The notes under the pieces: generated by a model
Told to the model about the DNA's origin: nothing
The model's database searches: none
What the model saw: only the letters and a program-made list of their open reading frames with translations
Part shown: piece after piece, positions 1-64,000 of the stretch
How the letters are laid out: each line of letters begins with the position of its first letter
Position numbering within the stretch: the stretch's first letter is position 1
DNA from: Candidatus Staskawiczbacteria bacterium
GTDB lineage: Bacteria; Patescibacteriota; Minisyncoccia; Minisyncoccales; Staskawiczbacteraceae
Assembly: GCA_963778905.1 (NCBI GenBank)
Contig: CAVZWH010000017.1
Span: 76 to 64,075, forward strand
DNA length: 64,000 nucleotides
Reading direction: 5' to 3'
Position numbers and translations under genes: made by a program

Positions 1-225
1 GGTCGCCCTTGTTTATGTTTGCGACGCCACAGTTTTGATAGGCAGTCGCGAAGCCAGGATCGAAGTAGATGGCAGTCTTACAAGCAGACAAGGCTTCGTC
101 AAAGTTGCCCTTGTCGATCTGTGCGGCGCTGAGGTCGGCATAGGCCGCCTCTTTTGTGTTTGCGAAGGGCTTTAGAAAAGTACTCAGATCAGCCGCCTTC
201 TTGAAATCGGCGATTGCGGCATGCC
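1..225 (-). pseudogene. TPR-repeat protein fragment. It has no start codon and runs off the window edge.
   Basis: The minus-strand frame is open from 268 to the window start. It translates to ...FWHAAIADFKKAADL...KEAAYADLSAAQIDKGNFDEALSACKTAIYFDPGFATAYQNCGVANINKGD, a typical 34-aa TPR pattern. There is no ATG/GTG/TTG between the upstream stop (269-271) and the homology. The segment is visibly GC-richer than the rest of the window. Confidence 0.5.
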
Positions 226-871
226 AAAATCCGCAAGACCGCGAGAGAGGTATTGGACATCTGATAGTTTATGGCAAGGAATTGCAAACGAGGGTGGGGT
301 TATGATGAAAAATGGAAAGAAGCCAGAAAGACTTTTGCAGAGGATTTTAGATATTGCAAGTGATAAAAACGACATTATTTTAGATTTTTTTGCAGGGGCA
401 GGAACGACTGGGGCGGTTGCTCACAAAATGGGTAGAAGATATATTTTGATTGAGCAAATGGATTATATCCACGATCTACCAGAACAGAGGTTGATAAATG
501 TTATTAAGGGTGATCAAACAGGAATTTCAAAGGCAGTGGGGTGGAATGGTGGTGGGAGTTTTATTTATACAGAGCTTTTGGAATGGAATCAAAAATATAT
601 CAGCCAACTTGAAAAAGCCAAAACCCAAAAAGAAATTTTAGATATTTATAAAAAGATTGAAAAAGAAAAGTTTTACAAACCCGAATATGAGCCTAAAAAC
701 TTTGATTTAAAAAAATTTCAAGAGCTTGATTTGAAGAAGCAAAAGGAAGTTTTAATTGATATTTTAGATATGAATCATCTTTATGTTAATAAATCCAGTA
801 TGGATGATACTACTTTTAAAGTTAGCGAGAGCGATAAGAAACTAACTACTATGTTTTACAAAGAAAAATAA
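221..871 (+). pseudogene. mod: Type III R-M methyltransferase (Mod), C-terminal fragment only
   Basis: It contains the SAM-binding motif I region KPERLLQRILDIASDKNDIILDFFAGAGTTGAVAHKMGRRYILIEQ, typical of beta-class N6/N4 MTases. It is immediately followed by a Res gene with a 1-nt gap. At 216 aa it is much shorter than typical Mod proteins, and the catalytic (D/N)PPY region and target-recognition domain are absent. Confidence 0.75.
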
Positions 872-872
872 A

Positions 873-3482
873 ATGGAGGAAACAAAGCTATCAGTTGAAT
901 ACAGCTCCCTTGAAAAAAGGAATAAGATTTCAAGGGAAATTCCGACAAGTATTTTAGATAATCTAAATCCTAAATTTGAATTACGAGAATATCAAATTTC
1001 GGCAATTGCAAGATTTATTGAATACTTTGAAAACGAGCAAGAAAAGCCGTTGCCTATACAGTTGCTTTTTAATATGGCGACTGGGAGCGGAAAGACTTTT
1101 TTGATGGTTGCTTTTATGCTTTATCTTTACGAAAAAGGTTATAGGCATTTTGTTTTTTTTGTTGATAAGACAAATATCATTAAAAAAACAATTGATAATT
1201 TTTTAAATAAGAAATCATCAAAATACCTTTTTGCAGATAGAATATTTATTGACGGGGAGGAAATTCTGATTAAGCAGACTGAAAACTTTTCAAAGAATGA
1301 AAGGGAGAATATAAACATTCATTTCAATACCATTAGCGGATTACATAGCAAGTTAAATAGCCCGCAACAGGATTATATGACTTTTGATGATTTCAAGAAA
1401 TATAAGACAGTTTTTATATCTGATGAAGCCCATCATATTAACGCTTTAACAAAAAATAGATTATCAAAATCAGAGGAGGAGGAAAAAAAATCTTGGGAAT
1501 ACACAGCAAACAAATTAGTAAATTCAAGAGAAGATAATGTTTTGCTTGAATTTACAGCCACGATTGATTGGAAAAATCCGCAGATTTTTGATAAATATAA
1601 AGACAAGGTTTTGATGGAGTATGATTTAAAGAAATTTAGAGAAGATAAATTTTCAAAAGATGTTTTCTTATTTCAATCAGACTCTGTAATAACGGAAAGG
1701 ATGTTGCAGGCAGTTATTATCTCCCAATACAGAAGAAAAGTTGCTGAAAAAAATAAAATACCATTGAAGCCAGTGATATTAATGAAATCGGACAAGATAG
1801 ATAAATCAAAGATAAATTATGAGTTATTCGTTGGGTTGATTAAGAATTTAAAAGTAAAAGATATAAAAAATATTAGAAGAGTTGCTGAAAAAGTAAAAGA
1901 AGACGATAATATTTTAAAAAACGCCTTCAAATTTTTTAATGAGCAGAAAATAGATGATTCTGATTTGGTAAAAGAAATAAAAGTTGAGTTCAACGAAGAT
2001 AGGTTGATTGAGGTTAATAGCAAAGATGAGAGCGAGGAAAAACAAGTATTAATAAATAGGCTTGAAGACAGTGATAACGAAATAAGGGTTGTTTTTGCTG
2101 TTGATATGCTGAATGAGGGTTGGGATGTTTTAAATCTGTTTGATATAGTCCGTTTATACGGCACAAGAGACAGTGGAAACCCGACGATACAAGAGGCTCA
2201 ATTAGTAGGGAGAGGGGCGAGATATTTTCCTTTTTATTTGAATAATCCCGACGAGAAATTTATTAGAAAATTTGATGATGAAGCGAATAATGAATTAAGG
2301 GTTGTTGAGCAATTGCATTTCCATAGCATACAAAATCATAGGTATATTTCTGAATTAAGAAAAGCACTTGAAGAGGGCGGAATTATGAGAAAAAGCGGAA
2401 CGGAAAAGAAATTAACAGTTAAGGATTCTTTTAAAAACACAAGGTTTTACAAGAAGGGTGTTTTATGGAAAAACAAAAGAATTATAAATAAAAAAGAAGG
2501 CGTAAAATCAATAAATGAATATATAAACAAAGATAAAACTTATAAACTAAACATTGAGTCATCCGTAAATATAAATATGGTTGCAGGATTTGGGAGGGCG
2601 GTGATACAGCAAAAAAACGAGACGATGGAATTTAAGAAGATCAATGAGCTACCAAAGCACATTGTGAGGAAAGCGTTAGACAGATTTCCATTTTTTAACT
2701 TTGACAATTTGTCTTCCTATTTTCCGCACATAAAATCAATTGACGACTTTATAGCGAACGGAAATTATCTTGGCGGTATTACATTAGAGATTACGGCGTC
2801 CGAGCAGGATCATCCCGCAAATGTTTTATTTCGGAAGCTCATAGGTGCGGTTGAAGCTATTAAGAACGACATAAAGGCAAATTCATCAAAATATAAAGGC
2901 ACAAAAGAGTTTGAATCTATTTTAGTCAAAGAAACTGTTATAGATAAAGAATTAATAATAAGCGAGCCGAAGCAAGGATCAATGCAGGAGAGGGGGCTTT
3001 CTATGAGTTCAGCACAATCTTCAACGGGCTTAGCAACTGGTATTCCGCTTAATTTAGCAAACGAGGATTGGTATGTTTATAGTGATGACTATGGAACTGA
3101 TGAGGAAAAATATTTGGTAAGATTTATTTACGATATTAAAGGCAAGTTGCTAAAATCCTTTAAAGAAGTTTATTTAATAAGGAATCAAAAACTTTTGGAA
3201 TTATTTAGCTTTAAAAGGGGAGATCGGTTTGAGCCAGATTATATTTTAATGCTTGGCGATGGCAAGACAAAAGCGGTTTATTTACAGCTATTTATTGAGG
3301 CGAAGGGGCAACAATTAGAGGCAGTAGACGAATGGAAGCAGGAATTTTTATTAGAAATTAAAGAGCAGAAACAGATAGTTAATCTGTTTGAGGATGATAA
3401 ATACAAAATTTTAGGATTACCATTTTTTCAAGAAAATCAAAAAGCTAATTTCAAGGATAAATTAGAAGAAATATTGACTTGA
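873..3482 (+). CDS. res: Type III restriction enzyme Res subunit (SF2 helicase-nuclease)
   Basis: It has a Walker A motif (NMATGSGKTF), a DEAH-type motif II (FISDEAHHINA) and helicase C motifs (VDMLNEGWDV, QLVGRGAR). It is 869 aa and adjacent to the Mod fragment. Confidence 0.85.
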   Translation: MEETKLSVEYSSLEKRNKISREIPTSILDNLNPKFELREYQISAIARFIEYFENEQEKPLPIQLLFNMATGSGKTFLMVAFMLYLYEKGYRHFVFFVDKTNIIKKTIDNFLNKKSSKYLFADRIFIDGEEILIKQTENFSKNERENINIHFNTISGLHSKLNSPQQDYMTFDDFKKYKTVFISDEAHHINALTKNRLSKSEEEEKKSWEYTANKLVNSREDNVLLEFTATIDWKNPQIFDKYKDKVLMEYDLKKFREDKFSKDVFLFQSDSVITERMLQAVIISQYRRKVAEKNKIPLKPVILMKSDKIDKSKINYELFVGLIKNLKVKDIKNIRRVAEKVKEDDNILKNAFKFFNEQKIDDSDLVKEIKVEFNEDRLIEVNSKDESEEKQVLINRLEDSDNEIRVVFAVDMLNEGWDVLNLFDIVRLYGTRDSGNPTIQEAQLVGRGARYFPFYLNNPDEKFIRKFDDEANNELRVVEQLHFHSIQNHRYISELRKALEEGGIMRKSGTEKKLTVKDSFKNTRFYKKGVLWKNKRIINKKEGVKSINEYINKDKTYKLNIESSVNINMVAGFGRAVIQQKNETMEFKKINELPKHIVRKALDRFPFFNFDNLSSYFPHIKSIDDFIANGNYLGGITLEITASEQDHPANVLFRKLIGAVEAIKNDIKANSSKYKGTKEFESILVKETVIDKELIISEPKQGSMQERGLSMSSAQSSTGLATGIPLNLANEDWYVYSDDYGTDEEKYLVRFIYDIKGKLLKSFKEVYLIRNQKLLELFSFKRGDRFEPDYILMLGDGKTKAVYLQLFIEAKGQQLEAVDEWKQEFLLEIKEQKQIVNLFEDDKYKILGLPFFQENQKANFKDKLEEILT

Positions 3483-3549
3483 TAGCATTTTGATTTTTTG
3501 GTAATGTTAGATTATAAGATAAATACAAATAATTTTTAAATTAAATAAT

Positions 3550-3816
3550 ATGGCTATTACAAGAATACCATCTGCCGATCCACAAAATCCTAATCCGACA
3601 GAACTCTCATTAACCTTTAATAATGGTGATTTTATGGCGTTAAGAGATACTGCCAGAAGATTAGGATTTACAAGTGAAGAGGCTATGATTCGTTTTGCAT
3701 TGGCGGTCTTGTCTCAATCGGCAACAACATCTCTGACTATAATAAATATGAATGGTGCTAAAATTAGTTTGAATCCGTCAGAAGGGTTGTTGAGACTCAA
3801 TAATCCTCCCACATAA
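3550..3816 (+). CDS. Hypothetical small protein (possible ribbon-helix-helix-like)
   Basis: This is an 88-aa ORF in the same orientation as res. The segment ALRDTARRLGFTSEEAMIRFALAVL resembles RHH/CopG helices. The call is weak. Confidence 0.35.
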   Translation: MAITRIPSADPQNPNPTELSLTFNNGDFMALRDTARRLGFTSEEAMIRFALAVLSQSATTSLTIINMNGAKISLNPSEGLLRLNNPPT

Positions 3817-3819
3817 TAT

Positions 3820-4200
3820 ATGCCAAAGGAAAACATAAAAACAGATTTTAATGTGGAGGAGATTACAAAAACCACCGAGCAACACGAAAAAAGTATTTCT
3901 GAATTTAATACTCGCATTTCTGATTTAGAAAATAAACTATCTAATCCCGAGCAATTGGCAAATGTCATTGAAACTGCTACAAAAGATTCAAAAAAACTTG
4001 ATAAGATTTTTTCTTCTATATTTTGTGAGATGATAAATAAAGATGAAGATGTTAAAAATGCAATTAAAGGAAGAATAGATAATATTGATCGGGGAGCTGT
4101 ATTTTCAATTCTAAAAAAATGGGGAGAATTTGTTTATGCTGTGATACTTATAACTATTGGAGCTATAATTACACTTGTTATTTCAAGATTTTCAAAATAA
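3820..4200 (+). CDS. Hypothetical coiled-coil protein with a C-terminal TM helix
   Basis: It is 126 aa. A hydrophobic stretch (FVYAVILITIGAIITLVI) lies at the C-terminus. It starts 4 nt after the previous ORF. Confidence 0.4.
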   Translation: MPKENIKTDFNVEEITKTTEQHEKSISEFNTRISDLENKLSNPEQLANVIETATKDSKKLDKIFSSIFCEMINKDEDVKNAIKGRIDNIDRGAVFSILKKWGEFVYAVILITIGAIITLVISRFSK

Positions 4201-4292
4201 AGAAGCATTTTAAAATACGCCTTTAAAGCGTTTTTTTGCTGAAAATGGTAATCTAAAATAATAGATTCTAAAAAAGTAATGAAAAAAGTAAA

Positions 4293-5072
4293 ATGGATAA
4301 AGAGGTAGAACTAAAAGACGGAAGAAAAATTAAGACGACTTGCTCAACCAAAGGACAGGAAAAACTTTTTAATTATTATGTGGAAATATCTAAAACAGAT
4401 TATTTTCAAAACACGATATTAGATTTAAGAAAAAGATATAAAATACCAGAGATGGGTTTTAAATTACCAGACACATCTGATCTTTTATCAATTTTCAAAG
4501 AACCCGAAGATTGGAAGAATCAATTCAATAAGACAAAAGACAGTGCTACTAAACAATATTCCGAACTGTTGGGGGAGCTAAAACAGCTATGCAAAAAATA
4601 TAATTTGCATTATGCTGACTGGATGTATATTTTAAATGCTTATTTGTTTTATAATGTATTGATAAATTTTATATCCCCAAATATGTTTAATATGTGTCAG
4701 ATAAACGATTTGGCGAAAGAAAAAAAAGAACCGCCCGCCTTAGATAATATAATAAGCAACGACCAATTTTATCCGATTGCGTTAAGGATAAGTCCATACG
4801 CCACTAAGAGGGATATTTTGGACTATGTTAATAAAAGATTTTCATTGATTAAGAAATATCAAGAACCTTATATAAAAACAGATGTTAAAATTGGGAAAAT
4901 AAAAAAGAAAAAAAAGAAAATACAGGAAAGAAATGATTTTATTTACGAAAATAAGAATTTGAGTATAAGTGAAACCAAAAAACTGGTTGAAGAGAAGTTT
5001 GGCGAGAGTTTGGATTATGAGTATATCGGCAAGATACGATCCGATGAAATGCAAAAGCGAAAAGAACTGTAA
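4293..5072 (+). CDS. Hypothetical protein
   Basis: It is 259 aa and Lys-rich, with no motif I recognise. Confidence 0.4.
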   Translation: MDKEVELKDGRKIKTTCSTKGQEKLFNYYVEISKTDYFQNTILDLRKRYKIPEMGFKLPDTSDLLSIFKEPEDWKNQFNKTKDSATKQYSELLGELKQLCKKYNLHYADWMYILNAYLFYNVLINFISPNMFNMCQINDLAKEKKEPPALDNIISNDQFYPIALRISPYATKRDILDYVNKRFSLIKKYQEPYIKTDVKIGKIKKKKKKIQERNDFIYENKNLSISETKKLVEEKFGESLDYEYIGKIRSDEMQKRKEL

Positions 5073-5674
5073 TACAGAAATTTTCCGAAGCACATAAAAA
5101 TCCTTATACAGGAAAGTGAAAAAGAATTAGCCTGAAATAAACAGGCTTTTTGCTTACAGAAAAGCCAGCAATGGCGGATGATAACAGAAGAAACACTAAT
5201 AAACCCAAAAGTTAGAGAAGCTCCCAATGTGAGCCGTGCTTTGATTACTAAAAAAGATAAGAAGAAAAAAACAAAATTAAAGCTTAATAGCTGGGTATAT
5301 ACGCCAGATGAAAAAAGATTTGGTTTGGCATTGGAGTTTTTGGCAAGAGATTTCAATGCAGGGCGTGGGAGTAAATAATCAAATGATTGTTTGTTTTTAC
5401 AATTGTTGTCGGAAAAAGGGGTAATTTAGGTGGGGTAGTTTATTTACTATGGATTATGTGCTATAATTAAAGCGTTAAGGTTAATCAATTCAGCAAGAGG
5501 ATTTTATTTGTATAATCAAATAGAATACTAAGAGGGGCTGGAAGTTGGTTAACCTTAACAATTAACCTTTTGCTTTCCAGTCCCTTTTAGTATGTAAAAA
5601 AATTAACAGCAAATTTATAGGTTTTAAAGTTTTACTGGTTAATCCTTTGGAATTTATCAATTTGCAAAAATGTA

Positions 5675-6199
5675 ATGAAAGTAGCAATATATTGCAGAGT
5701 TAGCACAAACGAGCAAAATTTGGATAATCAGACATTAGAATTAAAAGATTATTGCAAAAGAAATAATTATGAGATAGCGGGGGAGTATTGCGATAAAATT
5801 TCGGGAACGAAAACCAGCAGACCAGAATTAGATAAAATGTTGCAGGATATGAGAAATAAGAATTTCCAGGCGGTTATAGTTTGGAAGTTTGACAGACTTG
5901 GAAGAAGCACGGCTCATTTATTGCAGGTTTTAGAGGAATTGAAGAATAGAAAAATCCGCTTAATTGCCACATCACAAAATATTGATACAGATACCGCTAT
6001 GGGCAAATTCTTTTTTACGATTCTTTCGGGCTTTGCAGAAATGGAAAGGGAAATTATAAAAGAAAGAATAAATTTGGGTTTGTTAAGAGCGAAAAAGGAA
6101 GGAAAAAAATTAGGACGCCCATTTGGATCAAGGGATATAAAATACAGAAAAAAATCGGGCTATTTGTTAAGATGGCAAAAAGAAAAAGTTTTAAACTAA
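5675..6199 (+). CDS. Small serine recombinase (resolvase/invertase family)
   Basis: The N-terminal catalytic region MKVAIYCRVSTNEQNLDNQ matches the family. It also has VWKFDRLGRS and a C-terminal GRPFGS segment. Confidence 0.85.
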   Translation: MKVAIYCRVSTNEQNLDNQTLELKDYCKRNNYEIAGEYCDKISGTKTSRPELDKMLQDMRNKNFQAVIVWKFDRLGRSTAHLLQVLEELKNRKIRLIATSQNIDTDTAMGKFFFTILSGFAEMEREIIKERINLGLLRAKKEGKKLGRPFGSRDIKYRKKSGYLLRWQKEKVLN

Positions 6200-6203
6200 A
6201 AAT

Positions 6204-7715
6204 ATGAAAGTTTCTATATATGCCAGAGTTAGCTCTGACCAGCAAAAAGAAAAAGAAACAATAAACTCCCAATTAGCAGAATTAAGGGATATTTGCCAAA
6301 GAAAGAATGATACAATCGTAAAAGAGTATATTGACGATGGATGGAGCGGTGAAACATTAGCCAGACCAGGATTAGACGAATTAAGGGATGACGCCGATAG
6401 GGGTATTTGGAATGTTTTGTATATTCTTTGCCCAGACAGGCTCGGCAGAGATCATATTGATCAAGGTATTGTTTTAAGGGAGTTAAAAAAGCGGGGAGTG
6501 CAAGTTGTTTTTAAGGACGCCCCGCTTACAGAAGATAATAAGTTGCAGAAGGATATTGAGAGCTTATTGGGAGAATACGAAAATAAGCAACGCAGAGAAA
6601 GAACCAGAAGGGGAAAATTACATCACGCCAAAGAGGGAAAAATAGTGCAATCAATAGCTCCTTTTGGATATAAATTTGAAAGATTAGAAAAAGAAAAAAA
6701 GATTATTATAAATCCAGATGAGGCAAAAATTGTAAGGCTGATTTTTGAATTGTATTTACAACATCAAAGCACAATGAAAGTCGGGGAAGAACTTTTGACA
6801 AGGGAAATTAAAACAAGGTTTGGGAACGAATTTACTCCCAAAAAAGTTTCAAAAGTTTTAGCCGAAAATACATACACGGGTATTTGGCATTATGGAATGC
6901 GTGAAAATGTTGAGCCGAAGACCAGAAAGAAGAAATTTTATAAGCATTTAAAAACGGGCTATAAATTTAAAAATGACTGGATAAAATATGAAATTCCGAT
7001 AATTATTGATACTGCTACATTTGAGCGAGTGCAGGAATTAAGGAAAAAACGCTATCGTCTGTATGGCAATACTAAGTTTTATTATATGGTTGCAGGCTTA
7101 TTGCAGGGCAGTTGCGGTGAAAAAATGCACGGACAGGGATTTACATCTCACGGCATTTACAAATATGGTTATTATGTCTGCTACAAGTGCCACAAAAGAA
7201 TAAATAGGGAGGAATTTGATGATTTTATATGGGAGGAAGTAAAAAAGGCAATTCAGAATCCAAAAACGCTGATGAAATATGTTTCGCACCTTAATGATAA
7301 TAGCGGGGCAGAACCGCTTAATGCTTTGAGGGGAGAGCTTTTGCTAAAATTGAAACATACAGAGCAGAAAAGCACCGAGCTTTGGCAGATTTGGGATAAG
7401 GGAGGAATTGATAGGGATATTCTAACTAAAAAAATATCAGAATACGCCCAAAAAGAGAAGAATTTTAAAAAAGAAATCCAGGATGTTGAGATGAGGTTGC
7501 AACAAACGGGAAAAAAGGATATAATATACAATACATTAAAGTCCTTTTCAAGAACGGCTGGAACGCAGTTAGACCGATGGAATAAAGAACAAAGGAAAGA
7601 TTTTTTGAAGCTTATACTAAATTACATAACCTATAACCACGAAACGGGAGCAGTTGATATTGATGGTATAGTGCCAGGTAGGGAGATAGACTTATTAAAT
7701 TTAAATTTGAAACCT
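6204..7715 (+). CDS. Large serine recombinase (about 504 aa). It has no stop codon of its own, and the ORF continues in frame into greA.
   Basis: The N-terminal region MKVSIYARVSSDQQKEKETINSQ matches, as does PDRLGRD. The recombinase domain is followed by a Cys-rich zinc-ribbon region (CGEKMHG...YYVCYKCHKR) and a coiled coil. The ORF-track entry 6204..8168 has no stop before the greA ATG at 7716. Confidence 0.85.
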
Positions 7716-8168
7716 ATGGTTCAATATTTTACAAAAGAAGGACTGCAAAAACTTAAGGATGAGTTGCATGAATTAAAGACAACCAAAAATAAAGAAATTG
7801 TTAAGCTAATTGCTGAAGCAGCTGCTTTTGGAGACCTAAAAGAAAATTCTGCGTATCACGACGCAAGAGACAAAATGTCTTTTTTGAGGATGAGAATTAA
7901 GGAATTGGAAGGAGCAATTAATGAGGCAATGGTTAAAGAAAAAGATGGAACAAATAAAATTCAAATTGGTTCGGAAATTAAAATTTTGTTTGATGGAGAA
8001 GAACAAAATTATCAGGTTGTAGCTCCAAGCGAAGCGGATATTTTGAAAAATAAAATTTCTTATCATTCGCCGTTAGGACAGAATTTAATTGGCAGAGAAG
8101 TTGGAAAAGAATTTGATTTTATGGCGGGAAATAAAAAAGTAAAAGTGAAAATTTTAGAGATAAAATAG
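7716..8168 (+). CDS. greA: Transcription elongation factor GreA (full length, 150 aa)
   Basis: MVQYFTKEGLQKLKDELHELK...FGDLKENSAYHDARDK...SPLGQNLIGREVG aligns end to end with canonical GreA by eye. Confidence 0.9.
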   Translation: MVQYFTKEGLQKLKDELHELKTTKNKEIVKLIAEAAAFGDLKENSAYHDARDKMSFLRMRIKELEGAINEAMVKEKDGTNKIQIGSEIKILFDGEEQNYQVVAPSEADILKNKISYHSPLGQNLIGREVGKEFDFMAGNKKVKVKILEIK

Positions 8169-8238
8169 GGCCCGTGGTATAGTGGCAACACATCTCGTTT
8201 GCAACGAGAAGCTGGGAGTTCGATTCTCCCCGGGTCCA
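8168..8238 (+). tRNA. tRNA-Ala (anticodon UGC)
   Basis: It folds as a cloverleaf. The acceptor is GGGCCCG/CGGGTCC with the G3:U70 Ala identity pair. The anticodon stem is TCTCG/CGAGA with loop TTTGCAA, and the T-arm is GGGAG-TTCGATT-CTCCC. No CCA is encoded. The first base overlaps the greA stop codon. Confidence 0.85.
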
Positions 8239-8388
8239 CTTTCATAATTTTAATCCAAAATTTTGGATTAAAATTAGAAATAGGTTCGGGTGAGATTGAG
8301 AACTCCCAGGCCCCGAATTGCGAGCCCGCTTGCAAGCGGGCGAGGCAATGCCTTCGGGCAACTCAGTGAGATTCTCCCCGGGTCCACT
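8222..8388 (+). repeat. A 19-bp perfect direct repeat of the tRNA-Ala 3' end (8222-8240 and 8370-8388) brackets a 129-bp GC-rich hairpin-rich spacer
   Basis: GATTCTCCCCGGGTCCACT occurs twice. The second copy lacks a 5' T-stem partner, so it is not a second tRNA. Confidence 0.8.
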
Positions 8389-8399
8389 AATCAAAAAAA

Positions 8400-8807
8400 A
8401 TGCCAAAAATATTGTCAGGTTTTAAAAATTTTATATTGCGAGGAAATGCAGTTGACTTAGCGGTTGGAGTTGTGATTGGAGCTTCGTTTGGAACAGTTGT
8501 AACTGCATTGGTAAAAGATTTGCTTACTCCGTTTATAGGAGCTATTGCAAAAGTGCCAGATTTTTCCGGACTAAGTTTTACATTAAACGGCAGTATATTT
8601 AAATATGGCGAGCTGATAAATGCTTTAATATCATTTTTCCTGGTTGCAGTCGCCATTTATTTTTTTGTAATATTACCAATGAATGCTTTATTGGCCAGAA
8701 CAACAAAGCCAAAAGCAGTCACAGCAAAAAAATGTCCCGAATGCCTTAGTGAAATTCCTGTTGATGCAAAACGTTGCGCCCATTGCGGGCAAGTAGTTGT
8801 AAAATAA
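8400..8807 (+). CDS. mscL: Large-conductance mechanosensitive channel MscL with a C-terminal CxxC...CxxC zinc-ribbon tail
   Basis: FKNFILRGNAVDLAVGVVIGASFGTVVTALVKDLLTPFIG matches the MscL N-terminus and TM1. The tail is KKCPECLSEIPVDAKRCAHCG. Confidence 0.85.
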   Translation: MPKILSGFKNFILRGNAVDLAVGVVIGASFGTVVTALVKDLLTPFIGAIAKVPDFSGLSFTLNGSIFKYGELINALISFFLVAVAIYFFVILPMNALLARTTKPKAVTAKKCPECLSEIPVDAKRCAHCGQVVVK

Positions 8808-8810
8808 ATT

Positions 8811-9869
8811 ATGTCATTATCCATAGGTATTGTCGGTCTTCCAAACGTAGGAAAATCGACACTTTTCAAAACATTAACAAAAAAGGAAGTTTTGATTGCT
8901 AATTATCCTTTTGCAACAATTGACCCTAATGTCGGGGTTGTTTTGGTTCCCGACGAAAGAGTTGACAAATTGGCAGAATTATCAAAATCAAAAAAGAAAA
9001 TTTATGCAACAGTTGATTTTGTGGATATTGCAGGATTAGTAAAGGGAGCCTCCGAAGGCGAAGGTTTGGGAAATAAATTTTTGGCAAATATCAGAGAAAC
9101 AGATGCAATTTTGTATGTTTTGCGCGCATTTAGAAACGCAGATATTATAAACACGCAGCAAGATGTAAATCCATTGAAAGAAAAAGAAATTTTGGATGTG
9201 GAATTAATTTTGAAAGATTTAGAAACAATAAATAAAAGAATAGATGGGTTGGAAGGCGATGTGCGGGCTGGAAAAAAAGAAGCCATAAAAGAAATGGCGG
9301 TTATAAAAAAAGCAAAAGAATTTTTGTCGCAAGAAAAAATTTTAATTGACCAAAATTTTACAGATGACGAAAAAGAAATTTTAGAAAGTTTTCAATTGTT
9401 AACCTTTAAGCCAAGATTATATTTATTAAACGGCAAAGACGAAGAAATAGCTAGGTCCGACCTAGCTAAAAATTTTGGTGATAATTATTTGATTATTGAT
9501 GTGGCGACAGAATATGAGGCAGAAGAATTGTCGCAGGAAGAAAGAAAGTCATTGGGTTTGCCGGAATTGTCTGAAACAGATATTTTGATTAAAAAATCTT
9601 ACGAACTTTTGAATTTAATAACTTTTTTAACAACAGGAGAAGATGAAACAAGGGCTTGGACAATAAATAAGGGAGACGCCGCTCCAAAAGCTGGCTCGGC
9701 AATTCATACAGATTTTGAAAATAAATTTGTGAAAGCGGAAGTCGTTTTTTGGAAAGATTTGCTGGACGCCGGTGGATATCCAAAAGCCAGAGAGCAGGGA
9801 AAACTAAGAACAGAAGGAAAAGAATATGTTGTAAAAGACGGCGATGTTATAGAATTTAAGCATGGATAA
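8811..9869 (+). CDS. ychF: Ribosome-binding ATPase YchF
   Basis: It has the G1 motif IGIVGLPNVGKSTLF and FATIDPNVG, plus the C-terminal TGS-like region EGKEYVVKDGDVIEFK. Confidence 0.9.
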   Translation: MSLSIGIVGLPNVGKSTLFKTLTKKEVLIANYPFATIDPNVGVVLVPDERVDKLAELSKSKKKIYATVDFVDIAGLVKGASEGEGLGNKFLANIRETDAILYVLRAFRNADIINTQQDVNPLKEKEILDVELILKDLETINKRIDGLEGDVRAGKKEAIKEMAVIKKAKEFLSQEKILIDQNFTDDEKEILESFQLLTFKPRLYLLNGKDEEIARSDLAKNFGDNYLIIDVATEYEAEELSQEERKSLGLPELSETDILIKKSYELLNLITFLTTGEDETRAWTINKGDAAPKAGSAIHTDFENKFVKAEVVFWKDLLDAGGYPKAREQGKLRTEGKEYVVKDGDVIEFKHG

Positions 9870-10557
9870 TATTAAAATTTTGTACGAAGATAATCATATT
9901 ATTGCAGTGGTTAAACCGGCTGGGGTTTTGACGCAGGGAGATAGAACCGGTGACAAAAATTTGATGGATATGGTTAAGGATTATCTTAAAAAAAAATATA
10001 AAAAACCCGGAAATGTTTTTTTGGGTTTGGTGCATAGATTGGACAAGCCGGTGGCCGGAATTGTTTTGTTTGGAAAAACTTCAAAAGGAGCTTCAAGATT
10101 ATCAGAGCAATTTAGAAATCACACAATACAAAAGACATATTATGGAATTGTTGTAGGAAAACCAAAAGAGGAAAGGGGAGTGATAAAAGAGCAGGTGAAT
10201 AAAATATCTTTTTTTGCCGAAGGATTTACAAATAAAACAGACCAAGAACTTTTGGATGAAATTAAAAAAGCAACCAAAACCAGAACAGCGGAATTGGAAT
10301 ACCAAATGATTAAAAAAAATGACAAATATAGTTTGTTAAAAATAATGCCGAAAACCGGCAGATTTCACCAGATAAGAATTCAAATGGCAAATATGGGTTG
10401 TCCAATTTTGGGCGACGAAAAATATAGCAATCAAAAACCATTGCCGGACAAAAACATTGCTTTGTCAGCAACTGCGATTTCTTTTAAGACCGCAACAGAC
10501 GATAAAGTGGTAAATCTTGAAATTCCGCTGCCTGAATCTTGGAACAAGTATGTGTAG
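9862..10557 (+). CDS. RluA-family pseudouridine synthase
   Basis: It has the catalytic motif HRLDKPVAGIVLFGKT and TGRFHQIRIQMA. It overlaps the end of ychF by 8 nt. Confidence 0.85.
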   Translation: MDNIKILYEDNHIIAVVKPAGVLTQGDRTGDKNLMDMVKDYLKKKYKKPGNVFLGLVHRLDKPVAGIVLFGKTSKGASRLSEQFRNHTIQKTYYGIVVGKPKEERGVIKEQVNKISFFAEGFTNKTDQELLDEIKKATKTRTAELEYQMIKKNDKYSLLKIMPKTGRFHQIRIQMANMGCPILGDEKYSNQKPLPDKNIALSATAISFKTATDDKVVNLEIPLPESWNKYV

Positions 10558-10696
10558 TTATTCACACCCCAAAGGTTGACTTTAGTTTCGGCAGTTGGGA
10601 TAATAAATAAACATAATTAAAGGTCGAGTTTTTCTTTACAGAAAAACATTTGATCCTTACGATTATCTATTAAAATTAAATTAAACAATAAACATT

Positions 10697-11380
10697 ATGA
10701 CATATGCAGATTGGTTATCGGTTGTTCAGCCGTTTTTGCAACAATTGATATCCTTCATCGCTAATTTAGTGGTAGCCATAGTTGTTTTTATTATCGGCTA
10801 CTTAATATCTGTCGGAATCGGCAGATTAATTACCGAAATATTAAAGTCGGTGAAATTTAACAAGCTGTTTGAGAAAGAGGGATGGAGAAAAGCATTGCAA
10901 AGAGCAAATGTTGAGGTAAATCCTTCAGAATTTATTGGAGCAATTTTCAAATGGATTTTTGTTATAGTATCTTTGCTTGTTGCCGTAGACATTCTTCATT
11001 TGACCGCGTTTGCGGGACTTCTAACGCAAGTGTTAGATTATTTGCCAAACGTAATTGTAGCTGTATTGGTTTTTGTTGCCGCCATTGTTATTTCTGACAT
11101 CGTTGAAAAAGTTGTAAGGGCAACGGTTGAGAGATTAAAAGTAGGATACGGATTTTTGGCGGCTTCAATTGTAAAATGGGCGATCTGGGTGTTTACATTC
11201 TTTTTGATTTTAGATCAGCTTTTGCCAGCTTCCATGTTGGTCAAAACTCTTTACACCTCAATTGTTTACGGCATCGTTGGCGCGTTAGCATTGGGTGTGG
11301 GATTAGCAATCGGACTTGGCGGAAAAGACACGGCATCAAAAATAATTTCCGATATGTACAAAAAAATGGAAGAGAGGTAG
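10697..11380 (+). CDS. Multi-pass membrane protein (repeated TM-helix units, MscS-N-terminal-like)
   Basis: It is 227 aa with about 5 hydrophobic helices, and hairpin terminators follow it. Confidence 0.45.
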   Translation: MTYADWLSVVQPFLQQLISFIANLVVAIVVFIIGYLISVGIGRLITEILKSVKFNKLFEKEGWRKALQRANVEVNPSEFIGAIFKWIFVIVSLLVAVDILHLTAFAGLLTQVLDYLPNVIVAVLVFVAAIVISDIVEKVVRATVERLKVGYGFLAASIVKWAIWVFTFFLILDQLLPASMLVKTLYTSIVYGIVGALALGVGLAIGLGGKDTASKIISDMYKKMEER

Positions 11381-11497
11381 AAATTTTTTAGACATTGGAT
11401 TGTCCCGCGAGCGGGACTTAAAAGTAAATGCAAAAAGACGCGTACGTACCGCGCCTTTTTGTTTTTATAAATTGGAATTTGTTGGGTTGCAAGCGAG

Positions 11498-11527
11498 TTG
11501 ACAAGTTTTGATAAAAGGGAGTATAAT
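11498..11527 (+). promoter_or_regulatory. Sigma70-type promoter (TTGACA, 18-nt spacer, TATAAT)
   Basis: TTGACA lies at 11498-11503 and TATAAT at 11522-11527, upstream of the KH-protein/trmD genes. Confidence 0.55.
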
Positions 11528-11586
11528 CTTAATATAGATAATCAAGGTCGAAAAAATGAATATTAGAATAATTGATTCAAGAAAAT

Positions 11587-11901
11587 ATGGCACAAGATAA
11601 TGATAAAGAATTTCTTGAGTACATTGTCAAGGAATTAGTTGACAATCCTAAAGACGTCAAAGTTGAAAGAAAAGTTGACGAAATGGGAGTATTGCTTTCT
11701 TTGAAAGTAAACCCAGAAGATATGGGCCAAATCATTGGAAGAGAAGGATCAACAGCCAAGGCAATCAGGAACTTAGTCCGAATTGTTGGACTAAAGAACC
11801 ACGCCAGAGTGAACCTCAAAATTGAGGAACCAGAAGGCGGACGTGCTCTGAAAACTGAGAAGAAACCTCTCTCAGACGACATAGAAAATATTTCTTTATA
11901 A
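11587..11901 (+). CDS. KH-domain RNA-binding protein (YlqC/UPF0109 family)
   Basis: LEYIVKELVDNPKDVKV...GQIIGREGSTAKAIRNLV contains a GxxG-type KH motif. It occupies the conserved position upstream of trmD. I chose the ATG at 11587 over the TTG at 11572. Confidence 0.75.
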   Translation: MAQDNDKEFLEYIVKELVDNPKDVKVERKVDEMGVLLSLKVNPEDMGQIIGREGSTAKAIRNLVRIVGLKNHARVNLKIEEPEGGRALKTEKKPLSDDIENISL

Positions 11902-12017
11902 ATAGAAAGTGAAGATCGCGCCGCAAGGCGCGGTTTTCATTTGTGGTATAATGGAATATCCTGCCAAATACTAAAATTTCTCGTGTCGAGAAATTTTATT
12001 TGCCAGGATGCCTATGC

Positions 12018-12686
12018 ATGATAAAGTTTGACGTAGTCACAATTTTTCCGGAAATGTTTGACTCTTATTTGAAAGAGAGTTTGATTTCGCGTGCACAAAA
12101 AAAGAAATTTATAAAAGTTAATTTGCATAATTTAAGAAAGTGGACAAATGATAACCATAAAACAGTTGACGACAGGCCGTTTGGCGGAGGATTGGGAATG
12201 GTTTTGAAAGTTGAACCTATTTACAAAGCAGTAAAACAATTAAAGAAAAATAAAAAAGTAAAAGTAATTTTATTTACGCCGAGAGGACAAAAATTTAACC
12301 AGCAGATAGCTTACAAACTTTCAAAATTAGACCAGATAATTTTTATCTGCGGAAGATACGAAGGAGTTGACGAAAGAGTTGCAGAAAAAATTGCAGATAT
12401 GGAAATTTCAATTGGAGATTACGATTTAATGGGCGGAGAATTGCCAGCGATGGTGGCAATAGAAACAATTTCAAGATTGATTTCCGGAGTTTTGGGAAAA
12501 CCACAACTGCTAAAAGAAAGAATTTCAAAATCCGGCGGATTTTTAGAATATGCGCAGTATACAAGGCCGGAAATTTTTTCGCCCAAAAAAGGAAAAAAAT
12601 GGAAAGTTCCTAAAGTTTTGTTATCGGGAGACCATAAAAAAATTAATGAATGGAAAAAATTGCATGGCAAAGTTATTGAAAAATAA
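12018..12686 (+). CDS. trmD: tRNA (guanine37-N1)-methyltransferase TrmD
   Basis: MIKFDVVTIFPEMF...DDRPFGGGLGMVLKVEP...ICGRYEGVDERV...SIGDYDLMGGELPAM match the family. The likely start is the ATG at 12018. Confidence 0.9.
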   Translation: MIKFDVVTIFPEMFDSYLKESLISRAQKKKFIKVNLHNLRKWTNDNHKTVDDRPFGGGLGMVLKVEPIYKAVKQLKKNKKVKVILFTPRGQKFNQQIAYKLSKLDQIIFICGRYEGVDERVAEKIADMEISIGDYDLMGGELPAMVAIETISRLISGVLGKPQLLKERISKSGGFLEYAQYTRPEIFSPKKGKKWKVPKVLLSGDHKKINEWKKLHGKVIEK

Positions 12687-12756
12687 TCGTTTTTATGATA
12701 TAAAATATATTATGAGTAGGGCGTGCCCCGTTAGAGTCGGGACGCCGACTCTAACG

Positions 12757-12842
12757 GGGCGTGTGGCTGAGCAGCAAAGGCATCAGACTGTAAATCTGAC
12801 GGGTTCTACCCTTCGCAGGTGCAAGTCCTGCCGCGCCCACCA
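12757..12842 (+). tRNA. tRNA-Tyr (GUA), long variable arm, CCA encoded
   Basis: The acceptor is GGGCGTG/CGCGCCC. The anticodon stem is TCAGA/TCTGA with loop CTGTAAA. The T-arm is GCAGG-TGCAAGT-CCTGC, which places G at position 55. Confidence 0.85.
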
Positions 12843-12857
12843 GTGTCAGATAACATT

Positions 12858-12930
12858 GCCGATGTAGCTCAGTTAGCAGAGCACATTCTTGGTAAGAATG
12901 AGGTCCGCAGTGCAAATCTGCGCATCGGCT
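12858..12930 (+). tRNA. tRNA-Thr (GGU)
   Basis: The acceptor is GCCGATG/CATCGGC. The anticodon stem is CATTC/GAATG with loop TTGGTAA. The T-arm is CGCAG-TGCAAAT-CTGCG, which places G at position 55. Confidence 0.85.
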
Positions 12931-12956
12931 CAGAAAAATATAATTAGAAAAAAATT

Positions 12957-13118
12957 ATGGCAACAAAAAAACCATTTACAAAATTAGCTTGTTCTGTCTG
13001 CAAGACAACAAACTATTTTACTAAAAAAACAAAAAAATCAGCTGAAAAAAAACTTGAGCTGAAGAAATTTTGTTCAACCTGCAAAAAACATACCCCTCAT
13101 AAAGAGAGTCGCAAGTGA
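12957..13118 (+). CDS. rpmG: 50S ribosomal protein L33 (53 aa, absent from the ORF track)
   Basis: It translates to MATKKPFTKLACSVCKTTNYFTKKTKKSAEKKLELKKFCSTCKKHTPHKESRK, with the CxxC...CxxC pattern and the K(K/H)T.H.E ending typical of L33. Confidence 0.85.
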   Translation: MATKKPFTKLACSVCKTTNYFTKKTKKSAEKKLELKKFCSTCKKHTPHKESRK

Positions 13119-13248
13119 GCAGGTGACAGAATACGAAACTCGTGATGTAATAAGGGGTTGTCCGAGGGGATAGCCTCTTTTGGTTGCTACATTAAAAACT
13201 TTAATTTTGAATTTAAGTTTGAAGAAATAATACAGCCCTAATTGCATT

Positions 13249-13277
13249 TTGACAATTATTATAAATAGTGGTAAATT
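13249..13277 (+). promoter_or_regulatory. Candidate promoter (TTGACA, 17-nt spacer, TGgTAAATT extended -10) for the radical-SAM operon
   Basis: TTGACA lies at 13249-13254 and TAAATT at 13272-13277, preceded by TG. An AAGGAG RBS lies at 13315-13320, before the GTG at 13327. Confidence 0.4.
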
Positions 13278-13326
13278 ATAGGCAGTTATTTGACCCGTCC
13301 TTTGACAACAAATTAAGGAGATAAAC

Positions 13327-14409
13327 GTGGAAACCTCAAGAATTAAGAAAATTGGCTGGGGGTTGGGCGTGTGCAACATGAATTGCAGACATTGCTACAA
13401 TCGTTCCGGGGATGAAAATTCTGTGCCGAGATATACACTCGGTCAGCTCATTGATGTTGCAGACAAAATATGTCCACACATTAGGGACATTAACTTTGGT
13501 AGCGGTGAATTTGTATGCAACCCAAACGCAATTGAGTTGGCGCATTACATTACCGATAAGTATCCGCATATTGATTTGGCGGTGACTTCAAGCGGTTACA
13601 CTATTGTAAAGATGGATCCTATCGACATCAAGCGAAGACTAAGCGATGTCGATGTGTCTATCGATTTTCCAGACGCCGAACGGCACAATGCGTTCCGCCG
13701 ACACCCGCAGGCATGGGAATGGGCTATACGAGCACTGGAAATTCTGAATGAAGTCAGAAAGCAGAGAACTGTAACTATGTGTGTTACCAGCCAAGTATCA
13801 AATGATGATCTTGTCGGTATGCTGAAATTGGCAGACCGCTACGGGGCATGTCTAAGACTGAATTGGTACCGCCATACTGGCAGAGGTCCGAAATCTTTGC
13901 GCTTGTCTGCGAGACGCGCATGGGAAATAGTCGAATTTTTGTCAGACAAAGCGGTGTTCAGTTGTCTAGATTCTGTTTTTGCAGGTCCTTTAGGCGTGAG
14001 GTCAAAGCCTTGCCCCGGAGCGCGATTTTCAGCGCGAATTCATCAGGACATGAGCGTTACCGCATATCCATTTCTGCAAGGAGATGAATGGTCGGCGGGA
14101 AACATTCTTGATCCTGAAATTGATCTGGCTAAAATTTACAACTCTTCGGCTTTCAAAAAGTTGAGGAGCAGAAAAGTCCCGTACTGCGAAGGATGTAAAT
14201 TTAGTGCATCTTGTGCGGGCGGATGCATTACACGCGCAATACTGCACAACGGAGGAATCGCTAAAGTTGATGACTATTGCCCTATTCGTTACAAGCAAAT
14301 GGCAACAGTTGAAAAGGTTCAGCAAAAAATCGTTGTGCATAAGCACGGCAACTTGGTGCACGAAGGTTATTTGTGCACTACCATCATGAAACCACATTCC
14401 GGCATTTAG
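13327..14409 (+). CDS. Radical SAM protein with a C-terminal SPASM/twitch-like Cys cluster
   Basis: It has the CX3CX2C motif GVCNMNCRHCYN, followed by GSGEF. The C-terminal Cys cluster is YCEGCKFSASCAGGCITRA...DDYCP. It has a GTG start and elevated GC. Confidence 0.8.
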   Translation: METSRIKKIGWGLGVCNMNCRHCYNRSGDENSVPRYTLGQLIDVADKICPHIRDINFGSGEFVCNPNAIELAHYITDKYPHIDLAVTSSGYTIVKMDPIDIKRRLSDVDVSIDFPDAERHNAFRRHPQAWEWAIRALEILNEVRKQRTVTMCVTSQVSNDDLVGMLKLADRYGACLRLNWYRHTGRGPKSLRLSARRAWEIVEFLSDKAVFSCLDSVFAGPLGVRSKPCPGARFSARIHQDMSVTAYPFLQGDEWSAGNILDPEIDLAKIYNSSAFKKLRSRKVPYCEGCKFSASCAGGCITRAILHNGGIAKVDDYCPIRYKQMATVEKVQQKIVVHKHGNLVHEGYLCTTIMKPHSGI

Positions 14410-14428
14410 CCGAGAAAGGAGGCCTTGA

Positions 14429-15067
14429 ATGAAAGCATTTCACATCAGCTTTGAGGGCACTAATGGTGCCGGCAAGTCAACGCAAGCAAAGATACTTGTA
14501 AAGCATCTTTGCGACTACGGCGTCCCCACAAAGTATGTCAAAAATCCGAATGGAACAGCGTTCAGCAAGTTGGTTATGGATGCGATTCTTGCTCAATCGC
14601 CACACAAATTGGCAGAAATTCTTGCCTTTGCGGCTTGCTTTTGCCAAACGGCCAATGAATTGGTTGTGCCTTTTATGAAAAGAGGCACCTGTGTTGTGTC
14701 TGACCGGGGCATAGGCTCAGCCTATGCCCACGCTTTATACCGATGCAAAGGAGCTATTAACGAGGATTTGTTCACTCAGATAATAACGGAAATAAACAAA
14801 GATAATGTTTTATTTCCCGATTTGACCTTTCTGCTCTCACTTCCCATCGAATTGGGAGTTGCAAGAAAGAAAGGGTCTGCGAGCAAAAACAGATTAGATG
14901 CTCTTACGCCAGATAGCGCCCGGGAAGCTCTTGCTTATGAAAAATTGAGCAAGAAATTTCCAAATTGGATAACCATAAGCGCCAATGGTAGCATCGACAA
15001 AATCTCCAAAAGGATTTGGACAGAAACAGCTAAACTTATAAGGAGGTGCGCAAATGAACAGCACTAA
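14429..15067 (+). CDS. Thymidylate kinase-like P-loop nucleotide kinase
   Basis: It has the P-loop ISFEGTNGAGKSTQAKIL, the DR motif VVSDRGIGSAYAH and a LID-like segment RKKGSASKNRLD. At 212 aa its length is typical of Tmk. Confidence 0.75.
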   Translation: MKAFHISFEGTNGAGKSTQAKILVKHLCDYGVPTKYVKNPNGTAFSKLVMDAILAQSPHKLAEILAFAACFCQTANELVVPFMKRGTCVVSDRGIGSAYAHALYRCKGAINEDLFTQIITEINKDNVLFPDLTFLLSLPIELGVARKKGSASKNRLDALTPDSAREALAYEKLSKKFPNWITISANGSIDKISKRIWTETAKLIRRCANEQH

Positions 15068-16613
15068 GATAGTGTTGGCAACTCCGCCGACAATTTCTCA
15101 GCGCACAGCTGAAGAAACGCTTGCCATTGAATATCTGGCATCTGCGTTGCGTAATGCCGGATATGAAGTCGTAATAATCGATGCATGGCTCAGAGGCATT
15201 GACTGCCAAAAAGCCGTGGACCTGATGTTTGAAGACGGCAATCCTTCTGTAATTTGCATGTCTTGCTACCGCTCCAACCTCGATCAGGCGAGTGAATTGA
15301 TAAGACGCGCAAAAGACAGGGCAGAAAATGTCCTGACCGTGTGCGGAGGGTTCGGGCCGACATTTCATGATGAAGAATTTTTGGAAGTTGGTTTCGACGT
15401 TGCTGTTCGCGGAGAAGCCGAGGGGCTTCTTGCGGATCTGATTGCCAAAATGTTGGCCAAGAATAGTCTTTTTGACTTTCCTAGCGTCAGTTTTCTGTCG
15501 GGCGGCAAAATATTTCGGACGGAAAGAAAAGAACCAATCATTGAATTGGAAACTATTTTTTTTCCGGCTAGAGACGAGATGCCGTATGTAATCAGGAGAA
15601 AAAATCCTGTTCACATTTGCACGTCGCGAGGTTGCAACGGCAGTTGTTCTTTTTGTTCTGTAGCCGCTTTTAATCATGGTGTGACTAGAAAGCGCTGGCG
15701 TGGCAGATCTATCGGAAACATAGTCGATGAAATCAGGGAAATTCACGAAAGGTTTGGGACAACCCATTTCAAGTTTGTCGACGATAGCTTTCTTGAACCG
15801 CCAAGAGACGAAAATTGGGCAATCGATTTCGCAAGTGCCCTTAAGGGGGCGGGGCTCAATATTCGTTTCAGAACGCAGGTTCGCGCTGACCGTCTCACAG
15901 ATTCCATTGTGGAAAGTCTGGCAAGTTGTGGCTTGTTTGCCACTAACGTAGGTGTAGAGAATTTTTCCAACTCTGCCCTGTCCCGAATGCGAAAACCATC
16001 GCGTTCAACTGACAATATCAGGGCAATGGGTCTTCTGCGCAAATATAATGTGTACACACAAATCGGCTTGATCATGTTTGATAATATGACAACCATTGAT
16101 GAGTTGTCGGAAAATTATCAGGCGTTACTCAGGTATCCCTGGGTGATTATTAAGGGAGTGTTCACTGAAATGTTTGCGGCAGAGGGAACTGCTTTTACAC
16201 AAGGTTTGAAAGGTACTCATTTGCTGAGTGGTGGCGGCAAAAACCAGAACTATGGCTATGCGATACAAGATGCGCAGGCGCGCAGAGTGTATTCAATGCT
16301 GAAGGTCTGGCACAAGTATCACGCTCCGCTGTATGACCAGGTGATTGATCCTTTGACCGCTCCAAAGATTATGTCTGATGGCGGATACGAGGAAGTTCAC
16401 CGGTTGTGCGCAAACCTTCTTGCGCTTGACGTGAGATTCTTTGGAAAAACTCTTTCGCAGATTGCAAAGGGTGTATCTGATGATGCAGAAATGACGGAAG
16501 CTGAAATCCGTCTGACTGCAGGCGCCCACGAAAGCATAAGAGAAAAAATAAATAATGTCTACGCCAGAGAAGGCTTGACTTACGATGGTGAGTTCAATCC
16601 TTTTCTTGCATAA
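15054..16613 (+). CDS. B12-binding-domain radical SAM protein (class B-like)
   Basis: The N-terminal Rossmann-like region (IVLATPP...LAIEYLASALRNAGYEVVIIDAW) resembles cobalamin-binding domains. The radical-SAM motif is CTSRGCNGSCSFCSV. It overlaps the kinase gene by 14 nt. Confidence 0.8.
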   Translation: MNSTKIVLATPPTISQRTAEETLAIEYLASALRNAGYEVVIIDAWLRGIDCQKAVDLMFEDGNPSVICMSCYRSNLDQASELIRRAKDRAENVLTVCGGFGPTFHDEEFLEVGFDVAVRGEAEGLLADLIAKMLAKNSLFDFPSVSFLSGGKIFRTERKEPIIELETIFFPARDEMPYVIRRKNPVHICTSRGCNGSCSFCSVAAFNHGVTRKRWRGRSIGNIVDEIREIHERFGTTHFKFVDDSFLEPPRDENWAIDFASALKGAGLNIRFRTQVRADRLTDSIVESLASCGLFATNVGVENFSNSALSRMRKPSRSTDNIRAMGLLRKYNVYTQIGLIMFDNMTTIDELSENYQALLRYPWVIIKGVFTEMFAAEGTAFTQGLKGTHLLSGGGKNQNYGYAIQDAQARRVYSMLKVWHKYHAPLYDQVIDPLTAPKIMSDGGYEEVHRLCANLLALDVRFFGKTLSQIAKGVSDDAEMTEAEIRLTAGAHESIREKINNVYAREGLTYDGEFNPFLA

Positions 16614-16616
16614 GAC

Positions 16617-16646
16617 AAGCGAGCTATGGATAGCTCGCTTTTTTTA
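16617..16646 (+). terminator. Rho-independent terminator
   Basis: A 10-bp stem AAGCGAGCTA/TAGCTCGCTT with loop TGGA is followed by a T-run. Confidence 0.8.
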
Positions 16647-16709
16647 ATATAAAAATTTGCTTTAACTCGCGTAATATCATATTATAAAAAAATAGCTTAT
16701 AATAAATTT

Positions 16710-17066
16710 ATGAATGACAATTTAAAAAATTATGCAACTGCATTTGTGGGTAAGATTGTAAAAATAAAAATTGACAGACCACTTGGTTCAAAGCATCCAA
16801 AACACGACATGATTTATGAAGTAAATTATGGTTTTGTGCCGGATACAAAAGCTCCAGATGGGGAAGAGATAGATGCTTATTTATTGGGAGTTGATAAACC
16901 TCTAGATGAATTTACCGGAAAATGCATAGCTGTAATACACAGATTAGACGATAATGATGATAAACTAATAATTATTCCTGAAAACTCTGAAAACATAAGC
17001 GATGAAGAAATACTTGGATTGATCAACTTCCAAGAAAAATGGTTTAAGTCAGAAATAATTAGGTAA
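16710..17066 (+). CDS. Short inorganic pyrophosphatase-like protein
   Basis: KIDRPLGSKHPKH...VNYGFVPDTKAPDGEEIDAYLLG...VIHRLDDNDDKLII resembles the YGF(I/V)P...DG(D/E)..D core of family I PPases. At 118 aa it is shorter than canonical enzymes. Confidence 0.55.
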   Translation: MNDNLKNYATAFVGKIVKIKIDRPLGSKHPKHDMIYEVNYGFVPDTKAPDGEEIDAYLLGVDKPLDEFTGKCIAVIHRLDDNDDKLIIIPENSENISDEEILGLINFQEKWFKSEIIR

Positions 17067-17145
17067 AAAATATATAAGGATTTTTTTCAAACAAAAGAAA
17101 CCTTTGTGGCAATTCTCATAAAGGTTTTTTGTTAAAAAGTTCAAA

Positions 17146-17174
17146 TTGACATATCAGATTAAATACAGTATAGT
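17146..17174 (+). promoter_or_regulatory. Sigma70-type promoter (TTGACA, 17-nt spacer, TATAGT)
   Basis: TTGACA lies at 17146-17151 and TATAGT at 17169-17174, with the RBS AGGAGA upstream of the ATG at 17248. Confidence 0.5.
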
Positions 17175-17247
17175 GAGTATCGGTATTGTAACTTGACAAC
17201 TCGTACAAACGTTTGAAAGATTTGAACAATCTTCAGGAGATATAACC

Positions 17248-18546
17248 ATGGAAAACGAGTGTTACCTGGGGATAGATTTTGGAACATCGAATTCGTCGGT
17301 CGCGTTGTTGCCTAAAGGAGAATCAAGTACGTTCCCCGTCGGGGAGGCGACTGTTTTGCCTTTAGGAAAAAACGGATCAATGATAATCCCGTCATTTCTT
17401 TTTTTTCCCCAAGAAGGAGGAAAATATTATCTCGGGGATGAGGCGATTGAGCATTATCTGAGTGATAACGCGCAAGGGCGCTTTATGCAGTCAATCAAAA
17501 CATTACTTCCCGATACTACTTTTGCCAGTACCACTATCAGTGGATGGGGACGCTACACGACCGAAGATTTGGTTTTTTGCATTCTGTCAGCAATCAAGCA
17601 CCGACTTGAGTTGATCGTCGATCAGAATGTTGCCGGAGTCGTGTTGGGTCGGCCGGCTATTTTTTCCGAAAATGATGATGAAGAAAAAATAGCGGAACAA
17701 CGCTTGCTGAAAGCGGCAAAGCGAGTCGGTTTCGAACGCGTCCGTTTTCAGCGCGAACCTATCGCCGCGGCTTTAACCTACAAACACTCACTTAGTAAAC
17801 CGGAATTGGTGTTTGTGGGAGACTTTGGTGGTGGTACCAGCGATTTTACGGCTATGCGCTTATCGCCCCATAGTGTCGGTAACATCGATTCTGATGATGA
17901 TATTCTGGCCGTCAACGGCATATCAATCGCCGGCGATACCTTTAACAGCGCGATTATGCGACATCAACTACTCAAGTATTTTGGCTACGATGCTCATTAC
18001 AAGGTCCATGGCGAAACAAAATGGCTGGATGTTCCGACGGCAATTCACTATGAACTTTGTGAATGGCACAAAATTTCTTTTCTAAAGGGTGGCCGATACC
18101 TTGCTCTAATTGGAAAGATGATTCATCAATCCGATGACAAGCAGGGGTTTATGAGACTGCAGGCGTTGGTTGAAGAAAATCTCGGGTATCCGCTGTTTCA
18201 GAGTATTCAGGAAGCAAAGTGTATCCTATCATCTGATCAAACCTCACGGGTTAAGTTCAATCGCTCGATTATCAACATCGATGAAGAAATCACCCGAAAG
18301 AGCTTTGAAGAGATGATAGAAGAGTACATCGAAAAACTTGGGTTGTGTATCGATAGGACGTTATCGACAGCCGATATTAATGCCAGAGACGTGGATGCAG
18401 TATTCCTGACAGGCGGAACTTCACAGACGCCGAGAGTCCGTCGATTAATGGCAGAAAAATTCGGCGAAGAAAAACTTCGATCAGGAGATGCTTTCACTAG
18501 CGTTGCTGAAGGACTTGCCCTTAGCGCTCCCTATCTGTTCAAATAA
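17248..18546 (+). CDS. Hsp70/actin-fold ATPase lacking a substrate-binding domain (YegD-like)
   Basis: It has the phosphate-1 motif LGIDFGTSNSSVA and the phosphate-2 motif VGDFGGGTSDFT, plus VFLTGGTSQTPRVR. At 432 aa it comprises the nucleotide-binding domain only. Its GC is clearly higher than the flanks. Confidence 0.8.
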   Translation: MENECYLGIDFGTSNSSVALLPKGESSTFPVGEATVLPLGKNGSMIIPSFLFFPQEGGKYYLGDEAIEHYLSDNAQGRFMQSIKTLLPDTTFASTTISGWGRYTTEDLVFCILSAIKHRLELIVDQNVAGVVLGRPAIFSENDDEEKIAEQRLLKAAKRVGFERVRFQREPIAAALTYKHSLSKPELVFVGDFGGGTSDFTAMRLSPHSVGNIDSDDDILAVNGISIAGDTFNSAIMRHQLLKYFGYDAHYKVHGETKWLDVPTAIHYELCEWHKISFLKGGRYLALIGKMIHQSDDKQGFMRLQALVEENLGYPLFQSIQEAKCILSSDQTSRVKFNRSIINIDEEITRKSFEEMIEEYIEKLGLCIDRTLSTADINARDVDAVFLTGGTSQTPRVRRLMAEKFGEEKLRSGDAFTSVAEGLALSAPYLFK

Positions 18547-18560
18547 TAAAACGTTCTTCC

Positions 18561-18596
18561 ATCCCCACATCGATCAATAGATGTGGGGATTTTTTA
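18561..18596 (+). terminator. Rho-independent terminator
   Basis: An 11-bp perfect stem ATCCCCACATC/GATGTGGGGAT is followed by a T5 run. Confidence 0.85.
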
Positions 18597-18660
18597 TTAT
18601 CGTTATGGGTTATTGCATTTTTATTTTTAAAAAGGCAGAATAAGATAATAAGATAAAAAT

Positions 18661-19221
18661 ATGAATATTGAAGTAGAAATAAAAATTGAAATAAATAATT
18701 TTGAAGAGGTTAAAGCGAAAGTGGCAGTTATTGGGAAGCTGGTAAAATCGATAAAACAAGTTGATGATTATTTTATTCCCAGCCATAGGGATTTTTTTGC
18801 GCAAAAGCCTTGCCCGACAGAATGGCTACGCATAAGGACTAATCCCGATAAAGTAATTTTTGAATATGATAAGGCTGTAAATATGACAGCGAACGGTGAT
18901 TATGACTATGCGGAGGAATATGAAACAGTAATTTCTGACGCCGATGAACTCAGAAAGATATTGAATTTTTTAGATTTCAAAAAAGTGGTAACGATTGATA
19001 AGCAAAGGGAATATTGGGACTGTGGAGAGATAGAGGTTGCACTAGATAAAATTGAAGGATTGGGTACTTTTATTGAAGCAGAGGCGAAAGGAAATTTTAA
19101 AGATGCTACGCAAGCCAAGCAGGCCTGCCTTAAATTTCTGGAAGAATTAGGAATTGAAAACGCTGAAGACAGAGAAATTAAAAAAGGTTACCCAGTTTTA
19201 TTTTTAGAAAAAAATAATTAA
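18661..19221 (+). CDS. CYTH-domain protein (class IV adenylate cyclase / triphosphate tunnel metalloenzyme family)
   Basis: It has the N-terminal ExExK motif (NIEVEIKIEI), EWLRIRT and EVALDKIEGLGTFIEAE. Confidence 0.75.
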   Translation: MNIEVEIKIEINNFEEVKAKVAVIGKLVKSIKQVDDYFIPSHRDFFAQKPCPTEWLRIRTNPDKVIFEYDKAVNMTANGDYDYAEEYETVISDADELRKILNFLDFKKVVTIDKQREYWDCGEIEVALDKIEGLGTFIEAEAKGNFKDATQAKQACLKFLEELGIENAEDREIKKGYPVLFLEKNN

Positions 19222-19233
19222 ACCAATATATTT

Positions 19234-19497
19234 ATGGCAGTAATCAAAAAGAAAGTATGGCCGGAATATTTTGAACTTATTTCATCCGGCAAAAAGAAAT
19301 TTGAATTGAGATTAGCAGATTTTGACGTGAAAGAAGGGGACGCCTTATTGTTGGAAGAATGGGATCCAAAAACAAAAGAATATACTGGCAGAAGTATAGA
19401 GAAAAAAGTAAGCTTTGTTTTGAAATTCAATCTCAATGATTTTGGTCAGGAAGAGATAATCAAAGAAAAGGGTTTAGTCGTAATCCAGATTGATTAG
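19234..19497 (+). CDS. DUF3850 / ASCH-like small protein
   Basis: KVWPEYFELISSGKKKFELRLADFDVKEGDALLLEEWDPKTKEYTGRS matches the DUF3850 pattern as I recall it. Confidence 0.6.
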   Translation: MAVIKKKVWPEYFELISSGKKKFELRLADFDVKEGDALLLEEWDPKTKEYTGRSIEKKVSFVLKFNLNDFGQEEIIKEKGLVVIQID

Positions 19498-19663
19498 TAA
19501 AACTACCTGCCACGTTGAAACATACAGCGCATAAAGAATCCAAAAGATAAGTTTATTGTGCGACACGAAGCCCGAGCCACAAACTCGGGCTTCTTTAATC
19601 TTTTTTTGATGCAAACTCGTATCAATAATATACGGCGAAAGATTTATTTGTTATATTAGAATT

Positions 19664-20677
19664 ATGAATAAAATAATTTTAGTTGTTGCCGTAATAATTT
19701 TAATTGCTCTTGCAGGCGGAGGATTTTTTGTTTATAATTTTTTGTTTGGAGCTCCGCAGGCAAAAGCAGGGTTAGAGCAATTTACAATTCAATTAAATTC
19801 AAGCCAGCAAAGTATTGTTCAAAATCTTTATAGCCAAGGTTTTATAAAAAGCCAATTAGGTTTTAATTTTGTTTTGAGCAATAAAAATTTGAATGGAAAA
19901 ATTCAGCCCGGCGGTTATAAAATTTCAAAAAGCATGACTGCGTGGCAATTGGCTGACACATTTTCTAAGGGGCCATATTTAATATGGGTTGTGATTCCGG
20001 AAGGATTGCGCAAAGAACAGATTGCAGAAATTCTTGCCAAAGATTTATCGTGGACCGACCAGGAAAAAAGCGATTGGATTACAAATATTACCGCACAAAA
20101 CAGCGATTATTTTGAAGGCGTATATTTTCCCAACACATATTTAATTCCAAAAAATGAAAGCTCTGCCGATGTTGCCCAGAGATTAATTGATAAATTTAAT
20201 GAAAATTTTGCGCCTTATGCTGCAAAGTTTGCAAAAGCAAATATTAAATGGACTACCGCGTTAAAAGTTGCCGCGATTGTCCAAAGAGAAGGTTTAGGCA
20301 AAGAAGATATGCCATTAATCGCCGGAATTATCTGGAACCGGCTGGAAAAAAATATGAATCTTGAAATTGACGCAACTGTACAATATGCAAGAGACAACCA
20401 AATTCATTTTTCAGCAGACGGAAATTATATCAGCCAAGGAAGCTGGTGGTCTCCGATTAAACCAGCTGACGAAAAAATTGATTCGCCTTATAACACTTAT
20501 TTATATAAAGGACTTGGACTTCACCCAATTGATAATCCGGGAATAGAAGCCATAGATGCCACGCTTAACTCAACCACCACCGACTGTTTATATTATCTGC
20601 ACGATAAAAATGGCCAGATTCATTGTGCGACAACTCTTCAAGAGCACGACGCAAACATAGAAAAATATTTGAAGTAA
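19664..20677 (+). CDS. mltG: Endolytic murein transglycosylase MltG (YceG-like)
   Basis: It has an N-terminal TM helix, the segment IPEGLRKEQIAEIL, the catalytic region ASIVQREG-like (AAIVQREG), and PYNTYLYKGLGLHPIDNPG. Confidence 0.85.
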   Translation: MNKIILVVAVIILIALAGGGFFVYNFLFGAPQAKAGLEQFTIQLNSSQQSIVQNLYSQGFIKSQLGFNFVLSNKNLNGKIQPGGYKISKSMTAWQLADTFSKGPYLIWVVIPEGLRKEQIAEILAKDLSWTDQEKSDWITNITAQNSDYFEGVYFPNTYLIPKNESSADVAQRLIDKFNENFAPYAAKFAKANIKWTTALKVAAIVQREGLGKEDMPLIAGIIWNRLEKNMNLEIDATVQYARDNQIHFSADGNYISQGSWWSPIKPADEKIDSPYNTYLYKGLGLHPIDNPGIEAIDATLNSTTTDCLYYLHDKNGQIHCATTLQEHDANIEKYLK

Positions 20678-20678
20678 A

Positions 20679-21290
20679 ATGTTTATTGCAAAAGGCAAAA
20701 CCAATTGGTTGTATATTTTGATAGTATTCATTCTTGCTATTTTTGTTATTAGCGGAATTTTATTTTTGAATAAGGAATGGCTGCCAAAAGAGTTGGCGGC
20801 AATAACCGCAGAAGAACCAGTTCCTCTGCCAACCGGTATTAATCAAAATTTTTTAACTCAAGTTAACGAATGTTTTATTCCCACAGCCGCAGTATACGGA
20901 TATACATTGCGCATTACATCTGGTTTTCGTTCCATAACAGACCAAGAGCAAACATTTAGTCAGGGACGGACCGAAAATGGCCATATTGTGACTTGGTCAG
21001 AGCCCGGGAAAAGTTTGCACAACTACGGTTTTGCCGTTGATGTTGTGGATAGGTGGAGGGGTTATGATATTGATTGGAAAAAACTTGGAAAAATTGCCGC
21101 GTTTTGCGGTCTTGAGCAGGTTGATGATCCACATTTTGAGTACAGAGCCGGGCTTACCACCGCAGATTTTGCGGCTGGAATGAGGCCGCCGCCACTAACG
21201 CTTCCTTGCGCGATTATGGACGAACGAGCAAAATCAAATCAGCCATTGACTCTTGATGACCTCAAAAGTTGTAATGCTCCTAAATTTTAA
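20679..21290 (+). CDS. Membrane-anchored M15-family peptidase (VanY / D-Ala-D-Ala carboxypeptidase-like)
   Basis: LRITSGFRSITDQ, SLHNYGFAVDV and DDPHFEY match the H..D...H zinc-ligand pattern. An N-terminal TM helix is present. Confidence 0.7.
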   Translation: MFIAKGKTNWLYILIVFILAIFVISGILFLNKEWLPKELAAITAEEPVPLPTGINQNFLTQVNECFIPTAAVYGYTLRITSGFRSITDQEQTFSQGRTENGHIVTWSEPGKSLHNYGFAVDVVDRWRGYDIDWKKLGKIAAFCGLEQVDDPHFEYRAGLTTADFAAGMRPPPLTLPCAIMDERAKSNQPLTLDDLKSCNAPKF

Positions 21291-21402
21291 GATTTTATAT
21301 TTATCGTGTCTGGTCTAAAATCTGGGATGTTTTGTTTGCACCAATGTTAAAGAAAGGCGCGTATTAATTGATAGTGTAATATTAATTAACATATTAAAAA
21401 AT

Positions 21403-22401
21403 ATGCAAAACAAAAAATACGTTTCGTTTTTAGCGGTAGCCGGAATTTTGGCAAGCCTTGTAATTGCTGCTCCGGCATTTGCACAAACAAATCAAGGATT
21501 TGGTCGTGGTATGGCAGGCAGGGGCGGACAAACGCAGAGGCCGGGTGTTGTCGGAAAAGTTTCATCTGTTAGCGGAAACACAATTACTGTGACCAGCGTA
21601 GTAGGACCAAACGGAGGAACTGCAACAATATATACAATAGACGCAACAAATGCAAAGATTACAAAAAATAATATAGCAGGCACAATTTCTAGCATTTCTG
21701 CCGGCGATACGATTGTTGTGCAGGGGACAGTAAGCGGCACAAATGTCACTGCCACAAATATTCGCGATGGAGTTATGACACCTGGGGCGCGTGGTGCAAT
21801 GGGAATTAGCGGAACAGTTGCAACAATAAACGGAACAACTCTTACCGTAACAGGGAAAGCTCGTCCAAATGGCGCAGTTGTGCCAACTTATACGGTTGAT
21901 GCTTCAAGCGCGACTGTCACAATAAACGGCGCAAGCTCTTCAGTGTCAAATATTAAAGTGGGCGATAATGTAATGGTTCAAGGGACAGTAAGCGGCACAA
22001 GCGTGACAGCAAAAACTATCCGCGACGGAGTAGCTCAGCTGGCTATTCAAGGCAATGGCCAGCCAGTTGTGGCTGGAAAAGTTGCAGCAATAAACGGAAG
22101 TTCTATCACAATTACAAACAGCAGCAGTGTCACGTATATAATTGATGCAACAAATGCCAAAATTTTAGTAGGAAATCAAGCATCATCAATTTCAAATGTT
22201 GCAGTCGGAGACAATGTGGTTGTTCAGGGAACAGTAAATGGAACATCCATAGTTGCTTCATCTGTAATTGACCAAAAAGGACCCAAGGGGTACCCCATAA
22301 ATAATAATCCGTCAGACAATAATAAAAAACCTCAGGCTGGTTTTATGGGTGGAATCATGGGCGGCATCACTAACTTTTTCAAGCATTTATTTGGATTTTA
22401 A
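21403..22401 (+). CDS. Secreted protein with four DUF5666-like repeats
   Basis: It has a signal peptide ending in APAFAQ. The unit G.V..I.G.TLTVT...TYTVDA..A.IT......S..IKVGD.V.VQGTVSGT.VTA recurs four times. Confidence 0.6.
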   Translation: MQNKKYVSFLAVAGILASLVIAAPAFAQTNQGFGRGMAGRGGQTQRPGVVGKVSSVSGNTITVTSVVGPNGGTATIYTIDATNAKITKNNIAGTISSISAGDTIVVQGTVSGTNVTATNIRDGVMTPGARGAMGISGTVATINGTTLTVTGKARPNGAVVPTYTVDASSATVTINGASSSVSNIKVGDNVMVQGTVSGTSVTAKTIRDGVAQLAIQGNGQPVVAGKVAAINGSSITITNSSSVTYIIDATNAKILVGNQASSISNVAVGDNVVVQGTVNGTSIVASSVIDQKGPKGYPINNNPSDNNKKPQAGFMGGIMGGITNFFKHLFGF

Positions 22402-22453
22402 TTTGACAGCAAAACCTGATACAATAATAGAATAATATTAATTTTATATTTAT

Positions 22454-24286
22454 ATGTACTCTTGCAAAAAAGTATTTATTATATTATTTATTTCTGTTTT
22501 TGTATCAGGTTTTTTGTTGTTGTCAGCTCTGCCGGTTCATGCAATGACTCCTGCGCTTTCGCTTACAAATAATGGCGATGGCGATACAGTTCAGTTAATT
22601 GTGAACGGAGACCCGAATGCGAGCGTAATGTTTTGGTACACAAAAGTAGCAATTGGTCTTACACCAATTGCTAATAGTTGGCTTACAAACTCAAGCGGAT
22701 ATTTTTCAGTAAATATCAGCACATCCTCTTATCAAATTACTGCGGGCAGTTCAGTTTATGTAACTACAAGCGGACTTAATGGCCCAAGGTCAAATAGTGT
22801 TTTATGGCCGATTTCAACGAGTTCCACTTCTTCTGGCACAATTTCTTTAAGCCAGACCGGCGTAGTTTTGGCGCAAGGCCAATCTGCGACAGTTACGGCT
22901 TCTGGAGTTAGCTCGCTTTATTTATCAAATAATTCTAATCCGCCGATTGCCAATATAAATGTAAGTCAAAACACAATTACAATTTTGGCAAATGCTTTTG
23001 GCTCAACCGTGGCAACGGTTTGTTCTTCAAGCAGCACGTCAATCTGCGCCGAAATTTATATAACTGTGCAAAATTCCGGAACTGCAGCTCTTACTTTTGG
23101 CCAAAATAATATCACAATTGTTTCCGGCCAAAATGTTCCAATATCAATTAGCGGAGGAAACGGCGCTTACATGGTGCAAAATAATCCCAACTCAGCGGCT
23201 GTGCAAACAAGCATAAATGGCTCCACAATAACTTTAAGCACAACTAATACATCTGGCGCTTCGTCAATTACTGTTTGCTCAACAGATATGAGTTCGTGCG
23301 GAATTATAAATGTGACCATTGGAACCGCTAACTCATCTGTAATTTCTTTTAGTCCGTCAAATCCAACCGTGTCCATAGGCCAGGGAACCAGCGTAACAAT
23401 TTCCGGCGCATCGGGCGGAGTTTATTATATTTCCAGCAATTCTAATTCCAGCATCGCGCAAGTAAGCATATCTTCAAATATATTAACTATTATAGGAAAC
23501 ACAAACGGCTCATCAATAGTCAGCATTTGTTCGTCTTTGGGCAGTTGCGGTTCGCTGACGATAACAGTAAATTATGTAGCTTCCGGCGGAGGCATATCTT
23601 TAAGCCAGACATCTTTGACGCTTTTGACCGGACAAACTTTAAGCATTGTGATTTCCGGCGGAACAGCTCCGTATAATGTAATAAATCCGTCCACGAGTGT
23701 CGCGCAAACAAGTTTGAACGGAAATATTCTAACAATTTATGGCGCCAGTGTCGGTTCTAAATCGTTGAATGTATGTTCGTCCGAGGGCGGATGCGTATCT
23801 TTGTCTGTTTTGGTAAATGGATCGGGCGCGAGTGCGCAAACAACAGCAACAACCACCACTTTGCCTCAGGGTTGCGCTTCAACTGCAGGATACAGTTCTA
23901 TAACAGGTCAATCTTGCGCAACTGTCGCAACAACTCCGGCAACAACTGCGCCAACTTATGTTTTTCCACGATATTTAGGCTATGGAGATACGGGAGATGA
24001 TGTGTTGCAGCTTCAAAAATTACTTACAGGGTTGGGATTTTTATCAATAACTCCAAACAGCCGCTATGGTCCTGCCACAACCGCGGCCGTCAAAGAATTT
24101 CAACAAGCCCACGGAATTAGGCAGACAGGAAATGTTGGTCCGTCAACTTTAACAGCTTTGAATCAAATTTCGTCTTCAACTTCAACTATAAGCGCAACAA
24201 ACTCAACAAAAGATCAACAAATTTCGGCAATTCAACTTGAGATACAGCAACTTTTAGCTCAGATAGCGCAAATACAAGGCCAATAA
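22454..24286 (+). CDS. Secreted protein with tandem Ig-like repeats and a C-terminal PG_binding_1 domain
   Basis: It has a signal/TM segment. The unit ISLSQT...G.S.TVT.SG....Y.....N..IA...I..N.LTI.G...GS..VTVCS recurs about five times. The C-terminus GDTGDDVLQLQKLLTGLGF...YGPATTAAVKEFQ matches PG_binding_1. Confidence 0.6.
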   Translation: MYSCKKVFIILFISVFVSGFLLLSALPVHAMTPALSLTNNGDGDTVQLIVNGDPNASVMFWYTKVAIGLTPIANSWLTNSSGYFSVNISTSSYQITAGSSVYVTTSGLNGPRSNSVLWPISTSSTSSGTISLSQTGVVLAQGQSATVTASGVSSLYLSNNSNPPIANINVSQNTITILANAFGSTVATVCSSSSTSICAEIYITVQNSGTAALTFGQNNITIVSGQNVPISISGGNGAYMVQNNPNSAAVQTSINGSTITLSTTNTSGASSITVCSTDMSSCGIINVTIGTANSSVISFSPSNPTVSIGQGTSVTISGASGGVYYISSNSNSSIAQVSISSNILTIIGNTNGSSIVSICSSLGSCGSLTITVNYVASGGGISLSQTSLTLLTGQTLSIVISGGTAPYNVINPSTSVAQTSLNGNILTIYGASVGSKSLNVCSSEGGCVSLSVLVNGSGASAQTTATTTTLPQGCASTAGYSSITGQSCATVATTPATTAPTYVFPRYLGYGDTGDDVLQLQKLLTGLGFLSITPNSRYGPATTAAVKEFQQAHGIRQTGNVGPSTLTALNQISSSTSTISATNSTKDQQISAIQLEIQQLLAQIAQIQGQ

Positions 24287-24373
24287 TTTTTATTGTGCGA
24301 CAAAAAACTCGGGTCTCCGCCCGATTTTTTATTTGAAAAAATATAGTTTCTATGATATATTTATTCAATAAAT

Positions 24374-24444
24374 AGGGGCGTGGTGAAATGGTATCATAAG
24401 GGTCTCCAAAACCCTTGGTCTGGGTTCGATTCCCAGCGCCCCTG
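24374..24444 (+). tRNA. tRNA-Trp (CCA)
   Basis: The acceptor is AGGGGCG/CGCCCCT. The anticodon loop is CTCCAAA and the T-arm is CTGGG-TTCGATT-CCCAG. Confidence 0.85.
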
Positions 24445-25916
24445 CACGTTGTTAGTTTTGACTCTTTCGGACACCTTTTGGAAGGTGTTTTTGTACTTTT
24501 TAGTCGTAATTCCGTCCCTTAACCAAAGGTTCGAAAATACAATATTGAGTAGTCTGCGTTTTCTCTCTGGAACGTACCTTTCTTTGTAGTCTTCCTTCAC
24601 TTTTGTGCTTAATCTGAGTATATTAGCCCCAAGTTCGAAATAAACTGAGCCCCTGTTTTCCTGCCGTGATAATTCCTGCCTTGTGTCATCCTGGTCTTTT
24701 TTGAATTGGGCCTCTAGCTGGTCGTACTTTTCTACGCTAATCCTTTTGTCTAGCTTGTCTATATAAAGCGTGTCTAAGCGTTCTTGGAGTGTCTGAATGC
24801 GTTTTTCCATCCCCCCTACGACTTGCCTGTGATAGGCCACCTCTTCTGCATGACTGGCTTCCAGGGTTTCAGCAATAGCTTCTAAAGTTTCAGCGTTGTT
24901 TGGAGTTATTTCATCAAAAATATTATAAATTTGTCCGTCTATTTTTTCTTCTCTAGTATGTTTGATTTGACTACAATTTTTAAAATGCGTGCAGTGGTAA
25001 TATGTATGACCCTTATGTACTTCGGCGGTTATAGAGCAACCACACTCTTCACATTTAATCATTCCGCGGAATAGGTGATTGTGCGTGCGATATTTTGGAG
25101 TATTCTTTGATCTTAATTTTTTGATAACTCTTTCGTAAAGTTCTTCTGAAATAAGCGGCTCGTGTTTTCCTTTATAAATTATTTTTTTCCAAATAAATTT
25201 TCCAGAATAAAAAATATCATTTAATATAAAAGCAATATTGGATAGGGGAATGGGCTTTCCGTTTGTTTGTTTCCAACCGTCTTCAAACATTTTTTGTTGT
25301 AATCTTTTTAAAGAATAATCAGTATTGGCATATAAGTCAAAAGCTTTTTTAATAAATGGCGCTTCTGATTCGGGGAGTCATCAATTATCCAGGTTTTGTG
25401 TTTAGTCTCTCCGATTGTTTTATAACCCCGTTTTTTACTACCGGCATACCAGCCTTGCTCAGATTTTTCCTTTAGGCCTTTTTTAACTTCTTCGCTTAAA
25501 TTATCGATATAGTATTGAGAAGTTGAAACTTTAATATTCCAAATAAATTTTTCGTTAGACTTAGAATTTTTATCTAAAATACAATTTTCTTTAACAAAAT
25601 GTACTTGCCTCTCCGGATCTTCGTTGAGCCATTCATTTACAAGAACTGCATCACGAAGCGAGCGCGTAATTCTGTCAATTTTTTCTGAAATAATTATTTT
25701 AATATCATGTTTCCGCGCGTACTCAAACATTTCATTGAAAACTTTTCTTTGTTTCCTGCCGTTGGCTGATTCCGAAATTGAAAAAATTTTCGGAATTTTA
25801 AAATCCTTTTTTTCGGCATAATCCTTAAGAAGCTTTTCTTGAGCGGGTAGGGAATAGCCGGAAACTTCTTGGTCTCTTGATGAAACACGACAAAATAATA
25901 TAGTTATGGTTTTCAT
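24394..25916 (-). pseudogene. Large serine recombinase split by a single-base frameshift in a homopolymer
   Basis: The N-terminal ORF (25308..25916) has CRVSSRDQ and the resolvase domain. The C-terminal ORF (24394..25290) has the recombinase domain and zinc ribbon (CEECGCSITAE...YYHC). Adding one base in the GGGG run at 25372-25375 joins them as ...WIIDDSPESEAPFIKKAFDLYANTDYSLKRLQQKMFEDGWKQ... Confidence 0.8.
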
Positions 25917-26166
25917 AAGTTTAATAAATTGATATTTTTACAAACCAAAAGGGACTAGAGGCAAAAAGTAATTTGTTGAAGATTACACAGCCCTAGTCCC
26001 TCGTTTAAATAATAGCAAAAAAAATACTTTCTGCCAAACTGTATAATCTTCAACAACTTAACTTTACCATTTATCAAGCGACATAGTCAATATTTTTACT
26101 TATTAAAATACCAAAAATACTAGAAATACTTAATATTAAAATAGCTATTATATATAAGCTATAAGT

Positions 26167-28275
26167 TTAAGGCACGGTATTTCCAGTATTTTTCGTATTT
26201 TGTTGTTTCCATTTTAGATTTAGGATTGCTTTGGACGTAGTGTTCGGTTCGTTCTCAAAACCCCTGTTGCCAATTGTATACTCCGCAGTTCTTAATTGTT
26301 CCCCGATCTGTTTTGTCGTCATAACCCTTAGCCTTTTAGATTTTAACCAGGCATTAAATTTATTTCCGAATTCTTGTAGTTTTATCTTACAACCAGCTTC
26401 TTCTTCGCAGTTCTCTTCAATGAATGTTGGCAACGGGTTAGACCTTTCTTCATATTTTCGCTCTCTTTCTTCATAGTTTCCTTCATTTGTAAATTTGTGG
26501 GTTTCATATAATCCTTTTAGAATGTTCACGCATTTTAGGCATAGGTTTTCGTATTCTTTTTCCGATATTTTAGATAGAATGTCTGCTTTGATATCGAAAA
26601 TATTTGGAAAATCTGTGATAACCCACCTCCTATAAAAACCTAGTGTTTTGTCCGGCGTAGTCGGTAAGCTATTTGTAGCTATAAAAAATGTTGTGATACA
26701 ATCATCAGTAAAAGAAGTTTTGCCCTTAAACTCATATTCAATCAGGTCTTCTCCTGTTATTTTCTTTAAAACATTTGTATTGGCTAGGTCTTTATATCCA
26801 ACCTCTCCTGCAAACGCAACTAATTTTTTGTAGACAGAACTCATCGCAAAATTATTGGTAGACAATTTTTTTATATCCACAGAAATACAATTATATCGTC
26901 CTATTAATTGTTTCACGGCCCCCAAAAATGTTGTCTTTCCATTACTTCCTCCGCCAGTTAGCGCAATTATCCTTTGCATGAACTTGTCATCGGTTAGGGC
27001 ATATGCAAGGTACTCATATAAACTCTGGACATAACTTTCATCTTGAACACCATCTTTTATAACCCATTCTCTTAAAAGTCTATCTATTTCTGGTGTTTCT
27101 TCTGATTCGCCAAGTCTGTGCGGGATTGGATTGGTTAAAAGGTATCTATGATCCGCTTTTACTCTTTCTAATGTTTTAGGATCTATCAGGACATCGTTAA
27201 ATTGAATCCATCCCTTAGGCTTTACCTGTGGCGCCTGTTCTCTTCCTACTTGTTTTAATGCATTTAATATTTGCGTTCTGTTCCCACTGCCAACCGTGTC
27301 AACATTCATTTCTTTGCGGATTCCATTCAGCAAATCAGTTTCATCTTTTAACTCATAGCAATATCTATCAAAATTCCAAAACCATAATAATCCTTCAGGG
27401 GAAAAATAAATAGGTTGCTTATCTATAAATAATTTTGCTTGTCCTATTCTTGTGAAAACATCTCCCGCATTTTTGTTTTTTTTAGCTTCTTTATTTTTAT
27501 AATATTCAAACTTTTTCTTTAGTTCGGATTCCCTTATTGGCGGTTTGTTCTGCGTATTCCATATTTTTGTAGCTTCCCACGCAACTTTAAAATCTTCTTC
27601 AGTTTTTGCTCCGCCTAAATAATGTCCGATTGTTCTAACCGCTAAATTATTTCTACCTCCATCTTCTACGCCATATAGAGCCGAAGAATAATCAAAAATT
27701 TCTCTGGGTTGTTCCTGCCGATTTTCCCCTTCTATTTTTTGAAAAGGGCATCTTTTTAAATAATCAAAATACCAATCTACTGGAAATTCAGCAAATGGTA
27801 AATCTTCAGCAATTTCATAGCCAGTTTCGGTTCCGTCCGGTAATAGATATTTTGTTGGTGGGGCAAATATTAGCCCCCCATCCGAACGAATATCAACATT
27901 TTTTGCTTGATTCTGAGTTTGTGTAACCTTGTCTGTGTGTTTGTACCACTTATGCAATCCTTTCCGCGTGACAGTCGTAAAAGTTGGTGGCAGTTTACCT
28001 AATTCTGGAAAATTTTTACAATCAATGTCCAAAACTGTTAAATTGCTTATCTTTCCTGTTCGGACTGCTATGCTTTTAGCTAAGTTGAATCTTCGTTCAA
28101 GTTCGGCCTCGTTTTCAGGATTTTCATTTATCTCCCCCCAAGGTGGCAAAAAAGGCTTTTTCTTTATTTCCCCCTTGTCATTTATGTAAGTCTCGATATC
28201 AAAGACTTGAACAATAATTATTCCTTTTTTAATATAATCTAGCGCATACTTTTTTAATTCTTCTTTCATCATCAC
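26167..28275 (-). CDS. Bifunctional primase-polymerase / D5-like SF3 helicase (P4-family phage/plasmid primase)
   Basis: The N-terminal prim-pol region has LTVLDIDCKN and TRKGLHKWY. The Walker A motif ALTGGGSNGKTTF lies in the C-terminal half. It is 702 aa. Confidence 0.85.
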   Translation of the reverse strand: MMMKEELKKYALDYIKKGIIIVQVFDIETYINDKGEIKKKPFLPPWGEINENPENEAELERRFNLAKSIAVRTGKISNLTVLDIDCKNFPELGKLPPTFTTVTRKGLHKWYKHTDKVTQTQNQAKNVDIRSDGGLIFAPPTKYLLPDGTETGYEIAEDLPFAEFPVDWYFDYLKRCPFQKIEGENRQEQPREIFDYSSALYGVEDGGRNNLAVRTIGHYLGGAKTEEDFKVAWEATKIWNTQNKPPIRESELKKKFEYYKNKEAKKNKNAGDVFTRIGQAKLFIDKQPIYFSPEGLLWFWNFDRYCYELKDETDLLNGIRKEMNVDTVGSGNRTQILNALKQVGREQAPQVKPKGWIQFNDVLIDPKTLERVKADHRYLLTNPIPHRLGESEETPEIDRLLREWVIKDGVQDESYVQSLYEYLAYALTDDKFMQRIIALTGGGSNGKTTFLGAVKQLIGRYNCISVDIKKLSTNNFAMSSVYKKLVAFAGEVGYKDLANTNVLKKITGEDLIEYEFKGKTSFTDDCITTFFIATNSLPTTPDKTLGFYRRWVITDFPNIFDIKADILSKISEKEYENLCLKCVNILKGLYETHKFTNEGNYEERERKYEERSNPLPTFIEENCEEEAGCKIKLQEFGNKFNAWLKSKRLRVMTTKQIGEQLRTAEYTIGNRGFENEPNTTSKAILNLKWKQQNTKNTGNTVP

Positions 28276-28356
28276 GAGCCTTCTCTAGTCCCTCCCGCCC
28301 AGGCTCGTGAAAGCTTCAGGCGGGGAGGACTAAAGATAAGTAAGTTAATTTTATTA

Positions 28357-28521
28357 TTAATTATTTATTTTTATTATTAAACTGTCTTCAAGTATTACTT
28401 CAAAATATTTTGTTAGGTCAGAAGCGAATTCGCGAACTTCAGCATCCGTAGGGTTTTCGAACCCATATAATCGAACCATGATCCCGCGCCATTTTTCAAA
28501 TAATTTTGGAGATAGTTCCAT
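28357..28521 (-). CDS. Small hypothetical protein upstream of the primase
   Basis: This is an ORF of about 54 aa starting from the internal ATG (MELSPKLFEKWRG...). No motif is recognised. Confidence 0.3.
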   Translation of the reverse strand: MELSPKLFEKWRGIMVRLYGFENPTDAEVREFASDLTKYFEVILEDSLIIKINN

Positions 28522-28676
28522 AAAAAAAATACGCTTTTGTCTGGGCAGTTCTACGCGCCCAGCGGAACCACCCATACAAAAACGTATTTAATGAGGGCGC
28601 TGAACAATAAAAAAGCCTAGCTTGAATAACTAGGTTTTTTATAGCACAAGAGACATTTGTAAAGGTTTACAAACTT

Positions 28677-29354
28677 TTACAGGTAGCGAGGATTAATTTT
28701 GACATCTTTTGTTGTAATAACTAAAAAATCGTTACAATCCGTTTTCTTTTCAACCTTTTCGTTTACGCTAACTCCTGCCTGATAAACTCTTGCCTTTTCA
28801 TCTTCGGATATGTCTTCTGTTTCCATGCTTTGATCCCATTCTTTAATGACATCGTAAAAATCCCAAAGTTCTCCAATTGTTTTTTTAAAAAATAAAGTTT
28901 CTAATAAATCGGCTGCATAGCTTTGGGCCCTTTTTGTTATGATTATTTTCTTTTGTTTGAAAATCAAAGTTTTAGTGTCGGGGTTATAAGTAGCTTTTTC
29001 ATCTTCATCGAAATTTATTTCCGCAATTAAATCCATCATTTTTGATAGTGAGTCTTTAATTAGGGAAAGTACATTTTGTGAACGGGCATCGGAAAAATCA
29101 ATTCCTATGCCACCTGTTTTAAAAAGAGCCAATAACACTGGGTCTGGTTTTAAAAATACATATTTCTTGGACGAACTTAAATTCTGTTGGCGCAATGCCA
29201 GATTTGTCAGTTCAGAGTTAATTCTTACATAATCCTCACTTAGTTTTATAAGCGCATCTAAATCGTAAACCATATTCGCAGTATGGATCAACGAAAGAAC
29301 CTTGTAAGAGATACTTGGTTTTGTTTCTTCTTCTTTTGATATGGGCGCTATCAT
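28677..29354 (-). CDS. Hypothetical protein
   Basis: It is 225 aa and divergent from the MTase gene, with no motif I recognise. Confidence 0.4.
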   Translation of the reverse strand: MIAPISKEEETKPSISYKVLSLIHTANMVYDLDALIKLSEDYVRINSELTNLALRQQNLSSSKKYVFLKPDPVLLALFKTGGIGIDFSDARSQNVLSLIKDSLSKMMDLIAEINFDEDEKATYNPDTKTLIFKQKKIIITKRAQSYAADLLETLFFKKTIGELWDFYDVIKEWDQSMETEDISEDEKARVYQAGVSVNEKVEKKTDCNDFLVITTKDVKINPRYL

Positions 29355-29439
29355 ATTGTAAATATGGCACTTTTGGCTCTCTTTTTCAAGGAGACGAATA
29401 TAGATTGAATATTTGTCAAAAAAGGAGTAAATTTGATTA

Positions 29440-30531
29440 ATGCCAAATAAATCTTTAAACCAAAACTTACATAAAGCGAACCAGGCAAAAAAAGATGAGT
29501 TTTACACTCAGCTTATTGATATAGAAAAAGAGCTTAAACATTATAAGGAACAGTTCCGTGGCAAGATTGTTTATTGCAATTGCGACGATCCGTTTGAGAG
29601 TAATTTTTTTAAGTATTTTGCCGCCAACTTTAAGGAATTGAAATTGAAGAAATTGATTGCCACAAGCTATTCCGGCTCGCCAATTATTGGAGGACAATTG
29701 TCGTTACTCGAGATAAAAGGATCAAAAGGTAAGCAGCCGCTTAAGATTGAAATTAGCGAAGTGCCAGACGCCAACAAGGATGGCGCCATTGATCTTACAG
29801 ACGTAAAATCGCTGCTGAAAAACAACGCTAATATTGCTACGCCCCTAAAGGGTGCGGGCGATTTTCGCAGTAATGAATGTGTTGAGTTATTAAAACAGGC
29901 CGACATAGTTGTCACTAATCCGCCATTTTCGCTCTTTCGCGAATATGTCGCGCAGTTAGTCGAGCATAAAAAGAAGTTTATAATTCTTGGCGATCAGAAT
30001 GCAATTACATATAAAGAATTTTTTAAATTGATAAAAGATAATAAATTGTGGCTTGGCTATGATAATGGTGGGACAAAATGGTTCCAAGTTCCGATGGATT
30101 ACGACATACCAACAGAATCAAGAAAGAAAATTGAGAATGGGGTGCAATATTTTAGCATGGGCCGAATAATGTGGTTTACAAACTTAGACACCACAAAAAG
30201 ACACGAAGAACTGACTTTATATAAAAAATATAGTCCGGAAGAATACCCAAAATATGATAATTATGATGCGATTGAAGTTCCTAGGGTTTTAGATATTCCG
30301 ATGGATTATAAAGGATCTATTGGAGTTCCAATTACGTTTGTTGATAAATATAATCCTAATCAGTTTGAGATTATTGGATTGCTTGCTGATAAGCGTGAAA
30401 TATCAGATGCGCTTATACAGGGTGTTCCTACTTATCTTGATGAACAACATAAAAAATATGTTGGCGCTATTGTAAATCGTAAAGCAACTTATGCACGAAT
30501 TATTATTAAAAATAAGAAAGTGAAAAAATAG
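29440..30531 (+). CDS. M.EcoRI-family N6-adenine DNA methyltransferase
   Basis: There is strong collinear similarity, recalled from memory, to M.EcoRI: LHKANQAKKDEFYTQ, KIVYCNCDDPFESNFFKYFAANF, GDFRSNE and DIVVTNPPFSLFREY. Confidence 0.8.
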   Translation: MPNKSLNQNLHKANQAKKDEFYTQLIDIEKELKHYKEQFRGKIVYCNCDDPFESNFFKYFAANFKELKLKKLIATSYSGSPIIGGQLSLLEIKGSKGKQPLKIEISEVPDANKDGAIDLTDVKSLLKNNANIATPLKGAGDFRSNECVELLKQADIVVTNPPFSLFREYVAQLVEHKKKFIILGDQNAITYKEFFKLIKDNKLWLGYDNGGTKWFQVPMDYDIPTESRKKIENGVQYFSMGRIMWFTNLDTTKRHEELTLYKKYSPEEYPKYDNYDAIEVPRVLDIPMDYKGSIGVPITFVDKYNPNQFEIIGLLADKREISDALIQGVPTYLDEQHKKYVGAIVNRKATYARIIIKNKKVKK

Positions 30532-30532
30532 T

Positions 30533-31624
30533 ATGAAAATTGAATTACACAAAATTCCAGTGCGTAAAGTTATAGCTGGTTATAAAGACAGCGCCGAAGA
30601 GGGGGTGACAGCCTATGAAGGCAAATTGAACATTCGTCCCAAATATCAGCGCGAGTTTGTGTACAAGGAAGGGCAACGCAATGCCGTGATAGAAACAATC
30701 AAAAAAATATTTCCACTGAACGTGATGTATTGGATGATTAGAGAAGATGGTGATTACGAGGTGTTGGACGGTCAGCAGCGCACCATCAGTATTGGACAAT
30801 ATGTTAACGGAGATTTTTCATTGAATGATCGCTTTTTTCATAATTTGACCAAAGAAGAGCAGGATAAAATATTGGATTATGAGCTAATGATTTATTTTTG
30901 CGAAGGCACGGATAAAGAACGAATAGACTGGTTTACAATTATCAATATTTCTGGAGAAAAATTAACAAATCAAGAAATTCTTAACGCTGTTTATACGGGG
31001 CCATGGTTAAGTGATGCTAAATTAAAATTCAGCAAATCAAATTGTGCAGCCTATTTACTGGCAAGCGATGGTGGGCAATTGGTTTGTGGTTCTCCAATTC
31101 GTCAAGACTATTTGGAAACTGCGCTTTCCTGGATAAACGATGGTAATGTTGCAGATTATATGGCTAAGCACCAGCATGATCAAAATGCCGAAGATTTGTG
31201 GGAATATTTCCAAAGCGTAATTGAATGGGTGCGGGCAACTTTTATGAATTATCGCCATGAAATGAACAGTGTACAATGGGGCGAACTGTATAATAAATTC
31301 AAAGATAAAAAAATAGATTCTAAAAAATTGGAAAAAGAAATTTCCGAATTGATGCAAGACGAAGATGTAACGAAAAAATCAGGTATTTATTCATATGTCT
31401 TAACAAAAAGTGAAAAATATTTAAACATCCGGGCCTTTTCAGAAAAACAAAAAAGAGAAGCATACGAAAAACAAAAAGGTAAATGCATAAAATGCAAGAA
31501 ACATTTTGAAATAGAAGAAATGGAGGCAGACCATATAAAGCCTTGGCACGAAGGAGGAAAAACTATCGCCACAAATTGCCAGATGTTGTGCAAGGAAGAT
31601 AATCGAACTAAGTCTGGAAAATAA
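30533..31624 (+). CDS. DUF262 (ParB/Srx-fold NTPase-like) protein with a C-terminal HNH nuclease
   Basis: It has the DUF262 signature YEVLDGQQRTISI and the HNH motif EADHIKPWHEGGKTIATNCQMLCKEDNRTKS. It starts 2 nt after the MTase stop. Confidence 0.8.
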   Translation: MKIELHKIPVRKVIAGYKDSAEEGVTAYEGKLNIRPKYQREFVYKEGQRNAVIETIKKIFPLNVMYWMIREDGDYEVLDGQQRTISIGQYVNGDFSLNDRFFHNLTKEEQDKILDYELMIYFCEGTDKERIDWFTIINISGEKLTNQEILNAVYTGPWLSDAKLKFSKSNCAAYLLASDGGQLVCGSPIRQDYLETALSWINDGNVADYMAKHQHDQNAEDLWEYFQSVIEWVRATFMNYRHEMNSVQWGELYNKFKDKKIDSKKLEKEISELMQDEDVTKKSGIYSYVLTKSEKYLNIRAFSEKQKREAYEKQKGKCIKCKKHFEIEEMEADHIKPWHEGGKTIATNCQMLCKEDNRTKSGK

Positions 31625-31646
31625 AAAAAATTGGAAAATAAAAATT

Positions 31647-33737
31647 ATGAAAGCAGTTGAAACCAAGTTAGTAGCTTTTCTTAAAAAATCACCACAGTTT
31701 GTTATTCCTATTTATCAACGAACGTATAACTGGAGTGAAAAAGAATGCTTACAATTGTGGGACGATATTGTGCGTACGGGAAATAATGAAAAAATCAATG
31801 CTCATTTTGTCGGCTCGATTGTTTATGTAGAAAAAGGACTTTACAATGTGTCGGGGCATAATCCTCTTTTAGTAATTGACGGACAACAGAGATTAACCAC
31901 AGTAAATTTGTTGATAGAAGCACTTGCTCGTGCGCTGGGGGAGACTGAGCCGATAGAAGGTTTCTCTGCAAAAAAGATAAGAAATTATTTTCTTCTTAAT
32001 CCACTGGAAGAAGGGGAGAAAAAGTATAAACTTATTTTATCTCAAACGGATAAAGATTCTTTAATAGCAATTTTAAATCAAGAAGAATTACCACAAGATT
32101 TTTCAATAAGAGTCAAAGAAAATTTTGATTTTTTCACCAATAAAATTAACGAAGAAAAAGAAAATCTTGCAGCTATTTGTAATGGCATAGCCAAGCTTAT
32201 TATTGTAGATATTTCTTTGGATCGTGACCAAGACAACCCTCAACTTATTTTTGAGAGCTTGAATTCAACGGGCAGAGAGCTAAGCCAAGCCGATCTTATC
32301 AGGAATTTTATCCTTATGGGCCTGGAGCATGAATTACAGACAAGGTTATATGACAAATTTTGGAGACCAATGGAAATTGCTTTTGGACAAGAAGGATATG
32401 CTTTATATTTTGATGGTTTTATGAGGCATTATCTTACAGTAAGGACTGGAATCATTCCAAGAGAAAGTGAAGTCTATGAATCATTTAAAAAATACGCTCG
32501 CTCTCCGGAGGTGGCCAATGTAGAAGCCCTTGTTTGTGATATTAGAACATTTGCTGAATATTATTGCGCAATGGCCCTTAATACGGAAAATGACTTAGAA
32601 TTAAAAATGGCATTTCAGGATTTGAAAGAATTAAAGGTTGATGTTGCATTTCCGTTTTTGTTGGAACTCTATAGTGATTATGATAAAAAAGTTTTGTCTG
32701 CAGATGAGTTTCTAAAAGTAGTTCGTCTTGTTGAAAGCTATGTATTTCGCCGAGCGATTTGTGGGATCCCTACAAACTCAATGAACAAAACATTCGCCAA
32801 TTTTTCTCGTGATATAAAAAAAGATAATTATTTAGAAAGTGTCCAAGCTCAATTTTTACTTTTACCATCTTACAGACGCTTTCCGGACGATGAAGAATTT
32901 AAGAGAGAAATTAAATCAAAGGATGTCTATAATTTCCGTAGCAGAAGTTATTGGCTGCGCCGATTAGAAAACTATGATAGAAAAGAACGCGTGCCCGTAG
33001 ATGAATACACTATTGAGCATATCATGCCTCAAAATGAAAATTTATCTGCTGAGTGGCAGTCTGATCTTGGGCCGGAGTGGGAGCACGTTCAAAAAACCTA
33101 TCTGCACACTTTGGGGAATTTAACTTTAACCGGGTATAATTCTGAATACAGCGATAAGCCGTTTTTAGAAAAGAGAAACATGAAAGGGGGATTTTCTGAA
33201 AGCCCCTTAAGGATAAATAAAGAAGTTGCAAATAAAACACATTGGACAGAACAGGACATTGTTGAGAGAGCAGAAAATTTATCTGCGCAAGCGGTTAATG
33301 TCTGGCTTGTACCAGCAGTTGATAAGAATTTACTTGAAAAGTATAAGCCAAAAAATGAGAAAATAGAATACGATATAAACACTCATCCAAACCTTACGGT
33401 TGAACCAGTAAAGGGTTTATTTAATGAATTTCGTAAGCAAGTATTGGCGCTTGATCCATGTGTGACTGAAACCTTTCTTAAGTTGTATGTTGCATACAAG
33501 GCGGAAACTAATTTTGTAGATGTTATACCCCAAGCAAAGCGGTTATGTCTTTCTTTAAATATTCCGTACTCAGAAATTAATGACCCAAAATCAATCTGCA
33601 GAGATGTATCAGGCCTCGGCAGATGGGGCAATGGTGATGTAGAAGTTGGTCTTTCAAGCGTTGAAGAATTGCCATATATTATGGGGTTAGTAAGGCAATC
33701 TTTTGATAGACAGATGGGGCAAGAGTCCGGGGTTTAA
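31647..33737 (+). CDS. GmrSD-like type IV restriction protein (DUF262 + DUF1524) with an extra C-terminal domain
   Basis: It has FVIPIYQRTYNW and LLVIDGQQRLTT (DUF262), and TIEHIMPQ...HTLGNLTLTGYNSEYSDKPF (DUF1524 His-Me finger). An additional tail of about 150 aa follows. Confidence 0.8.
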   Translation: MKAVETKLVAFLKKSPQFVIPIYQRTYNWSEKECLQLWDDIVRTGNNEKINAHFVGSIVYVEKGLYNVSGHNPLLVIDGQQRLTTVNLLIEALARALGETEPIEGFSAKKIRNYFLLNPLEEGEKKYKLILSQTDKDSLIAILNQEELPQDFSIRVKENFDFFTNKINEEKENLAAICNGIAKLIIVDISLDRDQDNPQLIFESLNSTGRELSQADLIRNFILMGLEHELQTRLYDKFWRPMEIAFGQEGYALYFDGFMRHYLTVRTGIIPRESEVYESFKKYARSPEVANVEALVCDIRTFAEYYCAMALNTENDLELKMAFQDLKELKVDVAFPFLLELYSDYDKKVLSADEFLKVVRLVESYVFRRAICGIPTNSMNKTFANFSRDIKKDNYLESVQAQFLLLPSYRRFPDDEEFKREIKSKDVYNFRSRSYWLRRLENYDRKERVPVDEYTIEHIMPQNENLSAEWQSDLGPEWEHVQKTYLHTLGNLTLTGYNSEYSDKPFLEKRNMKGGFSESPLRINKEVANKTHWTEQDIVERAENLSAQAVNVWLVPAVDKNLLEKYKPKNEKIEYDINTHPNLTVEPVKGLFNEFRKQVLALDPCVTETFLKLYVAYKAETNFVDVIPQAKRLCLSLNIPYSEINDPKSICRDVSGLGRWGNGDVEVGLSSVEELPYIMGLVRQSFDRQMGQESGV

Positions 33738-33800
33738 AAATAGAGAGGACATTTAAGACTAAAAATAAAAAATATAAAAAGGCACACCCACATTTAAGTT

Positions 33801-35627
33801 ATGTTTATAAAATGTTTAATAATTAAAAATTTTCGTTGTTTTGGAAAGGGTGTTGACGATCAAGGGATAAAAATCGATTTAGATGATGGTTTAACTGCTT
33901 TTATAGGAAAAAATGGTAGTGGTAAGACTGCTATTTTGGAAGCTATAAACTTTTTGTTTGGACAAGACTACCTTGTAAATAAAGTTAGCGAAAAAGATTT
34001 TAACGCCGAAGCAAAAGATGTAAAAGATGAAATTTTATTTGAGGGAACAACAAAAGTCCCATTTTTTTATGAGGTTGACGTAATCACTGAAACTAGTCAG
34101 CCGGCGGTAATTATTGTTCCATGTAAAGCAGTTAGGTTAACAATAAAAAGACGTCAAAAAGCTGATCGAGTATTGGATGATCCTTTTATTATTACAAAAA
34201 CCGTTATTCCTTTTACTGGCGAAATAAACGATTCTGTTTTTGAAGGAAGCACGTTCAATAAGGCATATTATAATATAAGTTCTCTTGAGAAAATTGATGA
34301 AAGGGTTTTAGATTTGGATAGTGCAAAAGAGTTTATAAAAGTATTACAACTAGGACAATCCATAAACATCGAAGGTCTTGAAGGCTATTATAAGGTTAAG
34401 TTCAAGCTTAAATCTGGAGAAGTAAGGAATACATCTTTTCCTGCTTATAGTTTAGGATTTAATCTTAATAGAATTAAAGGGTTGGCTAAATCATATTACC
34501 TCACAACAAACAGGGACAATGATGTTTCCGGTGATTATTCTTTAATTTCAAAAATACTTACTGATTTGCATTGGAAATACAAGAGGGAGGAATGCAAAGG
34601 GAACGGAGCTTCCGTACAACAAGAATATAACACGCTTGCAAGCTCTTTAAGAAATATAGTTGATGAAAAAGGTAAGTTAATTGAAAAAATCAATCAAAAG
34701 GTAAAATCTATTTGTTGTGATAATAAAGATTTTCAAATAGATTTTATAGATACCGAGCAACCGTATAAGTCCGCTTTTTTAGCAAAGAAAGAGGGCGATA
34801 AATTGCTTATCCCAGCTAACCTAGGTTCTGGGTTTAATATATTGATTGCTTATGCACTTTTTTCTTATGTTGTTGAAAAGGAAAAAATACCGATAGTTTT
34901 GATTATTGACGAGCCGGAGTTACATTTACATAGCGATTGGCAAAAGAAAATGTATGAAATTTTTACAGAACAGCAAGAGTTACAAATAATTTATTCCACC
35001 CAATCTGAAAATTTCATTTCTATAAAAAACTGGCCACAAATCAGATTAGCCTCTGACTCTCAAATTTACCCCCAAAAAGAAATTTTAGAAGAACAAATAA
35101 TGTCCTCTGATGGAAAAAGCGAGCCAAGGGGAAAATATCTTGAAGATTATGCTAAGAGGAACCTACACATTAGTACAATTTTACGAGAAAATCTTGAATT
35201 GTTTTTTACTAAAAAATGTATTTTAGTTGAGGGCCCAGCCGAAAAGTACGGATTACCAATACTTTTAAATCTTTCGGATTGTGATATTGAAAATTATTCT
35301 GTTTCAATAATTCCAGTGTGGGGGAAAACAAAAATAAAAATTTACCAAATGATATGCAGAGTTTTTAGCATTGATTATTTTACAATTTTTGATGTCGACA
35401 AAGTGTCTAACGACGAACCGGCAAACGAAAATGGTGACATAGAGTTTAATTCTCAGGCTGGAAAAGTGGTAAAATTTTCAACAAGTTTCGAAGAAAAACT
35501 TGGGGTGACGGGTGATAATAAATTCCAAAAGTTAGTTAAAAAGATTGATGAATTGACCGATATAAATTCTGTTCATCAGGAAATTAAGGATTGTGTGAAT
35601 AGTCTTAAAACTTTTATTGAGGGATAA
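33801..35627 (+). CDS. OLD-family nuclease (ABC-type ATPase + Toprim), single-gene class 1-like
   Basis: It has the Walker A motif FIGKNGSGKTAILEAI, the Walker B motif VLIIDEPELHLH and the Toprim-like segment CILVEGPAEKYGLPILL. Confidence 0.8.
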   Translation: MFIKCLIIKNFRCFGKGVDDQGIKIDLDDGLTAFIGKNGSGKTAILEAINFLFGQDYLVNKVSEKDFNAEAKDVKDEILFEGTTKVPFFYEVDVITETSQPAVIIVPCKAVRLTIKRRQKADRVLDDPFIITKTVIPFTGEINDSVFEGSTFNKAYYNISSLEKIDERVLDLDSAKEFIKVLQLGQSINIEGLEGYYKVKFKLKSGEVRNTSFPAYSLGFNLNRIKGLAKSYYLTTNRDNDVSGDYSLISKILTDLHWKYKREECKGNGASVQQEYNTLASSLRNIVDEKGKLIEKINQKVKSICCDNKDFQIDFIDTEQPYKSAFLAKKEGDKLLIPANLGSGFNILIAYALFSYVVEKEKIPIVLIIDEPELHLHSDWQKKMYEIFTEQQELQIIYSTQSENFISIKNWPQIRLASDSQIYPQKEILEEQIMSSDGKSEPRGKYLEDYAKRNLHISTILRENLELFFTKKCILVEGPAEKYGLPILLNLSDCDIENYSVSIIPVWGKTKIKIYQMICRVFSIDYFTIFDVDKVSNDEPANENGDIEFNSQAGKVVKFSTSFEEKLGVTGDNKFQKLVKKIDELTDINSVHQEIKDCVNSLKTFIEG

Positions 35628-35836
35628 AAGATAGGAAAATTTAGAAATTAGTGATAAAGTAAAATTAACAATTTAATAATGGGCCTAAACTCATAGCTTG
35701 CTGTGAGCATGGCAAAAAATCGTTCAACATAGAGATCCCGTCATTCGGGGGTCGTGTTGAACGTTATGCAGGGAAACTTGCATAGGGTCGCAAGATCCAC
35801 CCCAGTGGCGGGTTTTGTGTTTATAAAAATAAATTT

Positions 35837-36322
35837 ATGGAAAGCTTTTTCAAAGATAATTGGCTTAAAATTATTGTTGCGATTGCCATTTTAATTGTTG
35901 TAGTATTTATTGGATTTTATTTTATGTTTGCCGTTTCTCAGAATGGAAAACGGTTGGAATTAGAGCAACAACAAAAATGTAATGATGCGGGGGAAAAAGC
36001 ATATAAGGAAGACTCTTTACGTTATGGAGCGAATAATATGCTAGAGCCATCCTATACTTACAATAAAAAATTAAATTTGTGTCTTTATAGCGGAGGATAT
36101 AGCAATGAAGATTTAAGCTCCGACCAGTGTGGGGATGTTATTAAGCATAGTTGTAAAAGCTATTGGGAAAGATGGGTAAAAAATAGTTTCACAAATGATT
36201 CAATAATAAGTGTTGTTAACTTTACAGATAATAAGGGCGATTGGACAGCCAAGACAGAAGTTATTAATAAATTTTGGGAAGAATATAAGCAATTAATGGG
36301 ATTTAATAATTTTATAAAATAA
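35837..36322 (+). CDS. Membrane-anchored hypothetical protein (paralog of the next gene)
   Basis: It has an N-terminal TM helix and shares the pattern K(K/Q)N.CLY with 36334..36792. Confidence 0.45.
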   Translation: MESFFKDNWLKIIVAIAILIVVVFIGFYFMFAVSQNGKRLELEQQQKCNDAGEKAYKEDSLRYGANNMLEPSYTYNKKLNLCLYSGGYSNEDLSSDQCGDVIKHSCKSYWERWVKNSFTNDSIISVVNFTDNKGDWTAKTEVINKFWEEYKQLMGFNNFIK

Positions 36323-36333
36323 CCCTTAATCAT

Positions 36334-36792
36334 ATGACAAAAGAGGAAATAAAAAATTGGCAAAAAAATAATTGTTTTAAAATAACTGTTGGATTAGCTT
36401 TTATTGTCATCGCTTTTTCAGTCGGATATTATTTCATTTTTTATCTTCCTCATAAAAATAATGACGATAGAATATTTGTAAAAGAAACGGATTGTCAAAA
36501 GTACGCTCCGGCAATAATAAAGGGAATAAATGATGCAAATACATATAATAAAAATACAGGACTCAATCTTGTAACCGTATCGTTTGGTATAATATTTTAT
36601 AGCCCGAAGCAAAACACTTGCTTATATACTACCTTTAATGATTTTAACTCAGGAGAATTTGCGGGAAAAAGCTCGTACTTTATTTATGATGCTCTTACAA
36701 ATAATCTAATCACCTCCTTCGATTACCCTAATAAATATAACGATTATAAAAAATTTATTTTCGAATATTCAGACGGGAGAATAAAATTGTAA
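36334..36792 (+). CDS. Membrane-anchored hypothetical protein (paralog of the previous gene)
   Basis: It has an N-terminal TM helix, similar length and similar Cys spacing. Confidence 0.45.
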   Translation: MTKEEIKNWQKNNCFKITVGLAFIVIAFSVGYYFIFYLPHKNNDDRIFVKETDCQKYAPAIIKGINDANTYNKNTGLNLVTVSFGIIFYSPKQNTCLYTTFNDFNSGEFAGKSSYFIYDALTNNLITSFDYPNKYNDYKKFIFEYSDGRIKL

Positions 36793-36864
36793 AACGTAAT
36801 GTTTTTTTTGAAAACAGGTAAAATTATTATGGAAATAAATCAAAATAAATAATTAAATAAACTT

Positions 36865-38073
36865 ATGAAAAAAATAATATTTTCAATAATCATTTTTGCA
36901 ATAGTTCCTTTTGTTGCGTTAGCTTGTGTGCCGCCAGCTAGTTCTGGTTATACGAGCGATATGCAATGTGCAGAACTGAGCACACAGATGTCAGCTCAAT
37001 ATACTTCCACGATGTATGACTTGGCCATGCAGAATTGCCATAATTCCGTGGCTCAATATCAGGCAGCCGTGGCGGCATATCAAAATTGTTTGAGTGCCAC
37101 TCCTGTTGTTGTACAAAATTCTTCTTCTACCGCTCCTGGTTCAATCCAATTGCTGAATTTTCCAAGCCAGCTTAATGCAACCGTCAACAAAAATTTTAGC
37201 GTAGTTATTAATTATGTTTATTCCGGCTCAAATTATACACACGTATCAATAGTAGGTACTAATTTACCGCAAGATCTTGAATTGGGCAGCGTAACTTACG
37301 GTAATAATGGGGTTGATAATATCACTCTTTCGGGAATTCCAACACAAACGGGAGATTATCCTTTGACTTTGGTCGTTACTGATAACAATGGAGCTTTAGT
37401 AAATCAATCATTTGATCTTAAGGTGAATGACATTTGTAGCGGTATCCCCGTAAGTGGCGCCTTAAATCCGGTGGTATTTACAGATGATGCGCAATTACCG
37501 GATGCAACTGTTGGTCAGTTGTATTCTCAAAGATTGATTTTTACTTTTTCTAAAAATCTCGATGCAACATTACCCGCTATTGGCTTTTGTTCCTCCGATG
37601 GCTTAACAATAACTCCAGCAAGCGCCGGAGGAAGCGGAGGTAACGGAAGCGCTGGTTTTACAGTTACTCCAAAACAAAGTGGTCAATTTAAAATCACAGC
37701 CTACGCGATGAATGGTGCTAACAATGGAAATGAAGTTGGAGTTAAAACATTTAATCTAACCGTTAATAGTCCGAACAATATAGCGCCAGTAGTACCTCCG
37801 CAAACCACCAATCAAAACGTCGTGCCGCCAGTTACTAAGCCAGCTCCTGTAGCTGTCCAGCAACCTATAACTAAGCCCTCTACCCCTCCCGTAGTTAAAA
37901 ACATTGTTACGGAAAAAACAAGTGAACCTGCGCCTACTGTTAATAATGTTCCAGAACAAAACATTGCTACGCCACCCGCAATGCCCGCCAAAGTTACCAC
38001 ACCGGCCGCTACTCCCAAAAAGAGTATGTTGGAGAAGGCATGGGATTTCATAAAAGGTTTATTCGGTAAGTAA
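36865..38073 (+). CDS. Secreted protein with a Pro-rich C-terminal region
   Basis: It has a signal peptide (MKKIIFSIIIFAIVPFVALA) and a PV/PT-rich tail. Confidence 0.5.
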   Translation: MKKIIFSIIIFAIVPFVALACVPPASSGYTSDMQCAELSTQMSAQYTSTMYDLAMQNCHNSVAQYQAAVAAYQNCLSATPVVVQNSSSTAPGSIQLLNFPSQLNATVNKNFSVVINYVYSGSNYTHVSIVGTNLPQDLELGSVTYGNNGVDNITLSGIPTQTGDYPLTLVVTDNNGALVNQSFDLKVNDICSGIPVSGALNPVVFTDDAQLPDATVGQLYSQRLIFTFSKNLDATLPAIGFCSSDGLTITPASAGGSGGNGSAGFTVTPKQSGQFKITAYAMNGANNGNEVGVKTFNLTVNSPNNIAPVVPPQTTNQNVVPPVTKPAPVAVQQPITKPSTPPVVKNIVTEKTSEPAPTVNNVPEQNIATPPAMPAKVTTPAATPKKSMLEKAWDFIKGLFGK

Positions 38074-38097
38074 TTATAGTTTTAAAACAGTAAATTT

Positions 38098-38256
38098 ATG
38101 AGCCGAATTTCTTACAGAGCAGAACAATCTTTAGCCATTACTTTTGCCACCTTTTTGATTTTAGGCTGGTTCGGCATTATAAGAAATGTCAGCCTTTGGT
38201 TTGCATTAATTCTTGCCTGCGTTGAAATTTTCTTACTTTACCATTTTTTGCAATGA
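38098..38256 (+). CDS. Possible 52-aa two-TM micro-protein (not in the ORF track)
   Basis: It translates to MSRISYRAEQSLAITFATFLILGWFGIIRNVSLWFALILACVEIFLLYHFLQ. Confidence 0.3.
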   Translation: MSRISYRAEQSLAITFATFLILGWFGIIRNVSLWFALILACVEIFLLYHFLQ

Positions 38257-38344
38257 TGTTTTTTTATTTGATAAGTAATTATACATAAGCTTGCATAAAA
38301 ATCAGCAAACGTTATACTAAATCTACAATTTAAAGTTGTATTAA

Positions 38345-38445
38345 GAGTGCGAAGAGGGAATTGGCCCTATGACTCGCCAGCAACCTGCAAATGCAAGGTG
38401 CTACATCCAACCAGACACGAAAGTGTCGGGAAAGATAAGCTCACG
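38345..38445 (+). ncRNA. SAM-I (S-box)-like riboswitch aptamer
   Basis: GAAGAGGGAAUUGGCCCUAUGACUCGCCAGCAACC...AAGGUGCUACAUCCAACC...AGAUAAG matches the conserved SAM-I core blocks (GAGGGA.UGGCCC.AUGA..C.GCAACC, GGUGCUAA.UCC, AGAUAAG) in the right order. I could not find a convincing P1 5' strand. An intrinsic terminator follows. Confidence 0.5.
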
Positions 38446-38468
38446 CCTAGTCCGCGCGGAAAATCTTT

Positions 38469-38491
38469 CCTCATATTAATGAGGTTTTTTA
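38469..38491 (+). terminator. Intrinsic terminator / riboswitch expression platform
   Basis: The stem CCTCAT-ATTA-ATGAGG is followed by a T6 run, 35 nt before the ATG at 38526. Confidence 0.6.
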
Positions 38492-38525
38492 TTTATGATT
38501 TCAGAAGAAGAGAGAAAAGAGTTCT

Positions 38526-38924
38526 ATGAGCAAAGGAAATTTTTATGCTTTTATACCCCATAGATTAAAGATTGATCAGCTCCCGCAATATGATAGTTTT
38601 CCGTTCAATATTATGTATATGCGGATTAAGGAAGAAAACGGAAAAAAGATTACTGGTACAGCCTTGTATGAACCAGAGTTTCATACATACAAAAAGGAGG
38701 GAAGTTTAAGTTCTATGAAATATCGCAACGCATACGGCGGAGATTGTCATGTAATTATCTCCTACGATGAAGAAGCCAAGAGGTACTGCGGAGAAAAGTT
38801 TATAAATGGAAAATCAAAATGGATTACCGACGGCGGTAATGATTGGAAGCAATTTTTTATTCATTTAACCATGGTCGGTATTGCGGAGGGAGAGCGGTGC
38901 GAGATGGAAGTTGTGGGAGCTTGA
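38526..38924 (+). CDS. Hypothetical 132-aa protein downstream of the riboswitch-like element
   Basis: This is a clean ORF with no motif I recognise. Confidence 0.45.
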   Translation: MSKGNFYAFIPHRLKIDQLPQYDSFPFNIMYMRIKEENGKKITGTALYEPEFHTYKKEGSLSSMKYRNAYGGDCHVIISYDEEAKRYCGEKFINGKSKWITDGGNDWKQFFIHLTMVGIAEGERCEMEVVGA

Positions 38925-39012
38925 TTTTACAAAATAAATAGTTGTGTTGAGCTGTAAAAATGAGCTTTTTGGGTGTATAATAGACTTGTATAAACTTGAT
39001 ATCTTGATATTT

Positions 39013-39333
39013 ATGCTAGAATTACAAACTAAAAAACATGGAGGCTATAGGGAAGGAGCGGGTAAGCCTAAAGGCTATAGAAGCCTCAGTACGCTTAAAT
39101 CTATGGCATCGCGCGAAGAGTTTATTAAAAGGGTGGAAAGAGACCTTGAGCCTATTTATAACGCATTGTACTCAAAGGCTGTTAATGAGAGCGATATCCC
39201 CGCCATAAGAGAGCTTCTCGATCGTGCGTGGGGTAAACCTGCCCAGGCTGTTAATCTGTCCGGCGGCATTGCTCAATTTTCTTTAAAAGAATTAGCAGAA
39301 TATAGGAAGAACTTAATTAAAGAAAATGATTGA
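39013..39333 (+). CDS. Phage-type small protein (DUF5681-like, GG.REGAGKPKG motif)
   Basis: KKHGGYREGAGKPKGY...LLDRAWGKP matches the pattern. I chose the internal ATG at 39013 over the non-ATG start at 38944. Confidence 0.4.
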   Translation: MLELQTKKHGGYREGAGKPKGYRSLSTLKSMASREEFIKRVERDLEPIYNALYSKAVNESDIPAIRELLDRAWGKPAQAVNLSGGIAQFSLKELAEYRKNLIKEND

Positions 39334-39492
39334 GTTTAAATAGATATTCGACCCCGTAAATCGGGTTTTTACTAAAAGAAACAAATAAAAAAATAGTGGG
39401 GGGTTGTCTATTCCTTGAATTTTTAACGTTATTGTATTAGGGTATATGATAAACTCTGTAGTATAATAAAATATAAAAATAATCTATAAATT

Positions 39493-39744
39493 ATGCCTAT
39501 TAAAACTCCTCAAGAAATCGTAAAATTAGCATACGATTATATGGTCTCAGTTGTAGGTTCTTCTGTAATAAAAAACGGGCGGGTTGAAGAACTCGAAATG
39601 ATAGAAGCAAATAAATTTTATCGCGTAGTGTTAAGCTATGAAACAGTTGGGCAATTTCCATTCGAGAGTAAGAAAGAATATAAAGAATTTAAAATGAACG
39701 CAGAGGATGGGACTGTTGAATATATGAAGATTAAAAATCCATAA
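39493..39744 (+). CDS. Small protein upstream of the PIN gene (possible antitoxin)
   Basis: It is 83 aa and lies 9 nt upstream of the PIN-like ORF. Confidence 0.3.
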   Translation: MPIKTPQEIVKLAYDYMVSVVGSSVIKNGRVEELEMIEANKFYRVVLSYETVGQFPFESKKEYKEFKMNAEDGTVEYMKIKNP

Positions 39745-39753
39745 TTTAAAATT

Positions 39754-40284
39754 GTGTTTTCTTTAACAGAAATAAAGGCGTTTTGTTATAAATATGGAAG
39801 AAGACCGTTGATTATTGATACTAATATACTTCTTTTATTTTTTGTCGGTGCTTTTAATAAAAATTATCTCAATCAGTGTCCTCTGACAGCAGACAAATAC
39901 ACGCCAGAGGATTTTGATTTATTAATAGAAATAATATCATATTTTAGGCCAGAAATTATTATAACACCCCAAATCCTAGCAGAGATTTCTAATCAATCGA
40001 AACTTAGTATAAAAGACCCGCATTTTACCAATTATTTTAATATACTTATAAATAAGCTAAAGGGCTATAAAGAACATCATATTGAACTGCAAAAAATAAT
40101 CGGGCTAGATATTAAAATGCTTTCAGATTTTGGTTTTACCGATATGTCTATTGCAGAAACAGCAAAGGAGTTAAACTCTGCCATTTTAACAGATGATAGA
40201 AGACTATACGATTATTGCTATAAAACAACGCCAACAATAAAATTTAGTTATATTCAAAACGCAGGCATTATTCCAGGCACTTAG
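39754..40284 (+). CDS. PIN-domain-like nuclease (possible toxin)
   Basis: LIIDTNILLLF (first acidic residue), QILAEISN and AILTDDRRL are spaced as in PIN acidic motifs. Confidence 0.55.
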   Translation: MFSLTEIKAFCYKYGRRPLIIDTNILLLFFVGAFNKNYLNQCPLTADKYTPEDFDLLIEIISYFRPEIIITPQILAEISNQSKLSIKDPHFTNYFNILINKLKGYKEHHIELQKIIGLDIKMLSDFGFTDMSIAETAKELNSAILTDDRRLYDYCYKTTPTIKFSYIQNAGIIPGT

Positions 40285-40287
40285 CGA

Positions 40288-41982
40288 CTACAAAAATTCT
40301 TTAATTTGTGCTAACATTACGTCAGGATAAGGCACTTCCTTGGCCCAGTCAAAAGTTCTAAAGTCGTCTAAAAGTGCCTGCCATCTGCTACAAATAGAGG
40401 CTAAAGCCTCTGTTTTGTTCTCAAAATCGCCCTTTTTTCTTGGTTCTAACCCTAAATATTCCGCCTGCAGGGCTGGGTAGTCTTTTTCTATCAATTCGAA
40501 CCATTCATAAGGCTCAATATCCAGCTTTTTGTTCCTGATTTCGCGCTTTTCACCCAGTCCTACTAGTATCTCTTTTTTCAGTTCTAACCCTCCGTTTAAG
40601 AACTTGGATCTGGCGTAAGTTGCGAAGCTAAAAGTCCTTTCCTCCAGCTTAATGTACTTTTCGGATTTGGCACCAGGTTCTTTCAATTTGCTCTTTAGCT
40701 GGACGATTTTAGCTTCCAATTCTTTTTTCTCTTGCAGGAAAGCATCGTCGTTAATCATTAATTTGTACCTCATCCTTGTAAGCTCTTTTAATTCATTCTC
40801 AGTCTGCTCAAGAGTTTTTTTCTGCATATCGCAAATTTTGTCTTTATTTTCAATATCGGTTTCTTTCCTTTGCTCGATTCTTTCCAAAGCCCAGTGCAGG
40901 AATTCCGGGATTATTGTATATTTTTCCAGCTCCTTTTCGATCTGCAGTTCAAGGTCTCCGTCGCTCATCACTTTTTTCTGCGTGCATTTTATTTTTGTAG
41001 TCCTGCGGGTGCAGTGGTAGTATGTGTATTCCTTTATCTTGCCGGTTTTTTTGATGATTTTTTGTTTTATTTCAGCGGTATAAAGGCAGCCGCATTCCTG
41101 GCATCTGAGGAGTCCGGTAAAAGCAAAGGCCCGCTTGGTTCTTCTCGGCTTGCCGCCCTTTCCCAGTATAAACTGAACCCGGCCAAATTCTTCGAGGGTG
41201 ATCATCGGCTTGTGTTTTCCTTGATACTGCCTTCCCAAATGTTCAATAATCCCAGCGTAAAATACATTTGTAAAAATTCTGTATAGGGAGCTTTCTCCAA
41301 GCGGGTTGCCGCCCATGCGTTTAGTCTTTCTTGTTGTGAAGCCCCACTCGTTATTGGCTTTTTCTAATATTTGGGGCACGGTGTAATTTCCCGTGAGCAT
41401 CAGATCCCACATTTTTCTTATAAGCTTGAACCGCTCCGGGTCTATTGCGATATCATTATCGCCCCTGTCCTTGAACTTGCTGTTCAAGTATCCCTGCGGG
41501 GCGGAGCCCGGACGCCAGCCTTTTTGCAGTTTGCTGTCGATGCCTCTTTTTACATTTTTTCTCAAATCCAGAATATATTGGTTAGCCATTCCGCTTTCAA
41601 CATTGATGAGCAAAACATTGTCGTCCGGCAGATATTCTCTGTCTATGGTTTGAATTGCTGAAAGCACCCCTCTTTGCAAAAGCCAGCTTATCTTTCCGCT
41701 GTCGATCGGATTGCGGGACAGTCGGTTTATCTGCCAGCATAAGATTCCATTGGCTTCGCCGTTCTCAATCTTTTTTAGCATCTCATCGAATAGGGGACGG
41801 TTGTTTGGCTTCTTGGCTGACTTTGCCTCCATGTAAATCTTTACAATATTTAATCTCAAATCAGTGGCTAATTCTTTTAGCCTGTTTACCTGGTCATCGA
41901 TTGACTGGATTTGCCTGTCGTCGCCCTCCGAAGATTTGCGGGCGTAAAGGATATATTTAATTTTCTCTTTTTCTCTAATCAT
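40288..41982 (-). CDS. Large serine recombinase (564 aa)
   Basis: It has YILYARKSSEGDDRQIQSIDDQ and INRLSRN. The zinc ribbon is CQECGCLYTAE...YYHC, and a long coiled coil follows. Confidence 0.85.
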   Translation of the reverse strand: MIREKEKIKYILYARKSSEGDDRQIQSIDDQVNRLKELATDLRLNIVKIYMEAKSAKKPNNRPLFDEMLKKIENGEANGILCWQINRLSRNPIDSGKISWLLQRGVLSAIQTIDREYLPDDNVLLINVESGMANQYILDLRKNVKRGIDSKLQKGWRPGSAPQGYLNSKFKDRGDNDIAIDPERFKLIRKMWDLMLTGNYTVPQILEKANNEWGFTTRKTKRMGGNPLGESSLYRIFTNVFYAGIIEHLGRQYQGKHKPMITLEEFGRVQFILGKGGKPRRTKRAFAFTGLLRCQECGCLYTAEIKQKIIKKTGKIKEYTYYHCTRRTTKIKCTQKKVMSDGDLELQIEKELEKYTIIPEFLHWALERIEQRKETDIENKDKICDMQKKTLEQTENELKELTRMRYKLMINDDAFLQEKKELEAKIVQLKSKLKEPGAKSEKYIKLEERTFSFATYARSKFLNGGLELKKEILVGLGEKREIRNKKLDIEPYEWFELIEKDYPALQAEYLGLEPRKKGDFENKTEALASICSRWQALLDDFRTFDWAKEVPYPDVMLAQIKEFL

Positions 41983-42129
41983 GTTTTTTCTAAAGAGGCT
42001 CGGGCTGACTAATCTCCCGAACTTTTCTCAACGGTTGATTAGCCCTCCGCTTTATATATTTTTCCTCTTTTAACAGAGGAATGCCGCGTCCAATAGATAA
42101 GTCAAGCAGAAACCGCTGTTTTGTCTTAA

Positions 42130-42615
42130 TTAATTGGAATCTTTGATTATTTCCTCCTTCTCTCCTTCTCTTGCAATATTAAAATCTCTGTATTTTTGAG
42201 ACTTCGGTTTTTGAAACTCTGGCGGGGAGGGCTTGGGCGGCTCAGGCGGATCTGCTGGCTGAGTTAAAGCCAGGAAAATCCCCACTATTTCTGCTATAAT
42301 TATCATTGCCATTATTAATAAAGGCGTAGGAATTTCTATTTTTTCTCCTTTTATTTCAGATTTTTGAGACTTTTCAGCTATTGGGGCTGGTTTTTGAGCG
42401 AGTATCCTTTCTTTTTCTCTTAATTTTTCCTTTTTTTCTATTTTCCGATAATAATTATTCCTGGCATTTTCCTTAATCTTTTCCCTATTTTTTATATAAT
42501 AGGCGTGAACAGCCTCCTTTCTTTTGACTCTTTTTTCAGACGCCTTGCTGATTTCATTCAGACTTTTTCCAATAATCTCTGGAATACTCATATCTTTTTT
42601 AATATTCTCGCTCAT
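42130..42615 (-). CDS. Hypothetical protein with a central TM helix and Lys/Glu-rich N-terminus
   Basis: It is 161 aa and contains the hydrophobic stretch LLIMAMIIIAEIVGIFLAL. Confidence 0.4.
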   Translation of the reverse strand: MSENIKKDMSIPEIIGKSLNEISKASEKRVKRKEAVHAYYIKNREKIKENARNNYYRKIEKKEKLREKERILAQKPAPIAEKSQKSEIKGEKIEIPTPLLIMAMIIIAEIVGIFLALTQPADPPEPPKPSPPEFQKPKSQKYRDFNIAREGEKEEIIKDSN

Positions 42616-43376
42616 AGCTTTATATGTTTTAAATTAGTTAATTTTTCCCATCTCAATACCGTCTTTTCCACATAGCCCGCATCCAGCTCGATCCCTCTGC
42701 ATTTTCTTTTGACTTGCTCGCAAGCTACCAGTGTGCTGCCGCTCCCCAAAAACGGATCGTATACTACCTCGTTTATCTTTGTGCTGTTGAGTATTAATTT
42801 TCTCAAAAGTCCCGGCGGTTTCATGGTTGGGTGCAGTTTACTTTTTTGGGGTTTTGGATAAAAGAGCACGGACTTGGATTTGCTCCGTTCAAACTTGTGA
42901 CTTCCAAACCAGCCATAAGCTATAATTTCGTGCTGCGGATTGTAATCTTTTCTGCCCAACACGATATGGTTCTTTAGCCAGATAATCATTTGGCTGTAAT
43001 ATCCGCCGGTATTTTCTATTCCTTGCCGCAACGCGCAGAGCATCAAGTCGCAGTTGAAAATGTAAAATGCATTTTTTACGTCCAGATATGGTTTTGTTGT
43101 TTCCAGCCACTCTTTTGTAAAATCCGAATACTGCTCGGCTGTTTGTTTCTGGTCGCCTTGTATTTTTTCAAATCCGGCGAAGTGTTCTGATTGAACGCCA
43201 CGCATTCCCAGCCAGTCCTTATTTTCCACGTAAGCTATGCCGTATGGCGGATCCGTTAAAATCAGCCGTACCTTTTCTTGGCAGATTAATTTTTTAATCA
43301 GTTCCTTATCCTTGCAGTCTCCGCAAGCTATCCTATGATCCCCTAATTTAAATATTTGCCCTTGTTTTACTTGCAT
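42612..43376 (-). CDS. Phage-type N4/N6 DNA methyltransferase (DPPY)
   Basis: It has KLGDHRIACGD, ILTDPPYGIAY and DPFLGSGSTLVACE. The probable start is MQVKQG at 43376. The ORF track extends it to 43406. Confidence 0.85.
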   Translation of the reverse strand: MQVKQGQIFKLGDHRIACGDCKDKELIKKLICQEKVRLILTDPPYGIAYVENKDWLGMRGVQSEHFAGFEKIQGDQKQTAEQYSDFTKEWLETTKPYLDVKNAFYIFNCDLMLCALRQGIENTGGYYSQMIIWLKNHIVLGRKDYNPQHEIIAYGWFGSHKFERSKSKSVLFYPKPQKSKLHPTMKPPGLLRKLILNSTKINEVVYDPFLGSGSTLVACEQVKRKCRGIELDAGYVEKTVLRWEKLTNLKHIKL

Positions 43377-43462
43377 ATCTTTGTTGTGGCAGAAGAACCC
43401 TATCAAGCTCCGCCCAGCCTTAAATGATTTGCTGGGGGCTCGTGTGGTTGCTTGAAATTGCT

Positions 43463-44746
43463 CTAAACCGCCAGCTTTACTGTCTTTTTTCCCGTATACT
43501 GCTCAAACCTCTTTATGATGACTTCGCAAAATATCGGATCAATTTCGCATAAGTACGCTTTCCTTTTCGATTGCTCAGCCGAGATTAACGTGCTTCCCGA
43601 TCCGCCGAATAAATCCAAGATAATATCTCCGGGCTTGGTGCATCTTTTTATCGGCCTTTCGTGCAGAGTTATTGGTTTTTGGGTTGGGTGCTGATATTCT
43701 GAAGTGTTGTCTCTTCTTTCCAGCCAAATGTTTATTATTCCCAAAATATCATCCAATCCTTGGTTTCCGGATTCTATTTCTTTGTTTAGTATCTCATTAA
43801 AATTTTTGAAGTTTTTATTTAAATATGGCCTTCCCACAGTTCCGTAAACACAGGACTCATACACTTTGTTAAACGCCTTTTGCGGGGTAACGTTGAAATT
43901 GTTTTTAATCCAAAGGCAAACTCTATCCGGCCGAATTTTATTTTCTTGATACAGCTGCTGTAAAAGCCAGATAGAATTCTCATCGCACCAGTAAAAGACG
44001 TGAGCGTCTGTTTTTGCCGCAACCAAAGCATTTTTAATGGTGGCGTCCAAAAATGTTTTGTACTCTCCGGCATTTTTCTTGTCGTTGACTCCTTTGTATT
44101 TTAAGTCCGGGAAGTCCTTGCGGTATTTTGTTGAAGTTCCAATACCTGTGCTGTAATTTAATCCAATGTTATATGGCGGGTCGCAGTAAATCATGTCGGC
44201 TTTTTTCCCTTGCATAAGTTTTAAAACATTTTTTTCTTTAGTGCTGTCGCCGCATAGGAGACGATGATTCCCGAGTTGGTATAGATCACCCTCTTTAGTA
44301 GCAGGCTTCTTTATTTCCCTCACCGCTTTTTCAACATCAAAGTTATCCTCGTCTAATTCCAGCACATCGTCCCACATAGAATTTAAATCATCATTGTCAA
44401 AACCAGCCTCAAGCAATTCTTCGACTTCGAATTCTTTCAACAACTCCGCATCCCAGCCGCCGCGTTCAGTTAGCTTGTTATCGAGTAGCATATATCTTTC
44501 CTTTTGTTTTTCAGTAAGCCCTCTTTTTACAACAACTTCCGCCGAAGTATATCCGGCTCTTTTCATCGCCCCCAGCCTGCCCTCGCCGACAAGAAGCATA
44601 TTTTTTTCGTCAACAATCATGGGCGAGGTATACTCGAATTCTTTCATACTTTGGTATAGCAGTTCGTCATCATGTTTTTTGGGATTTTTAGGATTCGGTT
44701 TTATTTCGCTTAATTTTAATATTTTGGTTTCAATTTTCGCCAGCAT
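43463..44746 (-). CDS. ParB-like nuclease domain fused to an N4/N6 DNA methyltransferase
   Basis: The N-terminus (KLSEIKPNPKNPKKH...LVGEGRLGA) is ParB/Srx-like. It also has QLGNHRLLCGD, IYCDPPYNIGLNY and DLFGGSGSTLISAE. Confidence 0.85.
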   Translation of the reverse strand: MLAKIETKILKLSEIKPNPKNPKKHDDELLYQSMKEFEYTSPMIVDEKNMLLVGEGRLGAMKRAGYTSAEVVVKRGLTEKQKERYMLLDNKLTERGGWDAELLKEFEVEELLEAGFDNDDLNSMWDDVLELDEDNFDVEKAVREIKKPATKEGDLYQLGNHRLLCGDSTKEKNVLKLMQGKKADMIYCDPPYNIGLNYSTGIGTSTKYRKDFPDLKYKGVNDKKNAGEYKTFLDATIKNALVAAKTDAHVFYWCDENSIWLLQQLYQENKIRPDRVCLWIKNNFNVTPQKAFNKVYESCVYGTVGRPYLNKNFKNFNEILNKEIESGNQGLDDILGIINIWLERRDNTSEYQHPTQKPITLHERPIKRCTKPGDIILDLFGGSGSTLISAEQSKRKAYLCEIDPIFCEVIIKRFEQYTGKKTVKLAV

Positions 44747-44785
44747 ATTTTTTTGTTTTAATTATTTATTTTTATTTTTTAATTT

Positions 44786-45226
44786 TTATATTTTTATCAG
44801 AAATTTTGCTGCCTCCTGGCTTATCTCATTTAAACTGCCTGCCTCGCTGGGCAAATTCTTTTTTTCTATTGCCTGGTTTAAAATTTTCATTAGAGCCGAT
44901 TGCTCTTCTTCATCCAGCTTGGTTATTTTATCTACCAGCTCTTTATTCGGGCTGACATAACGGCCGTCAGTAAAGCCGATAGTCAAATCATTGCCGTCGA
45001 TTTTATCGAAAATTAATTTTATCATTGCAACGTCTCCATTTATTGCCAGAGCCACAAGATTCTTGATAAGCCGCTGAGCTTTAGTTTCACTGCCTTTTAT
45101 TTCCTTCTGCAGTTCGTTTAAAAGAATAGGGGATAGATACTTATATCCCTTTTTCATGCCTGAATTTGCGGGCTTAGCCTGCCCGGGCTTAAATCTTGTG
45201 GATGGATTTGGATTATGATTTGTCAT
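44786..45226 (-). CDS. Phage-type small protein (DUF5681-like)
   Basis: It has RFKPGQAKPANSGMKKG, and its architecture is similar to 39013..39333. Confidence 0.4.
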   Translation of the reverse strand: MTNHNPNPSTRFKPGQAKPANSGMKKGYKYLSPILLNELQKEIKGSETKAQRLIKNLVALAINGDVAMIKLIFDKIDGNDLTIGFTDGRYVSPNKELVDKITKLDEEEQSALMKILNQAIEKKNLPSEAGSLNEISQEAAKFLIKI

Positions 45227-45441
45227 ATTCCTCTGTCTTTCCGCTGTTTGCGGAAAGTATTAGTTTCTTTTCTGCGTTTTTGAAGGATTTTAAATTCGGA
45301 CTTAGTCATCGGCTTATATATGAGTTCGACTAAACGAACAAGCTTCGCCTCTTTTTCAGCGGCTTCTTCTTTTGTGATATCTTTGCCAAATCTGGTCTGA
45401 TATAGTTCCATGAAATTTTTAATGTCTTTATCCTCTAACAT
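45223..45441 (-). CDS. Hypothetical small protein
   Basis: It is 72 aa and overlaps the downstream gene by 4 nt. Confidence 0.35.
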   Translation of the reverse strand: MLEDKDIKNFMELYQTRFGKDITKEEAAEKEAKLVRLVELIYKPMTKSEFKILQKRRKETNTFRKQRKDRGI

Positions 45442-45541
45442 TTATTTCCAACAAAAAACGCCCGGGCACAGGCCGTACTTTTGGTACGAACTATGCCCGG
45501 GCGTTCCGGACTAAGCTCTATTTAATTTTTAAGACTTATTA

Positions 45542-45823
45542 CTATCTATTTTTTATCTTAGGTCTTGCGAGGACATATGTCAAGCCTTTTCGGATTGTGC
45601 CTGTTATTTTATCTTTTGTAAACGTGAAGCGGTGCCGGCATTTTTTACATTCTACTTCAAACTTGTCTCCAAAATATTCAATGGTTGTTTTTGATTGCTG
45701 TACATTATGAAATTTTAAAACCTCAAATTTTTTGCTGTCCACACGCTCCATGAGAGAGGCGCCGCAGTCACAATATATCATACGGTTATCGCGGTTATTG
45801 TTATGTTGATTTCTATTTTCCAT
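45542..45823 (-). CDS. Small zinc-ribbon protein
   Basis: It has a CDC...CKKC cysteine pattern and is 93 aa. Confidence 0.4.
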   Translation of the reverse strand: MENRNQHNNNRDNRMIYCDCGASLMERVDSKKFEVLKFHNVQQSKTTIEYFGDKFEVECKKCRHRFTFTKDKITGTIRKGLTYVLARPKIKNR

Positions 45824-46162
45824 ATTTTAACCCTATACCATGCCAGAACCCATGTCAAATATTTCCCCGACCCGATAAACCTGGCGACTCATCCCGCTAC
45901 CCGATTTTTGCGGTTTATGCTAACATAAAAATACAACTAAATATTTCCGCCTAACCCCATAGATTTCTATGGGTATGGCACAAAAATCCTAGACAATAAA
46001 GATGGTCTTCTGACCAGTGCTTATTGTCTAGGTCTATATTCGAAAGAGTATAGGGTGATTCCGAAAGGAGTTGCCACTGCGTCGGGAGACCTTTTTTGTT
46101 TCTCGCAAAACTGCTTTTGCAAACATTTATTATTAAAAATTATTATTAAAATTAAAATAAAT

Positions 46163-47623
46163 ATGAAAAAACTTATTTTATTTTCCTTATTATCTTTATT
46201 ATTTATCCCCCTGATTGCCAATGCCTCATTAGATACAAATCTATATTACGGCTTGCAAAAAAACAGCGACGTAAAACAGTTGCAGGAGTTTTTAATTGAT
46301 AAGGGTTTTTTATTTGGTAGTTCAACGGGTAATTTTTATTCCTTAACCTTAAAAGCCGTAAAGGCATACCAAACAAGCGTAGGCATAAGTTCAACGGGCT
46401 ATGTTGGGACCCTTACGAGAAAATCTATTAACGATGAATTGGCGGCTGAACTCTCGGCTTCCAACCAGGAAGCGGTAAACGAAACTGGCACAACTCCGCC
46501 AGCATCAACGACGCCAACCACGACAAACGATTTAATGACTTCTTTGGCGGCACAGATTACTGCATTAGAACAGCAGATAGCTTTAATGCAAAAAAATACC
46601 GCCACTCAACAGCCGACTTCAAATCCATTACCAACTCCGACACCAACGCCCACTCCAACACCTACACCAACCCCCGTATGCCCGCAATATTCTGTTGCTG
46701 TTTGTGGCTCAGACGGTAAAACTTATTACGGGAATTATTGTTTAGGATACAATATGCCATCAGGAGTTTCGGTCGCAAGTCAGGGAGCTTGCTCTGCTCC
46801 AACGCCAATCTGCCCACCAAATTGGCAGTGCGGTTCTTGGGAAACTTGTACTAATTCCCAACAAACACGAACCTGCAACGACTCTAATGTCTGTAATACT
46901 ACAAACGGAGAGCCAGCAACAACTCAATCGTGCACCTCGCCGATAGTATTAAGCAATGACGACACATTAAGTAGTTTGAATGTAAATGGAATGCTTGTGC
47001 CCAATTTTTCTCCGACCACTATCTCTTATAATTATTCTTTGCCAGCGGGAACAACTACAATTTCGACTATTACAGCAATAACAAATAACGCAAATGCAAC
47101 AACAGCTATTACTCAAGCGGTAAGCACAACAGGCTCGGCAACAGTTTTAGTGACGGCACAAAATGGAATAACCAATCAGACATACACCGTGAATTTTAGC
47201 TTGCAAAATTATCAGCAAACCAATGGACCCCGTTTTGTTTCATGGACAGACTCGGCTGGCAATACTCTAACCAGTAATTATAATTATTATGCAAGCGGAT
47301 ACGGGTGGGAACAATACACAATTATGCCCACACAGTTGTCAATCAGTGCAAATCCGACACTAACTATCACAACTGTGGCTACCGATCCCAATGGGAGACC
47401 GCTTCAATATAAATTTCAGGATACAGTCGATGGCGTAGTTCAAGACTACTCTTCAAGCAACTCTTATACATTCAAAGTAGGCGGGGCTCCTGGAACTATA
47501 TTTAGGATAGTGGTCGATATTAAAAATGACAATTCTTATCTTTCTTCTTCGGATCCCTCCTATCCGGACGGCAGATTTGATATTGATGCTCAGTGGTTTG
47601 TTGATTATTCTTTAATTCCTTAA
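46163..47623 (+). CDS. Secreted multidomain protein: PG_binding_1, a TP-repeat linker, a Kazal-like domain, a Cys-rich module and a cadherin-like beta-sandwich
   Basis: It has the signal peptide MKKLILFSLLSLLFIPLIANA and the PG-binding segment VKQLQEFLIDKGFL...AVKAYQ. The linker is PTPTPTPTPTPTPTP. The Kazal signature is VCPQYSVAVCGSDGKTYYGNYC...GAC, and LSSLNVNG..LVPNFSPTTISYNYSL matches the cadherin-like domain. I chose the start at the ATG at 46163. Confidence 0.7.
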   Translation: MKKLILFSLLSLLFIPLIANASLDTNLYYGLQKNSDVKQLQEFLIDKGFLFGSSTGNFYSLTLKAVKAYQTSVGISSTGYVGTLTRKSINDELAAELSASNQEAVNETGTTPPASTTPTTTNDLMTSLAAQITALEQQIALMQKNTATQQPTSNPLPTPTPTPTPTPTPTPVCPQYSVAVCGSDGKTYYGNYCLGYNMPSGVSVASQGACSAPTPICPPNWQCGSWETCTNSQQTRTCNDSNVCNTTNGEPATTQSCTSPIVLSNDDTLSSLNVNGMLVPNFSPTTISYNYSLPAGTTTISTITAITNNANATTAITQAVSTTGSATVLVTAQNGITNQTYTVNFSLQNYQQTNGPRFVSWTDSAGNTLTSNYNYYASGYGWEQYTIMPTQLSISANPTLTITTVATDPNGRPLQYKFQDTVDGVVQDYSSSNSYTFKVGGAPGTIFRIVVDIKNDNSYLSSSDPSYPDGRFDIDAQWFVDYSLIP

Positions 47624-47664
47624 TGGTTTGGCTGGCCCAAAAAAATATTTTAAATCATAAACTT

Positions 47665-48438
47665 ATGAAAAAATATAAATCAATTGAGGTATCAGAGAAA
47701 CAGCTTGAGGATTTGATACGCCAAGGGCCGGATTTGATTGAAGAAGGCGTTCGGTATATTGACCATCAGAGAGGCACCGAAAGAGGCCCGCTTGATGTTC
47801 TGATGGTAGACAGCGGAAACGCGTTGATTGTCGCTGAATTAAAAATTGTTGAAGATGACGCCATGCTGGTTCAGGGCATTGACTACTATGATTATGTATC
47901 CAAAAACATTGAAGGCATCTCAAGAGTGTACAAAGATTTTAATATTGACCCCAGCCAGCCTGTCCGGCTTTTTCTCGTAGCTCCCAGTTTCTCTGTTTCT
48001 CTTCTTAATCGGTGTAAGTGGATAAACATGCCCATTTCCTTATTTACTTACAGCTGTATTACGTTTGAAGATCCAAAAGAAATAATACCTGTTTTTTCCG
48101 AGGCAGCCATTCCGGCAACTCCCGAAACGATGGAAACCTATAACCTTAAAGACCGGCTTGATTACATAACAAGTCCAGACATAAAAAAGATTGCCAGCGA
48201 TTTGATTGAGGAAATTAAAAGCTGGGACGCCGCGAACGTTCTTGTTGAGCCTACAAAATATGACATGTCGGCCAAAATTTCCGGCAGAGTGTTCGCCTAT
48301 ATCTATCCCCGCAGAAAATTCTTTTGGATTTATACGCCCGACAACGAGCAGAAATGGACAAACTTTAAAATTAATCAAAAAGAGGACTTAGAGACCGTTA
48401 AAATTTTGCTGAGAACTAATATTGATAGATTGCGATAG
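47665..48438 (+). CDS. NucS/DUF91-like PD-(D/E)xK nuclease family protein
   Basis: ERGPLDVLMVDSGNALIVAELKIVEDDAMLVQGIDY resembles the G.(I/L)D(L/V)L..D..G..V(V/I).ELK core. Confidence 0.55.
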   Translation: MKKYKSIEVSEKQLEDLIRQGPDLIEEGVRYIDHQRGTERGPLDVLMVDSGNALIVAELKIVEDDAMLVQGIDYYDYVSKNIEGISRVYKDFNIDPSQPVRLFLVAPSFSVSLLNRCKWINMPISLFTYSCITFEDPKEIIPVFSEAAIPATPETMETYNLKDRLDYITSPDIKKIASDLIEEIKSWDAANVLVEPTKYDMSAKISGRVFAYIYPRRKFFWIYTPDNEQKWTNFKINQKEDLETVKILLRTNIDRLR

Positions 48439-48665
48439 TTTGCTGGTGAAAAAAATTGAAATTTTCAGCGGGTAGATAGTCTTGCAAAACAGCTGCAACG
48501 GTTAGATTTTTATTCAAAGACCGACAAACTCCCGTCCAGGCCCTGAAAACCCCACAAAACTCCAAATAATTGCTCAAGTGCCCTAAAGAAGCCCGTTCGT
48601 TCGGGCTTTTTTTTGTGCTAAATTTTGCATTTTTTATATAAAAGGTGCAAAATAGAATAACCATT

Positions 48666-49538
48666 ATGAATGTCCAAACAATAGAAAAAATAAATTTGTT
48701 TAGCCAAAAGGAGAAAAAAATAAAATCCGATGTGATATTCGGAGATTGCCTTGATGTTCTTAAAAAATTAGATAGCAACAGTATTGATCTTATTGTGACA
48801 TCTCCTCCCTATGCAGATCAGAGAAAAGATACTTATGGCGGTATCCATCCGGATAAATATGTTGAGTGGTTTTTGCCGATGACCAATGAGCTATTAAGGG
48901 TACTCAAACCAACGGGGACATTTATACTTAACATAAAAGAAAAAACTGTTGATGGCGAACGGCACACTTACGTTATAGATTTAATAAAAAAAATGAGAGA
49001 GCAGGGCTGGCTTTGGACAGAAGAATTAATTTGGAATAAAAAGAATTGTTTTCCCGGCAAATGGCCGAATCGTTTCCGCAATTCGTGGGAAAGATTGCTG
49101 CAATTTAATAAACAGAAAAAGTTTAATATGTATCAGGATGCAGTAATGGTTCCAATGGGGGATTGGGCTAAAACTCGTTTGAAGAATTTGAGCGAAACAG
49201 ATATGATAAGAGACAATTCAAAAGTAGGCAGTGGTTTTGGAAAAAATGTGTCAAAGTGGGTAGGCAGAGACATGGCTTATCCGACAAATGTTTTAACAAT
49301 GGCAACTGAATCTTCTAATAAAAATCACAGTGCAGTATTCCCAAAAGAATTACCATTGTGGTTCATTAAACTTTTTACAAAAGAAGGTGATGTTGTTTTA
49401 GATCCATTCCTTGGATCCGGCACAACGTCAATCGCCGCCATTTCCCTTGACCGCAATTCAATTGGTATTGAAATCAAAGAGGATTATTATAACTTAGCAG
49501 TTAAAAATATAACTCAAGAAATAAATAAAATAATATGA
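48666..49538 (+). CDS. Beta-class DNA methyltransferase (SPPY motif, likely N4-cytosine or N6-adenine)
   Basis: Motif IV is LIVTSPPYADQRK and motif I is DPFLGSGTTSIAAISL. The ATG at 48666 is preferred over the GTG at 48645. Confidence 0.85.
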   Translation: MNVQTIEKINLFSQKEKKIKSDVIFGDCLDVLKKLDSNSIDLIVTSPPYADQRKDTYGGIHPDKYVEWFLPMTNELLRVLKPTGTFILNIKEKTVDGERHTYVIDLIKKMREQGWLWTEELIWNKKNCFPGKWPNRFRNSWERLLQFNKQKKFNMYQDAVMVPMGDWAKTRLKNLSETDMIRDNSKVGSGFGKNVSKWVGRDMAYPTNVLTMATESSNKNHSAVFPKELPLWFIKLFTKEGDVVLDPFLGSGTTSIAAISLDRNSIGIEIKEDYYNLAVKNITQEINKII

Positions 49539-50293
49539 AAAAATTAAACTACGAAAAGTTGAATGCTTTTATTGCATCTGATGTCATAAGGCCATTTTAT
49601 GAAACAAGGCTGAATCATCTGAATTCCGTTAAATTAGCAGATGTAGCCAAAAGAAAAAATCCATACTTATTCAAAGCAAAAAACATTGAAACCGCCGGTG
49701 ATCTTGCAAAAGGAATCCTTGATGCTTTTTTATCGTCCCAAGAGGAAACTATTTTTGGAGCTTTGATGGAAAACTTAGCCATTCATGTTTGCCATCAGGT
49801 ATTCAATGGCAAAAAAGCTGAGCAAGGTAAATACATAAGCGTCGATTTGATTTTTGATAGAGATGGTAAAACCTACATCGTCGGCATTAAGTCTGGGCCT
49901 AACTGGGGCAATAGCGACCAGGTTAACACAATGAAAAAGAATTTTAAAAAAGCAAAGGATTTAATCAAATCCGAATCGGGCAAGAAAAATTTGGTGGCAG
50001 TAAACGGCTGCATATACGGAAAAGATAATGTGCCTTATAAGGAAAACAAGGAGCCTGAACTTAGCTATTACAAAATCTGCGGGCAGGTATTTTGGGAATT
50101 AATATCCGGTGACAACGAGCTTTACAAGAAGCTGATTCAGCCGCTTGATAAAGAGGCCAAAAAGAGAGACGAAACTTTCAAGGAACTTTACGTAAAAAAG
50201 ATAAATGAAATGACCAAAGATATTGTTAATCTTTTTTATACAAAAAACAACTTGGACTGGGATAAAATTATAGAATACGTTTCTAAGAAATAA
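49535..50293 (+). CDS. Candidate cognate type II restriction endonuclease
   Basis: It overlaps the MTase stop by 4 nt (ATGA). It has a possible PD-(D/E)xK-like core, VDLIFDRDGKTYIVGIKSG. The family is not identified. Confidence 0.5.
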   Translation: MKKLNYEKLNAFIASDVIRPFYETRLNHLNSVKLADVAKRKNPYLFKAKNIETAGDLAKGILDAFLSSQEETIFGALMENLAIHVCHQVFNGKKAEQGKYISVDLIFDRDGKTYIVGIKSGPNWGNSDQVNTMKKNFKKAKDLIKSESGKKNLVAVNGCIYGKDNVPYKENKEPELSYYKICGQVFWELISGDNELYKKLIQPLDKEAKKRDETFKELYVKKINEMTKDIVNLFYTKNNLDWDKIIEYVSKK

Positions 50294-50446
50294 TTGATTT
50301 TTTACCGAAAATATGCTAAGTTAGAGTTATAATTTAGGGACGAAACGTCCGACCTGAATACTCTCGAAGCATCCAAGCCGGGTAACTCCCGGTTTGTTTT
50401 ATTAAATAAATAATCATACAGAATTTTTAATGGTAAAAAGAATAAT

Positions 50447-52366
50447 ATGTCAAAAATACAAGAGGTTTTATTAAATACTTATTTAGACTTGTCGCGTGAG
50501 GGCTCTGATCTCAGGGATATGGCTTATGTCAAAGCAATAATGTGGGTATTATTTGCCGAAGGAAAGCCATTAGATGTTCCGACTATTGCCAATAATATCG
50601 CCCAATTGGTCGGTTCCAGCAATTTACCTATAAACTCAATATCTAAAGCTTTGGGCATATTAGGCATGAGGAAATTAGCATTTGAGAAAAAGGGAAATTG
50701 GGAATTATCGCCTTTAGAAAAAAGCAATATGCAGAGGCAGATACAGCATTCTATTGATATTACCTCGCAAATTCTTATTAGAAGATTTCCAAATTTAATA
50801 GAAAAACAGAAATTGCAAAATTGGTTTGATGATGCTAACAGCCAATATTTCAGTGCGGGTGCAAACAAACTCATCGCTTTGTACACAAGTCATCAAAAAC
50901 CTTTATTTAATGTTGAAAGTGTAATTAAACCAATAATAAAAAAGCATGGGTTGAGCAAATATGAGAAAGAATTGCTGCAAGGATACAGGGAATTTTTGAC
51001 AAGTGACGACCGCGAAGAAGGCGAAAAGATTATGAACTTGATGAGGTCGTTGTTGTCGTCAAAATTGGTTTCAGTAAATATTAGCCCAGAGATATTAAAT
51101 ATAGAAAGGTATAAAAATGCGGAAATGCTTTTAGATACTAACGTTTTATTCGCAATGCGTTTGTATCGCGGCGACGAACTAGATCAAGCATTCAAAGCAT
51201 TCGGCAAAGTGATGAACTCTTTAGGAATAAAACTTTTCATTACCGATTTTACTAAAGAAGAATACGAAAAAGTAAGAATTGGTGAAAAGGGAACCTTTCT
51301 TACTCTCATAAAAAATTATTCAAAGGGTATTTTTGAGGGGATGAGTCAGAATAATGATATTGCAAAGTCGGTATTGCGGTTGGAATGTGCAAATACTGAA
51401 GACATAGAAAGGTTTTTTGATATAACATTAAAAATGCCAGAAGAAATTGGAGGTGCAAAAATAAATGTTCTTGGTGGCAATAAGATCATAGGGAGTGATT
51501 ATGTCCCTGATGCTGACAAGGTTTTATTTAGTCAAATACAGGAAGCTACCCGACAACGCAGTGGTACTAAAAAACGCGAAAATGCAGCAATACATGATGT
51601 GAGATTAATGAAACTAGCGCTTAAAAAAAATTCCGCCAAAAAAACTTTTGTGCTTACCCTTGACGGTGCTATGGAGGCACTAGCCTTAGAAAAAGTTGGT
51701 GATAAAGAAGAACCGCTTTGGATTAGTCTTTATAGTTTAGTACAAATTTTAGCCATTAACGGCGCGGGACCAGATTTCAATCCTAATGATTTGGCACCAT
51801 TTATCAAAATGTTTATGGAATTTGAAGAAGCCACAAAGGAAGAAAAATATGATGAACGTGATCTGTTGCTTGTTATAGAAAAAACCAACAGAGTAAACGA
51901 GATATCGGAAACCAAGGCGATTAGTTTGCTAAATAAAATGCATAGGGTAAAACTTAGGCGTTCTCCGGAAGAAGCTGTTCGTGAAATGGTTTTAGAACTA
52001 GACAGAACATTAAGGCAGGATGCCACTAAAACAGACACGGCTTTAAAAAATAAGCAAACTGAAATTGATAATCTTGTTCAAGAAAAAGGAGAGAAAGAAA
52101 AACAGCTTAAGGGGGTCAACTCAGAACTAAAGACCGAAAAAATTAAAAAAGTTATATTTTTGTTTTGCCTAAGAATTATTGTTTATTCATTATTAATTAC
52201 TTTTTTAATTTGGTATTTGAAGGGCGAGATGTTTACTGCTTATAGTCAAAATTTACATTATAATTTGGTTTCAATCATTGCCGTGATAGTTGGCGTAGTG
52301 TGTACGGCCGTCGGTGATTATTTTTCTTATACCTCTCTGAGGATAAAAGAAATAAATAGCAATTAA
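50447..52366 (+). CDS. Multidomain protein: N-terminal wHTH-like region, PIN-like domain, coiled coil and two C-terminal TM helices
   Basis: The PIN-like acidic motifs are MLLDTNVLFAM, AAIHDVRLM and FVLTLDGAM. The coiled coil is KNKQTEIDNLVQEKGEKEKQLKGVNSELK. The TM helices are VIFLFCLRIIVYSLLITFLIWYL and LVSIIAVIVGVVCTAVG. Confidence 0.55.
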   Translation: MSKIQEVLLNTYLDLSREGSDLRDMAYVKAIMWVLFAEGKPLDVPTIANNIAQLVGSSNLPINSISKALGILGMRKLAFEKKGNWELSPLEKSNMQRQIQHSIDITSQILIRRFPNLIEKQKLQNWFDDANSQYFSAGANKLIALYTSHQKPLFNVESVIKPIIKKHGLSKYEKELLQGYREFLTSDDREEGEKIMNLMRSLLSSKLVSVNISPEILNIERYKNAEMLLDTNVLFAMRLYRGDELDQAFKAFGKVMNSLGIKLFITDFTKEEYEKVRIGEKGTFLTLIKNYSKGIFEGMSQNNDIAKSVLRLECANTEDIERFFDITLKMPEEIGGAKINVLGGNKIIGSDYVPDADKVLFSQIQEATRQRSGTKKRENAAIHDVRLMKLALKKNSAKKTFVLTLDGAMEALALEKVGDKEEPLWISLYSLVQILAINGAGPDFNPNDLAPFIKMFMEFEEATKEEKYDERDLLLVIEKTNRVNEISETKAISLLNKMHRVKLRRSPEEAVREMVLELDRTLRQDATKTDTALKNKQTEIDNLVQEKGEKEKQLKGVNSELKTEKIKKVIFLFCLRIIVYSLLITFLIWYLKGEMFTAYSQNLHYNLVSIIAVIVGVVCTAVGDYFSYTSLRIKEINSN

Positions 52367-52396
52367 AAATTAAAAATATGCAAACTCAAAAAATAA

Positions 52397-53029
52397 ATGG
52401 ATAAAAACTGTCTTTATTTCGACAAAGAAACAATTGCCTCCTATCTAACGAAGAAAAAAGAGAAGGGCACACTGAATCTTAAATCAAAAGATTATGAGCT
52501 TTTGGTTGCACTGCTTCTCCGGGAATTATATGCAAAGAAGCTGGGATTTACCGATGCAATAATTGGACTTCCATTGAGGGACGAACGCATAGGAGATTTC
52601 CCCAACCACGGAGTTTTTGAATTTTCGGAATTAGAAAAGATTTTAGCATCTAAACAGGTGTTTGATGAGGATAGTGATGTAGACGTTGTTATAGGAAGAA
52701 AAGTAGGCGGACTAATAAAAAAAACAGCAGTGCCGTATCAGCTCAAACGTTTTGGTCTTGGCAAGGAGGCTGGGGGAGACACTCATAAATTTATAGATTT
52801 TCTTAAAAAATATGAAAAATATGCCTCCACCCAAACAAGATTGATGATCCTTTTGGAACCTGGCACCGAAGAAATTGATACTAAAGAAGCCATAGAGTGG
52901 CTTAAGAATGGGGAGTATCCATTCAGAGAAGTTGCGGTCGTCTTTTCGGCCAACGATATAATTACGTTCGTACAAATATTCCCTAATCCTGGTTCTGAAG
53001 AATTACCCTTAAAGGATTTTGGTTTATAA
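52397..53029 (+). CDS. Hypothetical protein (possible restriction-endonuclease-like fold)
   Basis: It is 210 aa. The segment DSDVDVVIGRK...VPYQLKRF is a weak D...(E/Q)xK-like pattern only. Confidence 0.35.
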   Translation: MDKNCLYFDKETIASYLTKKKEKGTLNLKSKDYELLVALLLRELYAKKLGFTDAIIGLPLRDERIGDFPNHGVFEFSELEKILASKQVFDEDSDVDVVIGRKVGGLIKKTAVPYQLKRFGLGKEAGGDTHKFIDFLKKYEKYASTQTRLMILLEPGTEEIDTKEAIEWLKNGEYPFREVAVVFSANDIITFVQIFPNPGSEELPLKDFGL

Positions 53030-53163
53030 TTTAAAAGTTTTATATATCTGGAGCAATTAATGAACTAAATTTGACCCGTGTGTCCGTTATACCAGACGAA
53101 ACAATGATTTCTACTATAACTATAAAAAGATTAACTGGTAAATAAAAAATAAAATATAAAACA

Positions 53164-53493
53164 ATGAAAATAAAAGAAATATTTAGAATAGGCGGTATTA
53201 CGGAGTTGATTGATGGAAGGTCTCCTTTTTTGGATTGGAATAATTGTAGTATTGAAAATAAAAGCATGAGCGAAAATTCTTTAATTCTACGGCTTAAAAG
53301 AAAATCTGACGGGGAAGAGGGGATATCCCGCCTTAGAGTTCAAGATAAATTTAAGAGCATAGAAAATCAACTGCTTAATTGGGCGTTCGCCAGTTCTAAA
53401 ATTGTGGGGCTTACTTTAAACGATCTGAATGATTTAGATGTGGACATAGAGATACAAGATTTCAAAGGAAGGCTAAGTATAAAAAATAATTGA
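53164..53493 (+). CDS. Hypothetical small protein
   Basis: It is 109 aa, and its stop overlaps the next ORF start. Confidence 0.3.
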   Translation: MKIKEIFRIGGITELIDGRSPFLDWNNCSIENKSMSENSLILRLKRKSDGEEGISRLRVQDKFKSIENQLLNWAFASSKIVGLTLNDLNDLDVDIEIQDFKGRLSIKNN

Positions 53494-54608
53494 AAAAATC
53501 CTATGAAAGCGATAAACAGCAAATAAAAGTTATGGCAGAAAAAGATAAGGAAGAGAAAAAAGAGCCAGAATTAAAAATTGATTTAGCATCAAGAGATTTT
53601 AAAATTCCTTTTTCCGAAACGTTTAAGGGTATAGGAAGCCTTGGAGAGATTTCGGGCGCCTTGACCGTTGGAATGCCGGCGGGGATTTTCGATGGCTACA
53701 AGGGAATCTTGGATTCACAAAAAGAAATTGTTAAATCTTTTGGCATTATGGTGGAGCCTATAGCTAGAGTAGCCGGGCAAGTTGGTGAATCTTTTAGTAA
53801 AATCAACTCTATTTTGGCTCCAATGGCAGGGTCTGTCTTGGATATGGGCTTAGTTGCGAACAATGCGAATAAGCTTTTATTAGACGGAGTGATTGGAAAA
53901 GATGGTTTTTTGGAAATACAAAAATTTTCCAGCATAGCTTTTGACGCATTCAAGGCGAGTCAAGATTCATTGTTGATAGGTATCGCCAATGCGGACAATC
54001 TTGCAGGCCTCATTAAAAATCCGTCGATTATGTCAATACCTATGACGGCAACTGGATTAGACGCGCTTACTAGGGCGATGCCAATTTTCCCTACAGAATT
54101 TCAATTTCCTACACTTGAAAGGATTAGGTACGAGGATGCATTTGACGAGCTCGAAATTAAAAAGGCGCACAAGCTATTAGACGATTTATTAGGAGCAATT
54201 GATCCGAAGTTGGTAGAGGCTAGGAGAGGATGTTGGGAAACTTTTGGAAGGAAGAAATCCGATTATGTAAGGCAGGCCAGCAGCTCAATGAGAGGACTAG
54301 TTGACACATTGTTAAGAAAAATAGCCCCAAAAGATGAAGTAGTTAAAACTGATTACTTCAGGGATTCTCCAGAGGCTAAGACGGAGAAGGGATTACCGAC
54401 TCGAAAGGCTAAAATTTATTACGCTGTTAATTACGACAGTAAAAAGGCGGAGCGTTTAAGAAATTTAGCAACTGGGCTTGATGAGTTTCACCAGAATTTG
54501 AGCGCATGGGATCACGAGCCTATAGACAATGACCAGTTCGTCTATGGGTCGCTGATTACTATTGAAGGATGCATCATCGCATTATTGTCTGAAAAGAGAG
54601 CTAAATAA
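53490..54608 (+). CDS. Hypothetical protein (Gly/Ala-rich N-terminal half, helical C-terminal half)
   Basis: It is 372 aa from a TTG start that overlaps the upstream stop. An alternative ATG lies at 53529. No motif is recognised. Confidence 0.4.
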   Translation: MKKSYESDKQQIKVMAEKDKEEKKEPELKIDLASRDFKIPFSETFKGIGSLGEISGALTVGMPAGIFDGYKGILDSQKEIVKSFGIMVEPIARVAGQVGESFSKINSILAPMAGSVLDMGLVANNANKLLLDGVIGKDGFLEIQKFSSIAFDAFKASQDSLLIGIANADNLAGLIKNPSIMSIPMTATGLDALTRAMPIFPTEFQFPTLERIRYEDAFDELEIKKAHKLLDDLLGAIDPKLVEARRGCWETFGRKKSDYVRQASSSMRGLVDTLLRKIAPKDEVVKTDYFRDSPEAKTEKGLPTRKAKIYYAVNYDSKKAERLRNLATGLDEFHQNLSAWDHEPIDNDQFVYGSLITIEGCIIALLSEKRAK

Positions 54609-54890
54609 TCTCTGCAAAACATTGTAACAAATCAGCCGTACCAAGCGTCATACTTATAAGGAGAACATATTACCGAAGATTTTTCGTTTTAAACCAAACT
54701 AAGTCATCTTCGGTCACGTAGGCAAAACACGTTTATAATTTCTTAAGCAGTTTTCAAGCGCGACCGAAATGCGCTTTTTTAGTTCCAGAAAAACATTTAT
54801 TTTAGTTAGTTATGGCAATCTATTTTAAAAGTCGGCGTTGCCTAAAATTATAATCATATTATTAAGCCAAAAGGCAAATAAAAAAATAAA

Positions 54891-55181
54891 ATGGCATTTA
54901 TACCACAAACACCTCGCGTCCTTAATAGGGCAAACGTGTTAGCAATAAACCCAAACCAATTAGGAGTTTACGGAATTTATAAACAAGGACAATGGATATA
55001 CGTTGGAAAAGGCGACGTCAGACAGCGACTTTTAGCGCATTTGGCCGGAGACAATCCGGCGATCTTTGCTGCGTATCCGACTCACTGGGTTGACGAAGTG
55101 TGTTCTGATCCGCAAATGAGTGTCAGGGAAAAACAGCTCATATTGGAGCTAAATCCTCTCTGCAACAAAAAAGTAGGCTAG
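54891..55181 (+). CDS. Small GIY-YIG nuclease domain protein
   Basis: GVYGIYKQGQWIYVGKGDVRQRLLAHL matches the GIY...Y(I/V)G...R pattern. Confidence 0.55.
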   Translation: MAFIPQTPRVLNRANVLAINPNQLGVYGIYKQGQWIYVGKGDVRQRLLAHLAGDNPAIFAAYPTHWVDEVCSDPQMSVREKQLILELNPLCNKKVG

Positions 55182-55411
55182 CTTTGGGGCATTGAAAATG
55201 TATCCAAAGAATAGAACCCGACTGACCTGAGAGAAGACAAGTTACCGTAAAAGGCAGATTGGCTTGGTCAAGAAGGTGATTTACAGATACACCCCTCACA
55301 AAACTTCCTGGAAATAGCGGGAAGTTTTTATTTAGATTAAGTTTTAGCCCTTTATCCATGCTTTTTCAAAATACCTTTCAATTGAGGCGAATTTTTGATA
55401 GGGTAAATTAT

Positions 55412-55795
55412 ATGAGCTATAAGGGCGTAATAATTGAAGAAAGTTTGGGTAAAAAAGATGTTTTTGAACATGTTAAAATTTTATCAACTAAAATTGAGCG
55501 AGTGGTCGGTAAACATAAAACTCCTTGGCTAAAACAATGGACGCTTCATACGGTTGAAATTGGTGACGACAAGGCGGCGAAAGTTGCGGAGGAGCTAAGC
55601 AAATCTTTTGAATCCGCACATAATTGGTACGCCGATTTTAAAAATAGTGAATTACATTTCATAATTTTTCGCAATAAAGTTTTTAGAATCAATAGGACAA
55701 ACAAATCACAATACGAGGAAGCCAAGAAATACGGCATCTCGCAAGGGATTCCCGAATATCGGCAATTGGTATTCCTTTTGGCTGGGAAAGGGTAG
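55412..55795 (+). CDS. Hypothetical protein
   Basis: It is about 127 aa from the internal ATG (MSYKGVIIEESL...). No motif is recognised. Confidence 0.35.
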   Translation: MSYKGVIIEESLGKKDVFEHVKILSTKIERVVGKHKTPWLKQWTLHTVEIGDDKAAKVAEELSKSFESAHNWYADFKNSELHFIIFRNKVFRINRTNKSQYEEAKKYGISQGIPEYRQLVFLLAGKG

Positions 55796-55926
55796 CCGTG
55801 GGCTTTTTAGTACAGGAGTTTGACTATTCTCCAGCAGGGCATACAATTAAGAAAAGGGCATAAAGCCAAGTCAAAGGTCGGTTATCATAGTGATTATTAA
55901 TGTGATTATTAATTAAATAAAAAACT

Positions 55927-56184
55927 ATGCCAGAAAAAGCAAATTCGGCTTTCATGAAGCCGTTGAAACTCTCTGCCGATTTAGAGGAAGTTGTAGGAAA
56001 GGGTCCTATGCCACGATCTGAAGTTGTAAAAAAACTTTGGGCGTACATAAAGAAAAACAATCTACAGAATCCAAAGAATAAAAGGAATATAATCGCTGAC
56101 GCCAAATTGAAGCCAGTTTTCGGAGGAAAGAGTGAAGTGAATATGTTTGAGATGACAAAGTTGGTCTCCAAGCACTTATCCTAA
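55927..56184 (+). CDS. SWIB/MDM2-domain protein
   Basis: KPLKLSADLEEVVGKGPMPRSEVVKKLWAYIKKNNLQNPKNKRNIIADAKLKPVFG...MFEMTKLVSKHL is a near-textbook SWIB domain. Confidence 0.75.
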   Translation: MPEKANSAFMKPLKLSADLEEVVGKGPMPRSEVVKKLWAYIKKNNLQNPKNKRNIIADAKLKPVFGGKSEVNMFEMTKLVSKHLS

Positions 56185-56224
56185 TTTTTTGAAAGGACAA
56201 ACAATTTCAAGATAAAGCCACCTT

Positions 56225-56707
56225 TTAATTGAGGTGGTTTTTATGTCCGAAAAATAAGTGTTTTTTATCAGCCAACCAATAATATACCGTCATTGCGATA
56301 AAAACAATGACAACACTACCAGCTATATCTATGAGGTGGTGGACTCCGGCATATACTCTTGCCAATCCTATGAGGATAGCAAGAATCCATAAAACAATGC
56401 TCAATTTTTTATTATAAAAAAATATTACTGCCGCTATAGCTCCAGTTAAAAGCACATGGTCAGAAGGGAATCCGTTGTCTGCAATATGAAAAAACAAAGG
56501 CGTAAAATGCCCAATAACAAACGGACGAGGGTCGTAATAAAGAGCGCCCGCAATCATTGCAAGAACATATGAAAGCGGCGCTGTTATTAAGCCGCACACT
56601 ATCATGCTCTTTTGTACAATTCTCGGCCGCGTTAAAAAAAAGATAGCCGTAATAACAATTACGGCGAGATAGAGATATTGGGCGATAAATATTATTATGA
56701 AATCCAT
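56225..56707 (-). CDS. PAP2-family phosphatase (BcrC / undecaprenyl-diphosphatase-like)
   Basis: It has the motifs FPSDH and ARVYAGVHHLIDIAGS, and it is a polytopic membrane protein. Confidence 0.8.
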   Translation of the reverse strand: MDFIIIFIAQYLYLAVIVITAIFFLTRPRIVQKSMIVCGLITAPLSYVLAMIAGALYYDPRPFVIGHFTPLFFHIADNGFPSDHVLLTGAIAAVIFFYNKKLSIVLWILAILIGLARVYAGVHHLIDIAGSVVIVFIAMTVYYWLADKKHLFFGHKNHLN

Positions 56708-57016
56708 ATTTTTATATTAACACTTTTTAGATGACTTGCTATAATGTATAGCAATGTGTGACTGATAAAAATATGATTTAAACAAAAATCGTCCGTCGGC
56801 AGTTTTGTTTGTGATATAATCAAGATGTTACAAACATCAAAAGAGTTTAGCTAAATTAAAATAAAATATAAAAAGGTTGTATAATAAAGGATAACAAAGA
56901 GTATGCAAAAAGAGACAATAATTATCTGGGTTTTTAAACGGTCTTGATTGTTATTATGTGCGTTTTTATGTGGCGGTTTTTTGCCTCAACAAATAATATA
57001 GCTGTTTAAACGAGCT

Positions 57017-59530
57017 ATGAATAAAAAAGAAGTTTTGAATTTAAATAAAGGAGAATTAATGCTTAAACTTCAAGCCAATGTCGCCGGTTTGAGCACAGAA
57101 GAAGCCGAAGACCGTTTCAAAAAATACGGCCCCAATGTATTCGGCAAAAAGACCGTCAACGCCCTCAAGGTTTTGGGCCGTCAATTAAAAAGCTCTTTGG
57201 TATATTTGTTGATTGCCGCAAGTATAATCTCTTATTGGATCAAGGATTATTCGGACGGAACGATCATTTTAGCTATCTTGCTAATAAACACCCTGCTCGG
57301 TTTTTATCAAGAATACAAATCAGAAAAAGTTGTTGAAAAATTATCGCATTTTATAACCAATCAAATTCTAATAAAAAGGGACGATCAAAATATCTTAATT
57401 GATAAATCACAGATTGTAATAGGGGATATTGTGATAGTTAGAGAGGGGGATATTGTGCCAGCCGACGTTCGTCTTTTGGAGGCAGACAATTTGCAGATAA
57501 ATGAATCCCAGCTTACGGGAGAGTCGGCTCTTATAAAAAAACAACTTTCTTATGGTCAAAAAACCAACGAAAACGATTTAATTTTTGCCGGAAGCACTAT
57601 CGAGAAGGGTGAAGCAACGGGCGTTGTGTATGCAACGGGAAAAAATACCGAATTGGGAGTTATTGCTAAACTGGCGACAGAAACAAAAAAACAAACTCAA
57701 TACGAAAAATCACTGCAGTCATTCAGCTCTTCTTTAATAAGAATCACACTATTCGGCTTAGGATTAGTTTTTATAATGAAACTGATATTAAACGGCGGAT
57801 TTTCCCACCTTACGGAGCTATTTTTATTTATCATCGCCACCGCTGTTTCAGTGGTGCCGGAGGTTTTGCCAGTTATTGCCACGGTAACAATGTCTATCGG
57901 AGCATTAAAATTGGCTAAAAAACATGTAGTAATAAAACGATTATCTGCTTTGGAAGACCTAGGAAATGTTAATTTGCTTTGCACAGATAAAACCGGAACC
58001 ATCACCGAAAACAAGATGGCCGTCAATAAAGTTATCTCTCAAGACCAAGACCTGCTTTTAAAATTTGCCTATGCATCGATTGTTGATTTAAAAGGCAAAA
58101 AGAGAAGAGGACAGAATTCTTATGACGACGCTTTTATAAATTATGTTCCAGGCCACATAAAGCAGGAAGCAGAAAGACTATCAATTGTTAAAGAACTTCC
58201 ATTCGACCCTGCTGAAAAAAGAAGAAGAGTGGTGTTGGGAGATCTAAAAAATCATAGGCATTATTTAGTTGTTCTTGGCGCGCCCGAAGTGCTATTAGAT
58301 TTTTCTCATTCTGAAAAAAAATCAGAATATCTCCACGATATTAAAAATGAGGGTAAGTCAGGCTTGCACCACCTAGGTTTAGCTTATAAAGAGATATCTT
58401 ACGGTCGCGACCTCGACATTTTAAAGAACGAACACGGTTTATCTTTTTTAGGATATATCAGCTTAGATGATCCATTAAGACCGACTGCTAAAAATACAAT
58501 TTCGCACGCAGAAAAGTTAGGGATCAAGGTCAAAATCCTTACTGGCGACAGCCGTGAAGTAGCTGAATATGTTGGCGTTCAGATTGGTTTGATGCAAGAA
58601 AAAGAGAAAGTATACTTGGGCGATGAATTAGAAAAAATGACAAAAGAGAAATTCAAAGAAGCCGCATTCTCGTGCAATGTTTTTGCCAGAGTTTCGCCCA
58701 GCCAAAAATACAATATCATCGAGGTTTTAAAAGAAAAATATGTGGTGGGTTATCAAGGGGACGGTATCAATGATGCTCCTGCATTAAAGCTATCCGACGT
58801 AGCTATAGCAGTTAATTCGGCCACCGATATTGCCAAAGAAAACGCAGATATTATTTTACTTAATAGAAGCCTCGAGGTCATTATAAACGGCATACATTAC
58901 GGCAGGTCTGTATTCGTGAATGTCAATAAATATATTAAGCACACAATGGTAAGTAATTTCGCTAACTTTATTGCCCTCTCTGTTTTATATTTGTTTTCAA
59001 CTGATCTGCCGCTTCTTCCGGTTCAGGTTTTATTAACGTCAGTTCTTACAGACATACCGATGATCGCTATTTCTTCGGATACGGTAGATGACAAGGAAAT
59101 TGTCCGACCCGAAAAACAGAATATTAAGGACATAGTAGGAGTTCCTTTGATATTGGGCATCCCCTCGGCCATGCTGTATATATTTTATTTTTTAATGATC
59201 CGTCGCCAAACGCAGGGTATTTTAGAAACAAGCTTATATCTGTTTTTTACGATTACGGCCCTGGTAGTTTTTTACAGCATAAGAAGCAAAGACAAATTAT
59301 GGAAAGCTAAAAAACCATCGTCTTTGCTTAATATAGCGTTCTTTTTAGCTTTTGTTTTTTCCATAGCCATTATCTATCTGCCGCCTTTTAAAAATTGGTT
59401 TTCTTTTACGCCGTTGTCGGTGTTGTCGCTCACAATCATTTTAATTTTAACAATAGTATATTTATTCGTCATAGATATAGTAAAAACCTGGTATTACCGA
59501 TACCAGGACAGGGAGCTTGTCCCAAAATGA
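57017..59530 (+). CDS. Cation-transporting P-type ATPase
   Basis: The N-terminus is LSTEEAEDRFKKYGPN. It also has TGES, the phosphorylation site CTDKTGTITEN, the hinge GDGINDAPALK and 10 predicted TM segments. Confidence 0.9.
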   Translation: MNKKEVLNLNKGELMLKLQANVAGLSTEEAEDRFKKYGPNVFGKKTVNALKVLGRQLKSSLVYLLIAASIISYWIKDYSDGTIILAILLINTLLGFYQEYKSEKVVEKLSHFITNQILIKRDDQNILIDKSQIVIGDIVIVREGDIVPADVRLLEADNLQINESQLTGESALIKKQLSYGQKTNENDLIFAGSTIEKGEATGVVYATGKNTELGVIAKLATETKKQTQYEKSLQSFSSSLIRITLFGLGLVFIMKLILNGGFSHLTELFLFIIATAVSVVPEVLPVIATVTMSIGALKLAKKHVVIKRLSALEDLGNVNLLCTDKTGTITENKMAVNKVISQDQDLLLKFAYASIVDLKGKKRRGQNSYDDAFINYVPGHIKQEAERLSIVKELPFDPAEKRRRVVLGDLKNHRHYLVVLGAPEVLLDFSHSEKKSEYLHDIKNEGKSGLHHLGLAYKEISYGRDLDILKNEHGLSFLGYISLDDPLRPTAKNTISHAEKLGIKVKILTGDSREVAEYVGVQIGLMQEKEKVYLGDELEKMTKEKFKEAAFSCNVFARVSPSQKYNIIEVLKEKYVVGYQGDGINDAPALKLSDVAIAVNSATDIAKENADIILLNRSLEVIINGIHYGRSVFVNVNKYIKHTMVSNFANFIALSVLYLFSTDLPLLPVQVLLTSVLTDIPMIAISSDTVDDKEIVRPEKQNIKDIVGVPLILGIPSAMLYIFYFLMIRRQTQGILETSLYLFFTITALVVFYSIRSKDKLWKAKKPSSLLNIAFFLAFVFSIAIIYLPPFKNWFSFTPLSVLSLTIILILTIVYLFVIDIVKTWYYRYQDRELVPK

Positions 59531-59594
59531 TTTATTTGTAGTATAATAAAAAGTGTAAAAGGTCGGATTAAAAATATAATAAAAAATATAACAT

Positions 59595-59888
59595 ATGTTA
59601 AAAACTTCTATAATCGTAATAATAGTCATTGTTGTCGTTGTTGTTGCGGCCGGAGCCTGGTGGTATATTTCATTGTCTCAACATTCAGTGAGCGTCGCTC
59701 CGATACAACAAAATACAGCAGTAAATACTAATCAAAACAGCACGCAACCCGCTGGCAGTGTTTCTTCTGCCAATCCGCAAGACACATCTGATGCGGCGAT
59801 CAATAATGATTTGTCGGCTATTGACGGCCAAATGAACAACTTGAACGCTGATTCTAATAACGTTAATCAAAGCTTAAATAATCAATAA
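59595..59888 (+). CDS. Small membrane-anchored Asn/Gln-rich protein
   Basis: It has an N-terminal TM helix (IIVIIVIVVVVVAAGAWWYI) and a low-complexity tail. Confidence 0.4.
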   Translation: MLKTSIIVIIVIVVVVVAAGAWWYISLSQHSVSVAPIQQNTAVNTNQNSTQPAGSVSSANPQDTSDAAINNDLSAIDGQMNNLNADSNNVNQSLNNQ

Positions 59889-59892
59889 AACT

Positions 59893-60678
59893 ATGACAAC
59901 TAAAAACATAAAATTGAACAAAGTCGTTTTGTTGTCGGTGCTTGTATTGTTTGTTGCTTTGGTTGCGATTCCAGCTTTTGCACAAACAACAACTACAACT
60001 CCGACAAACACAACAACATCACGCGCAGCGAAAGCAGCAGCTAATATACAAAAAACGATTCAGCGCGACGACACAGCCATAACGCAAAGAATAAACAGCT
60101 TAAATGCACTTGTCGCTCGAGTAAACTCGATGCAGAAACTCTCAGACGCAGAAAAAAGCAGCCTCGCTACTTCTTTGCAAAATGAAGTTAGTCAATTGAC
60201 TACTTTAAAAACAAAGATAGACGCCGATACTGTCGTGGCTACGTTAAAAACAGACACGCAGTCTATAACGAAGTCCTACAGAATTTATATGCTGGTTTTG
60301 CCCCAGGCATCTATTGCAGCCGCATCAGATAGAATCCTTACAATTGTCGATTTAATGAACGGAGTCCAGACAAAACTTCAGACACGTATTACTCAATTGC
60401 CATCAACCGACAATACGACATCTATAGTATCGGCGACGTCAGACATTACTGCCAAATTAGCCGACGCAACAACTCAGGCAAATGCGGCAGTAACTGAAAC
60501 CGCATCGTTGGTGCCCGATCAAGGAAACACAGCAACAGCGTCGTCAAATACCGCAGCATTAAAAGATGCAAGGACTAAGATAAAGACGGCGACCAGTGAT
60601 TTAACTGCAGCACGAAAAGATTTCACGACCGTTGCCCAAGCGATCAAAGGACTTGGCAAAGCTAGCACCACTCAATAA
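59893..60678 (+). CDS. Secreted Ala/Thr-rich helical protein
   Basis: It has a signal peptide ending in IPAFAQ and a low-complexity helical sequence. Confidence 0.45.
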   Translation: MTTKNIKLNKVVLLSVLVLFVALVAIPAFAQTTTTTPTNTTTSRAAKAAANIQKTIQRDDTAITQRINSLNALVARVNSMQKLSDAEKSSLATSLQNEVSQLTTLKTKIDADTVVATLKTDTQSITKSYRIYMLVLPQASIAAASDRILTIVDLMNGVQTKLQTRITQLPSTDNTTSIVSATSDITAKLADATTQANAAVTETASLVPDQGNTATASSNTAALKDARTKIKTATSDLTAARKDFTTVAQAIKGLGKASTTQ

Positions 60679-60744
60679 ATATTTTAGCGGTCTATCCAAA
60701 AAATCGCCTTTTGGGGCGATTTTTTGATTGTGATATAATAAAGT

Positions 60745-61212
60745 ATGTCAAAGATATTAACAATTATATTAGTTTTTATACTGGTCATCATAATAATTCT
60801 AGGAGGGTGGTGGCTTTTTAGTAGGACAAACAGCGAAACTTTTCAGCCGAGCAATACGAATATACAACAAGGCAGTGCGGGCGATCAAGCAAACGACACA
60901 AATAGCCAGCCAAATGGCAATACGGCCACTACTCAAGGTTCCGATAAATCAATTGTTTCATTTATTTTTTCTGGATTAACGCCGGAAGTAGACGGCGTTA
61001 TTGATTACGACAACTATACAATAAATCTTAGCGTTCCTATCGGAACAGACTTAACAAGTTTGACTCCAACCATTTCAATTCCAGCTGATGCGACCGTTTC
61101 TCCGCTTTCCGGAGTGGCTCAAGATTTTACTAATCCCATTACATACACGGTTACCTCTCAAGATGGTTCAACTCAAAGTTATACTGTAACAGTAACGCCC
61201 GTGTCGGATTAG
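60745..61212 (+). CDS. Membrane-anchored protein with one copy of an ~85-aa beta-sandwich-like repeat
   Basis: After the TM helix comes the unit SIVSFIFSGLTPEVDGVIDYDNYTINLSVPIGTDLTSLTPTISIPADATVSP..G.AQDFTNPITYTVTSQDGSTQSYTVTV. Confidence 0.5.
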   Translation: MSKILTIILVFILVIIIILGGWWLFSRTNSETFQPSNTNIQQGSAGDQANDTNSQPNGNTATTQGSDKSIVSFIFSGLTPEVDGVIDYDNYTINLSVPIGTDLTSLTPTISIPADATVSPLSGVAQDFTNPITYTVTSQDGSTQSYTVTVTPVSD

Positions 61213-61446
61213 TGGATAATTTTTTAGGTTTCTTTATAAGTGAATCATGGCAGAACATCGCCGGGATAGTTGGAGTCATAAACACCACAATCTACGTATT
61301 AATATTAATAATATTAGCTATAATAATTATTAAAAAGTTTAATAAGGCGAAATACCAAAAATAAATCAGCCGTATATTTAAAAATACGATAGTTTTCCAT
61401 AATATTTCTTTTAAGAGAATTTCTATATTTAAAATTAAAAAAAATA

Positions 61447-61872
61447 ATGGAAGAGAGCTCAAGCGGTTTTACAATAATTGAATTAATTGTAGTTATTGCC
61501 ATTATTGCTGTTTTGGCTGCTATTGTATTAGTTAATGTAACCAGCTACATAGGCAAAGGTAAAGACGCGGCCGTAGAAGCAAATATGGACACATTGCTTC
61601 TTAATTCTGCAGTATATTACAATGATCCAAACAATAACTCCGACTTTTCGGGTTTTTGCACTGACCCTACTTATACCAGCGTCGCGGCGGCTGTGGGCAA
61701 TGATAATTCTGTTTTGTATGCAAACTGTGGTACCAGTCCATCTAGCACATTTGTCGCATGTGCTAATTTAGTATACGCTTCGGGAAATTATTGGTGTGTT
61801 GATAGTACTGGAATTAAAAAATCTGAATCAGGCAGTTGCAACGCAACACCTTCCTACACAGCTTGCCCATAG
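61447..61872 (+). CDS. Type IV pilin-like protein (prepilin N-terminal cleavage/methylation motif)
   Basis: SSGFTIIELIVVIAIIAVLAAIVL is the classic G/FT(L/I)IE class III signal. C-terminal Cys pairs are present. Confidence 0.8.
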   Translation: MEESSSGFTIIELIVVIAIIAVLAAIVLVNVTSYIGKGKDAAVEANMDTLLLNSAVYYNDPNNNSDFSGFCTDPTYTSVAAAVGNDNSVLYANCGTSPSSTFVACANLVYASGNYWCVDSTGIKKSESGSCNATPSYTACP

Positions 61873-61902
61873 TAAATAAAAATAAAAAATTATAATTAAT
61901 TT

Positions 61903-62625
61903 ATGGAAAAATCAACCATATATTTAATAACTATTATAATTATTGCTATCGCAGTTGTCGCGGTATCAGGAGAATATTTTACATATAAATATTATTCTTT
62001 ACTCGCAACGCAAAAGCAGGACCAAAATCAGCAGCAACCTTCAAATTTGTCGGCGCCGCAGACGCAGGCACAGCCAGCTTCTTCTGAAAAAATAATAAAT
62101 TCTTTTGCTTTTGACAATCCGCCAGCTGAAGGCAATATTGATCAAACTGGCTACACGGTGGATATAACGGTTCCTGCGGGCACAGATGTGACCAAACTTA
62201 CGCCGACAATTGAAATTTCAAATAACGCTACGATTTCTCCATCATCGGGAGCCTTACAGGATTTCACAAATCCAGTTGCATATTTGGTTACAGCCCAAGA
62301 CGGTTCAACTCAGACATACATAGCGAAGGTCGATGTCGCAAAGAGCAGTGAAAAATCAATTTTATCTTTTAAGCTGTCGGGATTTGATCCGGAGGTTGAT
62401 GGTACAATTAACGAAACTAATTACACGGTTTATGCGGTGGTGCCCGATGGAACGGATTTAACAAAATTGATGCCTATTATTACAGTATCTGATAAAGCGA
62501 CATTCAGTCCCGCATCAAGCGGTTACGAAGATTTTACTAATCCCGTTGTATATACTGTTACAGCAGAAGATGGTTCAACGCAGGATTACACGATTACTGT
62601 TGTCACCGAAAGTAACAGCGGATAA
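61903..62625 (+). CDS. Membrane-anchored protein with two copies of the same ~85-aa repeat as 60745..61212
   Basis: Two units end in QDFTNPVAYLVTAQDGSTQTYIAKV and EDFTNPVVYTVTAEDGSTQDYTITV. Confidence 0.5.
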   Translation: MEKSTIYLITIIIIAIAVVAVSGEYFTYKYYSLLATQKQDQNQQQPSNLSAPQTQAQPASSEKIINSFAFDNPPAEGNIDQTGYTVDITVPAGTDVTKLTPTIEISNNATISPSSGALQDFTNPVAYLVTAQDGSTQTYIAKVDVAKSSEKSILSFKLSGFDPEVDGTINETNYTVYAVVPDGTDLTKLMPIITVSDKATFSPASSGYEDFTNPVVYTVTAEDGSTQDYTITVVTESNSG

Positions 62626-62645
62626 AATTGTGATAGCAAGCTTTT

Positions 62646-62984
62646 ATGGAAAACCAACCGGAAATAATTTGCGGGTCATGTCATTCTGTAAATTCACCTG
62701 CAGCGTATTTTTGTTCCAATTGCGGAAAACAATTAAGAAACAGGCCAATTCCTGCGACATTATTAAGACGGGCCATCGTATACGCTGTCAGTTTGTTCTT
62801 GCCGCCATTTGGACTTTGGTATGCCTGGAAATATTTTAAGGCGGGGGACTACGATTCAAGAAAAATCGGTATTATTGCGGTAATTTTGACTATAATATCA
62901 ATATCGATTACAATTTGGCTTACACAAGGATTCATTAATTCTGTCTATAAATCTCTTAATGAGATAAATAATTTGAACATCTAA
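62646..62984 (+). CDS. Zinc-ribbon membrane protein
   Basis: It has ICGSCHSVNSPAAYFCSNCG followed by two TM helices. Confidence 0.5.
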   Translation: MENQPEIICGSCHSVNSPAAYFCSNCGKQLRNRPIPATLLRRAIVYAVSLFLPPFGLWYAWKYFKAGDYDSRKIGIIAVILTIISISITIWLTQGFINSVYKSLNEINNLNI

Positions 62985-63066
62985 TGTCGCCTATTATGTC
63001 GCTATTTTGAAAGTCGCTTTCCATGCGATTTTTTGATAGAATTTAAAATAGTAAATAATTTTAGAT

Positions 63067-64000
63067 ATGAGTCTTATTAAAAAATTTTTAATTTCTTTCG
63101 GTATATTATTTATTGTAGCCGTTATAGCTGTTTTTATTTATTTTTTTGTTCCTTGGCTCCCTGCTTCTAGCATCAATGTCACCAATAAAGCACAGGTGCA
63201 GGTCAATACGCCATGGGGCGTTGATTTTTCCCAGTCTCAAGCAGAGTACTTAAAGCTCGATTGGAAAGAAACATATTTAGCAATAATTAACGACCTCGGA
63301 GCTAAAAATATAAAACTCCATACAAATTGGAGTTGGGTGGAAGGCAAGCAAGATATTTTTTATTTTAACGATATTGATTGGCAGATCAAGCAGGCAGAAA
63401 AAAAGAACGTAAAAATTATTTATGTGATAGGAATGAAAACCGGCCGCTGGCCTGAATGCCACATTCCAACCTGGGCTAATAGTCTGTCTGAAAAAGACCA
63501 GCAGTCAGAATTGTTAAAATATATTACAGTAGTTGTTAATAGGTACAAAAAATCAAAAGCAATTATTAATTGGCAGGTAGAAAACGAACCATTATTTAAG
63601 TTTGGCGTATGTCCTTCTTGGTACTATGATAATGATAATTTTTTGAAGACAGAAGTTGCTTTGGTAAAATCTCTTGATCCGACAAGAAAAATAATTGTGT
63701 CTGATTCTGGGGAGCAATCTGATTGGTTTGATGCTGCAAAAATCGGCGATATTGTCGGCATCACAATGTACAGAAACGCCTGGGTCGGAGTTACAGACAC
63801 TTTTGGTTTAGAAGCATATTCCTTTTTAAATCCCGTTACTTATATGAGAAAGGCTCAAATTATACAAAGCATGTTTAGCAAACCCGTTATTTGCATAGAA
63901 TTACAGGCAGAACCATGGACAGCAGAACCTCTAATGCAAGCTCCTTTAGAAGAGCAATCAAAATCAATGAATCCCCAGATGTTCCAAGAAGATGTCCAGT
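63067..64000 (+). CDS. Membrane-anchored glycoside hydrolase, clan GH-A (GH5/GH42-like). It is a partial gene that runs off the window end and is not in the ORF track.
   Basis: The frame is open from the ATG at 63067 to position 64000 with no stop. It has an N-terminal TM helix, the acid/base motif NWQVENEP and the candidate nucleophile context VICIELQAEPW. Confidence 0.7.
   Translation, partial: MSLIKKFLISFGILFIVAVIAVFIYFFVPWLPASSINVTNKAQVQVNTPWGVDFSQSQAEYLKLDWKETYLAIINDLGAKNIKLHTNWSWVEGKQDIFYFNDIDWQIKQAEKKNVKIIYVIGMKTGRWPECHIPTWANSLSEKDQQSELLKYITVVVNRYKKSKAIINWQVENEPLFKFGVCPSWYYDNDNFLKTEVALVKSLDPTRKIIVSDSGEQSDWFDAAKIGDIVGITMYRNAWVGVTDTFGLEAYSFLNPVTYMRKAQIIQSMFSKPVICIELQAEPWTAEPLMQAPLEEQSKSMNPQMFQEDVQ

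Follow-up and report, generated by a model that had tools for sequence, protein, structure and literature searches.

The window analysed here, a 64-kb stretch of DNA, contains an open reading frame (ORF) of 654 amino acids (6204–8168, + strand, ATG start) in which a large serine recombinase (LSR) is joined in frame, without a stop codon, to a GreA protein of 150 residues. The features of the locus are listed below, with coordinates counted within the window.

221–871, + strand: fragment of mod (type III DNA methylase), 5′-truncated, island cargo (Pfam N6_N4_Mtase)
873–3482, + strand: res subunit (helicase) of a type III restriction enzyme, island cargo (Pfam ResIII, E = 1.3e-28)
3820–5378, + strand: three hypothetical island ORFs (3820–4200, 4293–5072, and 5178–5378), without a Pfam match above the gathering cut-off
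5675–6199, + strand: resolvase/invertase-like small serine recombinase of 174 aa, immediately preceding the LSR (Pfam Resolvase, E = 9.9e-49)
6204–8168, + strand: composite ORF consisting of the LSR, six leader codons, and GreA (ORF listing, Pfam, Logan contig)
6204–7696, + strand: LSR body, aa 1 to ~498, element-encoded (Pfam domains, alignment)
7497–7525, + strand: candidate internal greA promoter, TTGCAA-17-TATAAT, 190 nt before the ATG (10/12 sigma-70-like match)
7689–7730, no strand assigned: putative attR region (element/host junction), with the crossover somewhere inside (position of the tail block, limits of conservation)
7697–7715, + strand: probable host-derived greA leader, read as ...NLNLKP in the long ORF (near-match in L022)
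7716–8168, + strand: greA, intact, 150 aa and stop (Pfam N and C domains)
8168–8239, + strand: tRNA-Ala(TGC), overlapping the greA TAG stop by its first base (ARAGORN, Rfam)

The recombinase part of the composite ORF contains a resolvase-type catalytic domain (Resolvase PF00239, aa 5–146, E = 4.6e-26) followed by a Recombinase domain (PF07508, aa 171–283, E = 1.5e-16), which bears out the catalytic serine region and recombinase domain named in a first-pass annotation of this DNA. The zinc ribbon (Zn_ribbon_recom PF13408, aa 298–346, E = 0.001) scores 19.8 bits, below the gathering cut-off of 25.3; the LSR alignment shows conservation of C304 and C326. When aligned with 14 homologues, Y6, R8, and S10 (in YARVSS), R61, D62, R79, and R82 are invariant, together with other residues, and all of the conserved blocks are present as far as the ...ITYN..G.IP.. 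motif. Conservation stops at ~aa 492, and the tails of the homologues extend 10–25 aa beyond P504 of the window LSR. A scan of the genome contigs of species representatives with the LSR found only distant LSRs (28–50% identity), and a search of IMG/VR with the LSR alignment returned only relatives of at most 31% identity.

The GreA part carries an N-terminal domain (GreA_GreB_N PF03449, aa 508–577, E = 7.8e-22) and a C-terminal domain (GreA_GreB PF01272, aa 583–654, E = 1.7e-19), retains the conserved GDLKEN acidic tip, and is full-length. Among the best 120 matches listed, the closest GreA homologues (85–90% identity, Staskawiczbacteria/Patescibacteria) are almost all 150 aa long and start with MVQYFTKEGLQKLKDELH. 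No in-frame stop codon separates the LSR body from the greA ATG at 7716, and the peptide across the junction is EIDLLNLNLKPMVQYFTK. The Logan contig L004 (ERR11523660) spans positions 5082–8274 of the window with five mismatches, none of them near the junction, and its product is the same 654 aa, identical throughout. These five differences show that L004 does not simply duplicate the same consensus. The ORF, its Pfam domains, and this contig agree with the original description of an LSR followed in frame by a full-length GreA from the ATG at 7716.

The N6_N4_Mtase match of the mod fragment covers only positions 140–217 of the 221 profile positions, and the minus strand of 1 to ~240 holds an unrelated GC-rich TPR-like fragment; there is a contig or genome breakpoint at ~220–250. 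Of the hypothetical ORFs, 3820–4200 has one weak PHROG match of unknown function and the other two have none, and an exact-protein look-up found a 259-aa island protein on record solely in the same sample, ERR11523660. The small serine recombinase matches a PHROG of the DNA invertase/integrase type and is 70% identical (tblastx) to a 176-aa gene upstream of the closest LSR, P0001, in contig L001. The pairing of a small recombinase with an LSR is thus also present in the phage that carries P0001. These genes would form an integrative element of at least 7.5 kb, comprising a type III restriction-modification remnant, the small serine recombinase, and the LSR, and small Patescibacteria phages appear to have a related recombination module. 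The contig break at ~240 leaves the left end and attL outside the window, and no copy of the greA 5′ end was found in window positions 1–6200. Three matches to the greA 5′ end with two mismatches each (30141, 36586, and 61116) lie downstream; they were judged to be due to chance and rejected as attL. Integration by this LSR is what we infer from a single junction.

The position of the tRNA-Ala, beginning on the final base of the greA stop, was given correctly from the outset, as ARAGORN and Rfam both place it at 8168–8239. In L006 and L008, too, greA is followed by a tRNA on the + strand; the L005 tRNA lies just downstream on the opposite strand. The synteny greA-tRNA-ychF is found in ~85 related loci (among them 80 metagenomic loci and L005, L006, and L008), none of which has an LSR upstream. 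Therefore, the LSR element is an insertion, and its end adjoins the 5′ boundary of greA, as had been claimed; the comparison with related genomes recommended at that time has thus yielded LSR-free greA loci with the same gene order. No second greA is present within the 64-kb window. In the exact-protein look-up, the 150-aa GreA and YchF were not on record, and no empty site from the same species was found.

The region upstream of greA differs from that of the relatives. Relatives usually have a TTGAAA-17-TAGAAT promoter with its −10 element ending 5–7 nt before the greA ATG. In 31 of 73 non-redundant loci, a canonical promoter (score of at least 9/12) precedes greA with its −10 element ending 3–9 nt before the ATG, while the same count on shuffled sequences averaged 2.3 and never exceeded 8. 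The window greA has only a 7/12 match, and the −35 element is lost. Judged by this consensus, the native greA promoter is lost from the window, in line with the first-pass proposal that it had been displaced. Because the −10 of the promoter ends within a few nucleotides of the ATG, we infer that the native greA mRNA of the relatives is leaderless or has a short leader. There is no Shine-Dalgarno (SD) sequence before the ATG at 7716. This observation of the earlier reading stands, but it is uninformative as evidence because an SD-like motif precedes only 6 of the 57 genes in the window. The region 7666–7765 is weakly structured (z = +0.98).

Two sequences upstream of the greA ATG may serve greA instead. 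A −10-like TAAATT (7702–7707) is located within the leader, 8 nt before the greA ATG, and TAAATT with GAAAC is also found upstream of greA in L049 and L097. Among + strand sequences in the 3′ region of the LSR, the site at 7497–7525 gives the closest sigma-70-like match. Sites at corresponding positions exist in L003, L011, and L013, and in L011 and L013 the site falls within a perfectly conserved block of 17 nt. However, the site coincides with conserved codons (L-x-Q...D-I-I), of which it may be a by-product, and it is therefore only a candidate promoter. The number of sigma-70-like sites in 5300–8500 is not above that in shuffled sequences.

The 3′ end of the LSR ORF probably contains the attachment site, at 7689–7730, because the LSR homologues abut the next gene and L011 and L013 share a tail block. 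The homologues occupy the right-hand border of regions that look phage-like (terminase, prim-pol), with the next gene 0–13 nt after the stop, and the contigs L001, L002, and L012 break 2–14 nt past the LSR stop. A PHROG scan of the genes downstream of P0001 in L003, where uppS of host or phage origin is at issue, gave no matches. Between L011 and L013, a 36-nt block in the LSR tail codons is perfectly conserved, with flanks that are ~78% and ~90% identical; 7689–7730 is homologous in position to this block. The edge positions of the homologues, the contig breaks at their 3′ ends, and the 36-nt block thus support the first-pass placement of the attachment site at the 3′ end of the integrase gene. 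The contig ends of P0001 do not fit this arrangement: they lie after the LSR stop, outside the tail block, and for that phage they are at odds with an attachment site inside the ORF. Exact searches for attP, with 7682–7714 in viral contigs and 7685–7714 in metagenome contigs, gave 0 matches.

An insertion "exactly" at the greA boundary, as first described, is too precise; the crossover may be ~20 nt upstream or within the first greA codons. Homology with the relatives begins at about −2 of greA. This boundary at the ATG was considered as the crossover and rejected, since the upstream regions are unalignable even among empty sites. The 18-mer at 7697–7714 has only one near-match (16/18) in 318 kb of related loci, in L022, which ends 5 nt before the L022 greA ATG. 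The estimated p value from the null distribution is ~0.01–0.07 after multiple testing, so the match is suggestive of host DNA upstream of the greA ATG.

Taken as a whole, these observations are best explained, rather likely in our estimation, by insertion of the element through site-specific recombination at the greA 5′ boundary, the long ORF being a by-product of the att position. The host would be a Staskawiczbacteria-like Patescibacterium, the insertion would lie at the 5′ boundary of its greA, and the LSR clade would carry its attachment site within the last 10–30 codons of the recombinase ORF. With the site inside the end of the ORF, the free form would end on the other attP arm and the integrated form would therefore run into host DNA. 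The host DNA encountered would be a short greA leader (~19 nt, most likely) and then greA, and because the frame is open and in register by chance, a 654-aa LSR-GreA ORF would result. The insertion would take away the native greA promoter, which is immediately upstream in the relatives. Transcription of greA would now start within the element, with read-through of the recombinase operon, the TTGCAA-17-TATAAT site, and the weak TAAATT −10 as candidate sources. GreA would be produced mainly as a 150-aa protein in its own right, with translation starting at its own AUG independently of an SD sequence; the context just upstream of this AUG appears to be preserved and unstructured. The LSR-GreA fusion would arise as a minor by-product whenever the recombinase is translated.

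A possible but doubtful alternative is that the crossover took place within the first 5–10 codons of greA, with an attP that mimics the greA start by means of the recombinase tail (…KP-MVQY…). An in-frame LSR-GreA ORF would then be the unavoidable result of any integration at greA, and attL would keep a pseudo-start (promoter and MVQYFT…), that is, the promoter, ATGGTNCAATAYTTTAC, and element DNA. The tail of P0001, QPLVQYQEKEPLK, is similar to the GreA N-terminus: compared with KPMVQYFTKEGLQK, it has GTTCAATAT in common, as well as AAAGAA in the DNA, and it is the best of 120 tails. The tail motif of the family, P-x-[IV]-[QK]-[TY]-[LF], likewise aligns with P-M-V-Q-Y-F. However, 6/12 identities occur three more times elsewhere in the 120 LSRs; therefore, the similarity is kept as an argument for this alternative and not as proof. 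Duplicated greA starts, with ATGGTACAATAYTTTACA present twice at a distance of 106–111 bp, occur in L006, L034, and L051. The upstream copy of ATGGTACAATAYTTTACA is at the position of the genuine start in other lineages, the copy in L008 has decayed, and P0232 has a duplicated GreA N-terminus, but scars of the L006 type have no link to any LSR. The match of the 18-mer before the ATG to the native L022 leader also argues against a crossover inside greA, as does the lack of a greA 5′ copy in 1–6200, although the left end is missing from the window.

A more general proposal, which we regard as unlikely, is that the attP core of this LSR clade, situated in its own tail codons, imitates the beginning of a leaderless host gene. 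The effects of integration would in that case be deterministic: it would swap the C-terminus of the LSR for a whole host protein, giving an LSR-GreA form specific to the integrated state (compare the change from IntP to IntX in Mx8), move the strong promoter and start of greA to attL, where they would read into the element, and make the only greA dependent on transcription of the element.

Less likely again is that the LSR-GreA polypeptide is functional, either as the main or only GreA after loss of the promoter or as a form of the recombinase that depends on the integration state, as in the change from IntP to IntX of Mx8. The loss of the native promoter, the single greA in the window, and a leaderless-type −10 context at the LSR start are compatible with this idea. 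N-terminal extensions of GreA are tolerated in nature (the DnaJ-GreA protein P0311 and GreAs of ~400 aa), and Mx8 provides a precedent for an integrase that gains a new 3′ end on integration (PMC6070905). However, the greA start context is intact and accessible, and GreA is a housekeeping factor, while integrase expression is usually low once the element is integrated. The fusion is, moreover, a singleton. No other recombinase-GreA protein is present among the best 120 LSR matches or the best 120 GreA matches listed, none among the best 150 matches listed in a search of 1.84 billion representative proteins, and none in the 80 metagenomic greA loci or 18 other LSR loci. Recurrence of the architecture in independent genomes, which would define a fusion family, was thus not seen in these listed matches and the 80 greA and 18 LSR loci. 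The seven codons upstream of greA are open in frame with its ATG in 32 of 77 native loci, which gives a chance of ~1/7 (1/3 × 0.42) of an in-frame junction without a stop for each such insertion. Because about one insertion in seven would produce such a junction, it is not beyond chance. The single LSR-GreA ORF is therefore most likely an accident and not a designed fusion, and the coupling of greA to a mobile-element gene proposed in the first-pass annotation is speculation.

An assembly or sequencing artefact, in which a stop or frameshift near 7700 was lost or an LSR contig was chimerically joined to a greA contig, is very improbable: the breakpoint at ~220–250, where the GC-rich TPR fragment meets the truncated mod gene, is suspicious, a GC-rich patch at 13.3–18.5 kb uses SD sequences, and the junction has an AT-rich, low-complexity sequence, but the independent Logan contig is identical at the junction while differing at five positions elsewhere, the LSR frame is uninterrupted for 504 codons, and greA is intact.

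If the layout favoured here, with the attachment site inside the recombinase ORF, is general in the LSR clade, the principle that an integrase ORF crosses attP (Mx8 and the SSV tyrosine integrases) would extend to serine integrases, and the prediction of att sites for LSR genome-editing tools should include the 3′ coding region. For annotation, junctions between elements and hosts can yield spurious "fusion proteins" in metagenome-assembled genomes, most readily in lineages with SD-less, leaderless genes, where gene callers are poorly anchored for the second start. The locus also offers, for CPR biology, a comparative view of a canonical sigma-70 promoter 5–7 nt from the greA start codon and one natural case in which a mobile element appears to have replaced the greA promoter.

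LSR elements are known in or next to host genes, such as the A118-type phage in comK, SPbeta in spsM, and the skin element in sigK, and SCCmec integrates at the 3′ end of rlmH/orfX. The present element shares with LSR prophages and islands the resolvase catalytic domain, the recombinase domain, and probably the zinc ribbon (here below the Pfam cut-off), the location of the integrase gene at the element edge by the putative att site, and a conserved housekeeping gene as the target. The differences are an insertion located at the 5′ boundary, which leaves the host gene uninterrupted, an integrase ORF that runs without a stop of its own and in frame through a complete host gene, and a Patescibacterium host in which SD sequences are scarce. 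In serine integrase systems, attP normally lies close to the integrase gene, on either its upstream or its downstream side (PMC4068962).

A C-terminal GreA module in a longer protein is also found in the DnaJ-GreA protein P0311 and in P0335, P0336, and P0344 (~400 aa), each of which represents a 50%-identity cluster. However, their extensions are not recombinases, whereas LSR-GreA is a singleton at an element-host junction. In cluster G/P mycobacteriophages, attP is located in the repressor gene (e.g. PMC4557955), and integration-dependent immunity is accompanied by an altered C-terminus. Integration likewise changes the C-terminus of a phage protein through an attP in the 3′ coding region, but there the repressor is affected, the integrase is of the tyrosine type, and the truncation has a demonstrated regulatory role.

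By analogy of layout, the closest precedent is provided by the tyrosine integrases whose ORF extends across attP, such as those of Mx8 and SSV. In Mx8, the attachment site lies within the integrase coding sequence, and IntP becomes IntX with a new 3′ end on integration (PMC6070905). The SSV-type archaeal integrases likewise carry the attachment site in their coding sequence, and integration changes the 3′ end of the gene (PMC4383910, PMC7253208). The common features are an att site inside the integrase ORF, which is suggested here by the homologue tails and the L011/L013 block, and replacement of the 3′ end. The window protein is a serine recombinase, with a chemistry and fold different from those of the tyrosine recombinases; therefore, its resemblance to the Mx8/SSV integrases is confined to layout, and it does not belong to their class. 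The new tail of Mx8 is short and the SSV gene is split in two, while the "tail" in the present case is a whole host protein.

The likeliest explanation of the 654-aa ORF at 6204..8168 (+) is that it spans the right junction of a large serine recombinase (LSR) element inserted at the greA 5′ boundary and by accident reads in frame into the host gene. The ORF listing of the window gives it as one single ORF, and inspection of the window sequence revealed no stop codon between the recombinase and the ATG at 7716. Its parts and the adjoining tRNA gene are as follows:

aa 5-146 of the 654-aa ORF: Resolvase domain (Pfam)
aa 171-283: Recombinase domain (Pfam)
aa 298-346: Zn_ribbon_recom (Pfam, weak match)
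aa 508-577: GreA_GreB_N (Pfam)
aa 583-654: GreA_GreB C-terminal domain (Pfam)
8168-8239: tRNA-Ala(TGC), whose first base is the final base of the greA TAG stop

The catalytic and recombinase domains of the LSR are clear, its zinc ribbon is weak, and its att sites are only half-defined; the GreA part passed the membership tests for GreA. With this 150-aa part as the query, hundreds of relatives with 70-90% identity were found, and those that are named belong to Staskawiczbacteria or Patescibacteria. Because nearly all of them have 150 residues and the N-terminus MVQYFTKEGLQKLKDELH, the greA part is complete, starting at its native ATG. The composite ORF, the full-length GreA starting at 7716 and the tRNA overlapping the greA stop had thus been correctly described in the first-pass annotation. 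An identical 654-aa product is encoded on an independent Logan contig (L004, run ERR11523660), which matches window 5082-8274 with 5 mismatches, none of them near the junction; this gives partial assembly-level support for the junction.

The gene order 3′ of greA (greA, tRNA, (mscL), ychF, rluA-like, MS channel) is common to the window and its relatives. In three related loci (L005, L006, and L008), greA is preceded by a 16S rRNA, a tRNA or a terminator and never by a recombinase, and no LSR lies upstream of greA in 80 further metagenome greA loci. Compared with these loci, the window has an insertion next to greA. Among the other LSR loci fetched, none had greA nearby. Distant LSRs on the other strand downstream of greA were found in 2 of the 80 metagenome loci (L067 1367-2620 (-) and L088 4671-6035 (-)); they lie near the tRNA and show ~22% identity to the window's LSR. 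Serine-recombinase elements may repeatedly insert in the surroundings of greA and its tRNA. The tRNA-Ala 3′ end is itself repeated directly (24 nt, 92%, 8217-8240 vs 8365-8388, 148 nt downstream); the spacer (8236-8392) is strongly structured (z = -5.9) and contains two hairpins, a long AT one and a GC one. The repeat resembles a scar left by another integrative element, one that targets tRNA genes. In L005, the 16S rRNA gene preceding greA (1463-4279) has its highest score against the archaeal SSU model; because it spans 2.8 kb vs ~1.5 kb for the model, it carries large insertions.

Upstream of the LSR, the following genes were found:

5′-truncated mod gene
type III res gene
three hypothetical ORFs, between the res gene and the small serine recombinase
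5675-6199: small serine recombinase

The element lacks its left end in the window: at ~220-250 the sequence gives way to a TPR-like fragment of 55% GC on the opposite strand. From 1 to ~240 the GC content is 50-60%, and this fragment, which has no start, stands head-to-head with the type III mod methylase, which lacks its N-terminal two thirds. Window 1-260 looks like a chimeric join, contig concatenation or rearrangement that hides the left end of the island. Rfam matches elsewhere in the window are to LOOT RNA, twice (82.7 and 79.3 bits), and to the SAM-I riboswitch (63.6 bits):

35682-35798: LOOT RNA
45948-46075: LOOT RNA
38334-38441: SAM-I riboswitch

The closest LSR homologue among the matches listed, P0001 (56% identity, 525 aa), occurs on small contigs that resemble phages and encode prim-pol and terminase, in the gene order small resolvase, 118-aa ORF, LSR. 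The small serine recombinase, immediately 5′ of the LSR in both the window and the P0001 phage, could serve as an accessory factor, set directionality or have a resolution function; its product and that of L001 9108-9638 (174-176 aa, 70% identity) contain only the catalytic domain by Pfam. Two P0001 contigs (L001 and L002) terminate 2 nt past the LSR stop, and a third (L003) runs on into an intact uppS, with its ATG 11 nt further. The homologues P0009 and P0011 lie at the right end of terminase-containing regions with their stop overlapping the next ATG (TAATG); in P0005 the stop and the next ATG are 13 nt apart, and a Logan contig carrying P0009 terminates 14 nt past the stop. In the protein alignment, conservation stops at ...ITYN..G.IP.. 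(window aa ~478-492), and the variable tails of the homologues extend 10-25 aa past P504 of the window; the alignment thus indicates that the window's LSR keeps the whole conserved body, without a tail or stop of its own.

Two homologue loci, L011 and L013, are ~78% identical in the LSR 3′ region and ~90% in the downstream gene, and their LSR tails contain a perfect 36-nt block, GGAACTAATGAAGCTACCTATACCAACCTTTGACT (codons ELMKLPIPTFD, 9535-9570 in both). This block is a candidate att core inside the LSR ORF, and its homologous position in the window, 7689-7730, straddles the greA ATG. However, the P0001 contigs end after the stop and not in the tail block, which is at odds with an att site inside the ORF. 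A second perfect block of 17 nt covers a TATAAT-containing stretch ~230 nt before the LSR stop in L011 and L013.

The insertion had been placed exactly at the greA 5′ boundary. The boundary stands, with the junction within 7689-7730, but the exact base does not, as two crossover positions come into question. A crossover ~20 nt upstream of the ATG is somewhat favoured. The 18-mer at 7697-7714 (AAATTTAAATTTGAAACC) has a single match with at most 2 mismatches in 318 kb of related loci, both strands included; it lies in L022 and ends 5 nt before the greA ATG, the promoter there (TTGAAA-17-TATATT) being 34 nt upstream. A local-alignment null puts the match near the 99.9th percentile per 70-nt chunk, and after 73 tests we estimate p at roughly 0.01-0.07, which is suggestive only. 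In L049 and L097 the ATG is preceded by TGATAAATTGAAAC, which has TAAATT and GAAAC in common with the window. The less probable position, within the first greA codons, draws on the P0001 tail QPLVQYQEKEPLK, which resembles KPMVQYFTKEGLQK best of 120 tails and has GTTCAATAT and AAAGAA in common with the greA start at the DNA level, although 6/12 identity also arises elsewhere by chance. It is also consistent with ATGGTACAATAYTTTACA occurring twice in three relatives, in copies 106-111 bp apart, the upstream one at the real greA start position of other lineages. The doubled greA starts are at:

L006: 380-509
L034: 950-1075
L051: 1547-1675
L008: ~1000-1130, decayed

The doubling points to scars of past recombination at greA codon 6. 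It comprises the first 17-18 nt; the upstream copy reads MVQYFT and then diverges, and together with the following AGCCTTCTAT... it is conserved across lineages. The doubled start could be the scar of a former att site, or it could be a leaderless mini-ORF upstream of greA that regulates it.

Of 73 non-redundant relatives, 31 have a promoter (score at least 9/12) whose -10 ends 3-9 nt (mode 5-7) before the greA start, typically cTTGAAAA-17-TAGAAT/TATAAT; in shuffled sequences the number of such loci averaged 2.3 and never exceeded 8. Because of this spacing, greA mRNA is predicted to be leaderless or near-leaderless in this clade; a minority of relatives such as L022 have a leader of ~30 nt. 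In many of the Patescibacteria lineages among L021-L100, the -10 of the canonical TTGAAA-17-TAGAAT promoter lies only 5-7 nt from the ATG, and a subset (L026, L040, L044, L046, and L056) instead has a conserved hairpin (GTGATTTATTCG..CTCATAAATC) directly before it, tandemly duplicated in L026. The window lacks a native-type greA promoter: its best match, TAGGGA-17-TAAATT, reaches 7/12, with TAAATT 8 nt from the ATG. This supports the proposed displacement of the native promoter. On the + strand, the site most like a promoter, TTGCAA-17-TATAAT (7497-7525), is 190 nt upstream of the ATG, coincides with conserved LSR codons and has positional counterparts in the homologues; it may be functional or a mere coding by-product.

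The lack of a Shine-Dalgarno (SD) sequence before greA, recorded in the first-pass annotation, is uninformative, since only 6 of 57 window genes have an SD-like motif, three of them in one GC-rich patch. At 13300-18600, where the GC content is 44-47%, strong AGGAGG-type sequences precede the genes at 13327, 14429, 15054, and 17248; the rest of the window has 30-37% GC and is almost SD-free. This stretch is either of foreign origin or a chimera from binning or assembly. The 100 nt surrounding the greA AUG have little structure (-10.5 kcal/mol, z = +0.98), and the 19 nt before it probably belong to the native leader. A separate GreA would therefore still be made by SD-independent initiation on an element-derived transcript, whereas the LSR-GreA polypeptide would require translation of the recombinase. 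This fusion would not necessarily be inactive, since GreAs with N-terminal extensions exist in nature, namely a DnaJ-GreA fusion and forms of ~400 aa. The former (P0311) has 234 aa; the latter (P0335, P0336, and P0344) have an unannotated N-terminal half of ~260 aa.

Among 77 native loci, 32 have no in-frame stop in the seven codons before the greA ATG. Therefore, with a chance of 1/3 for the right frame, a fusion ORF is expected in about 14% of insertions at this position. The recombinase-GreA architecture was found neither among the 120 best LSR and the 120 best GreA matches listed nor, with aa 405-654 as the query, among the 150 best matches listed from 1.84 billion representative proteins; among the matches listed, the fusion is a singleton. 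Its weight would rise if the att-inside-ORF layout and greA mimicry prove general or if greA expression depends on the element.

In layout, the nearest known parallels are integrases with an ORF that extends over attP. The int gene of Mx8 contains attP and acquires a new 3′ end on integration (PMC6070905; PMC4383910); SSV-type integrases are a second example (PMC7253208). These are tyrosine recombinases, whereas the window's LSR is a serine recombinase; it thus works like them without being a member of their group. Serine integrases normally have attP just outside their gene (PMC4068962). The likeliest reading of the window is that a serine integrase ORF runs across its own att site and here takes in a whole host gene.

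Follow-up and report, generated by a model that had tools for sequence, protein, structure and literature searches.

A probably imported two-radical-SAM cassette of wide distribution, with nucleotide tailoring as its best reading, in a Candidatus Staskawiczbacteria genome

Synthesis of oxetanocin-A, encoded on a Bacillus megaterium plasmid, employs OxsB, a B12-dependent radical-SAM (rSAM) ring contractase, together with OxsA, an HD-domain phosphohydrolase; by the account given in PMC7074753 (citing Bridwell-Rabb 2017), the OxsB substrates are phosphorylated deoxyadenosines. For albucidin, a nucleoside analogue of Streptomyces albus subsp. chlorinus, two rSAM genes form the minimal set and one of the two encodes a homologue of OxsB; OxsA is missing, and five genes upstream there is a thymidylate-kinase gene (PMC7074753). 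An rSAM enzyme and an NMP kinase for nucleotides are also combined in the prokaryotic viperins with their associated kinases (pVip/Vak), and PDC-M51, a PADLOC candidate on which we found no literature, comprises a B12-rSAM-like component (A) and a Tmk-like component (B). Among the SPASM-twitch dehydrogenases and decarboxylases (anSME, BtrN, BlsE), BlsE acts on a cytosine nucleoside. Here, we analysed a window of 64,000 nt (the whole stretch of DNA under study) from a Candidatus Staskawiczbacteria contig, in which three co-oriented genes encode a SPASM rSAM enzyme, a Tmk-like kinase and a B12 rSAM enzyme. The preliminary description had not recognised this combination as a described system, and neither a curated family nor a paper describing it was found. 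Our best explanation is that a biosynthetic cassette, widespread but uncharacterised, reached this locus by horizontal transfer. The features of the locus are given below, where L006 is a Staskawiczbacteria genome used for comparison.

13249..13277, plus strand: sigma-70-like promoter of the three-gene operon (TTGACA, 17 nt, TAAATT with an upstream TG; 10/12 matches)
13302..18595, plus strand: five-gene block in common with L006 (blastn, 78% identity in one HSP; flanks unrelated)
13315..13320, plus strand: AAGGAG ribosome-binding site, 6 nt 5' of the GTG at 13327, conserved in L006
13327-14409, plus strand: SPASM radical-SAM ORF (360 aa, GTG start)
14429-15067, plus strand: Tmk-fold P-loop NMP kinase ORF (212 aa)
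15054-16613, plus strand: cobalamin-binding radical-SAM ORF (519 aa)
16617..16640, plus strand: intrinsic terminator of the three-gene operon (10-bp stem and T-run; identical in L006)
16710..17066, plus strand: truncated family-I pyrophosphatase-like protein (mini-PPase; 118 aa, Pfam 36 bits)
17146..17174, plus strand: promoter-like site 5' of the Hsp70-like gene (TTGACA, 17 nt, TATAGT; 11/12 matches)
17248..18546, plus strand: Hsp70 family protein, YegD-like, nucleotide-binding domain only
18561..18590, plus strand: intrinsic terminator closing the five-gene block (stem with compensatory substitutions relative to L006)

All motifs quoted in the preliminary description (CNMNCRHCYN, CEGCKFSASCAGGC, FEGTNGAGKST, SDRG and CNGSCSFCSV) were present in the translations of the three ORFs, and its ribosome-binding site with GTG start, its gene spacing (a gap of 19 nt, then an overlap of 14 nt) and its terminator were likewise recovered. 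Promoter-like sites as a class barely exceeded chance in a scan of the sequence (19 found versus 12.8 +/- 3.3 expected). GC content rose within the operon, as had been claimed: measured over 300 nt at a time, it was 0.40-0.49 there and 0.30-0.37 on the flanks. GC3 of the trio was 0.45-0.46, while the median over the window was 0.33 (sd 0.066); this difference amounts to about 1.8 sd, so that the compositional shift is moderate. GC3 was also raised (0.45) in the Hsp70-like gene and was low in the mini-PPase gene. Edge alignment placed the start of DNA similarity with L006 at about 13300, and the shared block comprised the trio together with the genes for the mini-PPase and the Hsp70 ATPase-domain protein. 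The earlier proposal of an imported unit was supported as to import, by the raised GC3 and by a block held in common despite unrelated flanks, but not as to a three-gene extent, since five genes are included. The promoter at 13249 had been counted as part of that unit; it falls outside the block and is thus local sequence rather than imported.

When genome loci were compared, the two rSAM genes were adjacent in about 74 of 80, distributed over at least six major lineages (carriers include Patescibacteria, one DPANN archaeon, actinomycetes, gut Firmicutes and Alphaproteobacteria), and the pair was also present on two plasmids. The trio had been viewed as a unit, and its gene order was indeed repeated elsewhere (L001/L006, L169, L170 and L171), in at least five contigs with differing flanks; however, Tmk-like kinases with intact catalytic motifs were linked in only 40/80 loci (CPR, Clostridia and Alphaproteobacteria). 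The conserved core is accordingly the OxsB-like B12 enzyme with the SPASM enzyme, not the three-gene set. Across phyla, the accessory genes of the pair mostly encode nucleotide or phosphate enzymes: besides the Tmk-like kinases, a Gmk-like kinase, NUDIX, a CobC-like phosphatase and NDT-like, ThyA-like, ThiD-like and APH-type kinase genes have been recruited independently by separate lineages. The mini-PPase gene was found in 51 of the 80 rSAM loci, whereas the rSAM pair was found in just 1 of 23 PPase-anchored loci, which makes the mini-PPase a frequent neighbour that is not dedicated to the pair. In 19 loci, belonging to several phyla, the Hsp70-like gene was also linked to the pair.

The Pfam and SPASM profile searches called for earlier confirmed all four expected domains. 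In the B12 enzyme, B12-binding (5e-21) and Radical_SAM (7e-17) domains were accompanied by a CX3CX2C motif (C194/C198/C201) and a C-terminal helical bundle. OxsB was its closest solved relative by sequence (6.5e-12) and, for the AF2 model (pLDDT 93.3), also its best fold match in Foldseek (TMq 0.74-0.77; the dehydratase AprD4 and four methylases, TsrM, MgmA, CysS and TokK, reached about 0.60). The parallel with OxsB drawn in the preliminary description is thus supported by sequence and by predicted fold.

The SPASM enzyme contained a Radical_SAM domain (5.8e-15), a SPASM domain (29.8 bits versus a cut-off of 27), a CX3CX2C motif at C16/C20/C23 and seven invariant cysteines further downstream, completing the SPASM cysteine set; it shared 35 of 47 conserved columns, signatures specific to the family, with mainstream partners. 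Its AF2 model (pLDDT 92.9) matched anSME at TM 0.66-0.69 and viperin at 0.53, with anSMEcpe as the top structural match and BlsE at rank 10. Assignment as a viperin was rejected (equivalog 30 bits versus a cut-off of 180; fold nearer anSME, at TM 0.67). Of the three comparisons suggested earlier, profiles and model thus indicate an anSME-like enzyme, neither viperin- nor MoaA-like.

In the kinase (Thymidylate_kin, 7.5e-24), the P-loop and DR motif were retained, KNPNGT stood in place of REPGGT, and the dTMP-contact residues were absent, with Phe at the position of the thymine-contact Arg of dTMP kinases. Phylogenetically, it fell outside the canonical Tmk clade, in a tight operon-linked clade of its own that was found only on contigs carrying the rSAM genes. 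As the earlier hypothesis required, it is very unlikely to be a housekeeping-type Tmk; the pyrimidine substrate that had also been proposed is not indicated, because of the Arg-to-Phe replacement. The 14-nt overlap suggests that the kinase and B12 genes may be translationally coupled.

We consider nucleotide tailoring the best reading of the cassette, with a probability of about 0.5; to this extent the earlier idea that the trio makes a modified nucleotide stands, without its pyrimidine and anti-phage components. The operon-linked kinase clade, the gene overlap, the retained catalytic motifs and the remodelled substrate pocket all argue for nucleotide tailoring. Further support comes from the conservation of the pair across lineages, the family signatures in the SPASM enzyme of the window, the OxsB similarity of the B12 enzyme, the nucleotide-type accessory genes, the adjoining MFS transporters and the precedent of albucidin, for which an OxsB homologue and one more rSAM enzyme suffice, with a Tmk gene close by (PMC7074753). 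Adenine-nucleoside enzymes also occur near the pair (MTAP-like, 5'-dA-deaminase-like, adenosine-deaminase-like and APH/MtnK-like); these could merely clear 5'-deoxyadenosine/SAH by-products, and would then be uninformative as to substrate. Against nucleotide tailoring, the kinase is missing in half of the loci, the B12 enzyme is no more than about 18% identical to OxsB, whose N-terminal domain is missing, as is OxsA, and most of the best structure and profile matches of the SPASM enzyme modify peptides or proteins (anSME, CteB, SuiB, MftC). Moreover, cobalamin synthesis is not known from CPR bacteria.

From gene content, synteny, fold relationships and residue changes, we infer the following substrate class, order of steps and role. 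The Tmk-fold kinase would first phosphorylate a nucleoside monophosphate other than dTMP, and the B12 enzyme would then carry out a radical rearrangement or C-methylation of the phosphorylated nucleotide, probably at the sugar by analogy with OxsB. A second radical step by the SPASM enzyme might be a dehydrogenation or decarboxylation, as in anSME, BtrN and BlsE. A phosphohydrolase (in the window the mini-PPase, elsewhere NUDIX or a CobC-like phosphatase) would remove phosphates or drive the reaction onward, and the Hsp70 ATPase-domain protein may aid Fe-S loading or folding of both cluster-rich enzymes. A modified nucleotide or nucleoside would result, with antimetabolite, antiviral or signal as candidate roles, and could be exported in some lineages, since MFS transporters adjoin the pair on an Enterococcus conjugative plasmid and in L086. 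If nucleotide tailoring is correct, a widespread, uncharacterised two-rSAM cassette makes a modified nucleotide across many phyla, including CPR.

We regard as unlikely a non-nucleotide small-molecule or cofactor pathway in which the B12 enzyme is a C-methyltransferase acting on a lipid, a tetrapyrrole, a thiamin-pyrimidine-like compound or another metabolite, and in which kinases, phosphatases and nucleosidases salvage by-products or belong to unrelated functions nearby. Characterised B12-rSAM enzymes are mostly methylases, and BchE and HpnR were the top NCBIfam matches of the B12 enzyme; however, the scores of 114 and 84 bits lie far below the cut-offs of 481 and 650, and its fold is clearly nearer OxsB than the methylases. 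A SAM methyltransferase gene beside the pair in Clostridia and L086, an actinomycete operon with thiamin-type genes (ThiD-like, TenA, DAO) and an NRPS-like adenylation enzyme within the Enterococcus cassette would fit such a pathway, and by-product handling explains the 5'-dA/MTA salvage-type enzymes equally well. Recurrent kinases with intact motifs in 40 loci, and the possible coupling of kinase and B12 genes in the window, speak against it.

Dedicated anti-phage defence, in which a chain-terminating or polymerase-poisoning nucleotide analogue would be made upon infection as by prokaryotic viperins and their kinases, seems unlikely to a similar degree. The kinase and the B12 enzyme match both PDC-M51 components (PDC-M51B and PDC-M51A, respectively), the kinase also matches VakA, the fold of the B12 enzyme is OxsB-like, and oxetanocin, the product of OxsB, is antiviral; the cassette is also mobile, with the Enterococcus conjugative-plasmid copy adjoining DNA methyltransferases. 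The anti-phage role suggested earlier is nevertheless disfavoured by weak PADLOC scores in all lineages (at most 78 bits), by flanks that in the window and four relatives consist of housekeeping genes (rpmG, thrS, greA, rpsP, khpA) rather than defence islands, and by the absence of the family from sequenced phages. No sensor or regulator component was conserved with the cassette, and the MFS exporters of some versions suggest a secreted product. The recurrent helicase neighbour, for which GajB was rejected, is HelD, scoring above the curated cut-off.

Modification of a peptide or protein, either RiPP-like or as enzyme maturation of a conserved protein such as the mini-PPase, is doubtful and ranks below both of these. 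CteB, SuiB and SkfB stood with anSME among the structures nearest to the SPASM model, mycofactocin and GeoRSP maturases were the best NCBIfam matches, and pairs of B12-rSAM and SPASM enzymes are common within RiPP clusters; the peptide-maturase profile scores, however, were all far under their cut-offs. HprK-related kinase B-like genes in the Bacilli and actinomycete versions recall Haft-type peptide cassettes, but the accessories are nucleotide enzymes, not proteases or peptide transporters. Conservation of the mini-PPase is unusually high (44-73% identity), yet its metal-binding catalytic residues are kept, and at most places where it occurs the pair is absent. No short ORF or precursor peptide was conserved near the pair beyond near-identical genomes, consistent with the earlier failure to see one, no PqqD-like gene was found at the loci, and the SPASM enzyme, whose rSAM motif begins at residue 16, has no RRE domain. 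Coincidental adjacency of an ordinary housekeeping tmk with two unrelated rSAM genes, although TIGR00041 (dTMP kinase) scored 82.0 bits, barely below its 83.25 cut-off, and no second tmk was seen within the window, is highly improbable given the recurrent gene order, the restricted kinase clade outside canonical Tmk, the replaced dTMP-contact residues and the gene overlap.

Compared with known systems, the SPASM enzyme resembles anSME, BtrN and BlsE in its full cysteine set and lack of an RRE, but identity is 16-18%, sulfatase or aminoglycoside context is absent, and its constant partner is an OxsB-like B12 enzyme. PDC-M51 has the same domain types as the kinase and the B12 enzyme, but matches reached only 24-78 bits and covered partial profiles in all lineages examined, and it has no SPASM component in PADLOC. 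PADLOC scores were also weak for pVip (32 bits) and VakA (at most 37 bits); viperins lack the SPASM domain and auxiliary clusters of the window enzyme, and the cassette has an additional B12 enzyme. The nearest analogues are oxetanocin (OxsAB) and albucidin (AlbAB). Compared by description, the albucidin cluster resembles the cassette in having an OxsB homologue, a second rSAM enzyme and a nearby Tmk gene, whereas AlbA is described as biotin-synthase-like and the gene order is albA-albB-albC, albC encoding a ribonucleotide reductase (PMC7074753). Relative to OxsAB, the cassette has a shorter B12 enzyme (519 aa versus 744 aa), carries a truncated family-I pyrophosphatase, NUDIX or His-phosphatase in place of HD-domain OxsA, and has an obligatory SPASM rSAM partner and a Tmk-like kinase as extra components. 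Both systems are plasmid- or HGT-borne and lie beside a phosphate-removing enzyme, and by the model their B12 enzymes appear to share a cobalamin Rossmann domain, an rSAM barrel and a C-terminal helical bundle.

The features of the locus, all on the forward strand of the window, are as follows.

13327-14409, forward strand: SPASM radical-SAM (rSAM) gene, 360 aa, GTG start
14429-15067, forward strand: Tmk-like kinase gene, 212 aa
15054-16613, forward strand: B12-binding rSAM (B12-rSAM) gene, 519 aa
16617-16640, forward strand: operon terminator, 10-bp stem
16710-17066, forward strand: pyrophosphatase-like gene (mini-PPase), 118 aa, GC3 0.24
17248-18546, forward strand: Hsp70-family gene encoding the nucleotide-binding domain alone, GC3 0.45
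18561-18590, forward strand: block-closing terminator, its stem showing compensatory changes relative to L006, a Candidatus Staskawiczbacteria MAG and the closest genome

The motifs, the 19-nt gap and the 14-nt overlap that the preliminary description had reported for the first three genes (the trio) were all correct, AAGGAG indeed stands 5′ of the GTG start, and the 10-bp-stem terminator is present. Its domain calls were likewise borne out by Pfam and NCBIfam (Radical_SAM plus SPASM; Thymidylate_kin; B12-binding plus Radical_SAM), and none of the three proteins reached a curated NCBIfam equivalog cut-off. The compositional shift taken as a sign of foreign origin was real, though moderate: GC in 300-nt windows was 0.40-0.49 in the operon and 0.30-0.37 in the flanks, and GC3 of the trio was 0.45-0.46, compared with a window median of 0.33 (sd 0.066). 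As a clue to a ligand, riboswitches were sought upstream in the window and in 13 loci, and none was found. At 40288-45226 on the reverse strand, GC3 is raised a second time (0.44-0.50), over genes for a DUF5681 protein, a large serine recombinase and two DNA methyltransferases (N6/N4); this block resembles a distinct mobile element that has integrated, or the remnant of a prophage.

When the window was compared with L006 by blastn, a single 5.3-kb alignment was obtained (13302-18595, 78% identity), and nothing aligned outside it. Given that this alignment spans 13302-18595, the block also takes in the mini-PPase and Hsp70-family genes; the idea of a self-contained imported unit of three genes thus gave way to a shared block of five. 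The flanking genes differ, being rpmG and a CYTH gene in the window and thrS and AdoMet_dc in L006. Similarity starts at the TTGACAAC...AAGGAG leader and stops 3′ of the terminator at 18561-18590. Because it starts there, the promoter at 13249 is local sequence: its TTGACA and TG-extended -10 elements are present, but the suggestion that it was imported with the unit did not hold. As a class, promoter-like matches in this AT-rich window occur at about the frequency expected by chance (19 observed versus 12.8 ± 3.3 expected). The intergenic region between the B12-rSAM and mini-PPase genes (16614-16709), which contains the operon terminator and a promoter-like TTGCTT...TATCAT, was 92% identical to L006, above the coding average and compared with 78% over the block; this suggests a conserved regulatory region. 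Neither att-like repeats nor IS elements were found at the block edges. Immediately 3′ of the block, outside the region shared with L006, are genes for a CYTH-domain protein and a small ASCH/DUF3850 protein (18661-19497), for which no link to the rSAM system was found. A clostridial neighbour cluster (c6) was considered as a CYTH protein that would connect the window CYTH gene (18661-19221) with the system; this link was rejected because hmmsearch and hhalign gave no similarity and because the CYTH gene lies outside the L006-shared block.

The trio was also found to be syntenic elsewhere. The SPASM-Tmk-B12 order, together with the PPase gene, is kept in three more distant relatives (L169, L170 and L171; 76-56% identity), each with other flanks and with no Hsp70 gene beside it. 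In L171 (2462-11412), rpsP stands on one side of the trio and PPase and khpA on the other, trmD lying farther away, and in the window khpA-trmD-tRNA-tRNA-rpmG (11572-13118) precedes the cassette; the cassette therefore recurs near the rpsP-trmD operon at different insertion points. L169, the relative at 76% identity, has another rSAM/SPASM gene (15643-16740) ~6 kb downstream of the trio, with DUF169 next to it.

The B12 enzyme has the features of a class B (cobalamin-dependent) rSAM enzyme, with a Rossmann-type B12-binding domain at the N-terminus ahead of the rSAM core (PF02310, 75 bits against a cut-off of 32; PF04055, 62.5 bits), and C194, C198 and C201 of its CX3CX2C motif were invariant in 62 homologues. 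OxsB, a contractase of the deoxyribose ring of dAMP, dADP or dATP, was its top phmmer match among solved structures. When an AF2 model (pLDDT 93.3) was searched with Foldseek, OxsB was again the best match (E 2e-26, TMq 0.74-0.77, ~615 columns), whereas TsrM, MgmA, AprD4, CysS and TokK reached 0.58-0.63; the OxsB-type fold, C-terminal helical bundle included, is thus closer than those of other B12-rSAM enzymes. The N-terminal domain I of OxsB is missing, the protein having 519 aa versus 744 and the alignment beginning at OxsB residue 175. No HD-domain protein, such as the partner phosphohydrolase OxsA, was found among the neighbours in any lineage.

A scan with one genome per species recovered 123 stretches matching the B12 enzyme. 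These came from Patescibacteria; one Woesearchaeota MAG; Nocardia, Streptomyces, Kutzneria, Lentzea and Streptoalloteichus; gut Clostridia, Bacilli, Erysipelotrichaceae and Mollicutes; the Alphaproteobacteria Enterousia, Bradyrhizobium and Hoeflea; and Magnetococcales and Muribaculaceae. De novo clustering of the ORFs around the B12 gene at 80 genome loci gave a SPASM-rSAM neighbour at 74, the mini-PPase at 51, the Tmk-like kinase at 40 and an Hsp70-like ATPase at 19. The genes have host-like GC3 in most lineages and are therefore regarded as long-term residents there; unlike these, the window block still stands out. The locus in the Woesearchaeota MAG (L011, DUFX01000080.1) is of the CPR type and complete (Hsp70-like, B12, SPASM, PPase, Tmk-like), and its B12 enzyme is 47% identical to that of the window; found in a DPANN archaeal bin, it reflects either transfer between domains or an error in binning. 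Full-length homologues were also found on two plasmids, one of Streptomyces clavuligerus and one conjugative plasmid of Enterococcus, the latter with the order B12-rSAM, SPASM-rSAM, inorganic diphosphatase, NRPS-like adenylation enzyme (961 aa) and MFS transporter. This cassette (L168, 9950-17317) is from Enterococcus sp. M190262, a human isolate; the plasmid is of the MOBP/MPF_T type, and two DNA methyltransferase genes adjoin. A 719-aa protein (P0073; L172, 206-2365) was considered as a Rosetta-stone fusion of both rSAM enzymes but not accepted as one. It occurs on a single contig only, and in it a B12-rSAM enzyme cut short by ~50 residues at its end is followed by the C-terminal half of a SPASM enzyme, without the SPASM core; a deletion or a join made during assembly is the probable origin.

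Around the rSAM pair, the accessory genes are arranged differently from lineage to lineage. Clostridia have a SAM methyltransferase, a Gmk-like kinase, another P-loop protein and a CobC-like histidine phosphatase; Bacilli and actinomycetes have MTAP-like phosphorylase, NDT-like and HprK-like proteins; Alphaproteobacteria have a NUDIX and an adenosine-deaminase-like protein; and CPR bacteria have an amidohydrolase resembling 5′-deoxyadenosine deaminase. The adenine-nucleoside enzymes among these may serve only to clear 5′-deoxyadenosine or SAH, and in view of such by-product salvage they were given little weight as evidence for the substrate. The actinomycete version is a ten-gene operon (L004, 8001-17623; also L013-L015, L026, L052, L073 and L076) that adds genes for an APH-type kinase and for ThyA-like, NDT-like, ThiD-like, DAO and TenA proteins. 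The last five are enzyme types shared with the pyrimidine chemistry of bacimethrin and mildiomycin, a hint that the actinomycete product may resemble a thiamin antimetabolite. A pyrimidine substrate for the system at large, as had been proposed, is not indicated: the pyrimidine-type genes are confined to actinomycetes, and the kinase pocket is without its thymine contact.

That the system is dedicated to anti-phage defence lacks specific support and appears unlikely. PADLOC matches to PDC-M51A/B (a candidate defence system), VakA and pVip were weak in all lineages, and membership in PDC-M51 was rejected on partial-profile scores of 28-78 bits for PDC-M51A and 24-59 bits for PDC-M51B in five lineages. 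Moreover, housekeeping genes flank the block in the window and its relatives, and the recurrent UvrD-like neighbour, considered as a Gabija-type defence helicase, proved to be HelD (479 bits against a cut-off of 419). The family is also absent from sequenced phages, no full-length homologue being found in GenBank phages. Phage carriage was likewise dismissed: the sole IMG/VR match (L086) has a transposase and no Pfam-recognisable phage genes.

The SPASM enzyme carries the CX2CX5CX3C motif with flanking cysteines (TIGR04085, 29.8 bits against a cut-off of 27), and C229, C287, C290, C296, C300, C318 and C350 were invariant in 47 homologues. The C-terminal SPASM cysteine motif serves auxiliary 4Fe-4S clusters. 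Between the window enzyme and the mainstream SPASM partners, identity is no more than 25-32%. It nevertheless agrees with them in 35 of the 47 columns that they strongly conserve, the family-specific C-terminal VH..YL.T tail among these, and has the same NCBIfam ranking; we therefore treated it as a divergent member of the partner family. In its model (pLDDT 92.9), anSME was nearest (TM 0.66-0.69), followed by CteB, BlsE and SuiB, with viperins and MoaA at ~0.53. The viperin and MoaA parallels drawn earlier were therefore abandoned (viperin equivalog NF038283, 30.4 bits against 180, TM 0.52-0.54; MoaA, or GTP 3′,8-cyclase, equivalog TIGR02666, 29.8 bits against 284, TM at most 0.54).

These nearest relatives, together with the HprK-like partners, favour maturation of a RiPP or modification of a protein, a reading we nonetheless hold to be quite improbable. 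An RRE domain is absent, and the rSAM motif begins at residue 16 and leaves no room for one; no PqqD-like gene was found among the neighbours in the window or the lineages examined; scores for peptide-maturase equivalogs did not exceed 88 bits, where the cut-offs are 265-850; and nucleotide enzymes surround the rSAM pair. The reported absence of a precursor peptide also stood, no short ORF being kept beyond near-identical genomes.

The kinase belongs to a tight clade (at least 44% identity) confined to contigs with rSAM genes; below it, identity falls sharply, to at most 37% for ordinary dTMP kinases. In a neighbour-joining tree without bootstrap support, all system-linked kinases fell outside the canonical Tmk clade. 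The marks of a housekeeping Tmk are missing: the dTMP kinase equivalog was not reached (TIGR00041, 82.0 bits against 83.25), the REPGGT phosphate clamp reads KNPNGT, and Phe takes the place of the Arg that contacts thymine (R78 in E. coli). The P-loop and DR motif are retained. That a housekeeping tmk stands beside the rSAM genes by coincidence is highly improbable, being contradicted by synteny, gene overlap, clade membership and these residue changes. No second Tmk-like gene lies within the 64-kb window; in L169, a second Tmk-family gene lies 1 kb upstream of the trio (4793-5356), but it is likewise non-canonical and so does not prove a housekeeping paralogue.

The mini-PPase matched PF00719 (36 bits, cut-off 23.5) and scored 26 bits against an equivalog cut-off of 200 in NCBIfam. 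Compared with the full family I set (E20, K29, E31, R43, Y55, D65, D67, D70, D97, D102, K104, Y141, K142), it keeps Y51, Y55, D65, D70, D102 and K104, has E for D67, and lacks E20, Y141, K142 and ~90 residues. The 118-aa family is large and mostly without the rSAM pair (at least 395 stretches in a metagenome scan, loci L087-L166), its members being 56-75% identical and also without E20, Y141 and K142. A role as dedicated third core component was rejected, as only 1 of 23 PPase-anchored metagenome loci (reciprocal scan, at least 3.5 kb on both sides) carried the pair.

All that is said here of function is drawn from sequence, fold and context. In the most far-reaching interpretation, given a probability of about one in five, the SPASM enzyme and the B12 enzyme of OxsB type would be a new cross-phylum family rearranging nucleotide sugars, yielding an undescribed oxetane-type or otherwise ring-altered nucleoside analogue in a portable, conjugative-plasmid-borne antimetabolite or antiviral pathway, with phosphorylated substrate supplied by the kinase and with ultra-small CPR bacteria, a DPANN archaeon, human-gut Firmicutes and actinomycetes as hosts. 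In the mechanism that we consider most likely, the Tmk-fold kinase would phosphorylate a nucleoside monophosphate other than dTMP; the OxsB-like enzyme would then rearrange or methylate the phosphorylated nucleotide; the SPASM enzyme would process it further; and a phosphohydrolase would finally trim the phosphates. Help for the Fe-S-rich enzymes may come from the Hsp70 ATPase-domain protein.

The closest OxsB relatives form a conserved two-enzyme module in ~120 species-level genomes, among them genome-reduced episymbionts and human-gut bacteria, and on an Enterococcus conjugative plasmid. Should the product prove to be a nucleotide analogue, the system would extend the known radical chemistry of nucleotides and give a rare instance of specialised metabolism in CPR bacteria; with its two to five genes it would also be tractable for expression in other hosts and for the discovery of antivirals or antimetabolites. 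Two families merit separate study as well: the 118-aa mini-pyrophosphatases, which are widespread, and the Tmk-fold kinases, whose base pocket is remodelled.

The trio had been thought not to be a described system, and this agrees with the lack of an NCBIfam equivalog and of any paper found describing the cassette; literature searches on the gene combination, on PDC-M51, on OxsB in an anti-phage context, and on CMP-hydroxymethylase together with rSAM yielded no pertinent paper. Oxetane nucleoside pathways based on an OxsB-type enzyme are described for two products alone, oxetanocin and albucidin, both of them bioactive nucleoside analogues (PMC7074753). The two pathways are the nearest described systems. 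Oxetanocin depends on OxsB and the HD phosphohydrolase OxsA; for albucidin, two rSAM genes, one of them an OxsB homologue, are enough, OxsA is absent and a Tmk gene lies nearby (PMC7074753). The present cassette differs in its obligatory SPASM partner, its missing OxsB N-terminal domain, its other phosphohydrolase and its spread across phyla.
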